A stretch of DNA of 64,000 nt, taken from assembly GCA_034434155.1 (NCBI GenBank), contig DAOUAC010000033.1:15217-79216 (forward strand), in the 5' to 3' direction. This document shows positions 1 through 64,000 of the stretch, piece by piece. Both the position numbers and the translations under genes were made by a program. This DNA comes from Anaerolineaceae bacterium. GTDB taxonomy: Bacteria; Chloroflexota; Anaerolineae; Anaerolineales; Anaerolineaceae. Under the pieces are notes generated by a model. The model was not told the DNA's origin. It saw only the letters and a program-made list of their open reading frames with translations, and searched no databases. Every line of letters begins with the position of its first letter. Position 1 is the stretch's first letter.

Positions 1-1
1 C

Positions 2-550
2 TACGAGCGCGGCGGGCAGACCTTTGAGACCCGCCTCACCCCGCGCGCCAACCCTCCACAGGGCCAGGGGCCGCTGGGCATCATCATGGGAACCGCCTTC
101 CGCAAGGTCAGCTCATCTGAATGGCTGCCCCGTGCCCTCCAAACCACCTATAACCAGGTGGCGCTGATGATTACCCTGCCCGTCAAGATGTTCCAGGGCG
201 AAATCTCGCCCGAAGAAGGGCGCTTTGTAGGTCCCGTCGGCATCTTTAACGTCTTCGATGCCGCCCGCGACCAGGATATTCAAATGGCCTCCGAGCCGAA
301 CCAGCCAGCGGGCATTAACACCCTTTCCCTGCTGGCAATGCTCTCCGTTGCCCTGGGCATCACCAACCTGCTGCCCATCCCGGCCCTCGATGGCGGGCGC
401 ATCCTGTTTGTACTGCCCGAAATCTTGCTCCGCCGCCGCATCCCCGCCCGCTACGAAAACCTCGTCCATCTGATCGGCTTTGCCGCCCTCATCCTGCTGA
501 TGATCTACGTCACCACGCAGGACATCCTCAACCCCATTGATCTGCGCTAG
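2..550 (+). CDS. rseP: RIP/site-2 metalloprotease (M50, RseP-like), C-terminal part; 5' end outside window
   Basis: Frame is open from the window edge to TAG 548-550. LSVALGITNLLPIPALDGGRILF matches the NxxPxxxLDG motif of M50 site-2 proteases and is followed by a terminal TM helix. Confidence 0.8.
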   Translation, partial: YERGGQTFETRLTPRANPPQGQGPLGIIMGTAFRKVSSSEWLPRALQTTYNQVALMITLPVKMFQGEISPEEGRFVGPVGIFNVFDAARDQDIQMASEPNQPAGINTLSLLAMLSVALGITNLLPIPALDGGRILFVLPEILLRRRIPARYENLVHLIGFAALILLMIYVTTQDILNPIDLR

Positions 551-565
551 AAAGCTGTACTCTAT

Positions 566-1744
566 ATGCCTAAGAAAAAGCCGCAACGTTATGTGCCGTT
601 CCAAGAGGTGCTAGCCGCCCTCCTGGACGATACGCAGGTCTTTCCGGTGCTGTACCTGCACCAGTTTTCAGACCTCGAAGGCCCCGACTTCGAAAACCTG
701 AAAGAAATCTGGCCGCGCGTCAACCCTACCCGCCGCGCCGCCCTGCTCGAAGATCTCGAAAAGCTGGCCGAGAACGAAACCATTGTCTCTTTTGATAATC
801 TGGCGGCCTTCGCCCTGCAAGACAGCGACCCGCGCGTGCGCGTCAACGCCATTAACCTGCTGTGGGAAGCCGAAAACGCCCGCCTGGCCCCCCGCTTCAT
901 CGACATGCTCAATCACGACCCCGATGCCGCCGTGCGCTCAGCCGCCGCCGCCGCCCTGGGCAAGTACGTCTATATGGGCGAAGTGGAAACCCTGCCCGCC
1001 CCACTGCTGCGTCAGGTGGAAGAAGCTCTTCTGCACGCCTACCGCGAGTCTGACGACCAGGATGTGCGCCGCCGCGCCCTCGAATCGCTCGGCTACTCCG
1101 GGCGGCCCGAAGTTCCCGCCCTCATCCGCAAAGCTTACGCCTCCCACTCGCGCGACTGGCTCATCAGCGCCCTCTACGCCATCAGCCGCTCGGCCGACGA
1201 CCGCTGGGCCCCCGAAGTCAACCGCATGTTGCACCACCCCGATCTTGACGTGCAGTACGAGGCCGTCCGCGCCGCCGGTGAGTTAGAACTCGCTTCGGCC
1301 CGCCGCCCCTTGCTGGCAATGCTCAATAACGAACAGCTCGACCGCGAACTTCGCTTGCAGGTCATCTGGTCGCTCGCCAAAATCGGCGGCGAAGGGGTCG
1401 GCGAGAAGCTCGAAGAACTCCTCGACGCCACAGACGACGAAGAGGAAGCCCTCTTCCTCGAAGAAGCCATCGAACTGCTCGCCTTCACTGAAGATTCATC
1501 CATCTTTCGCATGATGGATTTAGACGAACCGGAAGACCCCGCGCGCCTGAAGCTCGACCGCCCCCTGTCTTCTGCCCCGTCCGACGTTGAGGCAGAGGAT
1601 CTGTTCTTCGCCGATGCCTGGGACGATGAGGACGAGGATGAGGGCGGCGAGGACGATGATGTCCCCGGCGAGCGCCCTTCTGGTCCCTCGCGGGACGTAT
1701 CGCCCGATAAACCCTCCGGCGCAAGACGCCGCCGGCCTCGCTAA
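566..1744 (+). CDS. HEAT-repeat protein with acidic/basic C-terminal tail
   Basis: Repeated HEAT/PBS-lyase-like units (DPRVRVNAINLL, DPDAAVRSAAAAALG, DQDVRRRALESLG, DLDVQYEAVRAAGEL). D/E-rich tail ends in RRRRPR. Confidence 0.7.
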   Translation: MPKKKPQRYVPFQEVLAALLDDTQVFPVLYLHQFSDLEGPDFENLKEIWPRVNPTRRAALLEDLEKLAENETIVSFDNLAAFALQDSDPRVRVNAINLLWEAENARLAPRFIDMLNHDPDAAVRSAAAAALGKYVYMGEVETLPAPLLRQVEEALLHAYRESDDQDVRRRALESLGYSGRPEVPALIRKAYASHSRDWLISALYAISRSADDRWAPEVNRMLHHPDLDVQYEAVRAAGELELASARRPLLAMLNNEQLDRELRLQVIWSLAKIGGEGVGEKLEELLDATDDEEEALFLEEAIELLAFTEDSSIFRMMDLDEPEDPARLKLDRPLSSAPSDVEAEDLFFADAWDDEDEDEGGEDDDVPGERPSGPSRDVSPDKPSGARRRRPR

Positions 1745-1758
1745 AACCTGTAACCGCC

Positions 1759-2964
1759 TTGAAACGCGCCCTGCCCCTGTTCCTGCTCATTCTTTCCCTG
1801 GCCCTGTCTCCCACAGCCGCCCGCGCTCAGCAGGTCATTCCGGTGGAAGATTTGGGCGTCACCTATGAATTCGGCAGCCAGGTGACGTTCAACGCCCGCA
1901 TCCAGTCGGAGTTGGAGGTTAAGGAAGTGATGCTGTTTGTCACGCCGGTTGGGGAACAGGCCATCATGCGCAGCGTGCCGCTCGACTCCGCCCGCGAGGT
2001 CCACTATACTTTCCGCGCCGCCGACCTCGGCCTGCGGCCTTTCACCCAGAACCGGTTTCACTTCCTGGTAGTCCTCCAAAGCGGAGAAATCTTGCCCAGC
2101 ACGTCGTTCACCTTCCGCTACGAAGATAACCGCTTTCAGTGGCAGATGCTGCTCCACCCCGACTTTGAGGTGTACTGGTACGGGCGCAGTGCCGCCTTTG
2201 GGCAAGAAATTTTAGACGTAGCCCGCCAGGGGTTAAAGTCCGCCGCCGCCATCCTCGCCGCCGACCCGCCGGCCCCCATTCGCATTTACGCCTACGATTC
2301 TTCCGCAGATCTGCAAAGCGCCCTCCACCTTAACCAGCCCTGGATTGTCGGCCACGCCGCCCCTGACCTGGGGCAGATGTACCTCTACATCCCCACCGGC
2401 CCCGAACAGCGCCTGGAGATTGAGCGCCAGGTCCCCCATGAGATCATGCACTTCTTACAGTACCGCGTAGCCGCCGAAAACCTGCGCCGCCAGCCGGTCT
2501 GGTTGATGGAAGGGATGGCTTCGCTGGCCGAGCTGTATCCCAACCCCGAATACCAGCGCCACCTGCGCGCCGCCGCCGACCGCCGCGAACTCCTCTCTAT
2601 GGTTTCCCTGTGCCACGCCTTTCCGCGCGAGACGTTTGGCGCTTACCTCGCCTACGCGCAGTCCGCTTCCTTCGTCCGCTTCCTCTACCAGTCTTACGGC
2701 TCCGACGGCCTGAAGAAGCTGATGGAGCAGTACAACAACGGCCTGGGCTGTGAAGAAGGTCTCACCGCCGCGCTCGGCTCTTCTCTCAGTCAGTTCGAAT
2801 ATCGCTGGAAGCAAGAAATCCTCGGCCTCGATGCCGGAAACCTGGTACTGCGCAACCTCTCGCCGTACCTGCTCATCTTACTGCTGGTGATGCTCCCCAC
2901 CACCCTTGTTTTCTTCCCCTATACCCGCAACCGCCTCCCCAAACATGACGAACCCCTCCCCTGA
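1759..2964 (+). CDS. Exported, membrane-anchored MA-clan-like zinc peptidase (HExxH)
   Basis: TTG start 14 nt after the previous stop. Signal peptide (LSLALSPTAARAQQ), HEIMH motif, C-terminal TM helix (LLILLLVMLPTTLVFF). Confidence 0.6.
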   Translation: MKRALPLFLLILSLALSPTAARAQQVIPVEDLGVTYEFGSQVTFNARIQSELEVKEVMLFVTPVGEQAIMRSVPLDSAREVHYTFRAADLGLRPFTQNRFHFLVVLQSGEILPSTSFTFRYEDNRFQWQMLLHPDFEVYWYGRSAAFGQEILDVARQGLKSAAAILAADPPAPIRIYAYDSSADLQSALHLNQPWIVGHAAPDLGQMYLYIPTGPEQRLEIERQVPHEIMHFLQYRVAAENLRRQPVWLMEGMASLAELYPNPEYQRHLRAAADRRELLSMVSLCHAFPRETFGAYLAYAQSASFVRFLYQSYGSDGLKKLMEQYNNGLGCEEGLTAALGSSLSQFEYRWKQEILGLDAGNLVLRNLSPYLLILLLVMLPTTLVFFPYTRNRLPKHDEPLP

Positions 2965-3244
2965 ACTCTACCGCCTGCACGCCATCATTGATGGAACCGT
3001 CCAGGGCGTCGGTTTCCGCGCTTTCGTGGTTGACCACGCCCAGGCCCTCCAACTCACCGGGTGGGTGCGCAATACCTACGCCGGACAGGTCGAAGTCGTC
3101 GCCGAAGGCCCCCGCCCCGCCCTCGAAAAACTGCTCGATAAACTGCGCACCGGCCCGCGCATGGCCTTTGTGTCCGAAGTCCGGCACGAGTGGCTTCCCG
3201 CTACCGGCGAGTTTCACTCCTTCAACGTCCGCCGCACTGCGTAA
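2945..3244 (+). CDS. acyP: Acylphosphatase
   Basis: VQGVGFRAFV...LTGWVRN...VEVVAEG is the acylphosphatase signature. ATG at 2945 is preferred over the ORF-track start at 2906. Confidence 0.85.
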   Translation: MTNPSPELYRLHAIIDGTVQGVGFRAFVVDHAQALQLTGWVRNTYAGQVEVVAEGPRPALEKLLDKLRTGPRMAFVSEVRHEWLPATGEFHSFNVRRTA

Positions 3245-3260
3245 CCGCTCTTTAAACGCC

Positions 3261-3287
3261 AAAACTGCGGGGCCAGCCCGCAGTTTT
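3261..3287. terminator. Bidirectional hairpin between convergent genes
   Basis: aaaactgcggg-gccag-cccgcagtttt: 11-bp stem with A/T runs on both sides. Confidence 0.6.
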
Positions 3288-3308
3288 GAAGTGTCTATCC
3301 CTGATGTT

Positions 3309-3803
3309 CTACTGGTTCCAGCGCCAGCCGCGCCCCATCATGCCGCCGCCATACCCACTGCCATACCCGCCGCCGTGACAGCCGCCCAGGGGCATATTGG
3401 TCATGTGCTGCTTCATCCATTCGGCCTGCTCCTGAGTGATTGCCCCCGCCTCTACCGCTTTATCCAGCGCCTCGTTGCGGGCGTCAATCATCATCTGCCG
3501 GGCTTCTTCCAGGCTGTAGCCCTTTTCTTCGGCCAGGTCCCAGAAGGTCTTGCCATCCGCGTAAGCCTGTTGAAGCTCCTCAACCGTTATGCCCAGCTTG
3601 TCCGCCAGGGCCGCCTGCATGTAGGTGTGCATCACCCCGGGACCGGCGCCCCCCATCATCCAACCGCGCCCATAGCCGCCGCCCGGCGTTCCGGGGTCTG
3701 GCCGTTGGGCCGCAGCATACTGGAAGGTGAATAACAGACCCGCCGTGACTAACAGACCGGCGATACCGAGGATCATCATTAAGCGTTTCATTGGTTCTTT
3801 CAT
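3309..3803 (-). CDS. Exported Met/Gly-rich helical protein (possibly DUF2680/YckD-like)
   Basis: Signal/TM helix (LMMILGIAGLLVTAGLL). GGGYGRGWMMGG near the N-terminus and GGGYGSGYGGGMMGRGW at the C-terminus flank helical repeats (ITVEELQQAY, SLEEARQMM, ITQEQAEWM). Confidence 0.6.
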   Translation of the reverse strand: MKEPMKRLMMILGIAGLLVTAGLLFTFQYAAAQRPDPGTPGGGYGRGWMMGGAGPGVMHTYMQAALADKLGITVEELQQAYADGKTFWDLAEEKGYSLEEARQMMIDARNEALDKAVEAGAITQEQAEWMKQHMTNMPLGGCHGGGYGSGYGGGMMGRGWRWNQ

Positions 3804-3887
3804 CTCCTTTCGTTGATTTGCTTGCCCTCATCATAGCAAGAAGATATGAAGAACCTGTGAAGGCCTTTCGAAGGGTTTGTGAAGGTT

Positions 3888-3926
3888 AAAAAAAGCTGTG
3901 GGCCGCCGCGCTCAGCCGCCCACAGC
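3888..3926 (-). terminator. Intrinsic terminator after uvrB
   Basis: 9-bp GC-rich stem gctgtgggc/gcccacagc, followed on the minus strand by TTTTTTT (plus-strand A-run 3888-3894). Confidence 0.6.
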
Positions 3927-3949
3927 CCTGTCATCATCGTCCAGGCGAT

Positions 3950-5995
<2,046 letters not shown>

Positions 5996-6104
5996 ATGCT
6001 CCCATCCTAGCAAATCTGTTCTAGTGTTGATTGTACAACCTGGCGGGTTTCAATACAAGGGGTATTTAAGATTGGCGCAGGCCAAAAAATCTTCCCTTGA
6101 TAGA

Positions 6105-7505
6105 TCAACGAAAAGATAGGGGGGTTGGTTGCACAGGCAGGCGCAAAGAAAAGCACGCGCCGCCCTGCGGGCGGTTCTCAGCGGTCAAATCGCCGCCGTG
6201 CGCCAGAGCTAACTGGCGGGCAATTGCCAGCCCCAGGCCGGTACCGCCCTCCTGGCGGCTGCGGGCCTTATCGGCTCGGTAAAAACGCTCAAAAATGCGC
6301 GGCAGGTCCTCGACAGCAATACCCGGGCCACTGTCTGCCACCGACACCACCAGCCAGTTGTCCTGGCGGCTCACGCGAATCTCCACCTCGCCGCCTTCTG
6401 GGGTATGACGCAGCGCATTGCTCAACAGGTTGTTTAAAATTTGCTCCACCCGCCCGGCGTCCGCCGGGCACTCTCCGTCCTGTCCCGCCAGGGCATCAAC
6501 CAGCAGCAGGCGAATGCCCCGGTTCTCCGCTTCTGGGCGGAAACGCTCTAGCACGCGCGCGGCCAGAGACCCCAGGTTGGTGGGAGCCTTGACAAGCTTA
6601 AGTTCTCCGGCATCAGCCAGCGCCAGGGTGCGTAAATCTTCTACCAGACGGGTGAGCAGTTCGGCGCTGTCAATCACCGGCTGCAAATTCTCCGGCGTCA
6701 GGGGATATACGCCATCCTGAAGAGCTTCGAGGTAAGCGCGCTGCACGGCAATGGGCGTGCGCAGTTCGTGGGCGATGTCGGCAGTCATGGCGCGGCGGGC
6801 CTGCTCGGCTTTTTGGAGCGATGCCGCCATCTGGTTGAACGTCTGCGCCAGGCTGGCAATTTCGTCCCCCCCGCGCGCGGTTACGCGCTGGCTCAGGTCG
6901 CCGCTGGCCATGCGCTGCGCCGCCTGGGTGAGCGCCTTTATCGGCGACAACAGCCGCGTCGAGAGCAGCCAGGCCAGCGCCAGCGCCAGCCCACCCGCCA
7001 CCCCCGCGGCAATCAACCCGGCCCGCACCAGGCGGTTGAGCAGTTCCTGGCCGGCGGTGGGGTCTTCGATCACCACGCCTTCAGCTACCAGATAGCCAAT
7101 GGTACGCCCATCTACATCCTTTAGCACAATGGCGTTTTCCAATTCTGCCGCCGACAGCCGGCCCCGCCGCGTTTCTTCGGTATCGGCTACGATGTTCTCC
7201 TGAGCGTCCGCCAGCGTGAGATGCAGGTTGCCGCCGCCCATCATGCCGCGCCCCATGCCCTGCCCCATCATGCCGTGACCGCCCGGCCAGGATTTGAGGA
7301 TTTCGCCGGCCCCCTCCCAGCTCCCCGTTCTGGCATAGTAGCTTTCCAGGTCTGTTGCCACCCGATCCAGGCCCATCATGCCGCCGCGCGCCATAAACAT
7401 GCGCACCTCTCCGGCGGCGCTCTGCCGCAGGATGAGAAACATGCTGGCAATGGCTGCCAGAATAACCACCACAAAGGCGAGGATTAAACGCTGGCGCATG
7501 ATCAA
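6105..7505 (-). CDS. Sensor histidine kinase (TM-sensor-TM-HAMP-HisKA-HATPase)
   Basis: H-box HELRTPIAV, N-box LLSNALRHT, DSGPGI and GTGLGLAI boxes, HAMP segment. The extracytoplasmic loop contains GGMMG and GHGMMGQGMGRGMMGGG. Confidence 0.9.
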   Translation of the reverse strand: MIMRQRLILAFVVVILAAIASMFLILRQSAAGEVRMFMARGGMMGLDRVATDLESYYARTGSWEGAGEILKSWPGGHGMMGQGMGRGMMGGGNLHLTLADAQENIVADTEETRRGRLSAAELENAIVLKDVDGRTIGYLVAEGVVIEDPTAGQELLNRLVRAGLIAAGVAGGLALALAWLLSTRLLSPIKALTQAAQRMASGDLSQRVTARGGDEIASLAQTFNQMAASLQKAEQARRAMTADIAHELRTPIAVQRAYLEALQDGVYPLTPENLQPVIDSAELLTRLVEDLRTLALADAGELKLVKAPTNLGSLAARVLERFRPEAENRGIRLLLVDALAGQDGECPADAGRVEQILNNLLSNALRHTPEGGEVEIRVSRQDNWLVVSVADSGPGIAVEDLPRIFERFYRADKARSRQEGGTGLGLAIARQLALAHGGDLTAENRPQGGACFSLRLPVQPTPLSFR

Positions 7506-8182
7506 TCCTTATGAAAACGGTAACCCACCCCAAAAACCGTCTCGATATACTGCGGCTGGTGAGGGTCAGGCTCCAGCTTGGCGCGCAAGTTCTTGATGTG
7601 CGCGTCAATGGTGCGCTCGTACCCTTCATAGGCCGTCCCCTGGATCGCTTCGAGCAGTTGCAGGCGCGAAAACACCCGTCCTGGCTGCCCGGCCAGCACA
7701 GCCAGCAGTTGGAACTCGGTGGGGGTCAGGTTGATTTCCTGCCCGGCTCGCCGGACGGAATGGGCATCCAGGTCAATCTCCACATCCCCCACGCTCAGCC
7801 GGCGGGCCGCAGCAGCCGGGGCCCCCGCCCGCCGCAGTACCGCGCGCACGCGGGCGACGACCTCACGGGGCGAGTAAGGCTTGACGATGTAATCATCGGC
7901 TCCCAGTTCCAGACCAATCAGGCGGTCAGTCTCTTCGGCCCGCGCCGTGACCATAATAATCGGCGTATCTCCCTTGCGCCGGATCTCGCGGGCAACATCC
8001 AGGCCGTCCTTGCCGGGCAGGTTCAGGTCCAACAGCACCAGGTCTGGGCGCATCTGCTCCCAGGCCAGCAGTCCCCGGTCCCCGCGCGTCTCAACGCGCA
8101 CGCTCATCCCCGCCTGCTCCAGATAAGACTGGACCACGCGGGCCAGTTCGACCTCATCTTCGATCATCAAGATGGCAGGCAT
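7502..8182 (-). CDS. OmpR-family response regulator
   Basis: Receiver domain (DLVLLDLNLPGKDG) plus winged-helix output (YIETVFGVGYRF). Its stop overlaps the kinase start by 4 nt. Confidence 0.93.
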   Translation of the reverse strand: MPAILMIEDEVELARVVQSYLEQAGMSVRVETRGDRGLLAWEQMRPDLVLLDLNLPGKDGLDVAREIRRKGDTPIIMVTARAEETDRLIGLELGADDYIVKPYSPREVVARVRAVLRRAGAPAAAARRLSVGDVEIDLDAHSVRRAGQEINLTPTEFQLLAVLAGQPGRVFSRLQLLEAIQGTAYEGYERTIDAHIKNLRAKLEPDPHQPQYIETVFGVGYRFHKD

Positions 8183-11100
8183 ACGGCCATAATCTCCGCC
8201 AGCGTATCTAACAGCTTACCGCGCCAGTCTTCCAACCCGGCAGTGGGAATCCAATAGGCATTTTTCCCCGTCCGCACCCCCAGGCCTACAAAAGGCAGAT
8301 TGCGGCTGGCCCCTTCGGGCAGGGGCGGATAGCGCAGCACCAACTGCTCGCCTTCCATCGCCACCGAGGCCAGGCCCGCTAGCTCTGCCCGCAGTTTGAC
8401 GCGCATCTGAAAGAACAGATTGGCCGCTGGCTCAGGCAAGACTCCAAATCGGTCAATAAACTCATCCTGCATGGCCTGTAAATCATCCTCGTTGTGCAGG
8501 TCTGCAAGCCGGCGGTAGAGCTTCAGGCGCATGGTCTGATCGGGAATATACTCAATGGGGATGCCAATCTCCAGCGGCAGGTCCACGCTAACGGGCGGGC
8601 GGCTTTCTCTGGTCAGCGCCGCCACTTCCTCGCCGCCGGCCATGCCCGTCAGCGCGCGAATCTGGCGCACCGCATGACCGAGCATGCGCGTATAGAGGTG
8701 AAAGCCCACCGCAGCGATAACCCCCGACTGGCGCGTGCCGAGCAGTTCGCCGGCCCCACGCATTTCCAGGTCGCGCATGGCGATGGAATAGCCGGCCCCT
8801 AACTGGGTGTTCTCGGCGATCACTTCCAACCGCTCTTGCCCTTCTGGCGTCGGCGTTTTTTTGCGATGGCGGAAGAAATAGGCATAAGCGCGTTGCGCGC
8901 CGCGCCCCACCCGCCCGCGCAGTTGATATAACTGTGCCAGGCCAAAAGTATCGCCGCGGTCTACAATCAGGGTATTGGCGTTGGGAATGTCCAGGCCCGA
9001 TTCGATGATCGAGGTACACAGCAGCACGTCAATCTCTGACTGGGTAAAGCGGATCATCACCTTCGACAGCTCATCTTCGGGCATTTGGCCGTGCGCCACG
9101 CCCACGCGTGCCTCTGGAACCAGGTTATGCAGATGGCGCTCCATCGCCCGGATGGTCTGGACGCGGTTGTGAACGAAAAACACCTGCCCGCCGCGCTCCA
9201 ACTCGCGCAAAATGGCCTGACGCACCAATCGGGGAGAATAAGGGCCAATGTGCGTCACCACCGGCAGGCGCTCGGCAGGCGGCGTGTTGATCTGCGAAAT
9301 ATCACGCACGCCGGTCAGCGCCATGTAGAGCGTGCGCGGGATGGGCGTGGCCGTCATGGTCAGCACATCCACCTCGGTGCGCAGCCGCTTGAAAAATTCC
9401 TTGTGCGTCACCCCGAAACGCTGCTCTTCGTCAATCACTACCAGGCCGAGGTCTTTAAAAGTCACATCCGGCTGAATGAGGCGGTGCGTGCCGATGATGA
9501 TGTCAATGCTGCCTTCCGCCAGGCGCTTGATGATCTGATCCTGCTGGCGGGGCGTGCGAAAACGCGAGAGCATTTCCACCTCTACCGGGAAGGGCGCCAG
9601 GCGCTGACGGAACGTTTCGTAGTGCTGCTGGGCGAGCACTGTCGTTGGGACCAGGATGGCGACCTGTTTGCCATCCATCACCGCTTTAAATGCGCCTCGC
9701 AGGGCCACCTCGGTCTTGCCGTAGCCCACGTCGCCGCACAGCAGCCGATCCATCGGGCGCGGGCTTTCCATATCCCGCTTCACATCCTGGATGGCGCGCA
9801 TCTGATCTTCAGTTTCCACATAGGGAAAGCTGGCTTCGAGGTCCTGCTGCCAGGGGGTATCTTTAGCGAAAGCATGCCCCTGAACCACCTGGCGGCGGGC
9901 GTATAGTTCCAGCAGTTCCTGGGCTACCTGCTGGACCGATTCGCGCACCCGCTGTTTGACCGCGTTCCACTCGCCGCCGCCCAACCGGGTGGGGGTGGGC
10001 GGTTCTCCACCAGGGCCAATGTAGCGGCTCAGGCGGTCGGCCTGGTAGACTGGCACAAAGATCTGATCTCCGCCCTCGTACTCCACAGCCAAAAACTCGC
10101 GCTCGGCGCCGTCGAGCGTGCGGCGCACCAGCCCCAAATAGCGGCCAATGCCAAAGTCTACGTGGACCACCCAATCGCCCGCCTTAAGATCGGTATAGTC
10201 CGACTCTGGGGCCGCCGCCGCGGCGTGCTGTGAGCGCCGGGGAAGCGGACGCTCCCAACCAAAGACTTCGCTGTCGGTCAGCAGGTGCAGTTTCTTGCCA
10301 TCTGGCAGGGTCAATACCCAACCATCACTGAGCGAGCCTTCTAGAAACTCTGGCGAGCGGCGGGCTTCGGCCTGCGTTTCGCGCTCGGCCCACAATTCTT
10401 GCAGGCGCAGCACCTGACGCGAGACAAGCACCTGACGCTCGCCGCGCGCGGCGTTCTCCACCAGGTAATCCATAAAGGGCTTCAACCGCCCGCCGTAGCG
10501 TGGGCCAGGGGTAAAGGCTTCGCCAAGCTCTGAGCTTTCCTGAGCGGTCGAGCGCCCCAGTTCCACCCAGGTATGTCCGCTAAGGCTGTCTTGCAGTTCA
10601 GACCAGCTCAGGTAGGGGACGGGGAAGTCCGCCGGTAAAGTTCCTTCAAGAATGCTCTCCTGGCGCAGGCGCACGGCCTGTTCCTCGATCTCCGCCGCCA
10701 TCGTTTGCAGCATATCCAGGTCATCTACCAGCACCAAAGCCTGCTGCGGCAGGTAATCCAGCAGGCTGGCGTGTTGGGGATGAACAACCGGCAGGAAGAA
10801 CTCGTCAATCTCAAAGCCAGGGTTGAGAACTGGCGGCAGGTTGCCCAACGCCGGCAGGGGGATGCCGGCCGCCTTGCCCGGCAGCACTTCGCGCGCGGGG
10901 GTCACAACCAGTTCTTGCAGGGCGCGGGTGGTGCGCTGCGTGGCCGGGTTAAAGGCGCGCAGCGTGTCTATTTCATCGCCGAACATTTCCAGCCGCACCG
11001 GACTGCTGTCTGGCGGGGTCCAGATATCCAGAATGCCGCCGCGGTGCGAAAACTGGCCCGGCTCTAAGACGGTATCCGCCGGCTGGTAGCCAAGATCCAT

Positions 11101-11589
11101 CCAGGCGCGTTTCAGGTTCTCCGGCGAAATGGTTTGCCCCACTTTAAGGATGCGCGTGGCTTTGACAAATTCGCGCCTGGGCAGGGTGCGCGTCATCAGA
11201 GCGCGGATCGAGGCCACTACAATGGGCGGGGATTCTGGTTTGGGCGCGCCCGGCAGGTGATAGGTTGCCAGCAGCGTGAGGGTTTGCAAGCGGTCGCGGC
11301 GGGTTAACGTCCCCCAGGCGGCCTGCTCGTAAAACAAGGGATTCGGCTCTGGAAACAAAGAGCGCGGGGCCTGTGGAACCCAGAACGAAAGCTCATCCAA
11401 GAGGGTCAGGGCGCGGTCGGCGCGGTCTGTCAACAGCAGGATAGGACGGCGCAGTTCAGCGTAGAGAGCCGCCAGCACTGGCAAACGGGCCGAGCGCAGC
11501 AGCGCCAGCCCCGGCGGGAGAATCCCCGCCGCCAGGTCCGCGCTAAGCCGCTGGAATGACTTGAGCGAGCGAATCTCCTCGATGACCAA
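8167..11589 (-). CDS. mfd: Transcription-repair coupling factor
   Basis: 1140 aa. UvrB-homology N-terminus, CarD-like domain, SF2 helicase ([18 protein letters not shown]), TRCF C-terminal domain. Confidence 0.97.
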
Positions 11590-11610
11590 GACTGTACCTC
11601 CGAATCACTG

Positions 11611-12210
11611 TTACCTTTCCTGCTCCGGGATGGGGCCGTTATATCGGTTCATGGCCGTCTCTAACCCATCTCGGATAAAAACTTTGACGGCCTCCACCGC
11701 GCGGTCCAGCACCATATCCAATACTTTTTGCTCGCTGGCAGTAAACCGCTCTAAAACGTAAGCAGCGGCGTCCATCTGGCCGGGCGGTCGCCCGATACCC
11801 AGGCGCAGCCGGCCAAACTCCTGCGTGCCTAACTGCTGGATGATCGAAGCCATTCCTTTTTGCCCACCCGATCCGCCACCCGGACGCAGACGCACCGTCC
11901 CCAGCGGCAGATCCAGGTCATCATGAGCGACCAAGAGCTGGCTCAGCGGCGTTTTATAAAAGCGCACCAGTCCGGCCACTGCCTGCCCCGAAAGATTCAT
12001 AAAAGTCTGCGGTTTGGCGAGCACCACGCGCCGCCCTTCAATCTGCCCGGTTCCAACCAGGGCCTTCGACTGGACGCGCATTAAAGAGATGCCCGCCGCC
12101 TTGCACACTCTATCAATGAGCATAAAGCCAATATTGTGACGGGTGTCGCGGTACTCGCGCCCCGGATTGCCTAAGCCAACCAATAAAAAGGGAGCCGGTT
12201 GATGATCCAT
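11611..12210 (-). CDS. pth: Peptidyl-tRNA hydrolase
   Basis: LVGLGNPGREYRDTRHNIGF signature; length 199 aa. Confidence 0.95.
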   Translation of the reverse strand: MDHQPAPFLLVGLGNPGREYRDTRHNIGFMLIDRVCKAAGISLMRVQSKALVGTGQIEGRRVVLAKPQTFMNLSGQAVAGLVRFYKTPLSQLLVAHDDLDLPLGTVRLRPGGGSGGQKGMASIIQQLGTQEFGRLRLGIGRPPGQMDAAAYVLERFTASEQKVLDMVLDRAVEAVKVFIRDGLETAMNRYNGPIPEQER

Positions 12211-12234
12211 AAAAACATACCTGATCTGAGGTGT

Positions 12235-12966
12235 TTAACGCCGAAAGAGCGCTTTGAGCACCAGGTAGAGCACGCCCAGAGTAACAGCGGCTACTGCCAG
12301 CGCCATGCCCATCCCGGCGCTAGAGGCCAGGTCAGCCACCGTCACCTGGAGAGCATTGGTAGCCTGTGGAGCTGGAGTGCGCGACGGAGGGGCAAAATCG
12401 GGCAGGGGCGTGTTGGTAGGGGTTGGAGTGGCGCGCTCCTGAACCACCTGGCCGGTTGGCGCAGGGGTAGAAGTCTCCACAAGGCTGTAATTGCGCACCC
12501 TCAGCCCGTCCAGAATATGTTCAATCACCTGCCCGCTGCTGAGGAACAACTGCACGCGCAGCCGGTAATTGCCATCGGTGATTGTGGTGGTATCCCAACT
12601 GGCAAGCGTCCCCTGCGTCACCGGACGGCTGTCCTGCCCAACCAGGAACCAGGTTTGGGTAGGGTCCGCCTGATATCCGAAAGCCACTTCATAAGCCACA
12701 AAATTCACGGCGCTGGCTGTGCCGGTAATGGCAACCACTCCTTTCAATGCCTCGCCCCCCATCGGACTGCTGATGACCAGCTCCTGTTCCGCCGGGGTGG
12801 GAGTGGCCGCCTGCTGAAATGCCTCAACTGCGCGGCCCACCGGCGTCTGCAACAGCCACGCCAGGAACGCGGCCAGCGCCAGAAAGCCGAAAAGGTTGTG
12901 GTTGATAGACATGGTAGAGGGGCGGGCGTGCATCCGTGAAAACATTGCAACAATGGAGTTTAACAC
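12235..12966 (-). CDS. Membrane-anchored hypothetical protein with P/T-rich linker
   Basis: N-terminal TM helix, beta-rich middle domain, PT-rich linker (TPTPTNTPLPDFAPPSRTPAP), C-terminal TM helix. The antisense ORF on the plus strand looks non-protein-like. Confidence 0.55.
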   Translation of the reverse strand: MLNSIVAMFSRMHARPSTMSINHNLFGFLALAAFLAWLLQTPVGRAVEAFQQAATPTPAEQELVISSPMGGEALKGVVAITGTASAVNFVAYEVAFGYQADPTQTWFLVGQDSRPVTQGTLASWDTTTITDGNYRLRVQLFLSSGQVIEHILDGLRVRNYSLVETSTPAPTGQVVQERATPTPTNTPLPDFAPPSRTPAPQATNALQVTVADLASSAGMGMALAVAAVTLGVLYLVLKALFRR

Positions 12967-13208
12967 GAAGGATCAAAACATGCAAATCTTGTATACAGAA
13001 AGCATCAATGTATGATCTATCCACTAGAATCCTGTCTCTATTTTGAGTATACTGGTTCTTAATATCGAAAACGAATATTTTCCCGTTAAGCGAAAAACGG
13101 GGAGCATTGGAACGAATGCGTTCATTACAGCCAGCCGCTTAAGGGTTTCAGAACAACCCATTCAAGGTTTGTAGGCCCCATTTGGGTTGACGAGATAAGG
13201 ATAAAACC

Positions 13209-14183
13209 ATGACAGACAAAGGAATTCAGTCAATGCAGAGCCTCAAGAACAGCCTGGGGCAGCAGAAGTACATCGCCAGTGACGAGATTGCTACCGTCCT
13301 GTTCCTGGCTCAACAGTTAGGCAAACCGGTTCTGACGGAAGGCCCGGCGGGCGTGGGCAAAACAGAACTGGCGAAGGCCATGGCCGGCGTAACCGGACGC
13401 GAGTTGATCCGCTTGCAGTGCTATGAAGGGTTGGATGAAACCAAGGCCCTGTATGAATGGGAATACGCCAAGCAACTGCTCTATACTCAGTTGCTGCGCG
13501 ACAAGCTGCACGATACCCTCGCCAACACCCACAGCCTTAAAGAGGCCGCCGACCGCCTGAGCATGGAAGAGGATGTTTTCTTCTCGATGCGCTTCCTGCT
13601 CCAGCGTCCTCTGCTGCGGGCTATCCTCAGCGAGAAGCCCACCGTCCTGCTAATTGATGAGATTGATCGCGCTGACGCCGAGTTTGAGGCCTTCTTGCTT
13701 GAAGTCCTCAGCGATTTCCAGATCAGCGTGCCTGAAATTGGAACGTTACAGGCCGTTCACCGCCCGCTTGTGATCCTTACCAGCAACAATACCCGCGAGC
13801 TTTCTGAGGCGCTCAAGCGCCGCTGTCTGTACCTGTTCATTGACTACCCTGCCCTCGAACAGGAATTGGCGGTAGTGCGTCTGAAAGTGCCAGAACTTTC
13901 GCCCAAACTGGCCCGCCAGGCTGTGGAACTGGTGCAGAGCCTGCGCAGTATGGATTTGCGCAAAGCGCCCAGCATCAGCGAAACCCTCGATTGGGCCAAA
14001 GCCCTGGTGACGCTGAACGCCGACAACCTCGATAAAAACACCCTCGAAACCACTCTCTCCGTGCTGCTCAAGCACGAAACCGACCTTCAGCGCGCCAAAC
14101 GCCAGCTCTTTAATGCCAGCCAGCCCCCGCGCGACCGCCGCCAGGACAGCGGCCTGGGCACTTCGGCCCGCTGGCAGAACTGA
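13209..14183 (+). CDS. MoxR-family AAA+ ATPase (CoxD-like)
   Basis: Walker A GPAGVGKT, Walker B LLIDEIDRA, and LQCYEGLDETKALYEWEY typical of the CoxD/MoxR subgroup. RBS aagga upstream. Confidence 0.9.
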   Translation: MTDKGIQSMQSLKNSLGQQKYIASDEIATVLFLAQQLGKPVLTEGPAGVGKTELAKAMAGVTGRELIRLQCYEGLDETKALYEWEYAKQLLYTQLLRDKLHDTLANTHSLKEAADRLSMEEDVFFSMRFLLQRPLLRAILSEKPTVLLIDEIDRADAEFEAFLLEVLSDFQISVPEIGTLQAVHRPLVILTSNNTRELSEALKRRCLYLFIDYPALEQELAVVRLKVPELSPKLARQAVELVQSLRSMDLRKAPSISETLDWAKALVTLNADNLDKNTLETTLSVLLKHETDLQRAKRQLFNASQPPRDRRQDSGLGTSARWQN

Positions 14184-14229
14184 ATTGACCGGTAGTTGTG
14201 CAATCGCTTTTGTAAGGAAGGAGATTTGA

Positions 14230-15606
14230 ATGGATCAAAGGATTGCGCAGTTCATCGCCGCGCTGCGAGCCAGTGGAGTTCGCATCAGCCTGGCTGAAAG
14301 CGCAGACGCTTTTCAGGCGGTTGACGAGGTTGGCATCATGGATCGCGATACCTTCCGCATTGGCCTGCGCACCACCCTTGTCAAAGAAGCTCGCGACCTA
14401 GACACTTTTGAAAAACTGTTCCCATTGTTCTTCCAATCGAGCGCGCCCCCTCCCATGATGGATGCCACCAAGGGCATGACCCCTCAAGAAGCGCAGATGC
14501 TGGCGCAGGCCCTGCGCCAGTTCACGGAAGAGATGCGGCAAATGCTCGAAAAGCTCCTCAAAGGACAGCCCCTATCGCAGCAAGAACTGCGCCAGCTCGA
14601 TCAGATGATGAACATGGATGGCATTAACGACATGCGCTATCAGAACTGGCTGACCCGCCAGATGGAAGAAGCGATGAAGTTCAAAGAAGTGCGCCAGGCC
14701 ATGGAAGAACTGCTGAAAATGCTGCGCGAGATGGGCATGAACCGCCAGCAAATTGACCAGCTACGCGAGGCCATGCAGGCCAACCAACAGGCCCTCCAGG
14801 AACAGCTCCGCCAGCATGCCGGTGAGGCCATCGCCCAGAACATGGTGAATAAACCGCGTGAAGAAGATACCGATGGCGCGATGAACCGTCCCTTCCGGGC
14901 GCTCTCGGAAGAAGATATGCAAACCCTGCGCAAAGAAGTGCGCCGCCTGGCGGCGGCCCTGCGCACCCGCCTGGCTCTGCGCCTCCGCCGCGCCCGCACC
15001 GGTCAGCTAGATCCCAAAGGCACGCTGCGTGTTAATATGAAACACGACAGCGTCCCCATCGTACTGAAGCACCGTGATCATACCCTCAAGCCCAAAGTCG
15101 TGGTCATCTGCGACATCAGTACATCCATGCGCTACACCTCCGAATTGATGCTCAGCATGCTTTTTGCCATCCAGGATCAGATCAGCAAAACCCACGCGTT
15201 CGCGTTCATTGACCACCTGGAATACATCACCCCCTATTTCCAGGGCAAGGACCCCTCCGACGCCGTCCGTGAAATCCTGTACCTAATGCCCTCCGGCCAT
15301 TACAACACCGACCTGGGCAGCAGCCTGCTGAGTTTCTCCAAAGAATTTATGGATACGGTGGATCACCGCAGCACGCTGATCTTCGTGGGCGATGGTCGTA
15401 ACAATTTTAACGACCCCCGGCTGGATATTTTCCACACCCTGGCGCGGCGCAGCCGGGCGACCATCTGGCTTAACCCCGAACCGGCGGCTCTGTGGGGGAC
15501 CGGCGATTCGGATATGCTCAAATATGCTCCATACTGCGGGCGTATTTTCCAGGTGGGCAACCTGGCACAGCTTGCCGACGCCGTCGACCAGCTACTGCTT
15601 CACTAA
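14230..15606 (+). CDS. VWA domain protein (CoxE-like)
   Basis: CoxE-like N-terminus (IAQFIAALRASGVRISLAE), Q/M/E-rich coiled middle, C-terminal VWA with MIDAS DxSxS (VVICDISTSM). Strong RBS aaggaaggag. Confidence 0.85.
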   Translation: MDQRIAQFIAALRASGVRISLAESADAFQAVDEVGIMDRDTFRIGLRTTLVKEARDLDTFEKLFPLFFQSSAPPPMMDATKGMTPQEAQMLAQALRQFTEEMRQMLEKLLKGQPLSQQELRQLDQMMNMDGINDMRYQNWLTRQMEEAMKFKEVRQAMEELLKMLREMGMNRQQIDQLREAMQANQQALQEQLRQHAGEAIAQNMVNKPREEDTDGAMNRPFRALSEEDMQTLRKEVRRLAAALRTRLALRLRRARTGQLDPKGTLRVNMKHDSVPIVLKHRDHTLKPKVVVICDISTSMRYTSELMLSMLFAIQDQISKTHAFAFIDHLEYITPYFQGKDPSDAVREILYLMPSGHYNTDLGSSLLSFSKEFMDTVDHRSTLIFVGDGRNNFNDPRLDIFHTLARRSRATIWLNPEPAALWGTGDSDMLKYAPYCGRIFQVGNLAQLADAVDQLLLH

Positions 15607-15623
15607 GAAGCTAGCAAGTGTCG

Positions 15624-15663
15624 GGGTTGCAGCCGGGCGTGTACATACGTCCGGCTGCAACCC
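15624..15663 (+). terminator. Hairpin downstream of the VWA gene (no U-tract)
   Basis: 13-bp stem gggttgcagccgg/ccggctgcaaccc with a 14-nt loop. Confidence 0.4.
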
Positions 15664-15862
15664 TGCAGATCCCAAAGAGACTCTAATTTACCAGGATGAT
15701 TCGAGCAAGCTCGTGTTATAATTTTAATAGTGTTTGCGGTATTAAATGTGGGAAAACCAGCGAACACTGGCTGTATCTATCTGAGGGTCCCAGGGCCGCC
15801 CTGGGCAAACGACAGCCTCAACCGGTAGGGTCTTGATCCAATACGACCTCGTTGGAGAAGCT

Positions 15863-16321
15863 ATGGAAGAAAACACAAGCGTCCCTGCACTACCACCCTC
15901 CCAGCCAGGACCGGGGGAAACATCTGGGGATGGACAGAAGTCGAGGACCGGTGTCATTCTCGCAATCGTCGGCGCGGTGTTCCTGATCCTGATAATTGCA
16001 GCCGCGGTGCTGTTGATTCGTTCTGATAATGAAACCACCGGCCGAGTGCGAGACGTATTCATCATCTTTATGGCGCTTGAATCAATCATCATCGGCGCCG
16101 CCCTGGTCATCTTAATTGTGCAACTGGCTACGCTCATCAACCTGTTACAGAATGAGCTAAAGCCGATCATCCAGTCAACCAACGAAACCGTGAACACCCT
16201 TAAAGGTACTGTTTCTTTCATCAGTGATAACGTCACCGAACCGGTGATTAAGCTGAACGCCTATCTTGCCGGCGTCAAGCAGTTCTTTGATCTGATGAAA
16301 CCGGGCAAGAAACGTCGTTGA
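15863..16321 (+). CDS. Small membrane protein, DUF948-like (YtxG-type)
   Basis: TM helices followed by a coiled segment (LLQNELKPIIQSTNETVNTLKGTV). ATG at 15863 is preceded by ggaga; the track start 15833 is TTG. Confidence 0.55.
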   Translation: MEENTSVPALPPSQPGPGETSGDGQKSRTGVILAIVGAVFLILIIAAAVLLIRSDNETTGRVRDVFIIFMALESIIIGAALVILIVQLATLINLLQNELKPIIQSTNETVNTLKGTVSFISDNVTEPVIKLNAYLAGVKQFFDLMKPGKKRR

Positions 16322-16382
16322 CCCCCCAGACCGTTGTGGACTGGAGTTGAGCAAACCAGACTAACCAAAGGAGATCTACACA

Positions 16383-16751
16383 ATGGCTGAACGTGATGAA
16401 TTTGGAGCGTTCCTGATCGGATTTATTATCGGCGCACTGACCGGCGCGGCTGTTTCTCTGCTGATGGCCCCCCAGAGCGGCGAAGAAACGCGCGGCTATC
16501 TGAAAGAACGGGCCATCGAACTGCGCGACAAGGCCGCCGAAACCGCCCAATCTACCTATGAACAGGTCGGTCAAACCGCTGCGGACGTGCGCCAGCGGGC
16601 CAGCGAACTGGCTGATCGCGCCAAGACCAGCGCCGAAGAACTACAGCGCCGTGGCCAGGTGGTGATCGAAGAACAGCGCGCGAAAATCACCGACCGGGTT
16701 CAGAGCCTCCGCAAGCGCGGCGAAGAAGAGGCCGGGGCCGAAAGCGCCTAA
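16383..16751 (+). CDS. YtxH-domain protein
   Basis: GFIIGALTGAAVSLLMAPQSGEETRGYLKERA is the YtxH signature. RBS aaggag. Confidence 0.8.
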   Translation: MAERDEFGAFLIGFIIGALTGAAVSLLMAPQSGEETRGYLKERAIELRDKAAETAQSTYEQVGQTAADVRQRASELADRAKTSAEELQRRGQVVIEEQRAKITDRVQSLRKRGEEEAGAESA

Positions 16752-16772
16752 AACCGACCTTCCCCAACCCAG

Positions 16773-16811
16773 AGCATTTCAAAAATACCCAGAGGGGGTT
16801 TTTGAAATGCT
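16773..16811. terminator. Bidirectional hairpin between ytxH-like gene and nnr
   Basis: 13-bp stem agcatttcaaaaa/tttttgaaatgct with a 13-nt loop. Confidence 0.55.
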
Positions 16812-16828
16812 TTGTTGCTTAAAAGGGG

Positions 16829-18445
16829 TTACCATACCCATGCCAGCACTTCTGGAAGGGCTTCGATCAGGTCACCGGCGAGTACCGCGGCTTCATGACC
16901 GAGACTCTCGGCGGCCAGCAGCCCGGCCTGAGCGTGCAGCCAGGCGCCAGCCAGGGCCGCTTCATAAGCGGCTGTGCCCTGAGCGCGCAGTCCGGCGATG
17001 ATCCCTGCCAGCACGTCGCCCGTCCCGGCGTGAGCCAGCGCCGAAGAGGCTACCGGAATAACTCCACAGCGGCCATCCGGCGCGGCGATAACGGTGATAG
17101 CCCCTTTGAGTACCACCACCTGCCCCCATTCTGCCGCCGAGTGACAGGCCGCAGCGAGCCGGTCGGCCTGAATGGTCTCTACCGCTTGGCCGGTGAGGAC
17201 TGCCATTTCGCCGGGGTGCGGGGTCAGTATGCTGTCTTGCGGCAAGAGCGCCGGCCAGTTGGGCAGACGCGCCAGCAGCTTAAGGCCGTCGGCGTCAATC
17301 ACCATGGGGGGCAGTTGCGCAGCCGAATCGGCAGCGCCCTCCCCTACCGGCGGCTGAACGAACCCAATGCCGCCGCGCCGGGCGGCCCGGCCCTGGCGAT
17401 CTACCAGGCGGCGGACAAATGCGGCGGTTGGCTCTTCAACGCCAAAGCCCGGCCCCCACAATAAGACGTTCACTCTACCCAGGTGCTTGCGCAGCACGTC
17501 CGCCGCGCCTTCGGCGATTACCCCCATTTCAGAGGGGAGCAGTACCCAGGTAGCCTCTGGAAAGTGGCCGGCCAGCGCGGCGTGGAGGGGGGCCGGAACC
17601 GCCGCCTGAACCAGACCTGCCCCCATGCGGTGCGCCGCGCGCGAACACAACAGCACCGCGCCGGTGTAATTAACCGAACCGGCGACAACCCCTACCGTGC
17701 CAAACGTCCCCTTGTGTGAATCAGCGCGGCGCTCTGGCAGAAGACTGCGCACCAGATCATCGTCAACGACCACACGCTGCACACGCTCCCAGGCAGGCAG
17801 CCCTGCGGGCAGGCCAATGTCCACGACCTCAATCTCTCCGGCCAACCGGTAAGCCGGGAATTTAAGCAGTCCAATTTTCACCGCCGCCATGCAAACGGTC
17901 ACGTCTGCCGGGATGGTCTCCTCCGCGGCCTGCCCACTGTCTAAATCCACGCCCGATGGGCAGTCTACGGCCACCACCGGCGGGCGGTTCTCCAGGCCGC
18001 GCACATGGGCTAATACTCGCGCGGCCTCGCCCACCAGCGGCAGGCGAATGCCCGTGCCGAAGATGCCATCCAGCAGTACAGTGCTGTTATTCACCCAATC
18101 CGTCAGCTTATGCAGTTCGGGGTCTTCGGCCACCGAGGTTACTGCGCCGCCCGCGGCCACCAGGCGCGCCACCAGCGGATCACCGGCGGGCCGGGGACGA
18201 ACCAGGTAAGCGCGCGCCTGCCAGCCCGCGCGCGCCAGGCTTTCCAGGGCAATCAGCGTATCGCCGCCGTTGTTGCCAGAACCCACCAGCCCGGTTGCAA
18301 CGCTGGTTTCTTCGTAGCCGTAAAAGGATAGAACAATCTCGGCCAGCCCCTGCCCGGCCTTTTCCATCATCTGCGCGTAGGTCCAGCCCTGCTCGTTGGC
18401 CTCGCGCTCAATTGCCTGCATCTCTGCAACGGTGACCAGTTTCAT
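16829..18445 (-). CDS. nnr: Bifunctional NAD(P)H-hydrate repair enzyme (epimerase + ADP-dependent dehydratase)
   Basis: YjeF_N region (GSGNNGGDTL) plus carbohydrate-kinase-like dehydratase (HAGTGDVLAG). ATG 18445 (MKLVTVAEMQAIE) is preferred over track start 18502. Confidence 0.9.
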   Translation of the reverse strand: MKLVTVAEMQAIEREANEQGWTYAQMMEKAGQGLAEIVLSFYGYEETSVATGLVGSGNNGGDTLIALESLARAGWQARAYLVRPRPAGDPLVARLVAAGGAVTSVAEDPELHKLTDWVNNSTVLLDGIFGTGIRLPLVGEAARVLAHVRGLENRPPVVAVDCPSGVDLDSGQAAEETIPADVTVCMAAVKIGLLKFPAYRLAGEIEVVDIGLPAGLPAWERVQRVVVDDDLVRSLLPERRADSHKGTFGTVGVVAGSVNYTGAVLLCSRAAHRMGAGLVQAAVPAPLHAALAGHFPEATWVLLPSEMGVIAEGAADVLRKHLGRVNVLLWGPGFGVEEPTAAFVRRLVDRQGRAARRGGIGFVQPPVGEGAADSAAQLPPMVIDADGLKLLARLPNWPALLPQDSILTPHPGEMAVLTGQAVETIQADRLAAACHSAAEWGQVVVLKGAITVIAAPDGRCGVIPVASSALAHAGTGDVLAGIIAGLRAQGTAAYEAALAGAWLHAQAGLLAAESLGHEAAVLAGDLIEALPEVLAWVW

Positions 18446-18627
18446 CGGATTCCCTATTTCGTCCTTTTGCTGCTTCAGCAGTTTCGCTTCTTTCTTTACC
18501 AATTATAAACCGGCCCTGGCCGATAAAACCATTCCAACCACCGTCGAAACGCCCCTGCTCAAACCAGCCATCTGGATAGGTTATAATCAATGACATTGCA
18601 ACTCTTGATTTTTGGGCGGTAATCTGA

Positions 18628-20184
18628 ATGCATAGAAAAACCATCCTTCTGGCAGTCTTTTTTTCGGGCATGACTTCACTTTCTCTCGAAATGGCGGCCT
18701 CGCGCCTGGTGGGCAATTATTTCGGGGCCAGCAACCTGGTATGGGCCTCGATCATTGGCCTGATCCTCATCTACCTTACCGTGGGCAACTGGTTGGGCGG
18801 CTTCTGGGCCGACCGCTTCCCTTCCTTCCGTGTTTTTTTTCAGATTTTGCTGTGGGGGGGCTTCACGATCTGTCTGATTCCCCTGGTAGGCCGCCCGGTG
18901 CTGATCTTTTCGGCCAACGCCTTCGATCAACTGCAAATGGGCGTCCTGATGGGGTCGTTCATCGCCGTTCTCATCCTGTTTCTCATCCCCGTCATCTTGC
19001 TGGGGACGGCCTCACCCTTCGCCATCCGTCTGGCAATCCATGATGCGCGCCGGGCAGGCAGCGTTTCTGGGATGCTGTACGCTGTCTCAACCCTGGGGGC
19101 GTTCATCGGAACCTTCCTGCCTGTTCTGGTGCTGATCCCAACCATCGGGACGTTCCGTACCTTCGCGGCAATCGCCGGGATGATGGTGCTGGTGGCATTA
19201 TTGGGCCTGTGGCGCACCGCGGGCGCGCGTCTCGCCGCCGCTTACCTGTGGATGCCTGTGGTGATCGCCCTGCTCTTCGGCCTGGGCGTGCGGGGCTTCG
19301 ACAAAGCCTCTCCCGGCCTGGTTGAAGAGGGTGAGTCGGCTTACAACTACTGGCAGGTGATCGAGCAAAATGGTTACTACTTCTTGCGCATGAACGAAGG
19401 GCAGGGCATGCACTCGGTTTACCACCCCACCGAGCTGAACTACTACGGCCCCTGGGAGCAGGTGCTGGCCGCGCCTTACTTTAACCCCGCGCCCTACGAT
19501 CCCAATCAGGTGAAAAGCCTGGCAATTGTCGGCCTGGCCGCCGGAACCACCGCCCGCCAGGCCGCCAGCGTTTACCCAAACATCCAAATAGACGGAATTG
19601 AGATTGATCCCGAAATTGTGGAAGTTGGGCGCAGGTATTTCGATATGAACCAGCCGAATCTGAACGTGATTGTGCAGGATGGGCGCTGGGGGCTGGCCCA
19701 CAGCAGTCGGCACTACGACATTATCAGCGTAGACGCCTACCGCCCGCCTTATATTCCCTGGCATCTCACCACCCAAGAGTTTTTTGAGATCGCCCGCGAC
19801 CACCTCGCCGAAAACGGCGTGCTGGTGATTAACGTGGGGCGTACCATTAACGACCGCCGCCTGATTAACGCCATTGGCGGGACCATCGCGGCAGTGTTCC
19901 CAACAGTGTATGTGATGGACGTGCCCGGGACGTTTAATTCAATCATCTACGCCACTCTGCGGCCAACTTCAGCCGCCAACCTCGAAGCCAACCTGGCCTA
20001 TTTAAAATCGCGTCCCGCAACGCACCCGCTCCTGCTCTACGCCGTCCAGACCGCACATGACCATCTGCGGCCCACGCCAGCCCCAGAGCAGGTCTTCACC
20101 GACGACCTGGCCCCTATTGAATGGATTACCAACAGCATGATCCTGGATTTCTTCCTATCTGGAGATGCGGAGAAACTGCAATGA
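18628..20184 (+). CDS. Membrane-fused spermidine-synthase-like protein
   Basis: About 7 N-terminal TM helices, then a spermidine-synthase-type Rossmann region (LAIVGLAAGTTARQ, YDIISVDAY). Confidence 0.8.
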   Translation: MHRKTILLAVFFSGMTSLSLEMAASRLVGNYFGASNLVWASIIGLILIYLTVGNWLGGFWADRFPSFRVFFQILLWGGFTICLIPLVGRPVLIFSANAFDQLQMGVLMGSFIAVLILFLIPVILLGTASPFAIRLAIHDARRAGSVSGMLYAVSTLGAFIGTFLPVLVLIPTIGTFRTFAAIAGMMVLVALLGLWRTAGARLAAAYLWMPVVIALLFGLGVRGFDKASPGLVEEGESAYNYWQVIEQNGYYFLRMNEGQGMHSVYHPTELNYYGPWEQVLAAPYFNPAPYDPNQVKSLAIVGLAAGTTARQAASVYPNIQIDGIEIDPEIVEVGRRYFDMNQPNLNVIVQDGRWGLAHSSRHYDIISVDAYRPPYIPWHLTTQEFFEIARDHLAENGVLVINVGRTINDRRLINAIGGTIAAVFPTVYVMDVPGTFNSIIYATLRPTSAANLEANLAYLKSRPATHPLLLYAVQTAHDHLRPTPAPEQVFTDDLAPIEWITNSMILDFFLSGDAEKLQ

Positions 20185-20855
20185 ACGCTACCCTCAAACG
20201 TGCCCTGATGGTTCTGATTACCGTCCTCATCCCCTTCTTCTTGATGATGACGGCCATCCGCATCCTGTTTACGCCCGCGTTTGTACAGCTTCAATACCGC
20301 GCTCCGGGCTTTCCAGAAGACCCCTATGGCTTTACGCTCGAAGACCGGCTGCACTGGTCGCGCGTTTCGCTCGATTATCTGCTCAACAATGCTGGCATCA
20401 ACTACCTGGGCGACCAGCGCCTGCCGGACGGCTCGCCGCTGTATAACGAGCGCGAGTTAAGCCACATGGTAGACGTTAAAATCCTGGTACAGCAGATGAT
20501 CCGCGCCTGGACGGCACTGCTGGTGGGGCTGGCAGGGCTGGGCATTTGGGCCTGGCGCGGCGGATGGCTGTCCTCTTTCGCGCGGGCCCTGTCGAATGGC
20601 GGTAAGCTGACCCTCGCCCTCATCGCTTTGATTCTGGTGTTCGTCGCCATCAGCTTCCGCCAGTTGTTTACGTATTTTCACCGGCTTTTCTTCGTCGGCG
20701 ACACCTGGCTTTTTAACTATTCTGATACGCTCATCCGCCTGTTTCCCCTGCCGTTCTGGCAGAATGGGTTTATCGCCATGGGCGTGATGACCATTCTGGG
20801 AGCAATCGCCCTGATCTGGGTAGGCCGCAGGTGGGGCCGGGCAACATCTAACTAA
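20181..20855 (+). CDS. TIGR01906/DUF1461 integral membrane protein (Lit-like)
   Basis: ATG 20181 overlaps the previous stop (ATGA). TM helices and ELSHMVDVK motif typical of DUF1461. Confidence 0.7.
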   Translation: MNATLKRALMVLITVLIPFFLMMTAIRILFTPAFVQLQYRAPGFPEDPYGFTLEDRLHWSRVSLDYLLNNAGINYLGDQRLPDGSPLYNERELSHMVDVKILVQQMIRAWTALLVGLAGLGIWAWRGGWLSSFARALSNGGKLTLALIALILVFVAISFRQLFTYFHRLFFVGDTWLFNYSDTLIRLFPLPFWQNGFIAMGVMTILGAIALIWVGRRWGRATSN

Positions 20856-21019
20856 ACTTATATACAATATTTATATTCTTCCGATCAACCCGTAGTATTG
20901 TGGTTAACAACTCGCCTGGATATCTCCGGCGGCTTTTAAAGCTATTATCTTGAAGTGGGGGCCAACCCTTTACCGGTGCATATTTTCCTGTCCCCGCTTC
21001 TTTTGAAAGGAGTAGGACT

Positions 21020-23608
<2,589 letters not shown>

Positions 23609-23611
23609 GAA

Positions 23612-23675
23612 GGCCTGTAAAAGACTACGCAAAGTGCGGGCCGCAACCCGCATTTTGCGTAGTCTTTTACAGGCC
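23612..23675. repeat. 64-nt near-perfect palindrome (about 29 bp stem incl. one G-T pair) just after clpB stop
   Basis: ggcctgtaaaagactacgcaaagtgcggg-ccgcaa-cccgcattttgcgtagtcttttacaggcc. Confidence 0.7.
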
Positions 23676-23804
23676 AAGACTGCGGCCCTCCGCCAGAAAC
23701 GCGCCGCGCCCGACAAACAGGTCTCAAGCACACCCAACCCACAGCCTCACTGGACGCCTGCTCCTTGTGACTACAAGGAACTTCCTACCGCCGGACGTAA
23801 GCAT

Positions 23805-23840
23805 CAGGCGGGCGTCGGGTTGTGACCCGACGCCCGCCTG
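23805..23840 (-). terminator. Hairpin downstream of the PIG-L gene
   Basis: 16-bp GC-rich stem caggcgggcgtcgggt/acccgacgcccgcctg, loop tgtg. Confidence 0.6.
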
Positions 23841-23851
23841 ACTCTTCGTGA

Positions 23852-24742
23852 TTAAACCGCAATTCCTTCAAATAAATCCTTCTCCGGGCGCATCCCCGGT
23901 TCGGGCGGCGGGTAAGCGCGCATATAGGTTTCGTACGAAGCCATCCAGCGGCGGAGGGCGGCAATGGGGCCGGTCATCATGCGCCCCCCGCCCTGGCTGG
24001 CGTGACAGGCGGTAGCCTCATCGCGGATTTTGGAGACCTTACGGTAGTCAATTCGCGCGTGGGTCGGGAAGTGGACTTCAGCAATCGACACCAGATCAAT
24101 GTCTTTGTTGGTTCCCAGGCGGCGCGGGTCCTGGCGAAAGAGGGGCATCAAGCGGACGAGGATGCGCAGCATGGCGCGCGGGAAGGTGTGATAGTACAGC
24201 TTGCAGGGTTGAAAGGTGGGTAAGTCGCCGGGGTAAGTTGGGTCTCCGGCGTAATCGAAGGCTTTCACCGTCGCCTGGTGCATGGCAATGTGATCCGGGT
24301 GGCGGTAGCCGCCAATGGGGTCAAAGGTGATGACCACCTGGGGCTTGAGCAGGCGGATGTAGTGCGTCACCTCAGCGGCGACCTGCTCAATGGGCTGGGC
24401 CACCAGCGCCTGGGGGTGGTGGTTATCGGGCGAGCCGGGCATACCCGAATCGCGGTAGTTGAGGAAAAAAACGCCTTTGAGGCCCAGGTTTTCCGCGGCA
24501 CAGCGCAGTTCCGATTCGCGCCGCTCGGCCACCGAGTTGAACCCGCGCAGATACTTGGGATCCATCTCGCCTACCTCGCCGCGCGTGGCGCAGATCAGGT
24601 ACACGTCTACGTTCTGGCGGGCGTACAGCGCCAGCGTGCCGCCCATCCCAAAAGTCTCATCGTCGGGGTGAGCCAATACCGCTAATAAAACCCTACGATT
24701 TTCCAATTTCTCATCCTCCCACAGCCGGTAGGTAACCGGCAA
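23852..24742 (-). CDS. PIG-L/LmbE-family N-acetylglucosaminyl deacetylase
   Basis: AHPDDETFGMGGT zinc-binding signature and HPDH motif. Confidence 0.85.
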   Translation of the reverse strand: MPVTYRLWEDEKLENRRVLLAVLAHPDDETFGMGGTLALYARQNVDVYLICATRGEVGEMDPKYLRGFNSVAERRESELRCAAENLGLKGVFFLNYRDSGMPGSPDNHHPQALVAQPIEQVAAEVTHYIRLLKPQVVITFDPIGGYRHPDHIAMHQATVKAFDYAGDPTYPGDLPTFQPCKLYYHTFPRAMLRILVRLMPLFRQDPRRLGTNKDIDLVSIAEVHFPTHARIDYRKVSKIRDEATACHASQGGGRMMTGPIAALRRWMASYETYMRAYPPPEPGMRPEKDLFEGIAV

Positions 24743-24771
24743 ACCGTTTTCAACTACCTACAGCAGTCAAA

Positions 24772-25278
24772 TTATGCCACGATCTGATTGGATAATAAAG
24801 GTCGGATTTCATAGCGTATAAAATCGCCGTTGCGGTAGACAAAGTGATACCCCTGCGGCGGATCGGGCGGGATGGTAAGGATGCGCGGCCCAACAATATG
24901 CAGGTTCGAGACCACCTCGCGCGCCGAAAACATCCATGCCAGCGGCTTCCAGGCCAGTTCTCCCTCACTGCACACGCCTGGTTCGCCGTCTGGGGCCGGA
25001 GCTGTAAACAGGTACAGCCCGCCGGGGGGCGTCTCAAAGCCTTCCCAGGTCAACACGCCAGCGTAGCGCGCTCCCGTCAGGTGATACCCCGTTTCCTCGC
25101 GCACCTCGCGCAGCACGCTTGCCAGCGGCACTTCGCCCGGCTCAATGCGCCCCCCTACCCCATTCCACAGCCCCCGGTTGGGCGGGTTGCGGCGGCGCAG
25201 CAGCAACACCTCTTCTCCGCGCGTCAGAAAACACAGGGTATAACGAATGATCAAGTGGTCTGAAGTCATCATCTCCAT
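24772..25278 (-). CDS. NUDIX hydrolase
   Basis: Nudix box GGRIEPGEVPLASVLREVREETG. Confidence 0.85.
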   Translation of the reverse strand: MEMMTSDHLIIRYTLCFLTRGEEVLLLRRRNPPNRGLWNGVGGRIEPGEVPLASVLREVREETGYHLTGARYAGVLTWEGFETPPGGLYLFTAPAPDGEPGVCSEGELAWKPLAWMFSAREVVSNLHIVGPRILTIPPDPPQGYHFVYRNGDFIRYEIRPLLSNQIVA

Positions 25279-25314
25279 ATCTTAACCGATCTCCCAATCG
25301 AGTACAATATACGC

Positions 25315-28032
25315 ATGATCGCCATCATCCTGACCCACGAACAGGCCGATTTCGATGCACTGGGAGCCGCACTGGGCGCACACCTGATGGATGAAAAATC
25401 CATCCCGGTAGCGCCGCGCCGTATGAACCGCAATGTACGCGCCTTCCTCACCCTTTACGGGGCGGAACTGCCCTTTGTAGACCCCCGCGACCTGCCGCCA
25501 GAGCCGATTGGAACCGTTACCCTGGTGGATACGCAGTCGCTGGTCACGTTAAAGGGCATGAGCCAAAAGACGGCCATTCAGGTGGTAGATCATCACGCCC
25601 TGCGTTCTGACCTGCCCGATAACTGGAATGTGACCATTGACCCGGTAGGGGCCTGTACCACGCTGTTTGTAGAAGGCCTGCGCGAACATAATGGGGTATT
25701 AAACCCCATCCACGCCACCCTTTTGATGCTGGGAATTTACGAAGACACCGGCTCGCTCACCTACACCAACACCACCGCACGCGACGTGCGCGCCGCCGCG
25801 TACCTGCTGGAACAGGGAGCCAGCCTGCAAATCATCTCGCGCTACCTCAACCCGCCGCTCTCTGATGAGCAGCGCCAGGTCTACGACCGGCTGCTCTCGT
25901 CGGCCCACCGGTTGACGATCCACGGCCATAACATTTTGGTGGCCATCGCCAACGCCGAGGATTTAAACGACGAAATCTCCACCATTGCCCATAAACTGCG
26001 CGACCTGCTCGACCCCGATGCGCTCTTCTTGCTGGTACGCACCGTTGAAGGCATCCGCCTGGTGGCCCGTTCCGTCACCGACGCGGTGGACGTAGCCGAG
26101 ATAGCCGAACAGTTAGGCGGCGGCGGGCATGGGCGCGCCGCGGCGGCGCTGATCCGCGTCAGCGAAACCACCGGCCCGGATGGGCAGGTGATGGCCCGCC
26201 CCACCCTCGAAGAAATCTACCAACGATTGTTAGATCTGCTGCCCCGGCACGTCCACCCCTCGGCCACGGTGCGCCAGATGATGTCTCCGCACCCTCTGGT
26301 ACTGACCCCCGATACCCCCGCCGAAACCGCTCACCGCCTGATGCAGCGCTACGGGTACGAAGGCTACCCGGTCGTGGCAAACGGCAAGGTGGTGGGCCTG
26401 CTCACCCGCCGCGCGGTAGACCGCGCCATCGCCCACCGCCTGAACCTGCCGGCCTCCAGCCTGATGGAAGCAGGCGAAGTGACCGTAAAGCCTTCAGATT
26501 CTATTGAACACCTGCGGCGCGTGATGATCGATTCCGGCTGGGGACAGGTTCCAGTGGTTGACCCCGACACGGGCCAAGTGATCGGCATTGTGACCCGCAC
26601 CGATTTGCTCAAACACATGGCCGGCGGCGCGCCCCTGCCGGGGCGGCAGAATCTGGCCCCGCGCCTCGAAGCCGCCCTGCCGCCCGCCCGCCTGGCGCTC
26701 TTGAAGACCGTGGCGAGCGTGGCCCACGAACACCGCACCGCTGTATATGTGGTAGGCGGGTTTGTGCGCGATTTACTGCTCGACCGTCCCAGCCTGGATT
26801 TTGACGTAGTGGTCGAAGGCGACGCCATTGCCCTGGCGCGCGCCCTGGTGAAAAAATACGGCGGGCGCGTGCAGGGTCACAGCCGCTTTGGCACGGCCAA
26901 GTGGAGCATCGCCGCCGACCGCGAGCGCCTGGCCGCGCAGATAGCCCCACCCGGCGCGGCGCTTAACCCCGCTGACCTGCCCGACAGCCTGGACCTGATC
27001 AGCGCCCGCACCGAATTTTATGATTACCCTACCGCCCTGCCCACCGTGGAACGCAGTAACATCAAGCTCGACCTGCACCGCCGCGATTTCACCATCAACA
27101 CTATGGCCCTGCGGCTGGATGGCCGTCACTATGGGGAATTGTACGATTATTGGGGCGGACTGCGCGACCTGCGCCGCGGGCTGATCCGCGTACTGCATTC
27201 CCTTTCGTTTGTAGATGACCCCACCCGCCTGATGCGCGCCGTGCGCTTTGAGCAGCGTTTTGGCTTCGAGATAGAAGAACGTACCCGCCAACTGATGGCC
27301 GAAGCCCGCCCTCTGGTGCGTCAGGTTTCGGGGGACCGCCTGCGCCACGAGTTCAACCTCATTCTGGCCGAACAGCAGCCCCAGCCCGTGCTGGCCCGCC
27401 TGGCAGAGCTGGATCTGCTCAGCGCCGTTCATCCCGCCCTCACCTGGCCGGCCCGCATGAACGCGATCCTCGAAACGATCCTGCACGGCGAAATCCCCCC
27501 CGAATGGCCGCTGCCAGAAAAGATCGGCAACCTGAGCATCCGTCAGGCGCTGGCGTACCTGGTGTGGTTTCTGCACTACCCGCCAGAAGAAGCCCGCGCC
27601 ATTGGCTTGCGGCTGCGCATGCCCGGTGACCTGCTCAACAACCTGGAAGCCGCCGCGCGGCTGCGTGAGGAAATCCCCACCCTGTTGAACGCGCGTCCGA
27701 GCCAGATCACCGCCCGGCTGGATCAGGTCCCTATGCCGGCCCTCTACGGCCTTTTCCTGTTCAGCGAAGACGCGGCTACGCGCGATCTTCTGGAGCGCTA
27801 CGTGCATACCTGGCGCAAAATCCACCCACTCACCGATGGCAACGTCCTGCGCGCGCTCAAACTACCGCCAGGGCCGCACTACCGCGCCATCCTGGGGGCC
27901 CTGCGCGGCGCCTGGCTGGATGGAACAATTCACTCCCCAGAAGAAGAACAGGCTTTGCTAACGCGGCTGGTGCAAGAGGCGCGCGAAGCTCAGGCGGCCC
28001 AACCCTCTGAACAGGAGCGTGACCGGCCATGA
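25315..28032 (+). CDS. Fusion protein: DHH/DHHA1 phosphoesterase + CBS pair + tRNA nucleotidyltransferase/poly(A) polymerase family
   Basis: DHH (VVDHHAL), DHHA1 (GGGGHGRAAA), two CBS modules, then GGFVRDLLL...DFDVVV and RDFTINTMA head-domain motifs of CCA-adding/poly(A) polymerases. Confidence 0.9.
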   Translation: MIAIILTHEQADFDALGAALGAHLMDEKSIPVAPRRMNRNVRAFLTLYGAELPFVDPRDLPPEPIGTVTLVDTQSLVTLKGMSQKTAIQVVDHHALRSDLPDNWNVTIDPVGACTTLFVEGLREHNGVLNPIHATLLMLGIYEDTGSLTYTNTTARDVRAAAYLLEQGASLQIISRYLNPPLSDEQRQVYDRLLSSAHRLTIHGHNILVAIANAEDLNDEISTIAHKLRDLLDPDALFLLVRTVEGIRLVARSVTDAVDVAEIAEQLGGGGHGRAAAALIRVSETTGPDGQVMARPTLEEIYQRLLDLLPRHVHPSATVRQMMSPHPLVLTPDTPAETAHRLMQRYGYEGYPVVANGKVVGLLTRRAVDRAIAHRLNLPASSLMEAGEVTVKPSDSIEHLRRVMIDSGWGQVPVVDPDTGQVIGIVTRTDLLKHMAGGAPLPGRQNLAPRLEAALPPARLALLKTVASVAHEHRTAVYVVGGFVRDLLLDRPSLDFDVVVEGDAIALARALVKKYGGRVQGHSRFGTAKWSIAADRERLAAQIAPPGAALNPADLPDSLDLISARTEFYDYPTALPTVERSNIKLDLHRRDFTINTMALRLDGRHYGELYDYWGGLRDLRRGLIRVLHSLSFVDDPTRLMRAVRFEQRFGFEIEERTRQLMAEARPLVRQVSGDRLRHEFNLILAEQQPQPVLARLAELDLLSAVHPALTWPARMNAILETILHGEIPPEWPLPEKIGNLSIRQALAYLVWFLHYPPEEARAIGLRLRMPGDLLNNLEAAARLREEIPTLLNARPSQITARLDQVPMPALYGLFLFSEDAATRDLLERYVHTWRKIHPLTDGNVLRALKLPPGPHYRAILGALRGAWLDGTIHSPEEEQALLTRLVQEAREAQAAQPSEQERDRP

Positions 28033-28562
28033 TCTTCCGCACCCAACCCCGCCAGGCGCAGTGGCTTCCGCGGGTGGTCATTCGCCTGTTACAGAAGAAA
28101 GATCTGCCGCAGTTAGAATGGGACGGGGAATACACTCACTTCCGCCGCGTCTACGCCGAAGCCTACGAGCGCATGCAGGCGGGGATGTCGGTCTTGTGGG
28201 TGGCAGAACTGGCTGGGGCCGGTATCATCGGCCAGGTGTTCATCCAACTCACCTGCGACCGCCCCGAACTGGCCGATGGCTCGACCCGCGCTTATCTCTA
28301 TTCCTTTCGGGTGCGCGCCCCCTACCGCGGCGGCGGCTTGGGAACGCGCATCTTGCAAACTGTAGAAAATGACCTGCGCGCCCGCCACTTCAAGCACGTT
28401 ACGCTCAACGTGGCGCGCGATAACGTGCGCGCCATCCGGCTTTATGAGCGCTGCGGCTACCACATTGTGGCCCCAGAACCGGGCGTTTGGTCTTACCAGG
28501 ATGAAAAAGGGGTCTGGCATTCGGTGGTCGAGCCGGCCTGGCGGATGGAAAAGCGGCTGTAA
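28029..28562 (+). CDS. GNAT-family N-acetyltransferase
   Basis: Acetyl-CoA motif RVRAPYRGGGLGTRIL. ATGA overlap with the upstream gene. Confidence 0.85.
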   Translation: MIFRTQPRQAQWLPRVVIRLLQKKDLPQLEWDGEYTHFRRVYAEAYERMQAGMSVLWVAELAGAGIIGQVFIQLTCDRPELADGSTRAYLYSFRVRAPYRGGGLGTRILQTVENDLRARHFKHVTLNVARDNVRAIRLYERCGYHIVAPEPGVWSYQDEKGVWHSVVEPAWRMEKRL

Positions 28563-29129
28563 TCACGGCTGCGCGAGTTGGTCAAACAACCCCTCGCCTT
28601 TTACGCCCTGATTCACCAATTCCTGAGCATGGATCAGTGGAAAAGAGGCCACCACCGCGCGCGAGGCATCTTGAAACTCCACTTCTACGCGCCCGGGTTT
28701 CCCCTCGCGCACCTGCGTAGATTGAAAATCGGCCAGGGCGAGGATAATTTGGGTCAGCCAATCGCCCAGGGCGCGGGCGTCAGAGACGTCTTCCACGCGC
28801 AAGATTAAGGAATAGTTGATTTCCTGCGGGGTAAAACTGACGATCCTGTTCGCGCCGCTGTCTACGCAGGTTTCGCCATATCCCGTAACGATGGCCTCCA
28901 CCTGTTCTAAAGCCGCGCGGCGCAAAACCCGGTTCACCTGATCGCTCAATTCGGGCATCCTCTGCTCGGACCACACGTAAGCGCACAGGCCTCGATATTC
29001 AGTAGGCGTAACGGTCGGCGTGGGTAGGGCGGGCGGCGCGGTAGACGTGGGCGGCAGGGGGGCAACAGCCGCGCACCCTGCCAGAAACAGGCCGAGCCAG
29101 ATAACAGCCAGAATTTTCCGGATCATCAT
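28563..29129 (-). CDS. Hypothetical lipoprotein
   Basis: MMIRKILAVIWLGLFLAGC lipobox followed by a P/T-rich linker. Start overlaps the methyltransferase stop (ATGATGA). Confidence 0.6.
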   Translation of the reverse strand: MMIRKILAVIWLGLFLAGCAAVAPLPPTSTAPPALPTPTVTPTEYRGLCAYVWSEQRMPELSDQVNRVLRRAALEQVEAIVTGYGETCVDSGANRIVSFTPQEINYSLILRVEDVSDARALGDWLTQIILALADFQSTQVREGKPGRVEVEFQDASRAVVASFPLIHAQELVNQGVKGEGLFDQLAQP

Positions 29130-29713
29130 TGTTTTTGGAACGTCATCCAGGCGGCCCGGCGGCCCCAACGATCCAGGCTGTCCGCGCGGTGGCGCAGAGC
29201 CAGGATGTCTTCCAGGGCGCGGGCGTCTTCTGGGGCCAATCCAAACCCACCGGGCTTCATTTCATCTACCAGGTGGGCGTAGAGCAGAAAATAACCACCC
29301 GGAGCCAGCCAGCGCAGCAGGTTACGGCGGTAGGCCGGGCGATCCGCCCAGGGAATGCCGTGATAACAGCCAATATCGAGAACCAGGTCAAAGGGACCGG
29401 TCAGCGCGCCCAGGTTCGTCACGTCACCGGCGATCACCCTGGCAGGGGCGGCTTCAGAAAGCCGGGCGGCTTCAGAAAGCCGCTTACGCGCCGCCCAAAC
29501 GGCCCGCAGGGCATAATCCACCCCCACCACCTGCCAGCCGGCCTGGAGCATCGTCACCAGGTTCACGCCCGTCCCACAACCCACATCCAGCGCGCGCCCA
29601 GGCGGATGCTCGCGCAGGAAGGCTAACAGTTCTGGCGGGCTAACGCCCGTATCCCAGGGGGGACGGCCAAAATACTTGACATTAAAAAAGATCCATCTCA
29701 GCCAGCGCCTCAT
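29126..29713 (-). CDS. Class I SAM-dependent methyltransferase
   Basis: Motif I ALDVGCGTGVN; length 195 aa. Confidence 0.85.
   Translation of the reverse strand: MRRWLRWIFFNVKYFGRPPWDTGVSPPELLAFLREHPPGRALDVGCGTGVNLVTMLQAGWQVVGVDYALRAVWAARKRLSEAARLSEAAPARVIAGDVTNLGALTGPFDLVLDIGCYHGIPWADRPAYRRNLLRWLAPGGYFLLYAHLVDEMKPGGFGLAPEDARALEDILALRHRADSLDRWGRRAAWMTFQKQ
29447..29482. repeat. Perfect 18-bp tandem duplication inside the methyltransferase CDS
   Basis: ggcggcttcagaaagccg occurs twice head-to-tail, encoding RLSEAA-RLSEAA in frame. Confidence 0.9.
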
Positions 29714-29742
29714 AGGCTTGATGATATTTCAGTTCATGACCT

Positions 29743-29771
29743 TTGACAAGATTGCCATCCTACTTTAAAAT
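29743..29771 (+). promoter_or_regulatory. Sigma-70-type promoter upstream of the EF-G paralog
   Basis: TTGACA (29743-29748), 17-nt spacer, TAAAAT (29766-29771), about 45 nt before the start codon. Confidence 0.55.
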
Positions 29772-29815
29772 ATACGCTCAGTATAAAAAAAGCTCGGTAA
29801 AGAAGGGTCCCATTC

Positions 29816-31879
29816 ATGAAAGAATATAGTGCTGAGGCTATTCGAAACGTAGCGCTCGTATCGCACGGAGGCGCTGGCAAAACCATGCTCACCGAAGCGT
29901 TCCTCTATCATACCGGCGCCACAACCCGCATGGGCAAGGTTGAAGATGGAACCACTACGTCGGATTTCGATGAAGAAGAGATCCGCCGCGGCATTTCACT
30001 GTATACATCGGTGATTCCGATTGAATACAAAGACACCAAGATTAATTTCCTGGATACCCCTGGGTTCCTGGATTTTATCGGTGAGGTGATCTCCGCTTTG
30101 CGCGTGGCCGACAGCGCCATCGTCCTGGTCGACTCGGTGGCGGGCGTAGAAGTCGGTACCGAAATCACCTGGCAGTACTGCGACAAATTCTCGCTGCCCC
30201 GCATGGTGGTGATCAACAAGATGGACCGCGACAACGCCAACTTCCAGAAGGCGTTAGCATCGGTGCAGAACTTTTCCTCCATCCGAATGATCCCGGTGCA
30301 GTTGCCTTGGGGTGAAAAACAGGGTTTCCAGGGCGTGATTGACCTGCTGACGATGAAAGCCTACAAGGGCGAAGGCAAGACGGCCGTCGAAATCCCCGCG
30401 GAATACCGGAGCGAAGCCGAAACCGCCCGCCAGGCGCTGATCGAAGCCGCAGCCGAAGGCGAAGATGCCCTGTTAGAGAAGTACCTCGAAAGCGGCGAAT
30501 TAACCCCTGATGAGATCATTCGCGGGCTGCGCGCTGTGATCGCCAACTGCAGCTTCATTCCGGTCTTTGTGGCCGCGGGCAGTGCTGGCATTGGCGTCAT
30601 CCCTCTGCTGGATGCCGTCGTCAACTTACTGCCGTCGCCTGCGCAGATTCCCCCGGTCGTGGCGATGGGCAAGAGCGGCGAAGTCACCCTCGAAGCCAAA
30701 GACTCTGGCCCTCTGGCCGCTTACGTCTGGAAAACCACAGCCGACCCCTTTGTGGGCAAGCAGACTTTCTTCCGCGTTTATTCGGGAACTATCAGCGCCG
30801 ATACGCGCGTGTGGAACCAGAACAAAGGCATTGAAGAGCGCCTGGGAACCATTTACGTAATGCGCGGCAAAGAAACCATGCCCGCCAAAGTCATCCACGC
30901 TGGCGATTTTGGCACGGTTCCGAAGCTGTCAGAAACCTCTACCGGCAACACCCTGACCGACCGCGCCAACCCCTTAACCCTGCCAGAACCGCAGTACCCC
31001 GGCGCGCTCTTCCAGGTGGCCGTCAACCCGCGCACTCAGGCCGACTCTGCCAAAGTTTCTTCCACCCTCACCCGCCTGTGCGAAGAAGATCGCACCCTCT
31101 CGTGGCACATGGAGCCGGCTACCAACCAGACGATCTTACAGGGCATGGGCGACCAGCACATTGATGTCGCCATCCGCCGGGCTGAAACCAAATTCCAGAC
31201 CGGCCTGGTCATCGAAGAACCGCGCGTGCCGTACCGCGAAGCCATCACCAAGAAGGGTCAGGCCATGTACCGCCACAAGAAACAGACCGGCGGTTCGGGC
31301 CAGTTCGGCGAAGTGCATCTGCGCATCGAGCCGTTAGAAGGGGCAGAGTTTGAGTTCGTCAACGATGTGTTCGGCGGCGCGATTTCTTCCAGCTATATGC
31401 CCGCGATTGAAAAGGGCATCCGCGCGGTGATGAAAGAAGGCGTGCTGGCAGGCTACCCGATCTCGAACATCAAGGTTTCGGTCTACGACGGCAAGGAACA
31501 CCCGGTGGACTCTAAACCCATCGCTTTTGAAATCGCCGGGCGCGAAGCCTTCAAACTGGCCTTCCACGACGCTGGCCCGGTGCTGTACGAGCCGATCATG
31601 AATGTGCAGATCACCGTACCCGAAGAGAACATGGGCGACGTGATGGGCGATTTGAATACGCGGCGCGCCCGCGTGCAGGGCATGAGCACCGACCGCGGCA
31701 TTTCGGTGATCACCGCCCACGTCCCCCTCTCGGAGATGCTGCGCTACACCACCCAACTCCGCTCGATGACTGGCGGGCGCGGCTTCTTCAGCATGGAATT
31801 CGACCACTACGATATTCTCCCGGCGCACCTGGCCCAAGAGGTCATCGCCGCCCGGCAGAAGGAAAAGAAAGAAGAATAA
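29816..31879 (+). CDS. Elongation factor G paralog (EF-G2-like GTPase)
   Basis: GTPase motifs SHGGAGKT, DTPGF, NKMD plus EF-G domains II-V. It is not located in an rpsL-rpsG-fusA-tuf context. Confidence 0.88.
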   Translation: MKEYSAEAIRNVALVSHGGAGKTMLTEAFLYHTGATTRMGKVEDGTTTSDFDEEEIRRGISLYTSVIPIEYKDTKINFLDTPGFLDFIGEVISALRVADSAIVLVDSVAGVEVGTEITWQYCDKFSLPRMVVINKMDRDNANFQKALASVQNFSSIRMIPVQLPWGEKQGFQGVIDLLTMKAYKGEGKTAVEIPAEYRSEAETARQALIEAAAEGEDALLEKYLESGELTPDEIIRGLRAVIANCSFIPVFVAAGSAGIGVIPLLDAVVNLLPSPAQIPPVVAMGKSGEVTLEAKDSGPLAAYVWKTTADPFVGKQTFFRVYSGTISADTRVWNQNKGIEERLGTIYVMRGKETMPAKVIHAGDFGTVPKLSETSTGNTLTDRANPLTLPEPQYPGALFQVAVNPRTQADSAKVSSTLTRLCEEDRTLSWHMEPATNQTILQGMGDQHIDVAIRRAETKFQTGLVIEEPRVPYREAITKKGQAMYRHKKQTGGSGQFGEVHLRIEPLEGAEFEFVNDVFGGAISSSYMPAIEKGIRAVMKEGVLAGYPISNIKVSVYDGKEHPVDSKPIAFEIAGREAFKLAFHDAGPVLYEPIMNVQITVPEENMGDVMGDLNTRRARVQGMSTDRGISVITAHVPLSEMLRYTTQLRSMTGGRGFFSMEFDHYDILPAHLAQEVIAARQKEKKEE

Positions 31880-31894
31880 GATCGTTTACTCTAC

Positions 31895-31932
31895 CCCCCT
31901 TTCTACCCCACCGGGCAGAAAGGGGGTTTTTT
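31895..31932 (+). terminator. Intrinsic terminator after the EF-G paralog
   Basis: 10-bp stem ccccctttct/agaaaggggg followed by TTTTTT. Confidence 0.8.
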
Positions 31933-31966
31933 AATTTGGCATCCACAGGTATAATTCACACTCGCT

Positions 31967-32272
31967 ATGGATATCCACGAACTCACCCAGGCCATGCACC
32001 GCTTTGTCGCCTCGAAAGGCTGGTACGCGCCAGACAGCAAGCGGCCGCAAACCCCGCGCAACATTGCGGTATCGCTCGCGCTAGAAGCCGCCGAAGTGCT
32101 GGAGCATTTTCAATGGGGCGAGCAAACCACCCATCCCGAAGAACTGGCCGGCGAGCTGGCCGATGTAGCCCTCTACCTGTTACAGCTTGCCAGCATTGCG
32201 GGCATTGATCTTGAGCAGGCGATTCTGGAAAAACTCCGCGCCAACCAGGGCCGCACCTGGGATCAGGCCTGA
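31967..32272 (+). CDS. MazG-like nucleotide pyrophosphohydrolase
   Basis: EAAEVLEHFQW and ELADVALYLLQLA helices typical of the small all-alpha MazG/dCTPase family. Confidence 0.8.
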   Translation: MDIHELTQAMHRFVASKGWYAPDSKRPQTPRNIAVSLALEAAEVLEHFQWGEQTTHPEELAGELADVALYLLQLASIAGIDLEQAILEKLRANQGRTWDQA

Positions 32273-32296
32273 CACCCCACCCATTTAGAGGATTGA

Positions 32297-33730
32297 ATGA
32301 GCGACGAGAAACTCCCATCACAGAGCGAAAATTTTTCAGAATGGTATAACCAGATCGTCCAACGGGCCGAACTGGCCGATTACGCCCCCGTGCGCGGCTG
32401 TATGGTCGTCCGCCCGTATGGCTGGGCTTTATGGGAAAATATTCAATCTGCCCTGGATAGGCGTTTTAAAGCCACCGGCCACGTCAACGCCGCCTTCCCG
32501 CTGTTGATCCCCATGTCGTTCTTGCAAAAAGAGAAGGAACATGTTGAGGGTTTTTCGCCAGAACTGGCCGTGGTGACGCACGGGGGCGGCGAAGAGTTGG
32601 AAGAACCGCTGGTGGTGCGCCCAACCTCTGAAACCATCATCGGTTCGATGTATTCTAAATGGGTCAAATCGTACCGCGATCTGCCGATTTTAATTAACCA
32701 GTGGGGCAACGTAGTACGTTGGGAAATGCGCACCCGCCTGTTCCTGCGCACCCTCGAATTTTACTGGCAGGAAGGCCATACCGCCCACGCTACCGCCGAT
32801 GAGGCCCTCGAAGAGACCATCCGGATGCTTAACATCTACACCGACTTTGCGCTCAACGAAGCCGCTGTTCCAGTGATCCCTGGGCGCAAGAGTCAGGCCG
32901 AAAAGTTCGCCGGGGCGGTCAATTCGTATACCATCGAGGCGATGATGCGCGACACGCGCGCCTTGCAGTCGGGGACCTCGCATTTCCTGGGTCAGAATTT
33001 CGCCAAAGCCTTTGAAATCCGCTACCTCGATCCTTCCAACGAACTGCAGTATGCCTGGACGACCTCTTGGGGCCTATCCACGCGCTTTATCGGAGCCATC
33101 ATTATGACGCACGGCGATGACCAGGGCCTGATTCTGCCGCCGCGCCTGGCTCCCATCCAACTGGTGATCGTCCCCATCTTCCGCGACGATGCCGAAAAAT
33201 CACAGGTGATGCCCGTAGTGGAGCGGTTAAAGAATGAACTCAGCGCCTTTCGCCTGAAAGTGGACGACCGCGAAAACCTCACGCCGGGCTACAAGTTCAA
33301 CGATTGGGAAATGCGCGGCGTGCCGCTGCGCATTGAGATCGGGCCGAAAGACGTGCAGAAAGGCACGGTAGCTCTGGCGCGCCGCGACCGCCCTGGCAAA
33401 GCAGGCAAAGCGTTCGTCTCGCAGGAAAACCTGGCCGCGCAGATTGCCGACCTGCTGGTAGACATTCACGCCAGCATGTTAGCGCGCGCCACGGCCTACC
33501 GCGACGCCAACATCCACGACCCTCAAGACTACGAAGAACTGAAAGCCGTGGTCGCCAACGGATGGGCCTTCTCGTGGTGGTGCGGTAACCCGGCCTGCGA
33601 AGCCAAAGTAAAAGAAGAAACCAAAGCCACCACGCGCTGCATCCCCCTGGAACAGCCCGGCGGCAGCGGCCCGTGCATCGTGTGCGGCGAGCAGGCAACC
33701 GAAAAGGTGTACTTCGCCCGCGCCTATTAA
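32297..33730 (+). CDS. proS: Proline--tRNA ligase (archaeal/eukaryotic-like type)
   Basis: NFSEWYNQIVQRAELADY N-terminus, class II core, C-terminal zinc domain ending CIVCG...YFARAY. Confidence 0.95.
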   Translation: MSDEKLPSQSENFSEWYNQIVQRAELADYAPVRGCMVVRPYGWALWENIQSALDRRFKATGHVNAAFPLLIPMSFLQKEKEHVEGFSPELAVVTHGGGEELEEPLVVRPTSETIIGSMYSKWVKSYRDLPILINQWGNVVRWEMRTRLFLRTLEFYWQEGHTAHATADEALEETIRMLNIYTDFALNEAAVPVIPGRKSQAEKFAGAVNSYTIEAMMRDTRALQSGTSHFLGQNFAKAFEIRYLDPSNELQYAWTTSWGLSTRFIGAIIMTHGDDQGLILPPRLAPIQLVIVPIFRDDAEKSQVMPVVERLKNELSAFRLKVDDRENLTPGYKFNDWEMRGVPLRIEIGPKDVQKGTVALARRDRPGKAGKAFVSQENLAAQIADLLVDIHASMLARATAYRDANIHDPQDYEELKAVVANGWAFSWWCGNPACEAKVKEETKATTRCIPLEQPGGSGPCIVCGEQATEKVYFARAY

Positions 33731-33772
33731 GCGCATGGCAACGGTTGGCGCGCAGTGAAAAGGATGGGATGA

Positions 33773-34591
33773 ATGCCCGCGGCTGAACTCGCACGGCTCC
33801 GCTTACAGATCAACCAGCTACTTCTGGTCCTCGATCAGCCTCAAGAGTTCAACCGCCGCCTGCGCGAACTGTACCGCCAGTACGGCAATCATGCTTACCG
33901 CGCCGGCCAGACGGTCCTGCCGCAGTCACTGCTGCCCAGCTACCGGGTGCCGCCCCTGGTGACGCGCCAGCTAGAGCTAGACCTGGGCAAAGCCTGCCGC
34001 GATCACCCCCACCTGGCCCTGGCGCTGGTAGATGTACTGTGGCAGGAAAGCCATCTGGAACCCCGCCTGCTGGCGGCGTTTTTACTGGGCGTACTGCCGG
34101 TGAGCGAGGTGGGCGCCGAAGTGGTTCAGAAACTGCGCGAATGGGGCAGGCCTGAAGAAAATTTGCGCGTGTTCAACGCGCTGATGGAATACGGGGCGGC
34201 CCGGCTGCGGCGCGAGGCGCCCGACCTGCTCATTGGCTTGATCGAAGAATGGTTAAGCAGTTCCTCTCCACAGCAGCAGGCGGTTGGTCTGCGCGCCCTG
34301 CTCCCCCTCATCCGCAACCGCGACTACCAGAACCTGCCCGTCGTCTTCCGCCTGCTTTCTCCGGCGGCGCAAGGCGGCTCGCCGGCTTTGCAGACCGATC
34401 TGCAAGCGGCCCTGCAGGCCTTAGCTGAACGCTCTCCGGTAGAGACGGCGTATTTTCTGCGCCAGATGCTCTCGCTCTCTGAAAGCCAGGCCGTTGCTCG
34501 CCTGGTGCGCCGCTGCCTCGCGCTGTTTCCGCCGGCCCAACAGGCCAGCCTGCGCTCGGCGTTAGAGGCCAGGGCGTTTCAGAACCGCTAA
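33773..34591 (+). CDS. Hypothetical all-helical protein (HEAT-like, possibly AlkD/DNA-alkylation-repair-like)
   Basis: Leu/Ala-rich helical repeats throughout with no catalytic motif recognised. The assignment is tentative. Confidence 0.45.
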   Translation: MPAAELARLRLQINQLLLVLDQPQEFNRRLRELYRQYGNHAYRAGQTVLPQSLLPSYRVPPLVTRQLELDLGKACRDHPHLALALVDVLWQESHLEPRLLAAFLLGVLPVSEVGAEVVQKLREWGRPEENLRVFNALMEYGAARLRREAPDLLIGLIEEWLSSSSPQQQAVGLRALLPLIRNRDYQNLPVVFRLLSPAAQGGSPALQTDLQAALQALAERSPVETAYFLRQMLSLSESQAVARLVRRCLALFPPAQQASLRSALEARAFQNR

Positions 34592-34597
34592 GAAGCG

Positions 34598-35233
34598 TTG
34601 GAGCCAGGCTTGCACACTCACGTCATCTTATTCGATACCGAATATACCGCCTGGGAAGGATCGCAGACGCGCAAATGGTCGGAGCCATGGGAACACCGCG
34701 AGATTATTCAGATCGCGGCGCTGAGGGTAGATGCGCGCGACGGCGCGGCAGAAATCGCCTCTTTTAACCGCCTGGTGAAGCCCAGGCATAACCCCATGCT
34801 TTCATCCTATATCATCGAGCTGACGGGCATCAGTCAGGAGGCCGTTGATGCGCGGGGGGTAGCCTTTCCTGCGGCATTGGCGGATTTCTACGCTTTTTGC
34901 GAGCAAGGGCGGCTGCCGTTGTTCTGCTGGGGAGATGACCCCGCCGTACTGCGCGAGAACTGCCGCCTCAATGCGGTGGATTACCCCGCCTTTCGGGCCG
35001 GTATTTACGATATCCGCGCGGTGTTCCACTCCGCTGGCATCGACACCGGGCGTTATTCAAGCGGGACGGTTTATCAGGCGGTGGGGATGACCCTGGCCGA
35101 GGCCGCTCATAATGCGCTGAACGACGTGCGCAGTCTGGCCGCCACCCTGGCGGCACTGCGCCGCGCCGGGCGGATTGGCCCGGCCTGGGCTGAAGAAACT
35201 GCGGCCCTGCCCACTGCGCGGTTTTCTGTATAA
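34598..35233 (+). CDS. DEDDh 3'-5' exonuclease (KapD/ERI-1-like)
   Basis: ExoI VILFDTEYT and ExoIII HNALNDVRSLA motifs. TTG start. Confidence 0.8.
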   Translation: MEPGLHTHVILFDTEYTAWEGSQTRKWSEPWEHREIIQIAALRVDARDGAAEIASFNRLVKPRHNPMLSSYIIELTGISQEAVDARGVAFPAALADFYAFCEQGRLPLFCWGDDPAVLRENCRLNAVDYPAFRAGIYDIRAVFHSAGIDTGRYSSGTVYQAVGMTLAEAAHNALNDVRSLAATLAALRRAGRIGPAWAEETAALPTARFSV

Positions 35234-35342
35234 TTCTCAATTTATCTGGTATAATCTTGCCCTGTGACTGGTCCTACCTGCGGCCTCGGCTGAGGGTATG
35301 GAGACCTGCGCAAAACTACTTTTTGATTGAAAGGCAGATGTC

Positions 35343-35618
35343 ATGAGTTTACCGAAGGAAAAGAAAGCCAGTTTGATTGCCGACTACCGCCGCAGTGATA
35401 CCGACACCGGTTCGGCGGAAGTACAAATCGCCATTTTGACCGCCCGCATCCAGCAGTTGACCGATCACCTGCGAATGCACAAACACGACGAGTCATCACG
35501 CCGCGGCCTGCTTAAGCTGGTCGGTCAGCGCCGCCGCATGCTGGCCTACCTGCGCCGCAAAGATTTTGCCCGCTACGTGGCCCTGACCGAGCGCCTGAAC
35601 CTGCGCACTGCGAAGTAA
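35343..35618 (+). CDS. rpsO: 30S ribosomal protein S15
   Basis: [34 protein letters not shown] signature; 91 aa. Confidence 0.97.
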
Positions 35619-35627
35619 GTACTGCCT

Positions 35628-35666
35628 AAAACCGGGTAGGTGGCAGCCGTCATCTACCCGGTTTTT
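35628..35666 (+). terminator. Intrinsic terminator/attenuator after rpsO
   Basis: aaaaccgggtag-loop-ctacccggtttt followed by T-run. Confidence 0.75.
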
Positions 35667-35974
35667 AAAACCAACCGTTGTCACCGCCCCACAGTGTGGG
35701 GCTTATTAAGAGGATTATCCTTAAAAGTTGATGGGGGAAAGCGAGTCGTCCAGGAGATTCACCTGCATTGCGCGCTCGTCTTTAACCACAACATCGGATA
35801 CAATAATACTCATATACTAACTAATTGTTCTTACAGCCCAGGTTTCACAACCTGCGGCCAGACCCTAACCCACCCGGACAGGCCGGTCGGGAGTTGAAAC
35901 TTGACGAGGAGCACCGTTCCTCCTCAGCTTTCAATCCCTGACCAGGCGGCTCCGGGAAAAAAACGAGGAGAAAG

Positions 35975-38260
35975 ATGATACCAGAAAGTACCCAAGTTAC
36001 CGCCGTCGTCGGCAATCAGCGGATTATGTTTGAAACGGGCAAGCTGGCCGGCCAGGCCGGCGGAGCCGTGACGATCCGGCTGGGCGATGCCATGATCTTC
36101 GCCGCCGCCACTATGGCTAAAGAACCCCGCGAGGGCGCCGATTTCTTCCCGCTCACCGTTGAATACGAAGAGCGCATGTACGCCGGTGGGCGCATCCCCG
36201 GTTCCTTCTTCCGGCGCGAAGGCCGCCCCTCCACCGAGGCGATCCTCACCGCGCGCCTCACCGACCGGCCCCTGCGCCCGCTCTTTAACCAGGAGATGCG
36301 CAACGAGGTCCAGGTGATTATGTTCTCCATCTCTGCCGACCAGGAGAACCCGCTTGACATCCTGGCGATCAATGCGGCTTCCGCCGCGCTGATGGTCTCC
36401 GACATCCCCTGGGGCGGCCCGGTGGGGGCTGTGCGCATTGGGCGCATTGACGGCCAATTCGTTGTCAACCCCACGTACGCCGAAATCGAGGCCTCTGACC
36501 TCGACTTGCGCATCGCTGGAACGCGCGACGCCATCCTGATGGTGGAATGTGGTGCCAATGAAATCCCCGAAGATGTCATGGTCGAAGCTCTGATGTTCGG
36601 CCACCAGGCCCTGCAGCCGTTAATTGACGCGCAACTCGAACTCACCCAAAAAGCCGGCAAACCCAAGCGCGAAGTCCAGCTCTTTAAGACCGATCAATCC
36701 CTGGTCGAGCGCGTCTACCAGCGCGCCGCCGGGCAACTCGCCGAAATCCTCGACCAGCCTTTTGACAAGCAGAACCTCTATGGTTCGGTGGATGAACTGG
36801 AAGGCCAGGTGGTGGGAGAGCTGTCGGGAGAAGACATCACCCTGGAAGAACCTGTGAAGATGGCCTTTGAAGAGGCCTACAAGCGCCTGGTGCGTGAGCG
36901 TATCCTCAACGAGGGCAAGCGGCCCGATGGCCGCAGGCCCAACGAAATCCGCCCCATCTGGTGCGAGGTGGGTATCAGCCCGCGTGCGCATGGTTCTGGC
37001 CTGTTTACGCGCGGACAGACGCAGGTTCTCACCCTGGCAACACTTGGAACGCCCAAAGAAGCCCAGGAACTGGACAACCTTTCGCCCATGGAGACCAAGC
37101 GGTACATTCACCACTACAACTTCCCGCCCTACTCCACCGGCGAAGTCAAGGCCCTGCGCGGACAGTCGCGCCGCGAAATTGGGCATGGCGCATTGGCCGA
37201 GCGCGCGCTCGAGCCGGTCATCCCCGCGGAAGAGACGTTCCCTTACACCCTGCGGCTGGTCTCAGAAGTACTGTCTTCCAACGGCTCTACGTCTATGGCC
37301 TCGGTGTGTGGCTCAACCCTTGCACTGATGGATACCGGCGTGCCGATCAAAGCCCCGGTGGCCGGCGTGGCGATGGGCCTGATCAAAGAAGGCGACCGCT
37401 ACACCATCCTGACCGACATCCAGGGCCTGGAAGATCACCTGGGCGATATGGATTTTAAAGTCGCCGGTACGACCGAAGGCATCACCGCGCTGCAAATGGA
37501 TATCAAGATCAAGGGCCTGACCCCAGAGATCATGAAAGAGGCGCTCGAACAGGCTCGCCAGGGACGGCTGGAGATCCTCGAAAAGATGCTGGCCGTCATT
37601 CCGCGCCCGCGCCCTGAACTGAAGGCGCACGTGCCGCGCGTGAGCATCGTCAAGATTCCGGTGGACAAGATCGGCGCGATCATCGGCCCCGGCGGCAAGA
37701 ACATCCGCGCTCTGCAAGAAGAAACCGACACGAAGATTGATATCGAGGAAGACGGCACTGTTTACATCGCGGCGACCGACAAAGCTTCAGAGAATGCCGC
37801 CCGCGAGCGCATTGAAATGCTCACCGAGACCCCGCAGTTAGGGCGCATTTACACCGGGCGGGTGGTGCGCATCACCGAATTTGGCGCTTTCGTCGAGATT
37901 CTGCCCAACATTGACGGCATGGTTCACATCTCACAGCTCGACAGCGAGCGCGTGGAAAGGGTGGAAGATGTCGTCACCGTAGGCGACGAAGTCTCGGTCA
38001 TGGTGACGAATATTGACCCCGATGGCAAGATCCGCCTGTCACGCCAGGCCGTGCTGGAAGGCTGGAGCGTGGAAGAAGCCCAAGAGCATGATCGCGGCGG
38101 GCGCGGCGGTGGTGGCCGCTCTGGCGGCGGTGACCGCGACCGGCGCGGCGGTGGTGGCGGCGGTGGCCGCCCCAGCGGCGGACGTGACGGTGGGCGCGGC
38201 GGCGACCGCGACCGGCGCAGCAGCGGTGGCGGCGGTGGTGGCGGCCGCGGGCGCTACTAA
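35975..38260 (+). CDS. pnp: Polyribonucleotide nucleotidyltransferase (PNPase) with RGG-rich C-terminal tail
   Basis: Two RNase PH domains ([13 protein letters not shown]), KH ([10 protein letters not shown]), S1 ([15 protein letters not shown]), then a 56-aa tail rich in R, G and D residues. Confidence 0.97.
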
Positions 38261-38270
38261 AGAAGATTCT

Positions 38271-38301
38271 GCTTATTCCCGCCTTCTATGCGGGAATAAG
38301 C
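38271..38301 (+). terminator. Hairpin after pnp
   Basis: 12-bp stem gcttattcccgc/gcgggaataagc, 7-nt loop; no clear U-tract. Confidence 0.5.
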
Positions 38302-38320
38302 GTTCATGGTCCTCACAGTA

Positions 38321-38357
38321 TCCCCTCGTTACCATGCCTCGCATGGCAACGAGGGGA
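38321..38357 (-). terminator. Hairpin after the LiaF-like gene
   Basis: 15-bp stem with one mismatch, cccctcgttaccatg/catggcaacgagggg. Confidence 0.5.
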
Positions 38358-38361
38358 TTGC

Positions 38362-38895
38362 TTAACCGCGCTCGACTTCAATCTCCGCTACGAACCCGAT
38401 TACCTCAAGGCGCACCTTGCGCTCGGCCTCGGCATAACCCTGACTGCGGTACTGCACCGGCGTGAGAATATTTTCGGCTTTGCGGCCCTGCACCTTGGTC
38501 GTGACGACAAAGCCAGAGGCATCAATGCCAAAGCCCACATCCGCCGGCAGCCGCACTTCGATGTCGTTGACAAAGCCATAACTGCGAATAACCGTCTCGC
38601 CGGGTGGGATCAGAGCACGGGTCATATCCAGATCCATGTCTGCTACCCCGACCCAATATTCGGCGTCTTCCACTTCCCACTGGTCCCGGCGGCGCACGTC
38701 GCCGATTAACATCACGTGGCTCGGTCCGCCCCGCCCTGAAAGGTTAGGCCGGAAGGCCATCCACACCCCCACCACGATCAGAAAGATAGGAAAACACAAC
38801 GCCCCCACGTCAATCTGAAAGACCGATCCGATGAAGAAGATCAGCCCCAGGGCGATTAAAATCCCGCCCAATATCAACATCCCCCGGTTTGCCAT
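38362..38895 (-). CDS. LiaF-like (DUF2154) cell-envelope stress membrane protein
   Basis: Two N-terminal TM helices and a beta-rich C-terminal domain (GFVNDIEVRLPADVGF...). ATG 38895 is preceded by GAGGA; the track start 38910 is TTG. Confidence 0.55.
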   Translation of the reverse strand: MANRGMLILGGILIALGLIFFIGSVFQIDVGALCFPIFLIVVGVWMAFRPNLSGRGGPSHVMLIGDVRRRDQWEVEDAEYWVGVADMDLDMTRALIPPGETVIRSYGFVNDIEVRLPADVGFGIDASGFVVTTKVQGRKAENILTPVQYRSQGYAEAERKVRLEVIGFVAEIEVERG

Positions 38896-38896
38896 G

Positions 38897-39103
38897 TTAG
38901 CGATCCTCAACGTGAAACCCGATCTTGACCGTCACCTGCCACTCGCCGACCCGGCCCTCCACAATCGTCCCGCGCGTCTCGACCACTTCAAACCAGCGCA
39001 TGTGGCGGATCGCCTCGCCGGAGCGAGCAATGGCATTCTGCACCGCTTCTTCAATACTATTGGGTGAAGTACCCGTCAGCTCAATCTTGCGATACACAGT
39101 CAT
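38897..39103 (-). CDS. Dodecin-family flavin-binding protein
   Basis: The 68-aa sequence [25 protein letters not shown]...WFEV...[14 protein letters not shown] is the classic dodecin pattern. The upstream part of the track ORF is not protein-like. Confidence 0.85.
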
Positions 39104-39180
39104 AGCCTGATCTCCTATTCCAACACACAGATGATTGAATGATAGGCTTAACATCCATCCCCCATAAGGATTTCCGTTTT

Positions 39181-39708
39181 CTACTCTAAACCTTCGACGA
39201 TGTAATCTTCCAGGTTCTCCATATCCACGTCTTTTTCGGCCAGGGTGCGGTTGCGGACCGAAATCCCCGCCTGGTGAACCGTCGCGCGGCTGCCCGAAAC
39301 CAACGGATGCCACCATTCCAGGTCTTTACCTTCGGCCAGCAGGCGGTAGGCGCAGGTTTTGGGCATCCAATGAAGCTGTTTCACCAGGTCGGCAGTCAGC
39401 ACCAGGCAGGTGGGCATCAGGCGCGAGCGCTCTTCATAAGCGGTACAGCGGCAGCGGTGCGTATCCAGCAGGCGGCAGACGACGTTGGTGTAATAAATCT
39501 CGCCGGTATCCTCATCCTCCAGCTTGTACAGGCAGCAGCGTGCACAGCCATCGCACAATGATTCCCACTCCTCGCGGGTCATTTCCTGAAGAGTTTTACG
39601 CTTCCAAAAGGGTACTTCTTGATTAACCAATGAACATTCCTTCCGCTCTGATGAGCAGATCACCTGGGCAGGCGGCCTGCCATGGATGTTCTGAGCATTT
39701 TTACCCAC
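39181..39708 (-). CDS. YcgN/UPF0260 cysteine-cluster protein
   Basis: [46 protein letters not shown] matches YcgN. The true start may be TTG at 39630, which is preceded by GGAAGGA. Confidence 0.8.
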
Positions 39709-41281
39709 TCTCCTGGGTAGGCAGGTACGGCATTAAGGGGCCGGTGCTGCCCATCAACTCCGCCAGGGCGGCGCGCATCGCCACCCGATCATCCCAGGGA
39801 TATTCCACCTCGCCAAAGCACATAGATTGCTCATGGCCCTTGCCGCAGGCCATGACCAGATCACCCGGCTGTGCCATGCGCACGGCCTGGCGGATGGCCT
39901 CGCCGCGGTCGGGTATGCGGAAAAAGGTACGGCCTTCTACCCCGCCGCGCCCACGCGCGCCCTGCGCCATCTCTTCCAAAATACTTTCCAGCGATTCAGT
40001 GCGCGGGTCTTCGGCGGTCAGCACGCTCAAATCGGCCAGTTCCGCCGCGACTTCGGCCATCAGGCGGCGTTTCTCGCGGTCACGCAGCCCCGCCGAGCCA
40101 AATACGACGATCACCCGGCCGGTCGTCATCTGCCGGGCCGCCAGCAGCGCCTGTTTCAGAGCGTTGGGCGTATGGGCAAAGTCTACCAGGGCGATAAAGG
40201 GCTGCCCCATATTGATCTGCTCCATGCGCCCTGGAACTCCGGCCAGGCTGGCAATGCCCCGGCGGGCGGCCTCTGGAGCAATGTGCAGGCCGATCACCGT
40301 GGCGGCGATGGCCGCCAAACAGTTGGAGACGTTAAACAGCCCCATCAGCCGGCAGTCAACCGGGAAGCAAAACCACGGCCCCCGCGCTGTGAACCTCAAC
40401 CCACCGGGGTGATGTTCGATATCCTCAGCCCATACGTCTGCCCCAGGCCGCAGAGAGTAAGCCACCTTCCGCACGGCTACCCGCGCGCTCAGGTAATCAA
40501 AAGAAGGGTCATCGCGATTTAAGACGGCCAGCGGCTCAACACCGTTCGGCTTGGCCGGGCGCTCTGCCAGGCCGGTGAACAGGCGGGCCTTCGCGTCGCG
40601 GTAGCCCTCGAAGGAACCATGCTCGTCGAGGTGCTCGTGCGTGATATTAGTCAACACTGCAATATCAAACTCGCAGCCGGTGACGCGGTGCTGTGTCAGG
40701 CCATGCGAAGTGGTTTCCAGCACAGCGTGGGTCAGCCCGGCCACGCTCATGCGCGCCAAAAAACGCTGGATTTCTGGCGCGGTGGGCGTGGTGACGTGAA
40801 AGCCCGTGTCAATCACTTCGTCCCCGATGACGGCATTAACGGTGGAGATCACCCCCGCCGGCAGGCCGGCAGCCAGCAAGATTTCGAAGATCAGGTTCGA
40901 GGTGGTGGTCTTACCGTCCGTCCCGGTTACACCGATGAGGGTCATTTCGTGAGAGGGATGATCGTAAAAAGCGGCGGCCAACAGCGCCAGCGCCTGGCGG
41001 GCATCCTGAACCTGGATATAAGGAACGGCCAGTTCGCCGGGCGGGGCCGTTCCCACTACAGCTACGGCCCCCTGCTCTACCGCCTGAGGGATAAAGCGGT
41101 GGCCGTCGAACATGCCGCCCTGAATGGCTACAAACAGGTTGCCAGCCACCACTTTGCGCGAATCTTCCGTAATGCCGGTCACCAGAACTTCCGGCAGAGT
41201 TGGGCCGCTCCGGGCGGCAACCAACGCCGCCGGCAGCGCCTGAATGAGCTGTGGGAGCGTCTTTTTCACAAACCCGGCCAT
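39701..41281 (-). CDS. murE: UDP-N-acetylmuramoyl-L-alanyl-D-glutamate--2,6-diaminopimelate ligase
   Basis: Mur ligase P-loop GVTGTDGKTTT, central and C-terminal Mur domains, TAEDPRTE region. Confidence 0.93.
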   Translation of the reverse strand: MAGFVKKTLPQLIQALPAALVAARSGPTLPEVLVTGITEDSRKVVAGNLFVAIQGGMFDGHRFIPQAVEQGAVAVVGTAPPGELAVPYIQVQDARQALALLAAAFYDHPSHEMTLIGVTGTDGKTTTSNLIFEILLAAGLPAGVISTVNAVIGDEVIDTGFHVTTPTAPEIQRFLARMSVAGLTHAVLETTSHGLTQHRVTGCEFDIAVLTNITHEHLDEHGSFEGYRDAKARLFTGLAERPAKPNGVEPLAVLNRDDPSFDYLSARVAVRKVAYSLRPGADVWAEDIEHHPGGLRFTARGPWFCFPVDCRLMGLFNVSNCLAAIAATVIGLHIAPEAARRGIASLAGVPGRMEQINMGQPFIALVDFAHTPNALKQALLAARQMTTGRVIVVFGSAGLRDREKRRLMAEVAAELADLSVLTAEDPRTESLESILEEMAQGARGRGGVEGRTFFRIPDRGEAIRQAVRMAQPGDLVMACGKGHEQSMCFGEVEYPWDDRVAMRAALAELMGSTGPLMPYLPTQESG

Positions 41282-41382
41282 GGTTGACTTCCTCCGAAAT
41301 CGTGTTCCTGTTTTTCGATAAATTGGGGAGCTTGCCTGCGCCGCAATTTATCGAAAAATCAACGCGCAATCCTATCCCAATT

Positions 41383-41430
41383 AAAAAGAAGGGTTCCAAT
41401 GGGCATCGCCCCATCGAAACCCTTCTTTTT
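41383..41430 (-). terminator. Intrinsic terminator after the atp F0 cluster
   Basis: 13-bp stem aaaaagaagggtt/aacccttcttttt; U-run follows on the minus strand. Confidence 0.75.
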
Positions 41431-41438
41431 AATATACC

Positions 41439-42179
41439 TTAGCGCATGCTCTGGCGCAAGTCCTCCAACTGGCCGGCCAGTGATCCATCCACCACCTGAT
41501 CGCCTATGCGCAGAACTAGCCCGCCCAGAATTGACGGATCCACGCGGAACGTCACCGAAGCCGTCTCCCCAACCAGGCGCGTCAGTTCGCGGCGCACCTT
41601 TTCCTGCTCATCCGGTGAGAGCGGCAGGGCGCTGGTCACTTCCGCCGACTGGGCGGCAGCCCCTTCCATGCTCCGCAACTGCGCCAACTGGCTGTCGCTC
41701 ATGCCAGAAAAGAACCCTTCGAGCAGTACGCGCTGGCGCTGTTCATCTAGGTTGGTTTGCAGCAGCTTGCGCGCGGCCGCAATTGCCAGGGCCACTACCT
41801 GGCCGCGCAGTTCGTTCAACATGCGGTTGCGCTCTTCTTCTACCTCGGCCATCGCGTTTTCGCGGGCTTTGGCCGCCTCGCGCTCAGCCTGAGCGCGGAT
41901 TTCGTGTTCCACCGACCCGGCCCGCTCGGTTGCCTCGCGGATGATTTCGGCGGCGCGGGTTTGGGCTTCGGCGACAATCCGGTTGGCCTCGCGCTCCGCG
42001 TTGGCACGGGCATCCGCCGCTACGCGCGCATCTTCCAGCCCTTTAGCGATGGTCTCGCGGCGTTTCGCCAGGGTATTAAGCAGGGGCTGATACACCCAGG
42101 CCCGCAAAACGACGAATAAAATTCCAAAACTCAGGGCAAACGTAAGCAGATAACCAAGACTAATTCCAAGTGCTTCCAA
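41439..42179 (-). CDS. atpF: ATP synthase subunit b fused to a delta (OSCP) C-terminal domain
   Basis: N-terminal TM helix plus long charged helix of subunit b. The last roughly 70 aa (AEVTSALPLSPDEQ...VDPSILGGLVLRIGDQVVDGSLAGQLEDL) align with the C-terminal domain of subunit delta. Confidence 0.85.
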   Translation of the reverse strand: MEALGISLGYLLTFALSFGILFVVLRAWVYQPLLNTLAKRRETIAKGLEDARVAADARANAEREANRIVAEAQTRAAEIIREATERAGSVEHEIRAQAEREAAKARENAMAEVEEERNRMLNELRGQVVALAIAAARKLLQTNLDEQRQRVLLEGFFSGMSDSQLAQLRSMEGAAAQSAEVTSALPLSPDEQEKVRRELTRLVGETASVTFRVDPSILGGLVLRIGDQVVDGSLAGQLEDLRQSMR

Positions 42180-42235
42180 GGCTGCGTCCTTTCTCGCTAT
42201 GCCATGCGGCCGCGCTCAAATTCGAGAGGCTCCCC

Positions 42236-42472
42236 CTAGAGAACAAAGAGCATTAAGAAAGCAATCACCAGGCAGTAGATCGCGATCGCTTCCGAAAAGG
42301 CAATCCCCAGAATCATGTTGGTCAACAGGGTGCCGTAGGTGTCGGGGTTGCGCGCCATTCCTTCCAGAGCGCCTTGAACGCTCAGACCAATGCCAATCCC
42401 CGCGCCGAGAGCGCCGATCATTGACAGGCCGGCCCCGATAAATTTTGCGGCTTCAATAATGTCGCCAGTCAT
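42236..42472 (-). CDS. atpE: ATP synthase subunit c
   Basis: Hairpin of two TM helices, GAGIGIG glycine motif, carboxylate in AFSEAIAIY. Confidence 0.95.
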   Translation of the reverse strand: MTGDIIEAAKFIGAGLSMIGALGAGIGIGLSVQGALEGMARNPDTYGTLLTNMILGIAFSEAIAIYCLVIAFLMLFVL

Positions 42473-42613
42473 TGGTTGCTATCCTCCTCCACATGTAGTT
42501 GTTTCAGACTTGGTTTAATTTCCAACGCGCCCCCCCTATCACCGAAATTGCCGCAGGCGCCCTGGTCTTCCTTCCGCTTCGGGCCGCACGACTCGCCCGT
42601 CTTATTCCCCAAG

Positions 42614-43579
42614 TTAGTGATGTTCCTCCTCGCCGCCGTGTCCCTGAGTAGCTGATGACATAAACACCATCGTGAGCATACCAAACACAAACGCCTGAAT
42701 CAGCCCAATGAAGAACTCAAACGTCATCACCAGCGCAGGCGCAAATACGGGCGCCATCGAAGATACCAGGAATAACAGCACCATTCCAGCGAACATATTG
42801 CCAAATAACCGGAATGCAAACGAGAGGACTCTCGACAGCTCGGAAATCAACTCTAGCAGGCTGACGATGAAATCCATCGCGCCAAAGAACGGCTTTTTGA
42901 ACAGGGTGAGCACGTTGAAGAAGCGGAAGAAATAGCGCAGCCCCTGAGTTTGCACGCCGACCACCTGCACAGCGATCACAGCGATGATCGCCAGCGCCGC
43001 GGTGAAGTTCAGATCCGTAGACATGCCGCGGAACCAGGGTACCACCGCATATTCGCCCTTATCTGCCGTGAGCGCTGCCACGCCGGGCAGTAGTTGGATG
43101 ATGGCATGACCGTCTTCCTCAGCATGTTCCAGGTTTCCAATCGCTTCCATCCCTGGAATCAGGCCCATCCAGTTCGAAATCAGCACCACGATCAAAAGCG
43201 TCGCAAACCAGGGGAAGATCAACCGGGCGTAGCGGCCAGCGGTGGACTCGGCCAGGTTGTAAAGAACCTCGATCAGCGCCTCCATCGCCCCAGCGATACC
43301 AGTGGGCGCCAGGGGGTTTTTGCGCAGAGAATTGCGCACCGCCAGCGCCAGCAGGATGATGACCAAATCGGCAACCACCATGGTGGTGATGGTGTTGGTC
43401 AGGTAATAATCGCCGATGACCGGGAGATTAAACAGGGGTTCGTGAGTAATGCGCTCCGGCGCGACCAGAATATGCGGCTGTATCGGCGGGAAGAACGAAA
43501 CGGCGATGATCGCCAGAATGACGAATCCTAAAATCCACCAACGGTTGACACCGTAGCGCCACCTACGAGAGTTTTCCAA
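42614..43579 (-). CDS. atpB: ATP synthase subunit a
   Basis: Essential-arginine motif FRLFGNMFAG; multi-pass membrane protein. Confidence 0.93.
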   Translation of the reverse strand: MENSRRWRYGVNRWWILGFVILAIIAVSFFPPIQPHILVAPERITHEPLFNLPVIGDYYLTNTITTMVVADLVIILLALAVRNSLRKNPLAPTGIAGAMEALIEVLYNLAESTAGRYARLIFPWFATLLIVVLISNWMGLIPGMEAIGNLEHAEEDGHAIIQLLPGVAALTADKGEYAVVPWFRGMSTDLNFTAALAIIAVIAVQVVGVQTQGLRYFFRFFNVLTLFKKPFFGAMDFIVSLLELISELSRVLSFAFRLFGNMFAGMVLLFLVSSMAPVFAPALVMTFEFFIGLIQAFVFGMLTMVFMSSATQGHGGEEEHH

Positions 43580-43613
43580 TGCCCACCTCCTCGTGTTTGT
43601 TGGCAGAACCCGG

Positions 43614-43916
43614 TCAGGAAAGATCCTCGTTCTCTGGACGAGAGCTTTTCTCTGGGGGAGGGCCTGCTTTAATTTTTGATGTCGTCAGGCGTACAACAAT
43701 AAACATCGCAACCAGCGATACCGGAATGCTGGCGATGACGAGTATCAGAGTGAAAACTGGGCGGGTTTGGAAACGAGCGTCCAGCCATAACCCCCCAAAC
43801 ACCGCCGCCAGCAGGATGATCAGGGTCAGACATCCCACCTGCCCGGCCAGGCTGGCCAATGTTAAATTGAGCCAATATTGCTTGCTTCTGCGATTCGGTT
43901 CGGGTGTCTGACTCAT
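43614..43916 (-). CDS. AtpZ/AtpI-like small membrane protein
   Basis: Two TM helices, located immediately upstream of atpB. Confidence 0.6.
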   Translation of the reverse strand: MSQTPEPNRRSKQYWLNLTLASLAGQVGCLTLIILLAAVFGGLWLDARFQTRPVFTLILVIASIPVSLVAMFIVVRLTTSKIKAGPPPEKSSRPENEDLS

Positions 43917-43923
43917 CGTTGGG

Positions 43924-43953
43924 ATTATAACATTAATGATTTTAAGGCGTCAA
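43924..43953 (-). promoter_or_regulatory. Promoter of the atp F0 cluster (extended -10)
   Basis: Minus strand reads TTGACG, 18-nt spacer ending TGt, TATAAT, then 7 nt (cccaacg), then the ATG at 43916. Confidence 0.5.
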
Positions 43954-44088
43954 CTCGTGTACAAGCAGTCAAGCAATCCGCGCATTTCTTTGGGGTGGGC
44001 CAAGATTGAATTGGGAGCATGCCGTTTTTCCCTAAAACCATGCTATACTTTTGCTGCGACATCTGAACCGGATCACCCTTAAAGAGCC

Positions 44089-44697
44089 ATGCGAGAAGTG
44101 ACATTTCCTTGCCCAAGCTGTGAAAAAGAACTCCGCTTGCCAGAAAGCGAACGATTCACCCGCTGTCCGGCCTGCCAGACGCCCCTAAATGTACCCGCTC
44201 AGCTTGCTTACCTGCGCGGGCTAGAAGCTTTTGAAGAGGGTCAAGAAGTCATGGGCTTGGGGAACCATCCCATCCGCCGGCCCAATCCAGACAGCCCCCA
44301 AGACCGCCAGGCCATGGTCCTGTTCCGCGAGGCCTACTCCTCACTGCAAGTGGCCTTTGAAGGCGAGCTGTATGAAGATCAACGCCAGCTAGGTATTGAG
44401 ATGATGGCGAGCATGGCGCAAGAGTTTGCGCGGCGGTGGATGGTTTCTGACTTTGAAGGCAAATATTGGAGCACAGCGATGGCGGAACTCACCTCACAGC
44501 GGGAATATGATGCCATCCAGGTCAAACGGCAGAGCGCCGGAAGCCGGGCCAGCCTGCTACAGCGTTGGTACTGGCGAGTCCGGCAGAACCAGCTCCGCAG
44601 CGTATTAAAGGAACTGAACCGGAAGCTCACCCTCCTCGAACAACAAATTGACTTTGTAGACCTGCCTAAAGCCAGAAATCGAAATTGGAAGCCCTAA
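44089..44697 (+). CDS. Hypothetical protein with N-terminal zinc ribbon
   Basis: CPSC...17 aa...CPAC followed by a helical domain. Confidence 0.55.
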   Translation: MREVTFPCPSCEKELRLPESERFTRCPACQTPLNVPAQLAYLRGLEAFEEGQEVMGLGNHPIRRPNPDSPQDRQAMVLFREAYSSLQVAFEGELYEDQRQLGIEMMASMAQEFARRWMVSDFEGKYWSTAMAELTSQREYDAIQVKRQSAGSRASLLQRWYWRVRQNQLRSVLKELNRKLTLLEQQIDFVDLPKARNRNWKP

Positions 44698-44752
44698 AGG
44701 TTGTCGTGGATATAAGCGCAAAAAGCACGTCCCCATTCACGACAAACACCCT

Positions 44753-45142
44753 CTAGATGATGATCTGCACCAGAATCGAGGTCAGCACAATCCCAATCTC
44801 AATGCCGGCCACCGTTAGAATACGCCTCATCAGCAGCCCCCTGGCCCGCCCCTTGCGAAAATAGTAATCTATGGTCACAATCGCGGCCACAACCAGGCAG
44901 GCCAGGATAAAAATGGCGGCATAATCCATCGTGGACACGGCATAAGTCGTATCCAGGTCGGGGCCGGTTCCGCCGCGCTTACGAAAGGCTTCGAGACTGG
45001 TGACCCGATACCAGACCAGGACGTCTAACAGAGCCTCGCGAATATACAGAGCATCAAGGATAGCGCCTGCCGAAGCCGCCAGCCACGCCAACCACTGGCC
45101 TACAGAGACCAGCCAGCCAGCGCGCGATTCTCTTAACGTCAT
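44753..45142 (-). CDS. Small multi-pass membrane protein, unknown function
   Basis: ATG 45142 with AGGAG 5 nt upstream, and this RBS overlaps the oppF-like stop. 3-4 predicted TM helices. Confidence 0.5.
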   Translation of the reverse strand: MTLRESRAGWLVSVGQWLAWLAASAGAILDALYIREALLDVLVWYRVTSLEAFRKRGGTGPDLDTTYAVSTMDYAAIFILACLVVAAIVTIDYYFRKGRARGLLMRRILTVAGIEIGIVLTSILVQIII

Positions 45143-45150
45143 GGCATCTC

Positions 45151-46193
<1,043 letters not shown>

Positions 46194-46197
<4 letters not shown>

Positions 46198-47252
46198 TCT
46201 TCCACCTCATCTGAATATAAGAAACATCGCACGGTATGGCCCTCTGCCACCCGGGTGATCGCCGGAACATGGACATCGCATTTTCCCGGCATATACGCGG
46301 CACAGCGCGGATGGAAGGGGCAGCCGCGAATATTGGCATATGGATCAGGCACAATTCCTTTAATAGGCTGTAAGCGGGTATGTACCCCGCTGCCGGCATG
46401 TGGAATGGAATTGAGCAGCGCCTGGGTATAGGGGTGCTTGGGAGTATAGAAGATAGGTTTAACCTCAGCCTGCTCGACCACCCGTCCCAGGTACATCACT
46501 GCTACATAGTCGCACATCTGCGCCACAACGCCCAGGTTATGAGTGATGAATACAATCGTCATGCCAAGCTCAGCTTGCAGATCACGCATCAGGTCCAAAA
46601 TTTGGGCCTCAGTCGTCACATCCAACGCAGTGGTTGGCTCATCGGCAAACAACAGCGATGGGTTGCACGAAAGTCCCATGGCGATCATGGCGCGCTGGCG
46701 CATCCCCCCGCTGAGTTCGTGCGGGTAGCGTTTAAAGATCGCCCTGGGATTTGCCATGCCTACCTGATCGAGAATGTTGATGGTGCGCTTCTCGGCCTCG
46801 CCCTGATCCACTTTCTGGTGCAAGACAATGGCTTCGCTGATCTGCTCGCCGATGGTATAGGAGGGATTGAGTGAAGTCATCGGTTCCTGAAAGATCATTG
46901 CCAGTTCGGCCCCACGAATCTGGCGAATCTCGCTCCCCATGGGGTCCAGGCTGGTCAGGTCAATCTCCTCAACCACCTTACCAGAAGCACCGCCCCGTTT
47001 GCGGCTGTAGAGAAGAATCTCTCCTTTAACGATCTTGCCGGGGCGCTGGACCAGGCGCATGCAGGAGAGGGCCGTAACACTCTTGCCGCAGCCGCTTTCA
47101 CCAACCACGCCCATCACCTTGCGGGCGGGGATGTCAAAACTCACCCCATTGAGGGCCTTGGCTACGCCGATATCCGTGTAAAAGTAAGTGTGCAAATCTT
47201 TAATGCGCAGAATGATATCGCCTGCGCCATTTGTCCCCATTGGGTTGCTCAT
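46194..47252 (-). CDS. Opp/Dpp-type ABC transporter ATP-binding protein (D-like)
   Basis: Walker A GESGCGKS, signature LSGGMRQR, Walker [13 protein letters not shown]-terminal GCPFHPRC. 4-nt overlap with the next gene. Confidence 0.93.
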
Positions 47253-47410
47253 GTCTCTTCCTCGCCTCCAAGAATTGTCTCATTCGTAAACCGGGCGTGG
47301 CTCCACCAACCCTAAAATCAACATCATTATATAAAAAAACGATCACCCACCTCGTCCCAACGGTAGTAGTACGCCAGTCTGGCTCAAGCGATTCCCAGTT
47401 CATCGCAGTA

Positions 47411-47455
47411 GGGTTTGTGCTGTGCCTGCCCCAACAGGGAACACAGCACAAACCC
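47411..47455 (-). terminator. Strong hairpin between GH172 paralog A and the ABC ATPase genes
   Basis: 14-bp stem gggtttgtgctgtg/cacagcacaaaccc. Confidence 0.55.
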
Positions 47456-47471
47456 CATTCAACCGTTAAAG

Positions 47472-48572
47472 CTAGATTACCTCTAAAGCATCGCGGTCAC
47501 CCAGGGGAGGAAAGGGTGCGTGCGGTTCGCTTTGATACCAGTAAGCCACCGAAGCGATATCATCTTGCAGCGGCAAGTAGCGGCCTTCACTGCGCCAGCC
47601 GATCGCCTGCATCGTCACCCGCAGGTCCGAATTGAAGCGGATGGGGTCCTGGATATGGAAGCGGTACAGCCCGTGGCGATTGCCGGGCCTGCCGTCTACA
47701 CCGCCATAGGGATAGCCCAAGTACGGGGCGCTAAAGTTAGCGCCAAAGCCCCAGGCTCCGCCAAAATAATCTTCCGTCCCGGTCCCGCAGATGGTGGGAA
47801 ACTGGCTGTCACCATCAATAAAGACCTTGAATTCGCCTTCACCCCACCAGCCAGTAGAGTTCTGCTGCCAGGCCATGTACGTCCCAACGTAGTGGCCTTT
47901 GCCCTTCACGCCATCCAGGATGGTGTAATCTTGTTTGTAAGCCAGCGGATTGGTGCGGCGGAACTGCGCATGGAAGTAAGCATCCTCCGCGTCAATCTCG
48001 GTTTCAGCGAAATTGATCGCGTAGAAGAAGCCCGGGACCTCATCAGGTGAGCGGTTTTCGATGGTGATACGGGCGTGCTTGCGGAAAGGCATAGGGAAAT
48101 AGCAGTTAAAGCCTCCCGTGGGGTTTACGTTAATGGGCAAGGCCAGGATAGGGGTCGGGACCTTCCAGCCGTTGCAGAAGAAGTCACCCAGGGGCGATTC
48201 GACGCTTGGCTCGCTTTCACCATCCCAATACATGCGCAGGATCAGATCACGCCAGCGTTTGGAATCTACCGTGTACCACATATGCTGGATAATCCCTGGG
48301 CCATCTACGTCCATCAGGGTAGTGACCGATTGTTTAGGCAGTGTGATACAGGGGCGCACCTTCCAGGTCTGGCCCAGGTCGCGCGCGCAGGGGTTTGGGC
48401 CATCCCACTTCTGCCCAATCTTCGCAACTTCAGGTTGGGGAGTGTCGGTCAGGTCGGCCATGCCGCCTTTACCTTTTTCACCGTAAACATTTTCCGCCGT
48501 GATTGAGCGCGTCACAGCATTAGAGAGCTTCATGATATTGCCGAGGTTCATGTAAGCACCATTGAAAGACAT
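47472..48572 (-). CDS. DUF2961 / glycoside hydrolase family 172 protein (paralog A)
   Basis: Motifs AYFHAQFRR, WWGEGEFKVFIDGD, CGTGTEDYFGGAWGF, LYRFH. No signal peptide. ATG 48572 is preceded by AAGGAGAAGG. Confidence 0.85.
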   Translation of the reverse strand: MSFNGAYMNLGNIMKLSNAVTRSITAENVYGEKGKGGMADLTDTPQPEVAKIGQKWDGPNPCARDLGQTWKVRPCITLPKQSVTTLMDVDGPGIIQHMWYTVDSKRWRDLILRMYWDGESEPSVESPLGDFFCNGWKVPTPILALPINVNPTGGFNCYFPMPFRKHARITIENRSPDEVPGFFYAINFAETEIDAEDAYFHAQFRRTNPLAYKQDYTILDGVKGKGHYVGTYMAWQQNSTGWWGEGEFKVFIDGDSQFPTICGTGTEDYFGGAWGFGANFSAPYLGYPYGGVDGRPGNRHGLYRFHIQDPIRFNSDLRVTMQAIGWRSEGRYLPLQDDIASVAYWYQSEPHAPFPPLGDRDALEVI

Positions 48573-48597
48573 CGTTCCTTCTCCTTTTTGATCCGTT

Positions 48598-49701
48598 TTA
48601 GCGATCCCAGCGTTCATCCATCGCCGGGAGTGGTGGGAATGGTTGGTGAGGCTCTAGCTGATACCAGTAGGCTACCGAAGCAATGTCATCGGTCAGGGGC
48701 TGGTAACGATGGTTCGGCCACCAGCCCAGCGCCTGCACCGTCACTTTGATATCTTTTTGAAACCCAATGCTGTCTAACAGATGCCAGCGGTACAGGCTGA
48801 ATTTTCGGGGGCTTTGCGGGTCTTTGTTATACGCCAGCGGCAGGCCCAGGAACGGGGAATTAAACTCCTGCTCAACCTGTTCCTTTTTGGGGTCCTTATA
48901 GAAACACCAGGCCCCGCCGAAATAATCTTCTGTGCCGTTATCGGAGAGAGTTGGAAATTCACCGTCGCCATCGAGGTAGAATTTGACTTCGCCCTCGCCC
49001 CACCAGCCGCGCGAGAAGGCCGTCCAGGCCAGGTACGTGCCGACATACACGCCGCGCCCCACCACGCCATCCAGGATCACGTGTTCAGGGTAACTGCGGC
49101 TGGTCAGACTGCGGCGCCATTGGGCATGGAAGTATGCGGCGTCTTCGGGAATTTCTTGTAGTTTATACAATACTCGGTACGCGACGATATTGGCATCGCG
49201 CGGCCCCTGGTTTTCGAGAGTGATGCGCGCGTGCTTGCGAAAAGGCATAGACCAGTACGAAGCACAGCCGCGGTGAGGTCCTACATGGACGGGCAGTGAT
49301 ACCACTGTGTGGGGCGCGGCATCATGGCCCATGGCGAAGAAATCGCCCATCGGAACTTCAACAGAAGGGGTGTCTTCCCCATCCCAATAGAAACGCAGGA
49401 TCAGAGCGCGAAATTCAGGCAAATCACTGGTGATCCAGAACTCGTTAATGCACCCAGGCCCGGTAATGTCAGCTAAGGTGACGGTTTCCCCGGCGGCCAC
49501 ACGGATGAATGGACGAACCTTCCAGCCGCGTCCCAGGTCCAGCGCCGCCCCAGAATGAGGCAGGTCGGGATGGTTCGGGTCGGGGTCCCAACGGCAGGCC
49601 GCGCCTTTTTCGCCAGTGGGGTTTTCGGCATTAATTTGCCGGGTAACGGCCCCATGCTGCAGCGGCAGTGAGCCAAGCAGATTGTGAAAGAGTGGGTTCA
49701 T
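48598..49701 (-). CDS. DUF2961 / glycoside hydrolase family 172 protein (paralog B)
   Basis: Motifs AYFHAQWRR, WWGEGEVKFYLDGD, NGTEDYFGGAW, LYRWH. No signal peptide. Confidence 0.85.
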   Translation of the reverse strand: MNPLFHNLLGSLPLQHGAVTRQINAENPTGEKGAACRWDPDPNHPDLPHSGAALDLGRGWKVRPFIRVAAGETVTLADITGPGCINEFWITSDLPEFRALILRFYWDGEDTPSVEVPMGDFFAMGHDAAPHTVVSLPVHVGPHRGCASYWSMPFRKHARITLENQGPRDANIVAYRVLYKLQEIPEDAAYFHAQWRRSLTSRSYPEHVILDGVVGRGVYVGTYLAWTAFSRGWWGEGEVKFYLDGDGEFPTLSDNGTEDYFGGAWCFYKDPKKEQVEQEFNSPFLGLPLAYNKDPQSPRKFSLYRWHLLDSIGFQKDIKVTVQALGWWPNHRYQPLTDDIASVAYWYQLEPHQPFPPLPAMDERWDR

Positions 49702-49780
49702 GGCAGAGATAAGTCCTTTATCGCATCAGCAGATCAGGCCCAAGATACCCCGTGATCTGCTCTAACGGCGGGTATCCTTC

Positions 49781-49794
49781 TGAATACGTTTACA
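49781..49794. promoter_or_regulatory. LacI-type operator, distal site of unit A
   Basis: TGAATACGTTTACA: 14-bp palindrome-like site centred on CG. Confidence 0.6.
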
Positions 49795-50009
49795 ACGTCT
49801 GACGGGGGTTGAAACGCATTCTCTAAGCGGGTTGCAACTTGCCAAAGCGGCAACTACCCGCAGGGAGCGCCACTTTGGCGCTCTGAATATTTATTTAGAA
49901 AGGACCCAGGCGCACAAAAATTGGAAATACTGTTTACAGCTTAAACGACCCGGTCAAAAGACACTAACGGCGAAACAGGCTTTCTATGTTGTAGATTCCA
50001 GAAAATAAT

Positions 50010-50023
50010 TGTAAACGTTTTCA
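50010..50023. promoter_or_regulatory. LacI-type operator, proximal site of unit A
   Basis: TGTAAACGTTTTCA, 14 nt downstream of the -10 box of promoter A. Confidence 0.65.
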
Positions 50024-50037
50024 AATGCGCCAAAACC

Positions 50038-50066
50038 ATTATAGTAATAATACCTACCCTTGTCAA
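50038..50066 (-). promoter_or_regulatory. Consensus sigma-70 promoter A (drives GH172 B-A)
   Basis: Minus strand reads TTGACA (50066-50061), 17 nt, TATAAT (50043-50038). Confidence 0.7.
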
Positions 50067-50370
50067 TAGAACTGGCATTGGCAACCCAAGATCGCAGAGT
50101 GAACTCGGTGTAACGCATTTCAAAACAGAGTGGGATGTACCAGAATTATTTGCTGTTTTTTTTAGGGTCGAATGGGGTACATCTTTCCAAAATACCTCTT
50201 TTTCCTTTGCAAGTGGGGCAAAAACCCTCAAAAATTAGTGAGGTTAGTTGCCCTCCTAAGATCGCCATTTGCCCTCTTAATCTTTCAATCCATGCTATAC
50301 TCTTATATTGACACCTCAAAATCGTTTTCTCAATTGTGCGCGGGCTGTACATTTTTCTTAGGAGTATTCC

Positions 50371-50859
50371 GTGAACGAAGGAACGCAACCCAAACCGGTT
50401 TATACCGGAATGAAACAACATAATGATCGCGCCGGTTTCGTTTTGTGGCTGCCGAGCGACTGGCACGAGTTTAAACTCAAAGACAAGCGCAAGGGCGTAT
50501 TGTTTTCTCCCTATGCCGATGATTTCAACACCGGCATTTTGGTAGAAAAAAATAAGCTCAGGGTGCGCGTGAAGCCAGGCGACCTGCCTTACCTGCGCGA
50601 AGCCTTTATGGCTGGCATCAAAGCACTCGATGGCGTTGAAATCGAGCCGGGTTCAGAATCTGAGTTCATCAGCCAGGGACTAAGCTTCTTTGAGGTGCGC
50701 TTTTCCTTCCTGGAAGGCGAAATCCGCCGCAAGCGCTGGGTCAGAAACATTTACTGGGGCAGAAACAACTATATCCTGATCGCTCAGGGGCGGACCCCCG
50801 AAGACTTTGATTACTGGCTGCCGATGTTCTTTAACATCATGCTGACGGCCTACGTATAG
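50371..50859 (+). CDS. Hypothetical cytoplasmic protein (possibly PsbP/DUF1795-like fold)
   Basis: GTG start preceded by taggag. GFVLWLPSDWHEF resembles PsbP/DcrB-like beta-sandwich starts. Followed by its own terminator. Confidence 0.55.
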   Translation: MNEGTQPKPVYTGMKQHNDRAGFVLWLPSDWHEFKLKDKRKGVLFSPYADDFNTGILVEKNKLRVRVKPGDLPYLREAFMAGIKALDGVEIEPGSESEFISQGLSFFEVRFSFLEGEIRRKRWVRNIYWGRNNYILIAQGRTPEDFDYWLPMFFNIMLTAYV

Positions 50860-50880
50860 ATTATTTGAATGAAATAAACC

Positions 50881-50924
50881 GTGTTTCCGCTTCGATGCTG
50901 TCAGTATCATCGAAGCGGAAACAC
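50881..50924. terminator. Bidirectional terminator between the orphan gene and the permease operon
   Basis: 17-bp perfect stem gtgtttccgcttcgatg/catcgaagcggaaacac, with a T-run after it on the plus strand. Confidence 0.75.
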
Positions 50925-50939
50925 AGCTTTTTAATCAAA

Positions 50940-52112
50940 CTAAATGGAATAGGGGTCCATGGCATCGCGGATGCCATCGCCCAGGAAGCTGAAGAACAGC
51001 ACGGCGATGATGACGGCCACGCCGGGGAGCATCAGCCAGGGATGTTGGAGAATAACAGTGACCTGCTGAGCATCGCGCATCAACGCCCCCCAACTGACCA
51101 TTGGTGGAACAATCCCCAACCCCAAAAAGCTTAGGGCCGTCTCGCCCAGGATCATGCCAGGAATGCTGAGGGCCGCAGTGACGATGATATGGCTGGCAGC
51201 GTTGGGCAGCATGTGAATGAAGATCACCTCTCGGTCGTCAGCCCCACAGGCCAGAGCCGCCTGGACGAAGTCCGCGCTGCGGTAGGCCATCACCTTGGCG
51301 CGCAGTTGGCGGGCCAAGCCGGTCCAACCAATCAGCGACAGCACCACGGTGATGAGGAAATAGCGATGTAAAGGGGTAAAGCTGGAGGAAATGGGCGGCA
51401 GGGCCGCGGCCAGGGCCGCCCACAGCGGAACTGTAGGAAAAGACATAAGCACTTCGATGATCCGCTGCATGACATCGTCAATCAGCCCCATGTAATAGCC
51501 CGACACCGTCCCCATGATGGAGCCAAACAGGATGCTGAGAGCCACGCCTAACAGGCCGATGGTCATCGAAATCTGCCCGCCCACCAACAGCCGGGCAAAC
51601 ATGTCGCGCCCGACCTTATCCGCTCCAATCAGGTAGATGCGGTGGGGCTTGTCCACTCCGAACAGATGGATGTCTGTCTTGATAAAGCCAAACAGCGTGT
51701 AAGGATCCCCCTTGGCAAAGAAGCGGATAGGGACCAGTTTACTGCGATCCAGCACCATCTCAAACTTGAGAGTCTCTTTGTTCAGCTTGGTAGTCATGGG
51801 GATGAGATAGGGCTGCAAGCTGAAACGCCCGTTCTTATCCAGGAAGGTAATATGGCTGGGACCCCCATACGAGTAGTTGTCGTCGTTGGTCATATATTCG
51901 TTGGGCGCCAGGAACGGCCCCAGAAAAACCAGGATATACATCACAATCAGGCCGATCAGCCCCGTCATCGCCAGCTTGTTGCGCGCAAAGCGCAGGCGCA
52001 TGAGCTGCCACTGCGACATCTGCCCTACCGGGCTGGCGGCTTCCTCAACCATCAATTGGGCCTGGGGAAGGGGTGTAACTGCTTTTTCCATGGCGGTTCC
52101 TCTCCGGCTCAC
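50940..52112 (-). CDS. Opp/Dpp-type ABC transporter permease (C-like)
   Basis: N-terminal extension plus 6 TM core. GTGA overlap with the upstream permease stop. Confidence 0.92.
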   Translation of the reverse strand: MSRRGTAMEKAVTPLPQAQLMVEEAASPVGQMSQWQLMRLRFARNKLAMTGLIGLIVMYILVFLGPFLAPNEYMTNDDNYSYGGPSHITFLDKNGRFSLQPYLIPMTTKLNKETLKFEMVLDRSKLVPIRFFAKGDPYTLFGFIKTDIHLFGVDKPHRIYLIGADKVGRDMFARLLVGGQISMTIGLLGVALSILFGSIMGTVSGYYMGLIDDVMQRIIEVLMSFPTVPLWAALAAALPPISSSFTPLHRYFLITVVLSLIGWTGLARQLRAKVMAYRSADFVQAALACGADDREVIFIHMLPNAASHIIVTAALSIPGMILGETALSFLGLGIVPPMVSWGALMRDAQQVTVILQHPWLMLPGVAVIIAVLFFSFLGDGIRDAMDPYSI

Positions 52113-53092
52113 TCGTAGCGGATGCGTGGGTCAACCCAGGCCAACAGCATATCCGCGCCCAGGTTGCCGATCAACAGCAGGATCGACAGGAACATCAGGA
52201 ACGTGCCAGCCAGGTACATGTCTTGCCGCAGCAGAGCATTGAAGTACAACGGCCCCGTTGTCGGCAGGTTCAGCACAATCGCCACAATCGTCTCCCCGGA
52301 GATGATCCCCGGCAGGCTGCCCCCCAACACCATAATCAGCGGATGGATGGCGTTGCGCACCGCGTGCTTCCACGTCACCACGCTCTCTTTCAGTCCCTTG
52401 GCACGTGCCGTCTGCACGTACTGCATGTTCAGCACATCCAGCAGATTGGCGCGCATGACCCGGCTCAACCAAGCCGTCCCGCTGGCCCCAATCACCACCA
52501 TCGGGATCCACAGGTGCTTGAGCAGATCCACGAACTTGGCAAAACTGAAGGGGGCGTTCTCAAATTCGCGTGAGTACAGCCCGCCTACTTCAATACCCAG
52601 CACCTGCTGGGCAAACATCATCAACAAAAGCGCCAGCATGAAGTTGGGTACTGCCAGACCCACGAACTGTAATACTGTGATAATGTAGTCTGGCGCGGTA
52701 TAGCGGTGCGTGGCTGAGTACACCCCCACCAGGATCGCCACCACCCAACTGAACACCAGTGTCAGCAACGAGATGATCACGGTGAACCCCAACCGCGCTC
52801 CGATCAACTGTGAGACCGGCAGGTTGTAGCTGAAGGCCTCGCCAAAGTCGCCGCGCACAAAGCCTGAGATCCACTTCCAGAAGCGCACGTAGGCCGGTTG
52901 ATCCAGCCCGTACCGCCGGTAGAGCGCCTTCACCTGTTCCATACTCATCGTGCCGCCCTGGCGCTGCAAACGCTGGATTTCGGTCTCCACGTAAGATCCG
53001 GGTGGCAGTTCGATGATGATGTATCCCAGCACCGTCACAATTGCCAGGGTCACCAGCATGTAGCCAAGACGGCGGAAGAAGTAATTGAGCAT
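52109..53092 (-). CDS. Opp/Dpp-type ABC transporter permease (B-like)
   Basis: MLNYFFRRLGYMLVTL is the canonical DppB/OppB start. ATG 53092 has AGGAG 6 nt upstream; the track start 53113 is TTG. Confidence 0.92.
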   Translation of the reverse strand: MLNYFFRRLGYMLVTLAIVTVLGYIIIELPPGSYVETEIQRLQRQGGTMSMEQVKALYRRYGLDQPAYVRFWKWISGFVRGDFGEAFSYNLPVSQLIGARLGFTVIISLLTLVFSWVVAILVGVYSATHRYTAPDYIITVLQFVGLAVPNFMLALLLMMFAQQVLGIEVGGLYSREFENAPFSFAKFVDLLKHLWIPMVVIGASGTAWLSRVMRANLLDVLNMQYVQTARAKGLKESVVTWKHAVRNAIHPLIMVLGGSLPGIISGETIVAIVLNLPTTGPLYFNALLRQDMYLAGTFLMFLSILLLIGNLGADMLLAWVDPRIRYE

Positions 53093-53194
53093 ACTACTCT
53101 CCTGATAGGGCAAATCTTATAAACGCAGGGAGAAATGCCCCTACAATCCCCACAAGTTTGCCACACTCATGACACACGCAATTTTTAAGAACAT

Positions 53195-53230
53195 GGGGAG
53201 GAGGAACCGCAGGGACTCTTCCCCCTCCCC
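53195..53230 (-). other. Intercistronic hairpin after the binding-protein gene
   Basis: ggggaggaggaa...ttccccctcccc: about 12-bp stem with one mismatch, in the 177-nt SBP-permease spacer. Confidence 0.45.
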
Positions 53231-53269
53231 AACCTATACTATTATAGTACAGCCGCTAGAACTGACGGT

Positions 53270-55399
53270 TTACTTAAACGAATAAGTTTCCGGGTTGGTC
53301 ATCGCCATGTTGGGCATAATCCAGGGGTAGACCCAGCCGCCCAGCTTGTACTGCTCACGCCGCGGAACGTTCTCCATCTTCTTGCTGACGATCATCACGT
53401 GACCCTCGTTTGCCACCGTGCCAATGAAGAAGGGGCCCTCTTCGATGTGGACATTCCACAGCTCGTACTCCAACTGGGTGCGCTTGAGGGTATCCACCTC
53501 GACGATCGCCTTGAAGTAGATCTGGTGCAGTTTCTCGTAGACCGTGCCGGCATACTCGGGGTCTTTCTTGTTGAAGCGCGGCGGCTTGCGATCCCACGGG
53601 CTGATATCCGCTTCCTCAAACTCCTGCGGCGTGCCAAAGTACAGGAAGCCCTTCCCGCACAGCGGAGCCCACCGCTCGTGCGTGGTCGGGGTGCCGGGGT
53701 CGGGATAAACCAGGAAGTCCGGCCCATCGGCCCACTCCCACTGGCAGTGCATGGAGCCTCGCCCCGCGTACCACTCCGCCGAATACTGCGCGCTCGGCAG
53801 CGAGTTCAGCACGACTTTGATGCCAATGGCCTCGAACTGCGGCTTGACGATCTCCAGCACGGTCAGGTACAGGCCCTGGATGTCAGCGGTCACGTCAATG
53901 ATATGCTCGAACTTGGTGCCGTCCGGGTACTCGCGCCAGCCGTCGCCGTCCACGTCTTTCATGCCGATCTCGTCCAGCAGGGCCTTCGACTTCTCAGGGT
54001 TGTACTCAATATAAGCTTCGCGGGCTTTCTTGTAGTAAGCGCGGCCTTCCTCGCTCCAGTTGAATGGATACGCTTTGGGGCTGAACGTGCCGGTACTGAG
54101 AATCCCTGTCCCGTAATAAGCCTTCTCCTGGATCACGGCGCGGTCAATCGCGTGCGAAAGGGCCTGGCGGTACTTCTTGTTGCGGTACAGCTCGCGGCGC
54201 TTCGGATCGGGATGGTCGTGGTTGAAGAAGTAGTTCGCCCCAGAGCCAGAGCCGCTGTCTAGCAGGAAGACCTCGTACCCGCCCTTCTCTTCGTTCTCCT
54301 TCAGGGTCGCATAGTTGGCAAGCTGCCCATACTGCCAGTTGTTGTGGTCGCTCGCGCCCTGCATAATCATCGCCAGGCGGGCTTCCGTATCGAGGACCTC
54401 TTCCTCATCCCAGCCATCAATGTAGGGCAGTTGGTTGCCTTCGGGGTCCACCGCATAGTAGTACGGGTTGCGATCCCAACTGGCCGATTTGGAGACTTCG
54501 TAGCGCACGCACATCCAGGGGTCGAGTGTCGGGCATTCCGGGTTCTGCCGGAAGAGGATCTTCTGGTTGAGCGTCTCGAAGTCCTTGTATTCAGGGTTGT
54601 ACTTTGGGTGGAACTGCTTGATATAGTGCGCCGGCGTGATCCAGCGGCACGGCCCAATACAGCCCTTCACCCACATCGCCAACTGCTTGAGCGTCAGCGG
54701 GGCGGGCGTGCCGTAGGTCAGTTTAATGGTGAAGTCATCCATCTGCGTGATCTTCACCAGATCACCGTTGGCGTCGTGTGACCATTCGGGCAAGCCGTCG
54801 GGGTTGTTGGGGTCGGTCGCGATGGTCAGATCGTTCCACCAGAACATGGTGTCGTTCATCGTGGCAGGGGTGCCATCCGACCACTTCACACCCTCGCGCA
54901 TGTGCAGAATCCACTCGCTGTTGTCTTCATTGGTTGACCAGGTGTCGCACAGCCCAGGGGCAATGCCCATGCCGTCATCAATCCAGCGCACCGGCGAATA
55001 CCCGTACTGGCCTTCCTCAAAGAAACCGGCCAGCCAACTCGTCTGCATGTGGCTGCGGCCGCCGTATTTGCCGATGACGTTCACTGGGGCCAGTACCAGG
55101 GGATTGACGGGCAGGCGTTCTTCGACCGGGGGCAGTTTACCGGCTTTGACCAGCTCGGCCAACAGCGGCGATTCTTTGTACTTGGCGCCCGCCACAGTTG
55201 GGACCGGCGTGGCCGTGCCAGCCTGGGTGGGAATCGCGGTGGGTTCAGCGGTCGCTTCAACCATCTCCGTAGGGGCTTCAGCCTCAGTGGGAGCTGTCAC
55301 ATCAGGCGTGGGTTGGGCACAGGCCGCGAACAACATTCCACCCACTCCGGTGGCCGAAGCGATCAAAAATTCCCGTCGACTTAACTTCTTTGAAGCCAT
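53270..55399 (-). CDS. ABC transporter substrate-binding protein, family 5 (Opp/Dpp type), probable Tat-exported lipoprotein
   Basis: ATG 55399 preceded by GGAGGAAGAA. SRREFL twin-arginine motif, LFAAC lipobox, about 45-aa T/P/A/E linker, then an SBP_bac_5-like body. About 709 aa. Confidence 0.88.
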   Translation of the reverse strand: MASKKLSRREFLIASATGVGGMLFAACAQPTPDVTAPTEAEAPTEMVEATAEPTAIPTQAGTATPVPTVAGAKYKESPLLAELVKAGKLPPVEERLPVNPLVLAPVNVIGKYGGRSHMQTSWLAGFFEEGQYGYSPVRWIDDGMGIAPGLCDTWSTNEDNSEWILHMREGVKWSDGTPATMNDTMFWWNDLTIATDPNNPDGLPEWSHDANGDLVKITQMDDFTIKLTYGTPAPLTLKQLAMWVKGCIGPCRWITPAHYIKQFHPKYNPEYKDFETLNQKILFRQNPECPTLDPWMCVRYEVSKSASWDRNPYYYAVDPEGNQLPYIDGWDEEEVLDTEARLAMIMQGASDHNNWQYGQLANYATLKENEEKGGYEVFLLDSGSGSGANYFFNHDHPDPKRRELYRNKKYRQALSHAIDRAVIQEKAYYGTGILSTGTFSPKAYPFNWSEEGRAYYKKAREAYIEYNPEKSKALLDEIGMKDVDGDGWREYPDGTKFEHIIDVTADIQGLYLTVLEIVKPQFEAIGIKVVLNSLPSAQYSAEWYAGRGSMHCQWEWADGPDFLVYPDPGTPTTHERWAPLCGKGFLYFGTPQEFEEADISPWDRKPPRFNKKDPEYAGTVYEKLHQIYFKAIVEVDTLKRTQLEYELWNVHIEEGPFFIGTVANEGHVMIVSKKMENVPRREQYKLGGWVYPWIMPNMAMTNPETYSFK

Positions 55400-55646
55400 T
55401 TCTTCCTCCAATTGTAAACGCTGGTTCAGTCATCCTTACGCAATGAAACTCCGTTCAGGTTATTTCTCCATTCACCTCCTTATCCCGAAAAAAATGCCGG
55501 TCGCCTGCCGCCTGTTATGTTATGCTTTCACCCGGCAGATCAACCTTCTTCTGCCCAAAATATGCTCCTGGTTTTAGGTTGGGAAGAACAGGGGAATAGC
55601 GCGCGAACCCACCTATACCAGCTCAAAAATTAAGCGATGATCATTG

Positions 55647-55660
55647 TGAATACGTTTACA
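55647..55660. promoter_or_regulatory. LacI-type operator, distal site of unit B
   Basis: TGAATACGTTTACA, identical to the 49781 site. A degenerate copy TGCAAACGTATCCA lies at 55690-55703. Confidence 0.6.
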
Positions 55661-55896
55661 ATCAGCTGCAACACTTGGAGCAACAGAACTGCAAACGTAT
55701 CCACATCACGAGCCAAATATCCAGCCAAACCGGTAAAAGCGAGGCTCTATCAGCCCAAGGAAACACCCAAAGAAAATATAAATATTTAAGGAAAAATAAT
55801 ACCATCCAGGCATTTGGCTAAAACGCCTGTTTAGCAGCCCAAGTGGTGATTGAAACTGTAAACTGCCGTTTTTTTGCCAAAAAGACAGGAAAAAAT

Positions 55897-55910
55897 TGTA
55901 AACGTTTTCA
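55897..55910. promoter_or_regulatory. LacI-type operator, proximal site of unit B
   Basis: TGTAAACGTTTTCA, 14 nt downstream of the -10 box of promoter B. Sequence and spacing are the same as in unit A. Confidence 0.65.
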
Positions 55911-55924
55911 GTTATACCAAAATC

Positions 55925-55953
55925 ATTATAGTAAGATTAACCGCGCTTGTCAA
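55925..55953 (-). promoter_or_regulatory. Consensus sigma-70 promoter B (drives SBP-permease operon)
   Basis: Minus strand reads TTGACA (55953-55948), 17 nt, TATAAT (55930-55925). Confidence 0.7.
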
Positions 55954-56099
55954 TAGATTTTTTCCGGCTCATCTCCCAAAAATTGTTCCCTGCCTTCCAA
56001 AGGTTCATAAGCCACCTGTTTAAGTTATTCTTTGGATCATTACCGCATGCCGAAGAACCGGATAACGTGCGCTTTGGCTCTGGCATCGTTGACTGCCTA

Positions 56100-56128
56100 T
56101 TGACAATCATTGGAGATGTCACTATAAT
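56100..56128 (+). promoter_or_regulatory. Consensus sigma-70 promoter C (drives GH172 C - lacI - GH172 D)
   Basis: TTGACA (56100-56105), 17 nt, TATAAT (56123-56128). Divergent from promoter B, with the -35 boxes 146 bp apart. Confidence 0.7.
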
Positions 56129-56134
56129 GATCTT

Positions 56135-56148
56135 TGAAAACGTTTACA
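56135..56148. promoter_or_regulatory. LacI-type operator, proximal site of unit C
   Basis: TGAAAACGTTTACA, 6 nt after the -10 box. Confidence 0.65.
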
Positions 56149-56326
56149 AATCCTTATTTTTTCGAGTTCAAGGTGGGCCAGATCAATTGTTTGACCTGAT
56201 CCATAACCTACGGTAAAATCAGGTGCTTTCTTTGTAAACTCGTTTTCCTGGCTGGGCGTCCTCTGGCAGAAACAGTTTTGCCCTTAAAGGTCTTCGCTCA
56301 TCCGATCCGCAGGTTGCCCAAAAAGC

Positions 56327-56340
56327 TGAATACGTTTTCA
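56327..56340. promoter_or_regulatory. LacI-type operator, distal site of unit C
   Basis: TGAATACGTTTTCA, 192 bp centre-to-centre from the proximal site. Confidence 0.6.
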
Positions 56341-56432
56341 GATTTTCTTCGCTGTACCTCGTCTCCCTACCCATGCGAGGCGTGTGTTGCTAATGCAAAC
56401 ACCGCGATCCCATCTCTACGAAGGAGTACTGC

Positions 56433-57518
56433 ATGTCGGAACAATTCAATGGTCTACATCTCAATCTGGGAAACCTCTCACGCCTGTCGCACGCCAAAAC
56501 CCGCTCGATCAGCGCGGAAAACTTTACCGGCGAGAAGGGCAAGGCGGCCATGGCTACAGAAGGTACCGGCGCGCGCTGTGCCCGCGACCTGGGCCAGGGC
56601 TGGAAAGTCTCTCCCTCCGTTGTGATCGAACCCCATTCGCTCTTTACTATGGCTGAAATTCAGGACCAGGGAGCAATCCAGCAAATCTGGATCACCACGC
56701 ACCCTAATAACTGGCGGACAACGGTACTGCGCATGTACTGGGATGGCGAAGAGTCTCCATCCGTCGAGACTCCCCTCGGCGATTTTTTCTGCTCCGGCTG
56801 GTGCGAGCGCGTCAACATCCGCTCGCTCCCAATTGCGGTCAATCCAGCCGGCGGGTTCAATTCCTATTGGGAGATGCCTTTCCGCAAATCAGCCCGCATC
56901 ACCCTGGAAAACCTGTCGGACGAAAAAATTGTCGTCTACTACCAGGTTAACTACACCCTCACTACCGTCCCCGACGATGTTGCCTATTTCCACGCCCAAT
57001 GGCGGCGCAGTAACCCACTGCCCTACAAAACCGAACACACCCTGCTCGACGGTGTTCGCGGTCAGGGGCATTATGTTGGCACATACATTGCCTGGGGAGT
57101 TAACAACAACGGCTGGTGGGGCGAGGGCGAGATCAAGTTCTATATGGATGGCGACCAGGAATTCCCCACCATCTGCGGCACCGGCACAGAAGATTACTTC
57201 GGTGGAGCCTGGAACTTCGAATTCCCCAAAGGCGAGTACGGCGTCTTTACCGGCCCCTACACCGGCCTCCCTCAGGTGATTAAACCAGATGGCCTCTACC
57301 GCTCGCAACAGCGCTTTGGCCTGTACCGCTGGCACATTATGGACCCCATCCGCTTTGAACAGGATCTTAAAGTCACCATCCAGGCCCTGGGCTGGCGCTC
57401 CGGTGGGCGCTACCTGCCAGAGCAAGATGACATTGCCTCTACCAGTTTCTGGTATCAGACCGAACCCCATGCCCCCTTCCCGCCTCTTCCCGGCCGGGAT
57501 GAGTTAGAGGTCATCTAA
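56433..57518 (+). CDS. DUF2961 / glycoside hydrolase family 172 protein (paralog C)
   Basis: Motifs AYFHAQWRR, WWGEGEIKFYMDGD, CGTGTEDYFGGAWNF, LYRWH. RBS aaggag. No signal peptide. Clearly similar to paralog A along its full length. Confidence 0.85.
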   Translation: MSEQFNGLHLNLGNLSRLSHAKTRSISAENFTGEKGKAAMATEGTGARCARDLGQGWKVSPSVVIEPHSLFTMAEIQDQGAIQQIWITTHPNNWRTTVLRMYWDGEESPSVETPLGDFFCSGWCERVNIRSLPIAVNPAGGFNSYWEMPFRKSARITLENLSDEKIVVYYQVNYTLTTVPDDVAYFHAQWRRSNPLPYKTEHTLLDGVRGQGHYVGTYIAWGVNNNGWWGEGEIKFYMDGDQEFPTICGTGTEDYFGGAWNFEFPKGEYGVFTGPYTGLPQVIKPDGLYRSQQRFGLYRWHIMDPIRFEQDLKVTIQALGWRSGGRYLPEQDDIASTSFWYQTEPHAPFPPLPGRDELEVI

Positions 57519-57528
57519 AATCCACCTT

Positions 57529-57571
57529 TAGACTTCCTGCCGGCTCTCCAAATAGGGCCGCAGGAAGTCTA
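57529..57571 (+). other. Hairpin between GH172 paralog C and the LacI gene
   Basis: 12-bp stem tagacttcctgc/gcaggaagtcta with a 19-nt loop and no U-tract. Confidence 0.45.
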
Positions 57572-57619
57572 GAGCGTGATCCCCATGGTTTCACCTGAAT
57601 CATTTGCAAGAGAAAAAGA

Positions 57620-58693
57620 GTGTCTATGTTAAATTCAGGTTCAGGTAATGAGCGTAAGAAGGTCTCAACGATCCGGCAGGTAGCGGAAGCGGCTGGTGTG
57701 TCCATTGCAACGGTTTCGCGCGTGCTGAGCGGCAAAGGTGGGGTCTCAGAACAACTGGCCGAGAAAGTCCGGCAGGCGGCGGCTGAGCTGAATTTTAAGC
57801 CCAACCGCGTTGCTCGCGGACTGCGCCGCCAGTATATGCAAACCATCGGGGTTATTGTCACCGATATTCAGAACCCATTTTTCACCAGCGTCTTACAGGG
57901 CATCGAGCGCGTGCTCGAAGCCAGCGGATACGTCCTTCTGCTGTGCAATTCCGACGAACAGCCCAACCGCGAGAAAATCCATCTGGCGACCTTACAGGCC
58001 GAAGGTGTAGCTGGCATTATCATTGCCCCTACCCGCAGTGAAACCGCGCGCTACCAGCCAGTGATTGACAGCGGTCTGCCCATCGTCGTGATCGACCGCG
58101 AAGTACCAGACCTGCGCGCCGACTGCGTTACCGTGAACAATACCGATGCGGCCATCAGTGCCGTGAACCATTTAATCAGCCTCGGCCATAGAAAAATCGG
58201 GTTAATCGCCGGCCCCAACCATGCCACCACCTCGGTTGCGCGCCGCAAAGGCTATCTACAGGCCCTGCGCGATGCCGGCATCAGCCATGTACCCGAATAT
58301 ATCCAACTGGCCGATTATAAGCAGTGCGGCGGTTATGAAGCCATGGGCAGGCTTCTAAAACTCGCAGATCCCCCCACTGCCGTTATGGTACTCAATAATC
58401 TCATGACCCTGGGAGCGCTCCAGTCCATTCAGGAACACAAACTGCGCGTACCAGGTGATGTTGCTCTCTTGGGCTTCGATGACATGTCCTGGGCCGTTTG
58501 CCTGCAGCCGCCCCTCACCGTGGTGGCACAGCCCACCCATGCGCTCGGAGAAACCGCGGCGCAGTTGATGATTGACCGCATCCAAAACCCATCGCGTCCC
58601 ATTCGCAAAGTAACGTTAGAAACGTCGCTGATCATCCGCGCTTCTACGGCGGGCGCTGATGCGCCCTTCCGTGAAAATTCCTGCAAAGGCTAA
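57620..58693 (+). CDS. LacI-family transcriptional regulator
   Basis: HTH TIRQVAEAAGVSIATVSRVLSG plus a periplasmic-binding-protein-like sugar-sensing core. GTG at 57620 or ATG at 57626. Confidence 0.92.
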   Translation: MSMLNSGSGNERKKVSTIRQVAEAAGVSIATVSRVLSGKGGVSEQLAEKVRQAAAELNFKPNRVARGLRRQYMQTIGVIVTDIQNPFFTSVLQGIERVLEASGYVLLLCNSDEQPNREKIHLATLQAEGVAGIIIAPTRSETARYQPVIDSGLPIVVIDREVPDLRADCVTVNNTDAAISAVNHLISLGHRKIGLIAGPNHATTSVARRKGYLQALRDAGISHVPEYIQLADYKQCGGYEAMGRLLKLADPPTAVMVLNNLMTLGALQSIQEHKLRVPGDVALLGFDDMSWAVCLQPPLTVVAQPTHALGETAAQLMIDRIQNPSRPIRKVTLETSLIIRASTAGADAPFRENSCKG

Positions 58694-58715
58694 GACTGCA
58701 CTCCGCGAGGTTCCT

Positions 58716-59852
58716 ATGTCTGCTTTCAAACACAGTCCTTTAGGGCAGCTTGCCCGCCTGCGCAACGTGCGCACGCGCCGCGTTTCGAGCTGGGATCGCA
58801 CCGGCGGCAACAACGACTTCCTGGTGGTCCAACCCGCTGAAACCGTTACGTTAGCCGATATTCAAGGCGCTGGCTGTATCAACCACATCTGGTGTACCCA
58901 CATGACCGCTCAGCCCGACTACCTGCGCCGGGTTGTCTTGCGCATGAAATGGGATAACGAGCCCAACTTCTCCGTCGAAGTCCCCCTGGGCGATTTTTTT
59001 GGCGTGGGTCACGCTCAAACCGTTAACTTTTCTTCACTCCCCCTCCAGATGAGCCCCAGCGAAGGGCGCGGGTTCAACTGCTGGTTCCCCATGCCCTTTG
59101 CGGAACGGGCTTACCTGGAACTGCACAACGAAGGCGATACCCCGCTTAACTTCTATTATTACGTTGATTACGAACTGCACGACTCCATTGACCCAGAGAT
59201 GGGCCGCTTCCATGCCCAATGGCGGCGGCAGAATCCCTGCCAGGGCATCTCGGATGAGGGCATGAATAACCTGGAGTTTGAGTTCGGCGGCCAGAATATC
59301 GGCGGCGCGAACAATTACGTAATCCTCGAAGCCGAAGGCAGAGGCCATTACGTTGGCTGCAACCTTAACATCCACAACCTGCGCCGGCGGCCCGAGCTGG
59401 AATGGCCTGCCGATTTAAGCTGGCCGATGAAGTTCGAAGAACTGGGCGACCCCGAAAAGCAGAAGCAGCTCATGAGCATCTTCAACTGGTACGGTGAAGG
59501 CGATGATATGATCTTCATTGACGGCGAAGAATGGCCGCCCTCACTGCACGGAACCGGCACGGAAGATTACTTCAACACCGCTTACTGCCCCATGATTAAA
59601 TACGATGCGCCCTATCACGGCCTGACGATCCCCGGCGGGCCCAACTGGAGCGGTAAAATCTCCCTCTACCGCTTCCACATCGAAGACCCCATCCACTTTA
59701 CCCGCTCCATCCGCGTGACCATCGAACACGGTCACAATAACCAGCGGTCAGATGATTATTCCAGCACCGCTTACTGGTACCAGGCGGAACCCCATAAACC
59801 CTTCCCGGCGCTGCCGCCGGTGCAAGACCGCCTGCCCAACCCCGACAAATGA
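58716..59852 (+). CDS. DUF2961 / glycoside hydrolase family 172 protein (paralog D, most divergent)
   Basis: Motifs RFHAQWRR, WYGEGDDMIFIDGE, HGTGTEDYF, LYRFH. It carries an extra insertion (RRRPELEWPADLSWPMKFEELGDPEKQKQ). ATG 58716 lies 23 nt after the lacI stop. Confidence 0.8.
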   Translation: MSAFKHSPLGQLARLRNVRTRRVSSWDRTGGNNDFLVVQPAETVTLADIQGAGCINHIWCTHMTAQPDYLRRVVLRMKWDNEPNFSVEVPLGDFFGVGHAQTVNFSSLPLQMSPSEGRGFNCWFPMPFAERAYLELHNEGDTPLNFYYYVDYELHDSIDPEMGRFHAQWRRQNPCQGISDEGMNNLEFEFGGQNIGGANNYVILEAEGRGHYVGCNLNIHNLRRRPELEWPADLSWPMKFEELGDPEKQKQLMSIFNWYGEGDDMIFIDGEEWPPSLHGTGTEDYFNTAYCPMIKYDAPYHGLTIPGGPNWSGKISLYRFHIEDPIHFTRSIRVTIEHGHNNQRSDDYSSTAYWYQAEPHKPFPALPPVQDRLPNPDK

Positions 59853-59862
59853 GCGGCTGAAA

Positions 59863-59911
59863 AGCAGGCTGCTGTGCCAGACACGCAAAGCGCCCGGCAT
59901 AGCAGCCTGCT
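59863..59911. terminator. Hairpin between convergent GH172 D and the secreted-protein gene
   Basis: 11-bp stem agcaggctgct/agcagcctgct, extendable by about 5 more pairs. Confidence 0.55.
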
Positions 59912-59933
59912 CACTTCATTTATCTATATCTAT

Positions 59934-61664
59934 CTAATTGCAGCCCGGCAGCTTAAAGCTGATGATGCGCGTCTGCCAGCCGGCCAGGCTGGTCGCCTGC
60001 CCCGCTGCCGTGTAGTACTCATTCACGTACCAGAAGGTGCAGTCGTCCACCGGGTCAATGTTCATCGAGGTATAGTCGCCCCAACGTGAGTTGGTCGTCA
60101 GTTGCACGCCAGATCCGCTAATCCCCACGCCTTCGCCCAGGGTCATCTGCCCCAACGGGTCGCCGGCCAGGCGGCCCGTGTAACGGATACCGGGGAAAAC
60201 ATTCACGCCGTTGACCACGCTGTACCCCACCGCCATATTGCCCATCTTATCCTGGGCAATGCTGCCCATCCAGCGGTGAACGCCATCCCCAGGGGCATAG
60301 GTGCCCTGCTGGTAGAGTGAGTAGACGCCGTTAACGCGGCGGATCTCGTACCAGCGCACGCCTGCCACGCCCGGCAGTGCCTCGACCGACTGGTTCGTCA
60401 CCAGGGTCTCATAATCCTTAAAGTTGCGGTAGGCCAGCCGCCAGGTAGGCCGCTGGCGATATGAGAGGATGTCAAGATATTGGGCAGGGTTGGTGATGCC
60501 GGGCTGGGGCAGACAGTCACGCGAGGTGGGCGCGCACGGGAAGATGGAGTCAAACTCGGCCACCGGCAGTTGCGCGGCCAGCGTCAGTGAGGCTGTCGGA
60601 GTACTTCTCCACTTCACATCTAGATTAAAGATGTTGAGGGCGTCAAAGGTGGCTCCATAGAAGGCATCATCATCCTGCGTGCCGACAATGGGCGCGGGCG
60701 CATCTTCTTTGGGTTTCTGCTTGCCGTCCACATCCGCCGGCAGCAGCCCGTCACCTACCAGCGGCAGGATGGCCGGGTTGTTGCCATCCAGGAAGAAGCT
60801 GACGGCGCGCGCCTTGGTTAGCCCATCAATCATCTTGTTGCGTTCCAGGGCGTACACGCCAATGCCATATTCAATCGTTGGCCCGAACTCGCGCGTGGTG
60901 ATAATGTAACTGTCTTTCCAGACGCCGTACTTGGGATAATCTGGGAAGTTGAAACCGGTGGTGAAGGCGTAGCGATAATAAGCGCCGGTCGGATCGCCGG
61001 TTTGCGAAATGGCGACGCAGTTGTAGAACGGCAGAGTCGAGTCATCCAGACCGCGCGTGGTGAACTGTGACAGCAGCCAGCGATCGGCAAATTGATCGTA
61101 GAGGACAATCGGATCGCCGGAAGGGTCGGTGCAGTCGGGAATCGCGAAGCCCTGCCACAGCGCGCCGATATCCACCGGCCCCAACAGCAGGTCGCCCGTC
61201 TTAGAATACACCGCAAAGACCAGGTTGATCATCTCTACATAGTGGTTCGGCCCCACGTCTCCCACCGGGTCGGGCGGATTGACGCGGAAGCCAAAGACGT
61301 TGAAGTTATCCTGATTGCTCAACCCATCAAAGTTCGCCAGCGTACCAGGAATGGATGCAGCAGCCGGGGCGCTCTGCAAGGCGTCATCGCCCTGATGAGA
61401 TTGATGATCTGTGCCTGCCCGCGGCCCGCGCTCCGGTCGTACCTCCTCAGCGTCCGGCCTGGCAGACCGCTCCGCACGGTAATTCTTTGCCAGATCGCGC
61501 AGAGGCGAGGTTTTATCAAACGCCACGTTATCTGAAAATTTCGGCTGCGGCTCTTTGGCCGCCGGCGCAGCCTGGGCCGCGCCAAACAGTGTTACAACCA
61601 GCGAGACAGCCGCCAGCAGCAGCAGTCCTGTCTTCGCCCGAACAGCCCAACGGTGCAAAAACAT
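59934..61664 (-). CDS. Secreted protein of unknown family (possibly beta-propeller/sialidase-like)
   Basis: Signal peptide (LLLLAAVSLVVTLFGAAQA), PPDPVGDVGPNHYVEMIN and SRWGDYTSMNIDP motifs. 576 aa. Confidence 0.6.
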   Translation of the reverse strand: MFLHRWAVRAKTGLLLLAAVSLVVTLFGAAQAAPAAKEPQPKFSDNVAFDKTSPLRDLAKNYRAERSARPDAEEVRPERGPRAGTDHQSHQGDDALQSAPAAASIPGTLANFDGLSNQDNFNVFGFRVNPPDPVGDVGPNHYVEMINLVFAVYSKTGDLLLGPVDIGALWQGFAIPDCTDPSGDPIVLYDQFADRWLLSQFTTRGLDDSTLPFYNCVAISQTGDPTGAYYRYAFTTGFNFPDYPKYGVWKDSYIITTREFGPTIEYGIGVYALERNKMIDGLTKARAVSFFLDGNNPAILPLVGDGLLPADVDGKQKPKEDAPAPIVGTQDDDAFYGATFDALNIFNLDVKWRSTPTASLTLAAQLPVAEFDSIFPCAPTSRDCLPQPGITNPAQYLDILSYRQRPTWRLAYRNFKDYETLVTNQSVEALPGVAGVRWYEIRRVNGVYSLYQQGTYAPGDGVHRWMGSIAQDKMGNMAVGYSVVNGVNVFPGIRYTGRLAGDPLGQMTLGEGVGISGSGVQLTTNSRWGDYTSMNIDPVDDCTFWYVNEYYTAAGQATSLAGWQTRIISFKLPGCN

Positions 61665-61735
61665 CGCAGACCTCCTGTTCCGAAAAAGGGATCATTTGTT
61701 TGTCTTACCCCCTACAATTAAATGGTGACAAAAAG

Positions 61736-61763
61736 ATTATATCAACAGTTACAATATTGACAA
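61736..61763 (-). promoter_or_regulatory. Possible promoter of the secreted-protein gene
   Basis: Minus strand reads TTGTCA, 16 nt, TATAAT, in an AT-rich spacer about 70 nt upstream of the ATG. Confidence 0.4.
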
Positions 61764-61819
61764 ATGTAATCAACGAACTATAAAAGAACTATATTCCCTC
61801 AAATCATCGAAAAGCCACT

Positions 61820-61853
61820 AAAAAACTCTCTCCGGCCACGGACCGGAGAGAGT
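61820..61853 (-). terminator. Intrinsic terminator after nuoN
   Basis: 11-bp stem actctctccgg/ccggagagagt, followed on the minus strand by a U-run (plus-strand A-run 61820-61824). Confidence 0.75.
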
Positions 61854-61893
61854 CTGAAGGAATGTTCAGTCGAAGAGAACTTTTTAGACTGTT

Positions 61894-63369
61894 CTAGAAC
61901 AGCCCGCTGGCCCCCAGGGTAGACAGCCCAAACCAGGGACCAATGACCGTCCCCATGAAGAGGATAAATGCCACACACACCACCAGGGCCACCCGCCAGG
62001 GCGGAGAAACCGGCAGGGGCCGCGCATCTGGAGCCGAAGGCTGTACGTAAACGATCTTAAGGATCGTCAGGTAGTAGTACAGCGCCACCACTGAAGTCAG
62101 CACGCCAACGAAGGCCAGGACAATCCCCAACGTCCCCGACTGCACCGCCGCGCCGAACACCAACAGCTTACCCACAAACCCGCTCAACGGCGGAATGCCC
62201 CCCAACGAAAGCAGCGCCACCAGCAGGGCCAGGGCCAGGTTGGGGTTGCGCCGCTGGAGGCCGGCATAGGCATCCAGATCATCCGAACACAGCGTGCGGC
62301 CCACCAGTTCGACAATTCCAAAGGCCGCCAGGTTCGTCACCAGGTACGAGAGCAGGTAAAACGTCACCCCGGCAGCGCCCAACTCTGAACCTGCCGCCAC
62401 GCCCACCAACATATAGCCCGCCTGGGCAATGGAAGAATAGGCCAACAGCCGCTTGATGTTCTTCTGGACAATCGCCAGAATATTCCCAATAATCATGCTG
62501 GCAAGCGCCAGCACGCCGACCAGAACGCGCCAGTCTAACAACTCGGCAGTCTGGGTAGGAAATACGGCTACCAGCACGCGCATCAGCACGGCAAACCCGG
62601 CGGCCTTTGACGCGGTTGATAAGAAACCAGCCACCGGCGTCGGCGCGCCTTCATACACATCAGGCGCCCAGAAGTGGAACGGAACTGCCGAAACCTTGAA
62701 GCCAAACCCCACCAGCACCAGCACGGCGGCCAGTAGGGGCAGGGCCGGCGCAAGCGTTCCCGCAGTGATCTGCCCCGCCATTGCATACAGGTTGGTGACG
62801 CCCGTCAGCCCAAACAGCAAGCTGAAGCCGTACAGCATCACCGCGCTGGTCATCGCGCCGAACAGGAAGTACTTAATGCCGGCCTCGGTGGAGCGCGGAT
62901 CGCGCGTCTTAAAGCCGGCCATTACGTACAGCGGCAGTGAAGTAGTCTCGATTGCCAGGTACAGCATCACCAGGTCAGCAGAAGCGGCCATCAGGTTCAT
63001 GCCCAGGGTTGCCAGCAGCAGCAAGCCGTAAAACTCGCCGTGCCGCCCCACCGGCTCGTGTTCCATCGCGAAAAGAGCCGTCAGGGCCGCGCCCATCACG
63101 AATACCAGGCGGAAGACAAAGGCCATCCCATCCAGGCGCAGCATCCCGCCAAAGATCAACTGCGGCGCATCCGCCGGGCGGGCAAAAGCAATCGTCAACG
63201 CCAGCACCACCAACAGACCGCCGGCCGTCACCCAGCCCAGGTTGCGCCGGGCGGCCCCACGGTTGCGCCAGGCGATATCCAACAGCAAGACGACCGCCGC
63301 CAGCGCCACCAGGCCAATTTCGGGCAGGATGGCAAGAATCATTGAAGGTTGGAAAGCTACAGGTTCCAC
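61894..63369 (-). CDS. nuoN: NADH-quinone oxidoreductase subunit N
   Basis: 491-aa, 14-TM antiporter-like subunit, last gene after nuoM. Motifs FHFWAPDVYEGAPTP and LLAYSSIAQAGY. Confidence 0.92.
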   Translation of the reverse strand: MEPVAFQPSMILAILPEIGLVALAAVVLLLDIAWRNRGAARRNLGWVTAGGLLVVLALTIAFARPADAPQLIFGGMLRLDGMAFVFRLVFVMGAALTALFAMEHEPVGRHGEFYGLLLLATLGMNLMAASADLVMLYLAIETTSLPLYVMAGFKTRDPRSTEAGIKYFLFGAMTSAVMLYGFSLLFGLTGVTNLYAMAGQITAGTLAPALPLLAAVLVLVGFGFKVSAVPFHFWAPDVYEGAPTPVAGFLSTASKAAGFAVLMRVLVAVFPTQTAELLDWRVLVGVLALASMIIGNILAIVQKNIKRLLAYSSIAQAGYMLVGVAAGSELGAAGVTFYLLSYLVTNLAAFGIVELVGRTLCSDDLDAYAGLQRRNPNLALALLVALLSLGGIPPLSGFVGKLLVFGAAVQSGTLGIVLAFVGVLTSVVALYYYLTILKIVYVQPSAPDARPLPVSPPWRVALVVCVAFILFMGTVIGPWFGLSTLGASGLF

Positions 63370-64000
63370 TCACGCACCTCCCAGGAGCGCCACGATGCGC
63401 TGCACGCCCGAGTGGATCATCCCGGCCATCAAGGCTTGTGGGAACCACCCCAGGGCAATCATAATCGCCGAAAGCGAGATGACCACAATTTTATCCATCG
63501 TGGAGACATCCCCCACAGTTTTATCCAAAGCCGGGGGAATTTCGCCAAAGAATACGCGCCGCACAACCAGCAAGATGTAGCCGGCCGTCACGATTACGCC
63601 CAGCACGGCAATGATCGCCACCACCGGGGCCACCTGCCAGGCCCCCATAAAAATTGGAAACTCCGCCATAAAGCCAGAGAAACCGGGCATTCCCATTGAA
63701 ACCAGACCAGCCACAATAAACCCAATCGCGGCCACCGGCATCTTGCGGAACAAACCGCCCAATTGAGCAATATCGCGGGTGTGCGCCCGATCATAGACCA
63801 TTCCGACAACAGCAAAGAAGAGCGCCGTCATCACCCCATGCGAGAACATTTGCATCCCGGCCCCCAGCAGACCCTCGGTTGAGAGGGTGGCAAAGCCGAT
63901 CAGCACCAGCCCCATGTGCGAGACCGACGAAAAGCCGATGACGTATTTGAAATCCGTCTGGACCAGGGCAATTAACGCGCCGTAGACCACGTTGATCGTC
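63370..64000 (-). CDS. nuoM: NADH-quinone oxidoreductase subunit M, C-terminal part (5' end outside window)
   Basis: FSSVSHMGLVLIG...MFSHGVMTALFFAVVGMVYDRAHTR...GGLFRKMP is characteristic of NuoM/ND4. The frame is open to the window edge. Confidence 0.9.
   Translation of the reverse strand, partial: TINVVYGALIALVQTDFKYVIGFSSVSHMGLVLIGFATLSTEGLLGAGMQMFSHGVMTALFFAVVGMVYDRAHTRDIAQLGGLFRKMPVAAIGFIVAGLVSMGMPGFSGFMAEFPIFMGAWQVAPVVAIIAVLGVIVTAGYILLVVRRVFFGEIPPALDKTVGDVSTMDKIVVISLSAIMIALGWFPQALMAGMIHSGVQRIVALLGGA

What the first reader, a model, noticed from the sequence alone, without database searches (positions are those of the whole stretch)
49781..56340. One promoter-operator module present three times, each with a second operator 190-250 bp downstream
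Three sites carry a perfect TTGACA-N17-TATAAT promoter followed by the same 14-bp CG-centred palindrome-like site. These are 50066-50038 (minus), 55953-55925 (minus) and 56100-56128 (plus). The operator sits 14, 14 and 6 nt after the -10 box (TGAAAACGTTTACA in transcript orientation). Units A and B also share flanking sequence (gaaaa.aattgtaaacgttttca...ccaaaa.cattatagtaa), suggesting duplication of a whole regulatory cassette. Each leader holds a second site, TGAATACGTTT(A/T)CA, at centre-to-centre distances of 229, 250 and 192 bp. Unit B has an extra degenerate copy at 55690-55703.
Inference: the locally encoded LacI-family protein (57620-58693) represses all three units, including its own gene, possibly by looping between paired operators. 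Caveat: the site also fits the cre-type consensus TGWAANCGNTNWCA, so a global CcpA-like regulator is an alternative binder.
Basis: partly seen in the sequence, partly recalled or inferred. Interest (0 to 1): 0.65.

Follow-up and report, generated by a model that had tools for sequence, protein, structure and literature searches.

The report
Sugar-operon repressor sites on three promoters
Three very strong promoters, each followed by binding sites typical of a LacI-type sugar repressor, control a gene cluster for importing and cleaving D-arabinofuranoside-type sugars in an uncultured Anaerolineae-like bacterium; this is an ordinary, well-known kind of switch, though neatly duplicated.

Summary
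The window holds exactly three perfect TTGACA-N17-TATAAT promoters. Each is followed by the 14-bp CG-centred palindrome. Each leader also has a strong second site 192-250 bp further down.

The three units drive four GH172 (DUF2961) glycosidases, an Opp-type sugar ABC importer and a LacI-family regulator. One glycosidase is very close to a solved exo-alpha-D-arabinofuranosidase.

In relatives whose LacI is 74-82% identical, the -35 box, the -10 box and the first operator are invariant in otherwise diverged leaders. More distant LacI homologues also carry this motif beside their own genes.

A metagenome scan shows that "consensus promoter plus LacI-type operator" is a generic design. In 36 of 97 hits the module sat directly upstream of a LacI-family gene.

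The best reading is therefore a local, autoregulated LacI-family repressor regulon, not CcpA/cre.

Looping is not supported:
- The protein has PurR/RbsR length and lacks a LacI-type tetramerisation tail.
- The second operators are degenerate or absent in several relatives.
- Their spacing shows no common helical phase.

Cassette A is a copy of the B-type cassette. It drives genes cut off from promoter B by an antisense PsbP-fold gene and a strong bidirectional terminator.

Verdict: a new member of a known kind, of low to moderate interest.

The parts
50038..50066 (-). Promoter P_A, perfect TTGACA-N17-TATAAT (B-type cassette copy)
50010..50023 (.). Operator O1_A, TGAAAACGTTTACA in transcript orientation. 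It spans about +9 to +22 if the TSS lies 7 nt after the -10 box.
49781..49794 (.). Operator O2_A, TGAATACGTTTACA on the + strand. It spans about +238 to +251, 86 nt before the GH172 start codon.
48598..49701 (-). GH172/DUF2961 glycosidase A1, first gene of unit A
47472..48572 (-). GH172/DUF2961 glycosidase A2 (366 aa by the public gene call; the ORF runs to 48617)
45151..47252 (-). Two Opp/Dpp-type ABC ATPase genes (46194-47252 and 45151-46197), the end of unit A
50371..50859 (+). orf162, a conserved PsbP/Mog1/Eag-fold protein encoded antisense between the permease genes and unit A
50873..50932 (.). Hairpin with 25-nt arms and U-rich tails on both strands; a likely bidirectional terminator ending orf162 and unit B
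50940..53092 (-). Two ABC permease genes (52109-53092 and 50940-52091)
53270..55399 (-). SBP_bac_5 substrate-binding lipoprotein (709 aa, RR signal and LFAAC motif), first gene of unit B
55647..55660 (.). Operator O2_B, about +259 to +272
55690..55703 (.). Weak third site in leader B (TGCAAACGTATCCA, 13 bits)
55897..55910 (.). Operator O1_B, about +9 to +22
55925..55953 (-). Promoter P_B, perfect consensus, divergent from P_C
56100..56128 (+). Promoter P_C, perfect consensus
56135..56148 (.). Operator O1_C, about +1 to +14
56327..56340 (.). Operator O2_C, about +193 to +206, 99 nt before the start codon
56433..57518 (+). GH172 glycosidase C, very close to solved ExoMA1 exo-alpha-D-arabinofuranosidase (8ic8, E 3.6e-148)
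57626..58693 (+). LacI-family regulator (355 aa; HTH_LacI plus Peripla_BP domains; RbsR/PurR-like; no tetramerisation tail)
58716..59852 (+). Fourth GH172/DUF2961 glycosidase, last gene of unit C

Best explanation
This is a local LacI-family repressor regulon for a GH172 (alpha-D-arabinofuranosidase-type) oligosaccharide uptake and cleavage locus in an Anaerolineae-like bacterium.

Inferred mechanism:
- Without inducer, dimers of the repressor encoded at 57626-58693 bind the CG-centred 14-bp palindromes.
- O1 lies on or just after the start site of each consensus promoter. It spans about +1 to +14 in unit C and +9 to +22 in units A and B. There it blocks RNA polymerase binding or escape.
- O2 lies at about +190 to +270. 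There it most likely acts as an independent roadblock or affinity-raising auxiliary site, rather than as a partner in a tetramer-mediated loop.
- The repressor gene sits in unit C, so the system is autoregulated.
- The inducer is probably D-arabinose or a D-arabinofuranoside.

Origin of cassette A (inferred):
- Cassette A comprises the promoter, O1 and O2, and is a copy of the B-type cassette.
- It drives the GH172-GH172-ATPase-ATPase genes.
- In this strain those genes are cut off from promoter B by the antisense gene orf162 and a strong bidirectional terminator.

What is shown: the sites, their geometry, their conservation, and their association with the regulator.
What is inferred: binding, repression, the inducer and the role of O2.
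For: Non-random sites:
- Three perfect promoters against 0.00 expected.
- All 7 matrix hits of at least 12 bits lie in the three leaders, against 0.24 expected.

Regulator:
- It has HTH_LacI plus Peripla_BP domains.
- It aligns full length with RbsR and PurR, including the hinge leucine that aligns with PurR Leu54.

Conservation:
- Across 6 C-type and 6 B-type modules from relatives, only the -35 box, the -10 box and O1 are invariant. Mean column identity is 41-48%.
- The O1 offset is type-specific: 13-21 nt in B-type modules and 5-12 nt in C-type. Unit A has the B-type offset.

Association with the regulator and pathway:
- LacI orthologues of 55-82% identity, apart from L137, sit next to GH172 genes in the loci examined.
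- In L137 the orthologue (61%) heads a FGGY-kinase plus fucose/arabinose-isomerase operon, with a site 63 nt upstream.
- Homologues of 40-46% identity in Balneolaceae, Prolixibacteraceae and Verrucomicrobia have the motif within a few hundred bp of their own gene and nowhere else in 20 kb.
- The metagenome scan found 97 modules. Of these, 53 have a LacI-family gene on the stretch and 36 have it directly downstream.

Literature (PMC4052901):
- About 90% of LacI-family regulators are local.
- 72% of them are autoregulated.
- Nearly all of their motifs are even palindromes with a central CG.

Cassette duplication:
- A and B share 72 nt at 81% identity, plus the O2 flank.
- The distal part of leader B keeps a 24-nt element found in the GH172-SBP spacer of relatives (z = 7).
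- Relative L145 has the same gene order but no cassette in front of A1 or the SBP gene, no consensus promoter and no motif hit of 9 bits or more in 9.5 kb.
- The hairpin is very stable on both strands: -32 and -39 kcal/mol, z = -7 and -9.
Against: - There is no experimental binding, TSS or expression evidence.
- The motif is shared by many LacI-family branches. A paralogous or global regulator elsewhere in the genome could therefore bind the same sites.
- The rest of the genome could not be scanned. The other 57 kb of the window holds only housekeeping genes, so it says little about other sugar loci.
- Strong O2 sites are not conserved in L032, L135 and L136, so their function is less certain than that of O1.
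- Sigma-70-type promoter use in this lineage is inferred from conservation only.
Confidence: 0.75

Rival explanations
1. The paired operators are bridged by the repressor, so that DNA looping as in lac O1-O2 or gal OE-OI gives cooperative, tight repression of each unit.
For: - Every unit in this strain has two high-scoring sites 192-250 bp apart.
- O2-like sites recur at similar offsets after the -10 box (about 200-265 nt) in L037, L081 and L032.
- The spacings are within 0.3 turn of an integer at 10.5 bp per turn.
Against: - The protein has PurR/RbsR length and aligns with E. coli LacI only to residue 329. Its C-terminal tail (…TAGADAPFRENSCKG) has no heptad leucine helix.
- O2 is decayed by 1-nt deletions, or absent, in several relatives.
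- A fit within 0.3 turn of an integer is expected by chance about 60% of the time per site.
Confidence: 0.2
2. The sites are cre-like targets of a global catabolite regulator (CcpA-like) or of a paralogous LacI-family regulator encoded elsewhere, not of the local protein.
For: - The three O1 sites fit TGWAANCGNTNWCA exactly.
- Very similar motifs serve many different LacI-family regulators, so cross-recognition is conceivable.
Against: - The local protein scores 187.7 bits against a 442 cut-off for the CcpA equivalog model.
- The O2 sites each miss the cre consensus by one base.
- The named relatives are Anaerolineaceae, Leptolinea and Ardenticatenaceae, outside the Firmicutes where CcpA/HPr-Ser-P control is established (own knowledge).
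- The motif tracks the regulator gene across loci.
- There are no sites in the other 57 kb of the window.
Confidence: 0.08
3. The O2 sites are the operators of weaker, gene-proximal promoters, so each unit has two promoters, each with its own operator.
For: - O2_A and O2_C lie 86 and 99 nt before the start codons. This is inside the 30-140 nt range where 75% of LacI-family sites are found (PMC4052901).
- Weak promoter-like matches exist between O1 and O2: 56191-56219 scores 10 of 12 and 49845-49818 scores 9 of 12.
Against: - Such weak matches are no more frequent than in shuffles: 13 found against 9.0 ± 2.7 expected.
- They are not conserved in relatives.
- O2_B lies 252 nt from its start codon.
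Confidence: 0.12

Closest known systems
Local LacI/GalR-family sugar repressors such as RbsR, GalR and PurR-type dimers, as catalogued by comparative genomics (Ravcheev et al. 2014, PMC4052901)
   Same: - HTH_LacI plus periplasmic-binding-protein fold.
- Even palindromic operator with a central CG.
- Operator on or just after the promoter.
- Regulator gene inside the regulated locus, giving autoregulation.
- More than one site per operon, as in about 20% of catalogued operons.
   Different: - O1 lies 290-500 nt upstream of the start codons. Only about 7% of catalogued sites are more than 200 nt upstream.
- Leaders are unusually long, at 300-520 nt.
- The target is a GH172 locus in Anaerolineae, which no catalogue I could search covers.
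E. coli lac (O1/O2/O3) and gal (OE/OI) looping systems; PurR roadblock in purB
   Same: - A primary operator at the promoter plus an auxiliary operator about 100-400 bp away.
- A downstream site within the transcribed region.
   Different: - There is no LacI-type tetramerisation helix.
- HU-dependent GalR-style looping is untested.
- The auxiliary sites are not uniformly conserved in relatives.
CcpA-cre catabolite repression of Firmicutes
   Same: The O1 sequence fits the cre consensus TGWAANCGNTNWCA.
   Different: - The local regulator fails the CcpA equivalog cut-off.
- The O2 sites miss the consensus by one base.
- The lineage is Chloroflexota-like.
- The sites are confined to one locus in the sequence available.
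D-arabinan / alpha-D-fructofuranoside utilisation clusters with GH172 enzymes (Microbacterium arabinogalactanolyticum PUL, PMC10509167; Bifidobacterium dentium alphaFFase1 operon with a LacI-family regulator, PMC8605356)
   Same: - Intracellular GH172 enzyme(s), an ABC importer and, in B. dentium, a LacI-family regulator in one cluster.
- GH172_C is very close to ExoMA1 (8ic8).
   Different: - This locus has four GH172 paralogues.
- Its importer is Opp-type (SBP_bac_5), not SBP_bac_1/8.
- No GH183 or GH116 genes are in view.
- The operators of the published clusters were not described in the passages read.

Membership tests
LacI/GalR-family repressor-operator system | N-terminal LacI-type HTH plus a periplasmic-binding-protein-like effector domain | tested here: met
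   PF00356 (E 8.9e-18) and PF13377, PF00532 and PF13407. Full-length alignment to RbsR 9ny7 (E 9.6e-54) and to PurR.
LacI/GalR-family repressor-operator system | Even palindromic operator with a central CG; hinge-helix leucine that inserts at the central CpG | tested here: met
   The six sites are 14-bp CG-centred near-palindromes. The query segment NRVARGLR aligns with PurR SAVARSLK, which contains Leu54 (residue numbering from own knowledge).
LacI/GalR-family repressor-operator system | Operator overlaps or directly follows the core promoter or TSS | tested here: inconclusive
   The geometry fits: O1 starts 6 or 14 nt after a perfect, conserved -10 box. The TSS has not been mapped.
LacI/GalR-family repressor-operator system | Motif co-occurs with the regulator gene across genomes | tested here: met
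   Orthologues and homologues of 40-82% identity carry the motif next to the regulator or its operon. Actinobacterial homologues of about 43% identity do not.
LacI/GalR-family repressor-operator system | Protein binds the sites and is released by a sugar effector | not testable with these tools
   Needs EMSA or footprinting with D-arabinose or arabino-oligosaccharides.
CcpA/cre global catabolite control | Regulator is a CcpA equivalog | tested here: not met
   TIGR01481 scores 187.7 bits against a cut-off of 442.35 for the local protein. A CcpA elsewhere in the genome cannot be checked.
CcpA/cre global catabolite control | Sites match cre and are spread over many catabolic operons | tested here: inconclusive
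   O1 matches cre and O2 misses by one base. There are no sites in the other 57 kb, but that stretch holds only housekeeping genes.
Tetrameric LacI-type looping repressor | C-terminal heptad-leucine tetramerisation helix | tested here: not met
   The alignment with E. coli LacI stops at residue 329 of 360. The tail after the core is 14 residues with no leucine heptads.
Tetrameric LacI-type looping repressor | Auxiliary operators in helical phase with the primary operator | tested here: inconclusive
   The spacings of 229, 250 and 192 bp equal 21.8, 23.8 and 18.3 turns.
GH172 glycoside hydrolase locus | GH172/DUF2961 catalytic domain; similarity to characterised members | tested here: met
   PF11175 hits four proteins (E 3.6e-86 to 2.1e-101). 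8ic8 ExoMA1 matches at E 3.6e-148 and 2.5e-89. Enzyme activity was not tested.

The most novel reading that the evidence does not exclude
A complete regulatory cassette (consensus promoter, start-site operator and a far-downstream auxiliary operator about 230-250 bp away) was copied as one unit. The copy re-wired the half of a sugar operon that had been cut off by an embedded antisense PsbP-fold gene and a bidirectional terminator. A dimeric RbsR/PurR-like repressor lacking a tetramerisation domain nevertheless uses the paired operators cooperatively, by looping with an unknown bridging mechanism, in Chloroflexota.
Probability: 0.15. Interest if true: 0.45.

Novelty: new member of a known kind. 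Interest (0 to 1): 0.25.

Why it matters
It gives a concrete, testable regulatory model for a GH172 (D-arabinofuranosidase-type) utilisation locus in an uncultured Anaerolineae lineage. The model specifies the promoters, the operators, the regulator and a likely inducer class. Regulation in this group is essentially unstudied.

It also offers a tidy example of operon fission that may have been repaired by duplicating a promoter-operator cassette.

It does not challenge current understanding of LacI-family control.

Tried and rejected
- **RNA elements in the long leaders.** Rfam at E ≤ 1 gave only a chance miRNA hit. Leader folds have marginal z-scores of -1.6 to -2.2. Leaders are not conserved outside the protein-binding sites. 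A riboswitch or attenuator reading was rejected.
- **Population variation.** Five contigs from other samples that carry the same LacI protein are 99.99-100% identical to the window. They gave no information on selection.
- **orf162 as a mobile insert that split the operon.** This was rejected. It has 259 conserved homologues and sits antisense in the same transporter operon in all three contexts seen. It has no PHROG, Pfam or NCBIfam hit.
- **The own genome in the GTDB representatives.** It is not there. The best LacI match is 56% identical, so a whole-genome motif scan was impossible.
- **Proximal promoters at O2.** Only weak, unconserved matches at chance frequency were found.
- **Homology between the O1-O2 spacers of units A and B.** None was found (z = -0.2). 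The duplication is therefore old, or only the functional blocks are retained.
- **The module as something specific to this locus.** This was rejected by the metagenome scan: 97 hits, of which only 3 have GH172 genes.
Full report
**1. The observation**

- The window contains exactly three perfect TTGACA-N17-TATAAT promoters: 50066-50038 (-), 55953-55925 (-) and 56100-56128 (+). Shuffles give 0.00.
- Each is followed, after 14, 14 and 6 nt, by TGAAAACGTTTACA. These sites lie at 50010-50023, 55897-55910 and 56135-56148. They are the only exact matches to TGWAANCGNTNWCA in 64 kb (expected 0.06).
- Each leader holds a second site, TGAATACGTTT(A/T)CA, at 49781-49794, 55647-55660 and 56327-56340. The distances from the first site are 229, 250 and 192 bp.
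- A weak extra copy lies at 55690-55703.
- With a matrix built from the six sites, all seven hits of at least 12 bits in the window fall in these three leaders. Shuffles give 0.24 hits.
- Units A and B share 72 nt at 81% identity around the promoter and O1. They also share 22 nt at 91% around O2.
- One correction: the O2 sites each miss the cre consensus by one base.

**2. What the units drive**

The gene content comes from Pfam and NCBIfam scans and the public gene calls on identical contigs.
- Unit A (minus strand): GH172/DUF2961 (48598-49701), GH172 (47472-48572) and two Opp-type ABC ATPases (46194-47252, 45151-46197).
- Unit B (minus strand): an SBP_bac_5 binding protein (53270-55399) and two permeases (52109-53092, 50940-52091). 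The binding protein has a twin-arginine signal and an LFAAC motif.
- Unit C (plus strand): GH172 (56433-57518), a LacI-family regulator (57626-58693) and a fourth GH172 (58716-59852).

GH172_C is very close to the solved exo-alpha-D-arabinofuranosidase ExoMA1 (8ic8, E 3.6e-148). GH172_A1 is also ExoMA1-like (E 2.5e-89). Published GH172 enzymes are intracellular alpha-D-arabinofuranosidases or alpha-D-fructofuranosidases. They are encoded next to ABC importers and, in Bifidobacterium dentium, next to a LacI-family regulator (PMC8605356; PMC10509167).

The rest of the window is housekeeping: UvrB, Mfd, ClpB, EF-G, PNPase, Mur ligase, ATP synthase and Nuo.

The named relatives of the regulator are Anaerolineaceae, Leptolinea and Ardenticatenaceae. 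The window's own genome is not among the GTDB representatives; the best match is 56% identical.

**3. Comparative evidence**

LacI orthologues of 74-82% identity were traced to contigs L032-L035, L037, L081, L130, L135 and L136. All of these except L081/L130 keep a divergent pair of perfect consensus promoters, each followed by O1. L081 and L130 keep only the C-type module.
- In alignments of six C-type and six B-type modules, the only invariant blocks are (T)C(T)ATTGACA(A), TATAAT and TGAAA(A/T)CGTTTACA. Mean column identity is 41-48%. This is a classic phylogenetic footprint of a promoter and its operator.
- The gap between the -10 box and O1 depends on module type. It is 13-21 nt in B-type modules and 5-12 nt in C-type. 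Unit A has the B-type value.
- Orthologues of 55-61% identity have related sites, TGTAA(A/T)CGTTTACA, before their operons. L138 has SBP-perm-perm-GH172-GH172-LacI-SIS-PfkB-RbsD. L137 has LacI-FGGY kinase-fucose/arabinose isomerase. L001 has GH172-GH172-LacI.
- The L137 and L138 gene sets point to a D-arabinose-type furanose pathway. That step is inference.
- LacI homologues of 40-46% identity in Balneolaceae, Prolixibacteraceae and Verrucomicrobia have the motif within a few hundred bp of their own gene and nowhere else in 20 kb. They have no GH172 neighbours. Actinobacterial homologues of about 43% identity lack the motif.
- A metagenome scan for "perfect promoter, 4-16 nt, TGWAAWCGWTTWCA" found 97 stretches from very diverse habitats. 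Of these, 53 carry a LacI-family gene and 36 have it directly downstream of the module. Only 3 have GH172 genes.

So the architecture is a generic LacI-family design, and the motif is a widely shared family motif.

**4. Mechanism**

With a TSS about 7 nt after the -10 box, O1 spans +1 to +14 in unit C and +9 to +22 in units A and B. That is a repressor position comparable to lacO1.

The regulator aligns end to end with the dimeric RbsR and PurR. The alignment includes the hinge leucine that in PurR inserts at the central CpG. This fits the CG-centred palindrome that characterises most LacI-family motifs (PMC4052901). In the same survey about 90% of family members are local regulators and 72% are autoregulated. 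Here the regulator gene sits inside unit C.

My best reading is a local, autoregulated repressor that shuts three strong promoters until a sugar inducer appears.

The O2 sites lie at +193 to +272. They are far too strong to be chance, but the evidence for lac-type looping is weak:
- The protein aligns with E. coli LacI only to residue 329 of 360. Its tail has no heptad leucine helix.
- O2 equivalents sit at similar offsets in L037 (19.8 bits). In L081 and L032 they carry 1-nt deletions. L135 and L136 have none.
- The spacings correspond to 21.8, 23.8 and 18.3 turns.

I therefore favour independent roadblock or auxiliary binding, and I give looping about 0.2.

**5. Origin of the third cassette**

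- In four relatives (L032, L136, L037 and L135) the B-type promoter drives the A1-like GH172 first, with the SBP and permease genes following in L037 and L135; the DNA-less P0003 contig has a similar gene order.
- In the window, promoter B drives the SBP gene directly. The distal part of leader B still holds a 24-nt element, AAGGAGGTGAATGGAGAAATAACC (55458-55481, minus strand). In L135 and L037 this element lies in the GH172-SBP spacer (z = 7 against L135).
- orf162 (50371-50859, plus strand) lies between the permease genes and unit A. It is not a mobile insert. It has 259 homologues of about 160 aa. In all three contexts seen it lies antisense inside this transporter operon.
- Its predicted structure (pLDDT 91.7) has a PsbP/Mog1/Eag-chaperone fold.
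- Relative L145 has the window's gene order. However, it has only 81 nt between A1 and orf162, no consensus promoter, and no motif hit of 9 bits or more in 9.5 kb.
- The window in addition has a hairpin with 25-nt arms and U-rich tails on both strands between orf162 and the last permease gene. Its free energy is -32 and -39 kcal/mol, with z = -7 and -9.

Taken together, I infer that this lineage terminates unit B at the hairpin and supplies the downstream genes with a copy of the promoter-O1-O2 cassette. The sequence between O1 and O2 shows no residual similarity between units A and B (z = -0.2). So only the functional blocks have been retained.

**6. Rivals**

- CcpA/cre. The local protein fails the CcpA equivalog cut-off (187.7 against 442 bits). 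The O2 sites miss the consensus. The lineage is not Firmicutes. The motif follows the regulator gene across genomes. This rival is unlikely at about 0.08. It cannot be excluded without the whole genome.
- Second promoters at O2. Only chance-level, unconserved matches were found.
- RNA-based control in the long leaders. There is no Rfam hit, the fold z-scores are marginal and the leaders are not conserved.

**7. Verdict**

It is not supported in the looping suggestion.

This is a new member of a well-known kind of system. Interest is low to moderate. The value lies in annotating the regulation of a GH172 locus in an unstudied lineage, and in a clean example of cassette duplication after operon fission.

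Noticed in passing
window 50371-50859 (+): orf162 has no Pfam, NCBIfam or PHROG hit but has 259 conserved homologues of about 160 aa. In all three contexts seen it is encoded antisense inside the Opp-type sugar ABC operon, after the second permease gene. Its AlphaFold model (pLDDT 91.7) has a PsbP/Mog1/DUF1795 (Eag/SciW chaperone) fold and no signal peptide is evident. It may be a transporter accessory protein.
   Followed up: partly
window 50873-50932: A hairpin with 25-nt arms lies between the convergent orf162 and permease genes. It is very stable on both strands (-32 and -39 kcal/mol, z = -7 and -9) and has U-rich tails, so it is a likely bidirectional terminator. The homologous junction in L145 is only 5 nt long.
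   Followed up: partly
window 55458-55481 (-): A 24-nt element, AAGGAGGTGAATGGAGAAATAACC, lies about 60 nt upstream of the SBP start codon. It is conserved in the GH172-SBP spacers of L135 and L037. It looks like a strong Shine-Dalgarno sequence followed, in the window only, by a 3-codon mini-ORF (ATG GAG AAA TAA). Its function is unknown.
   Followed up: partly
window 56233-56248 (+): An operator-like element, TGTAAACTCGTTTTCC, has its half-sites spread by 2 extra central bases. It lies about 100 nt into leader C. It is conserved at the same place in L032, L037 and L135. A similar gapped site follows a third perfect promoter in L136 (5672, minus strand).
   Followed up: partly
window 55412-55424: An operator half-site, TTGTAAACGCTGG, lies directly next to the ribosome-binding site of the SBP gene.
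   Followed up: no
window 53093-53269: The SBP-permease spacer holds a G/C-rich hairpin (about 53196-53231) and a TACTATAAT box (53233-53249, minus strand). Both also appear in the same spacer of L145. This may be a transcript-stabilising or processing element, or an internal promoter.
   Followed up: no
window 29743-29771 (+): TTGACA-N17-TAAAAT lies 45 nt upstream of the EF-G gene (29816). It is the only other near-perfect sigma-70-type promoter in the window, which is consistent with use of this consensus in the organism.
   Followed up: no
window 59934-61664 (-): A 576-aa ORF directly downstream of the locus has no Pfam, NCBIfam or PHROG hit. It is present at the same place in all same-strain contigs.
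   Followed up: no
L137 9938-14699; L138 4228-13073: More distant orthologues of the regulator sit in operons with FGGY kinase plus fucose/arabinose isomerase (L137), or with SIS, PfkB kinase and RbsD/FucU mutarotase (L138). This hints that the orthologous group controls D-arabinose-type furanose catabolism.
   Followed up: partly
window 49864-49884: A 9-bp G/C-rich hairpin lies in leader A and is followed by a T-rich run on the + strand only, which is antisense to unit A. It may stop antisense transcription.
   Followed up: no
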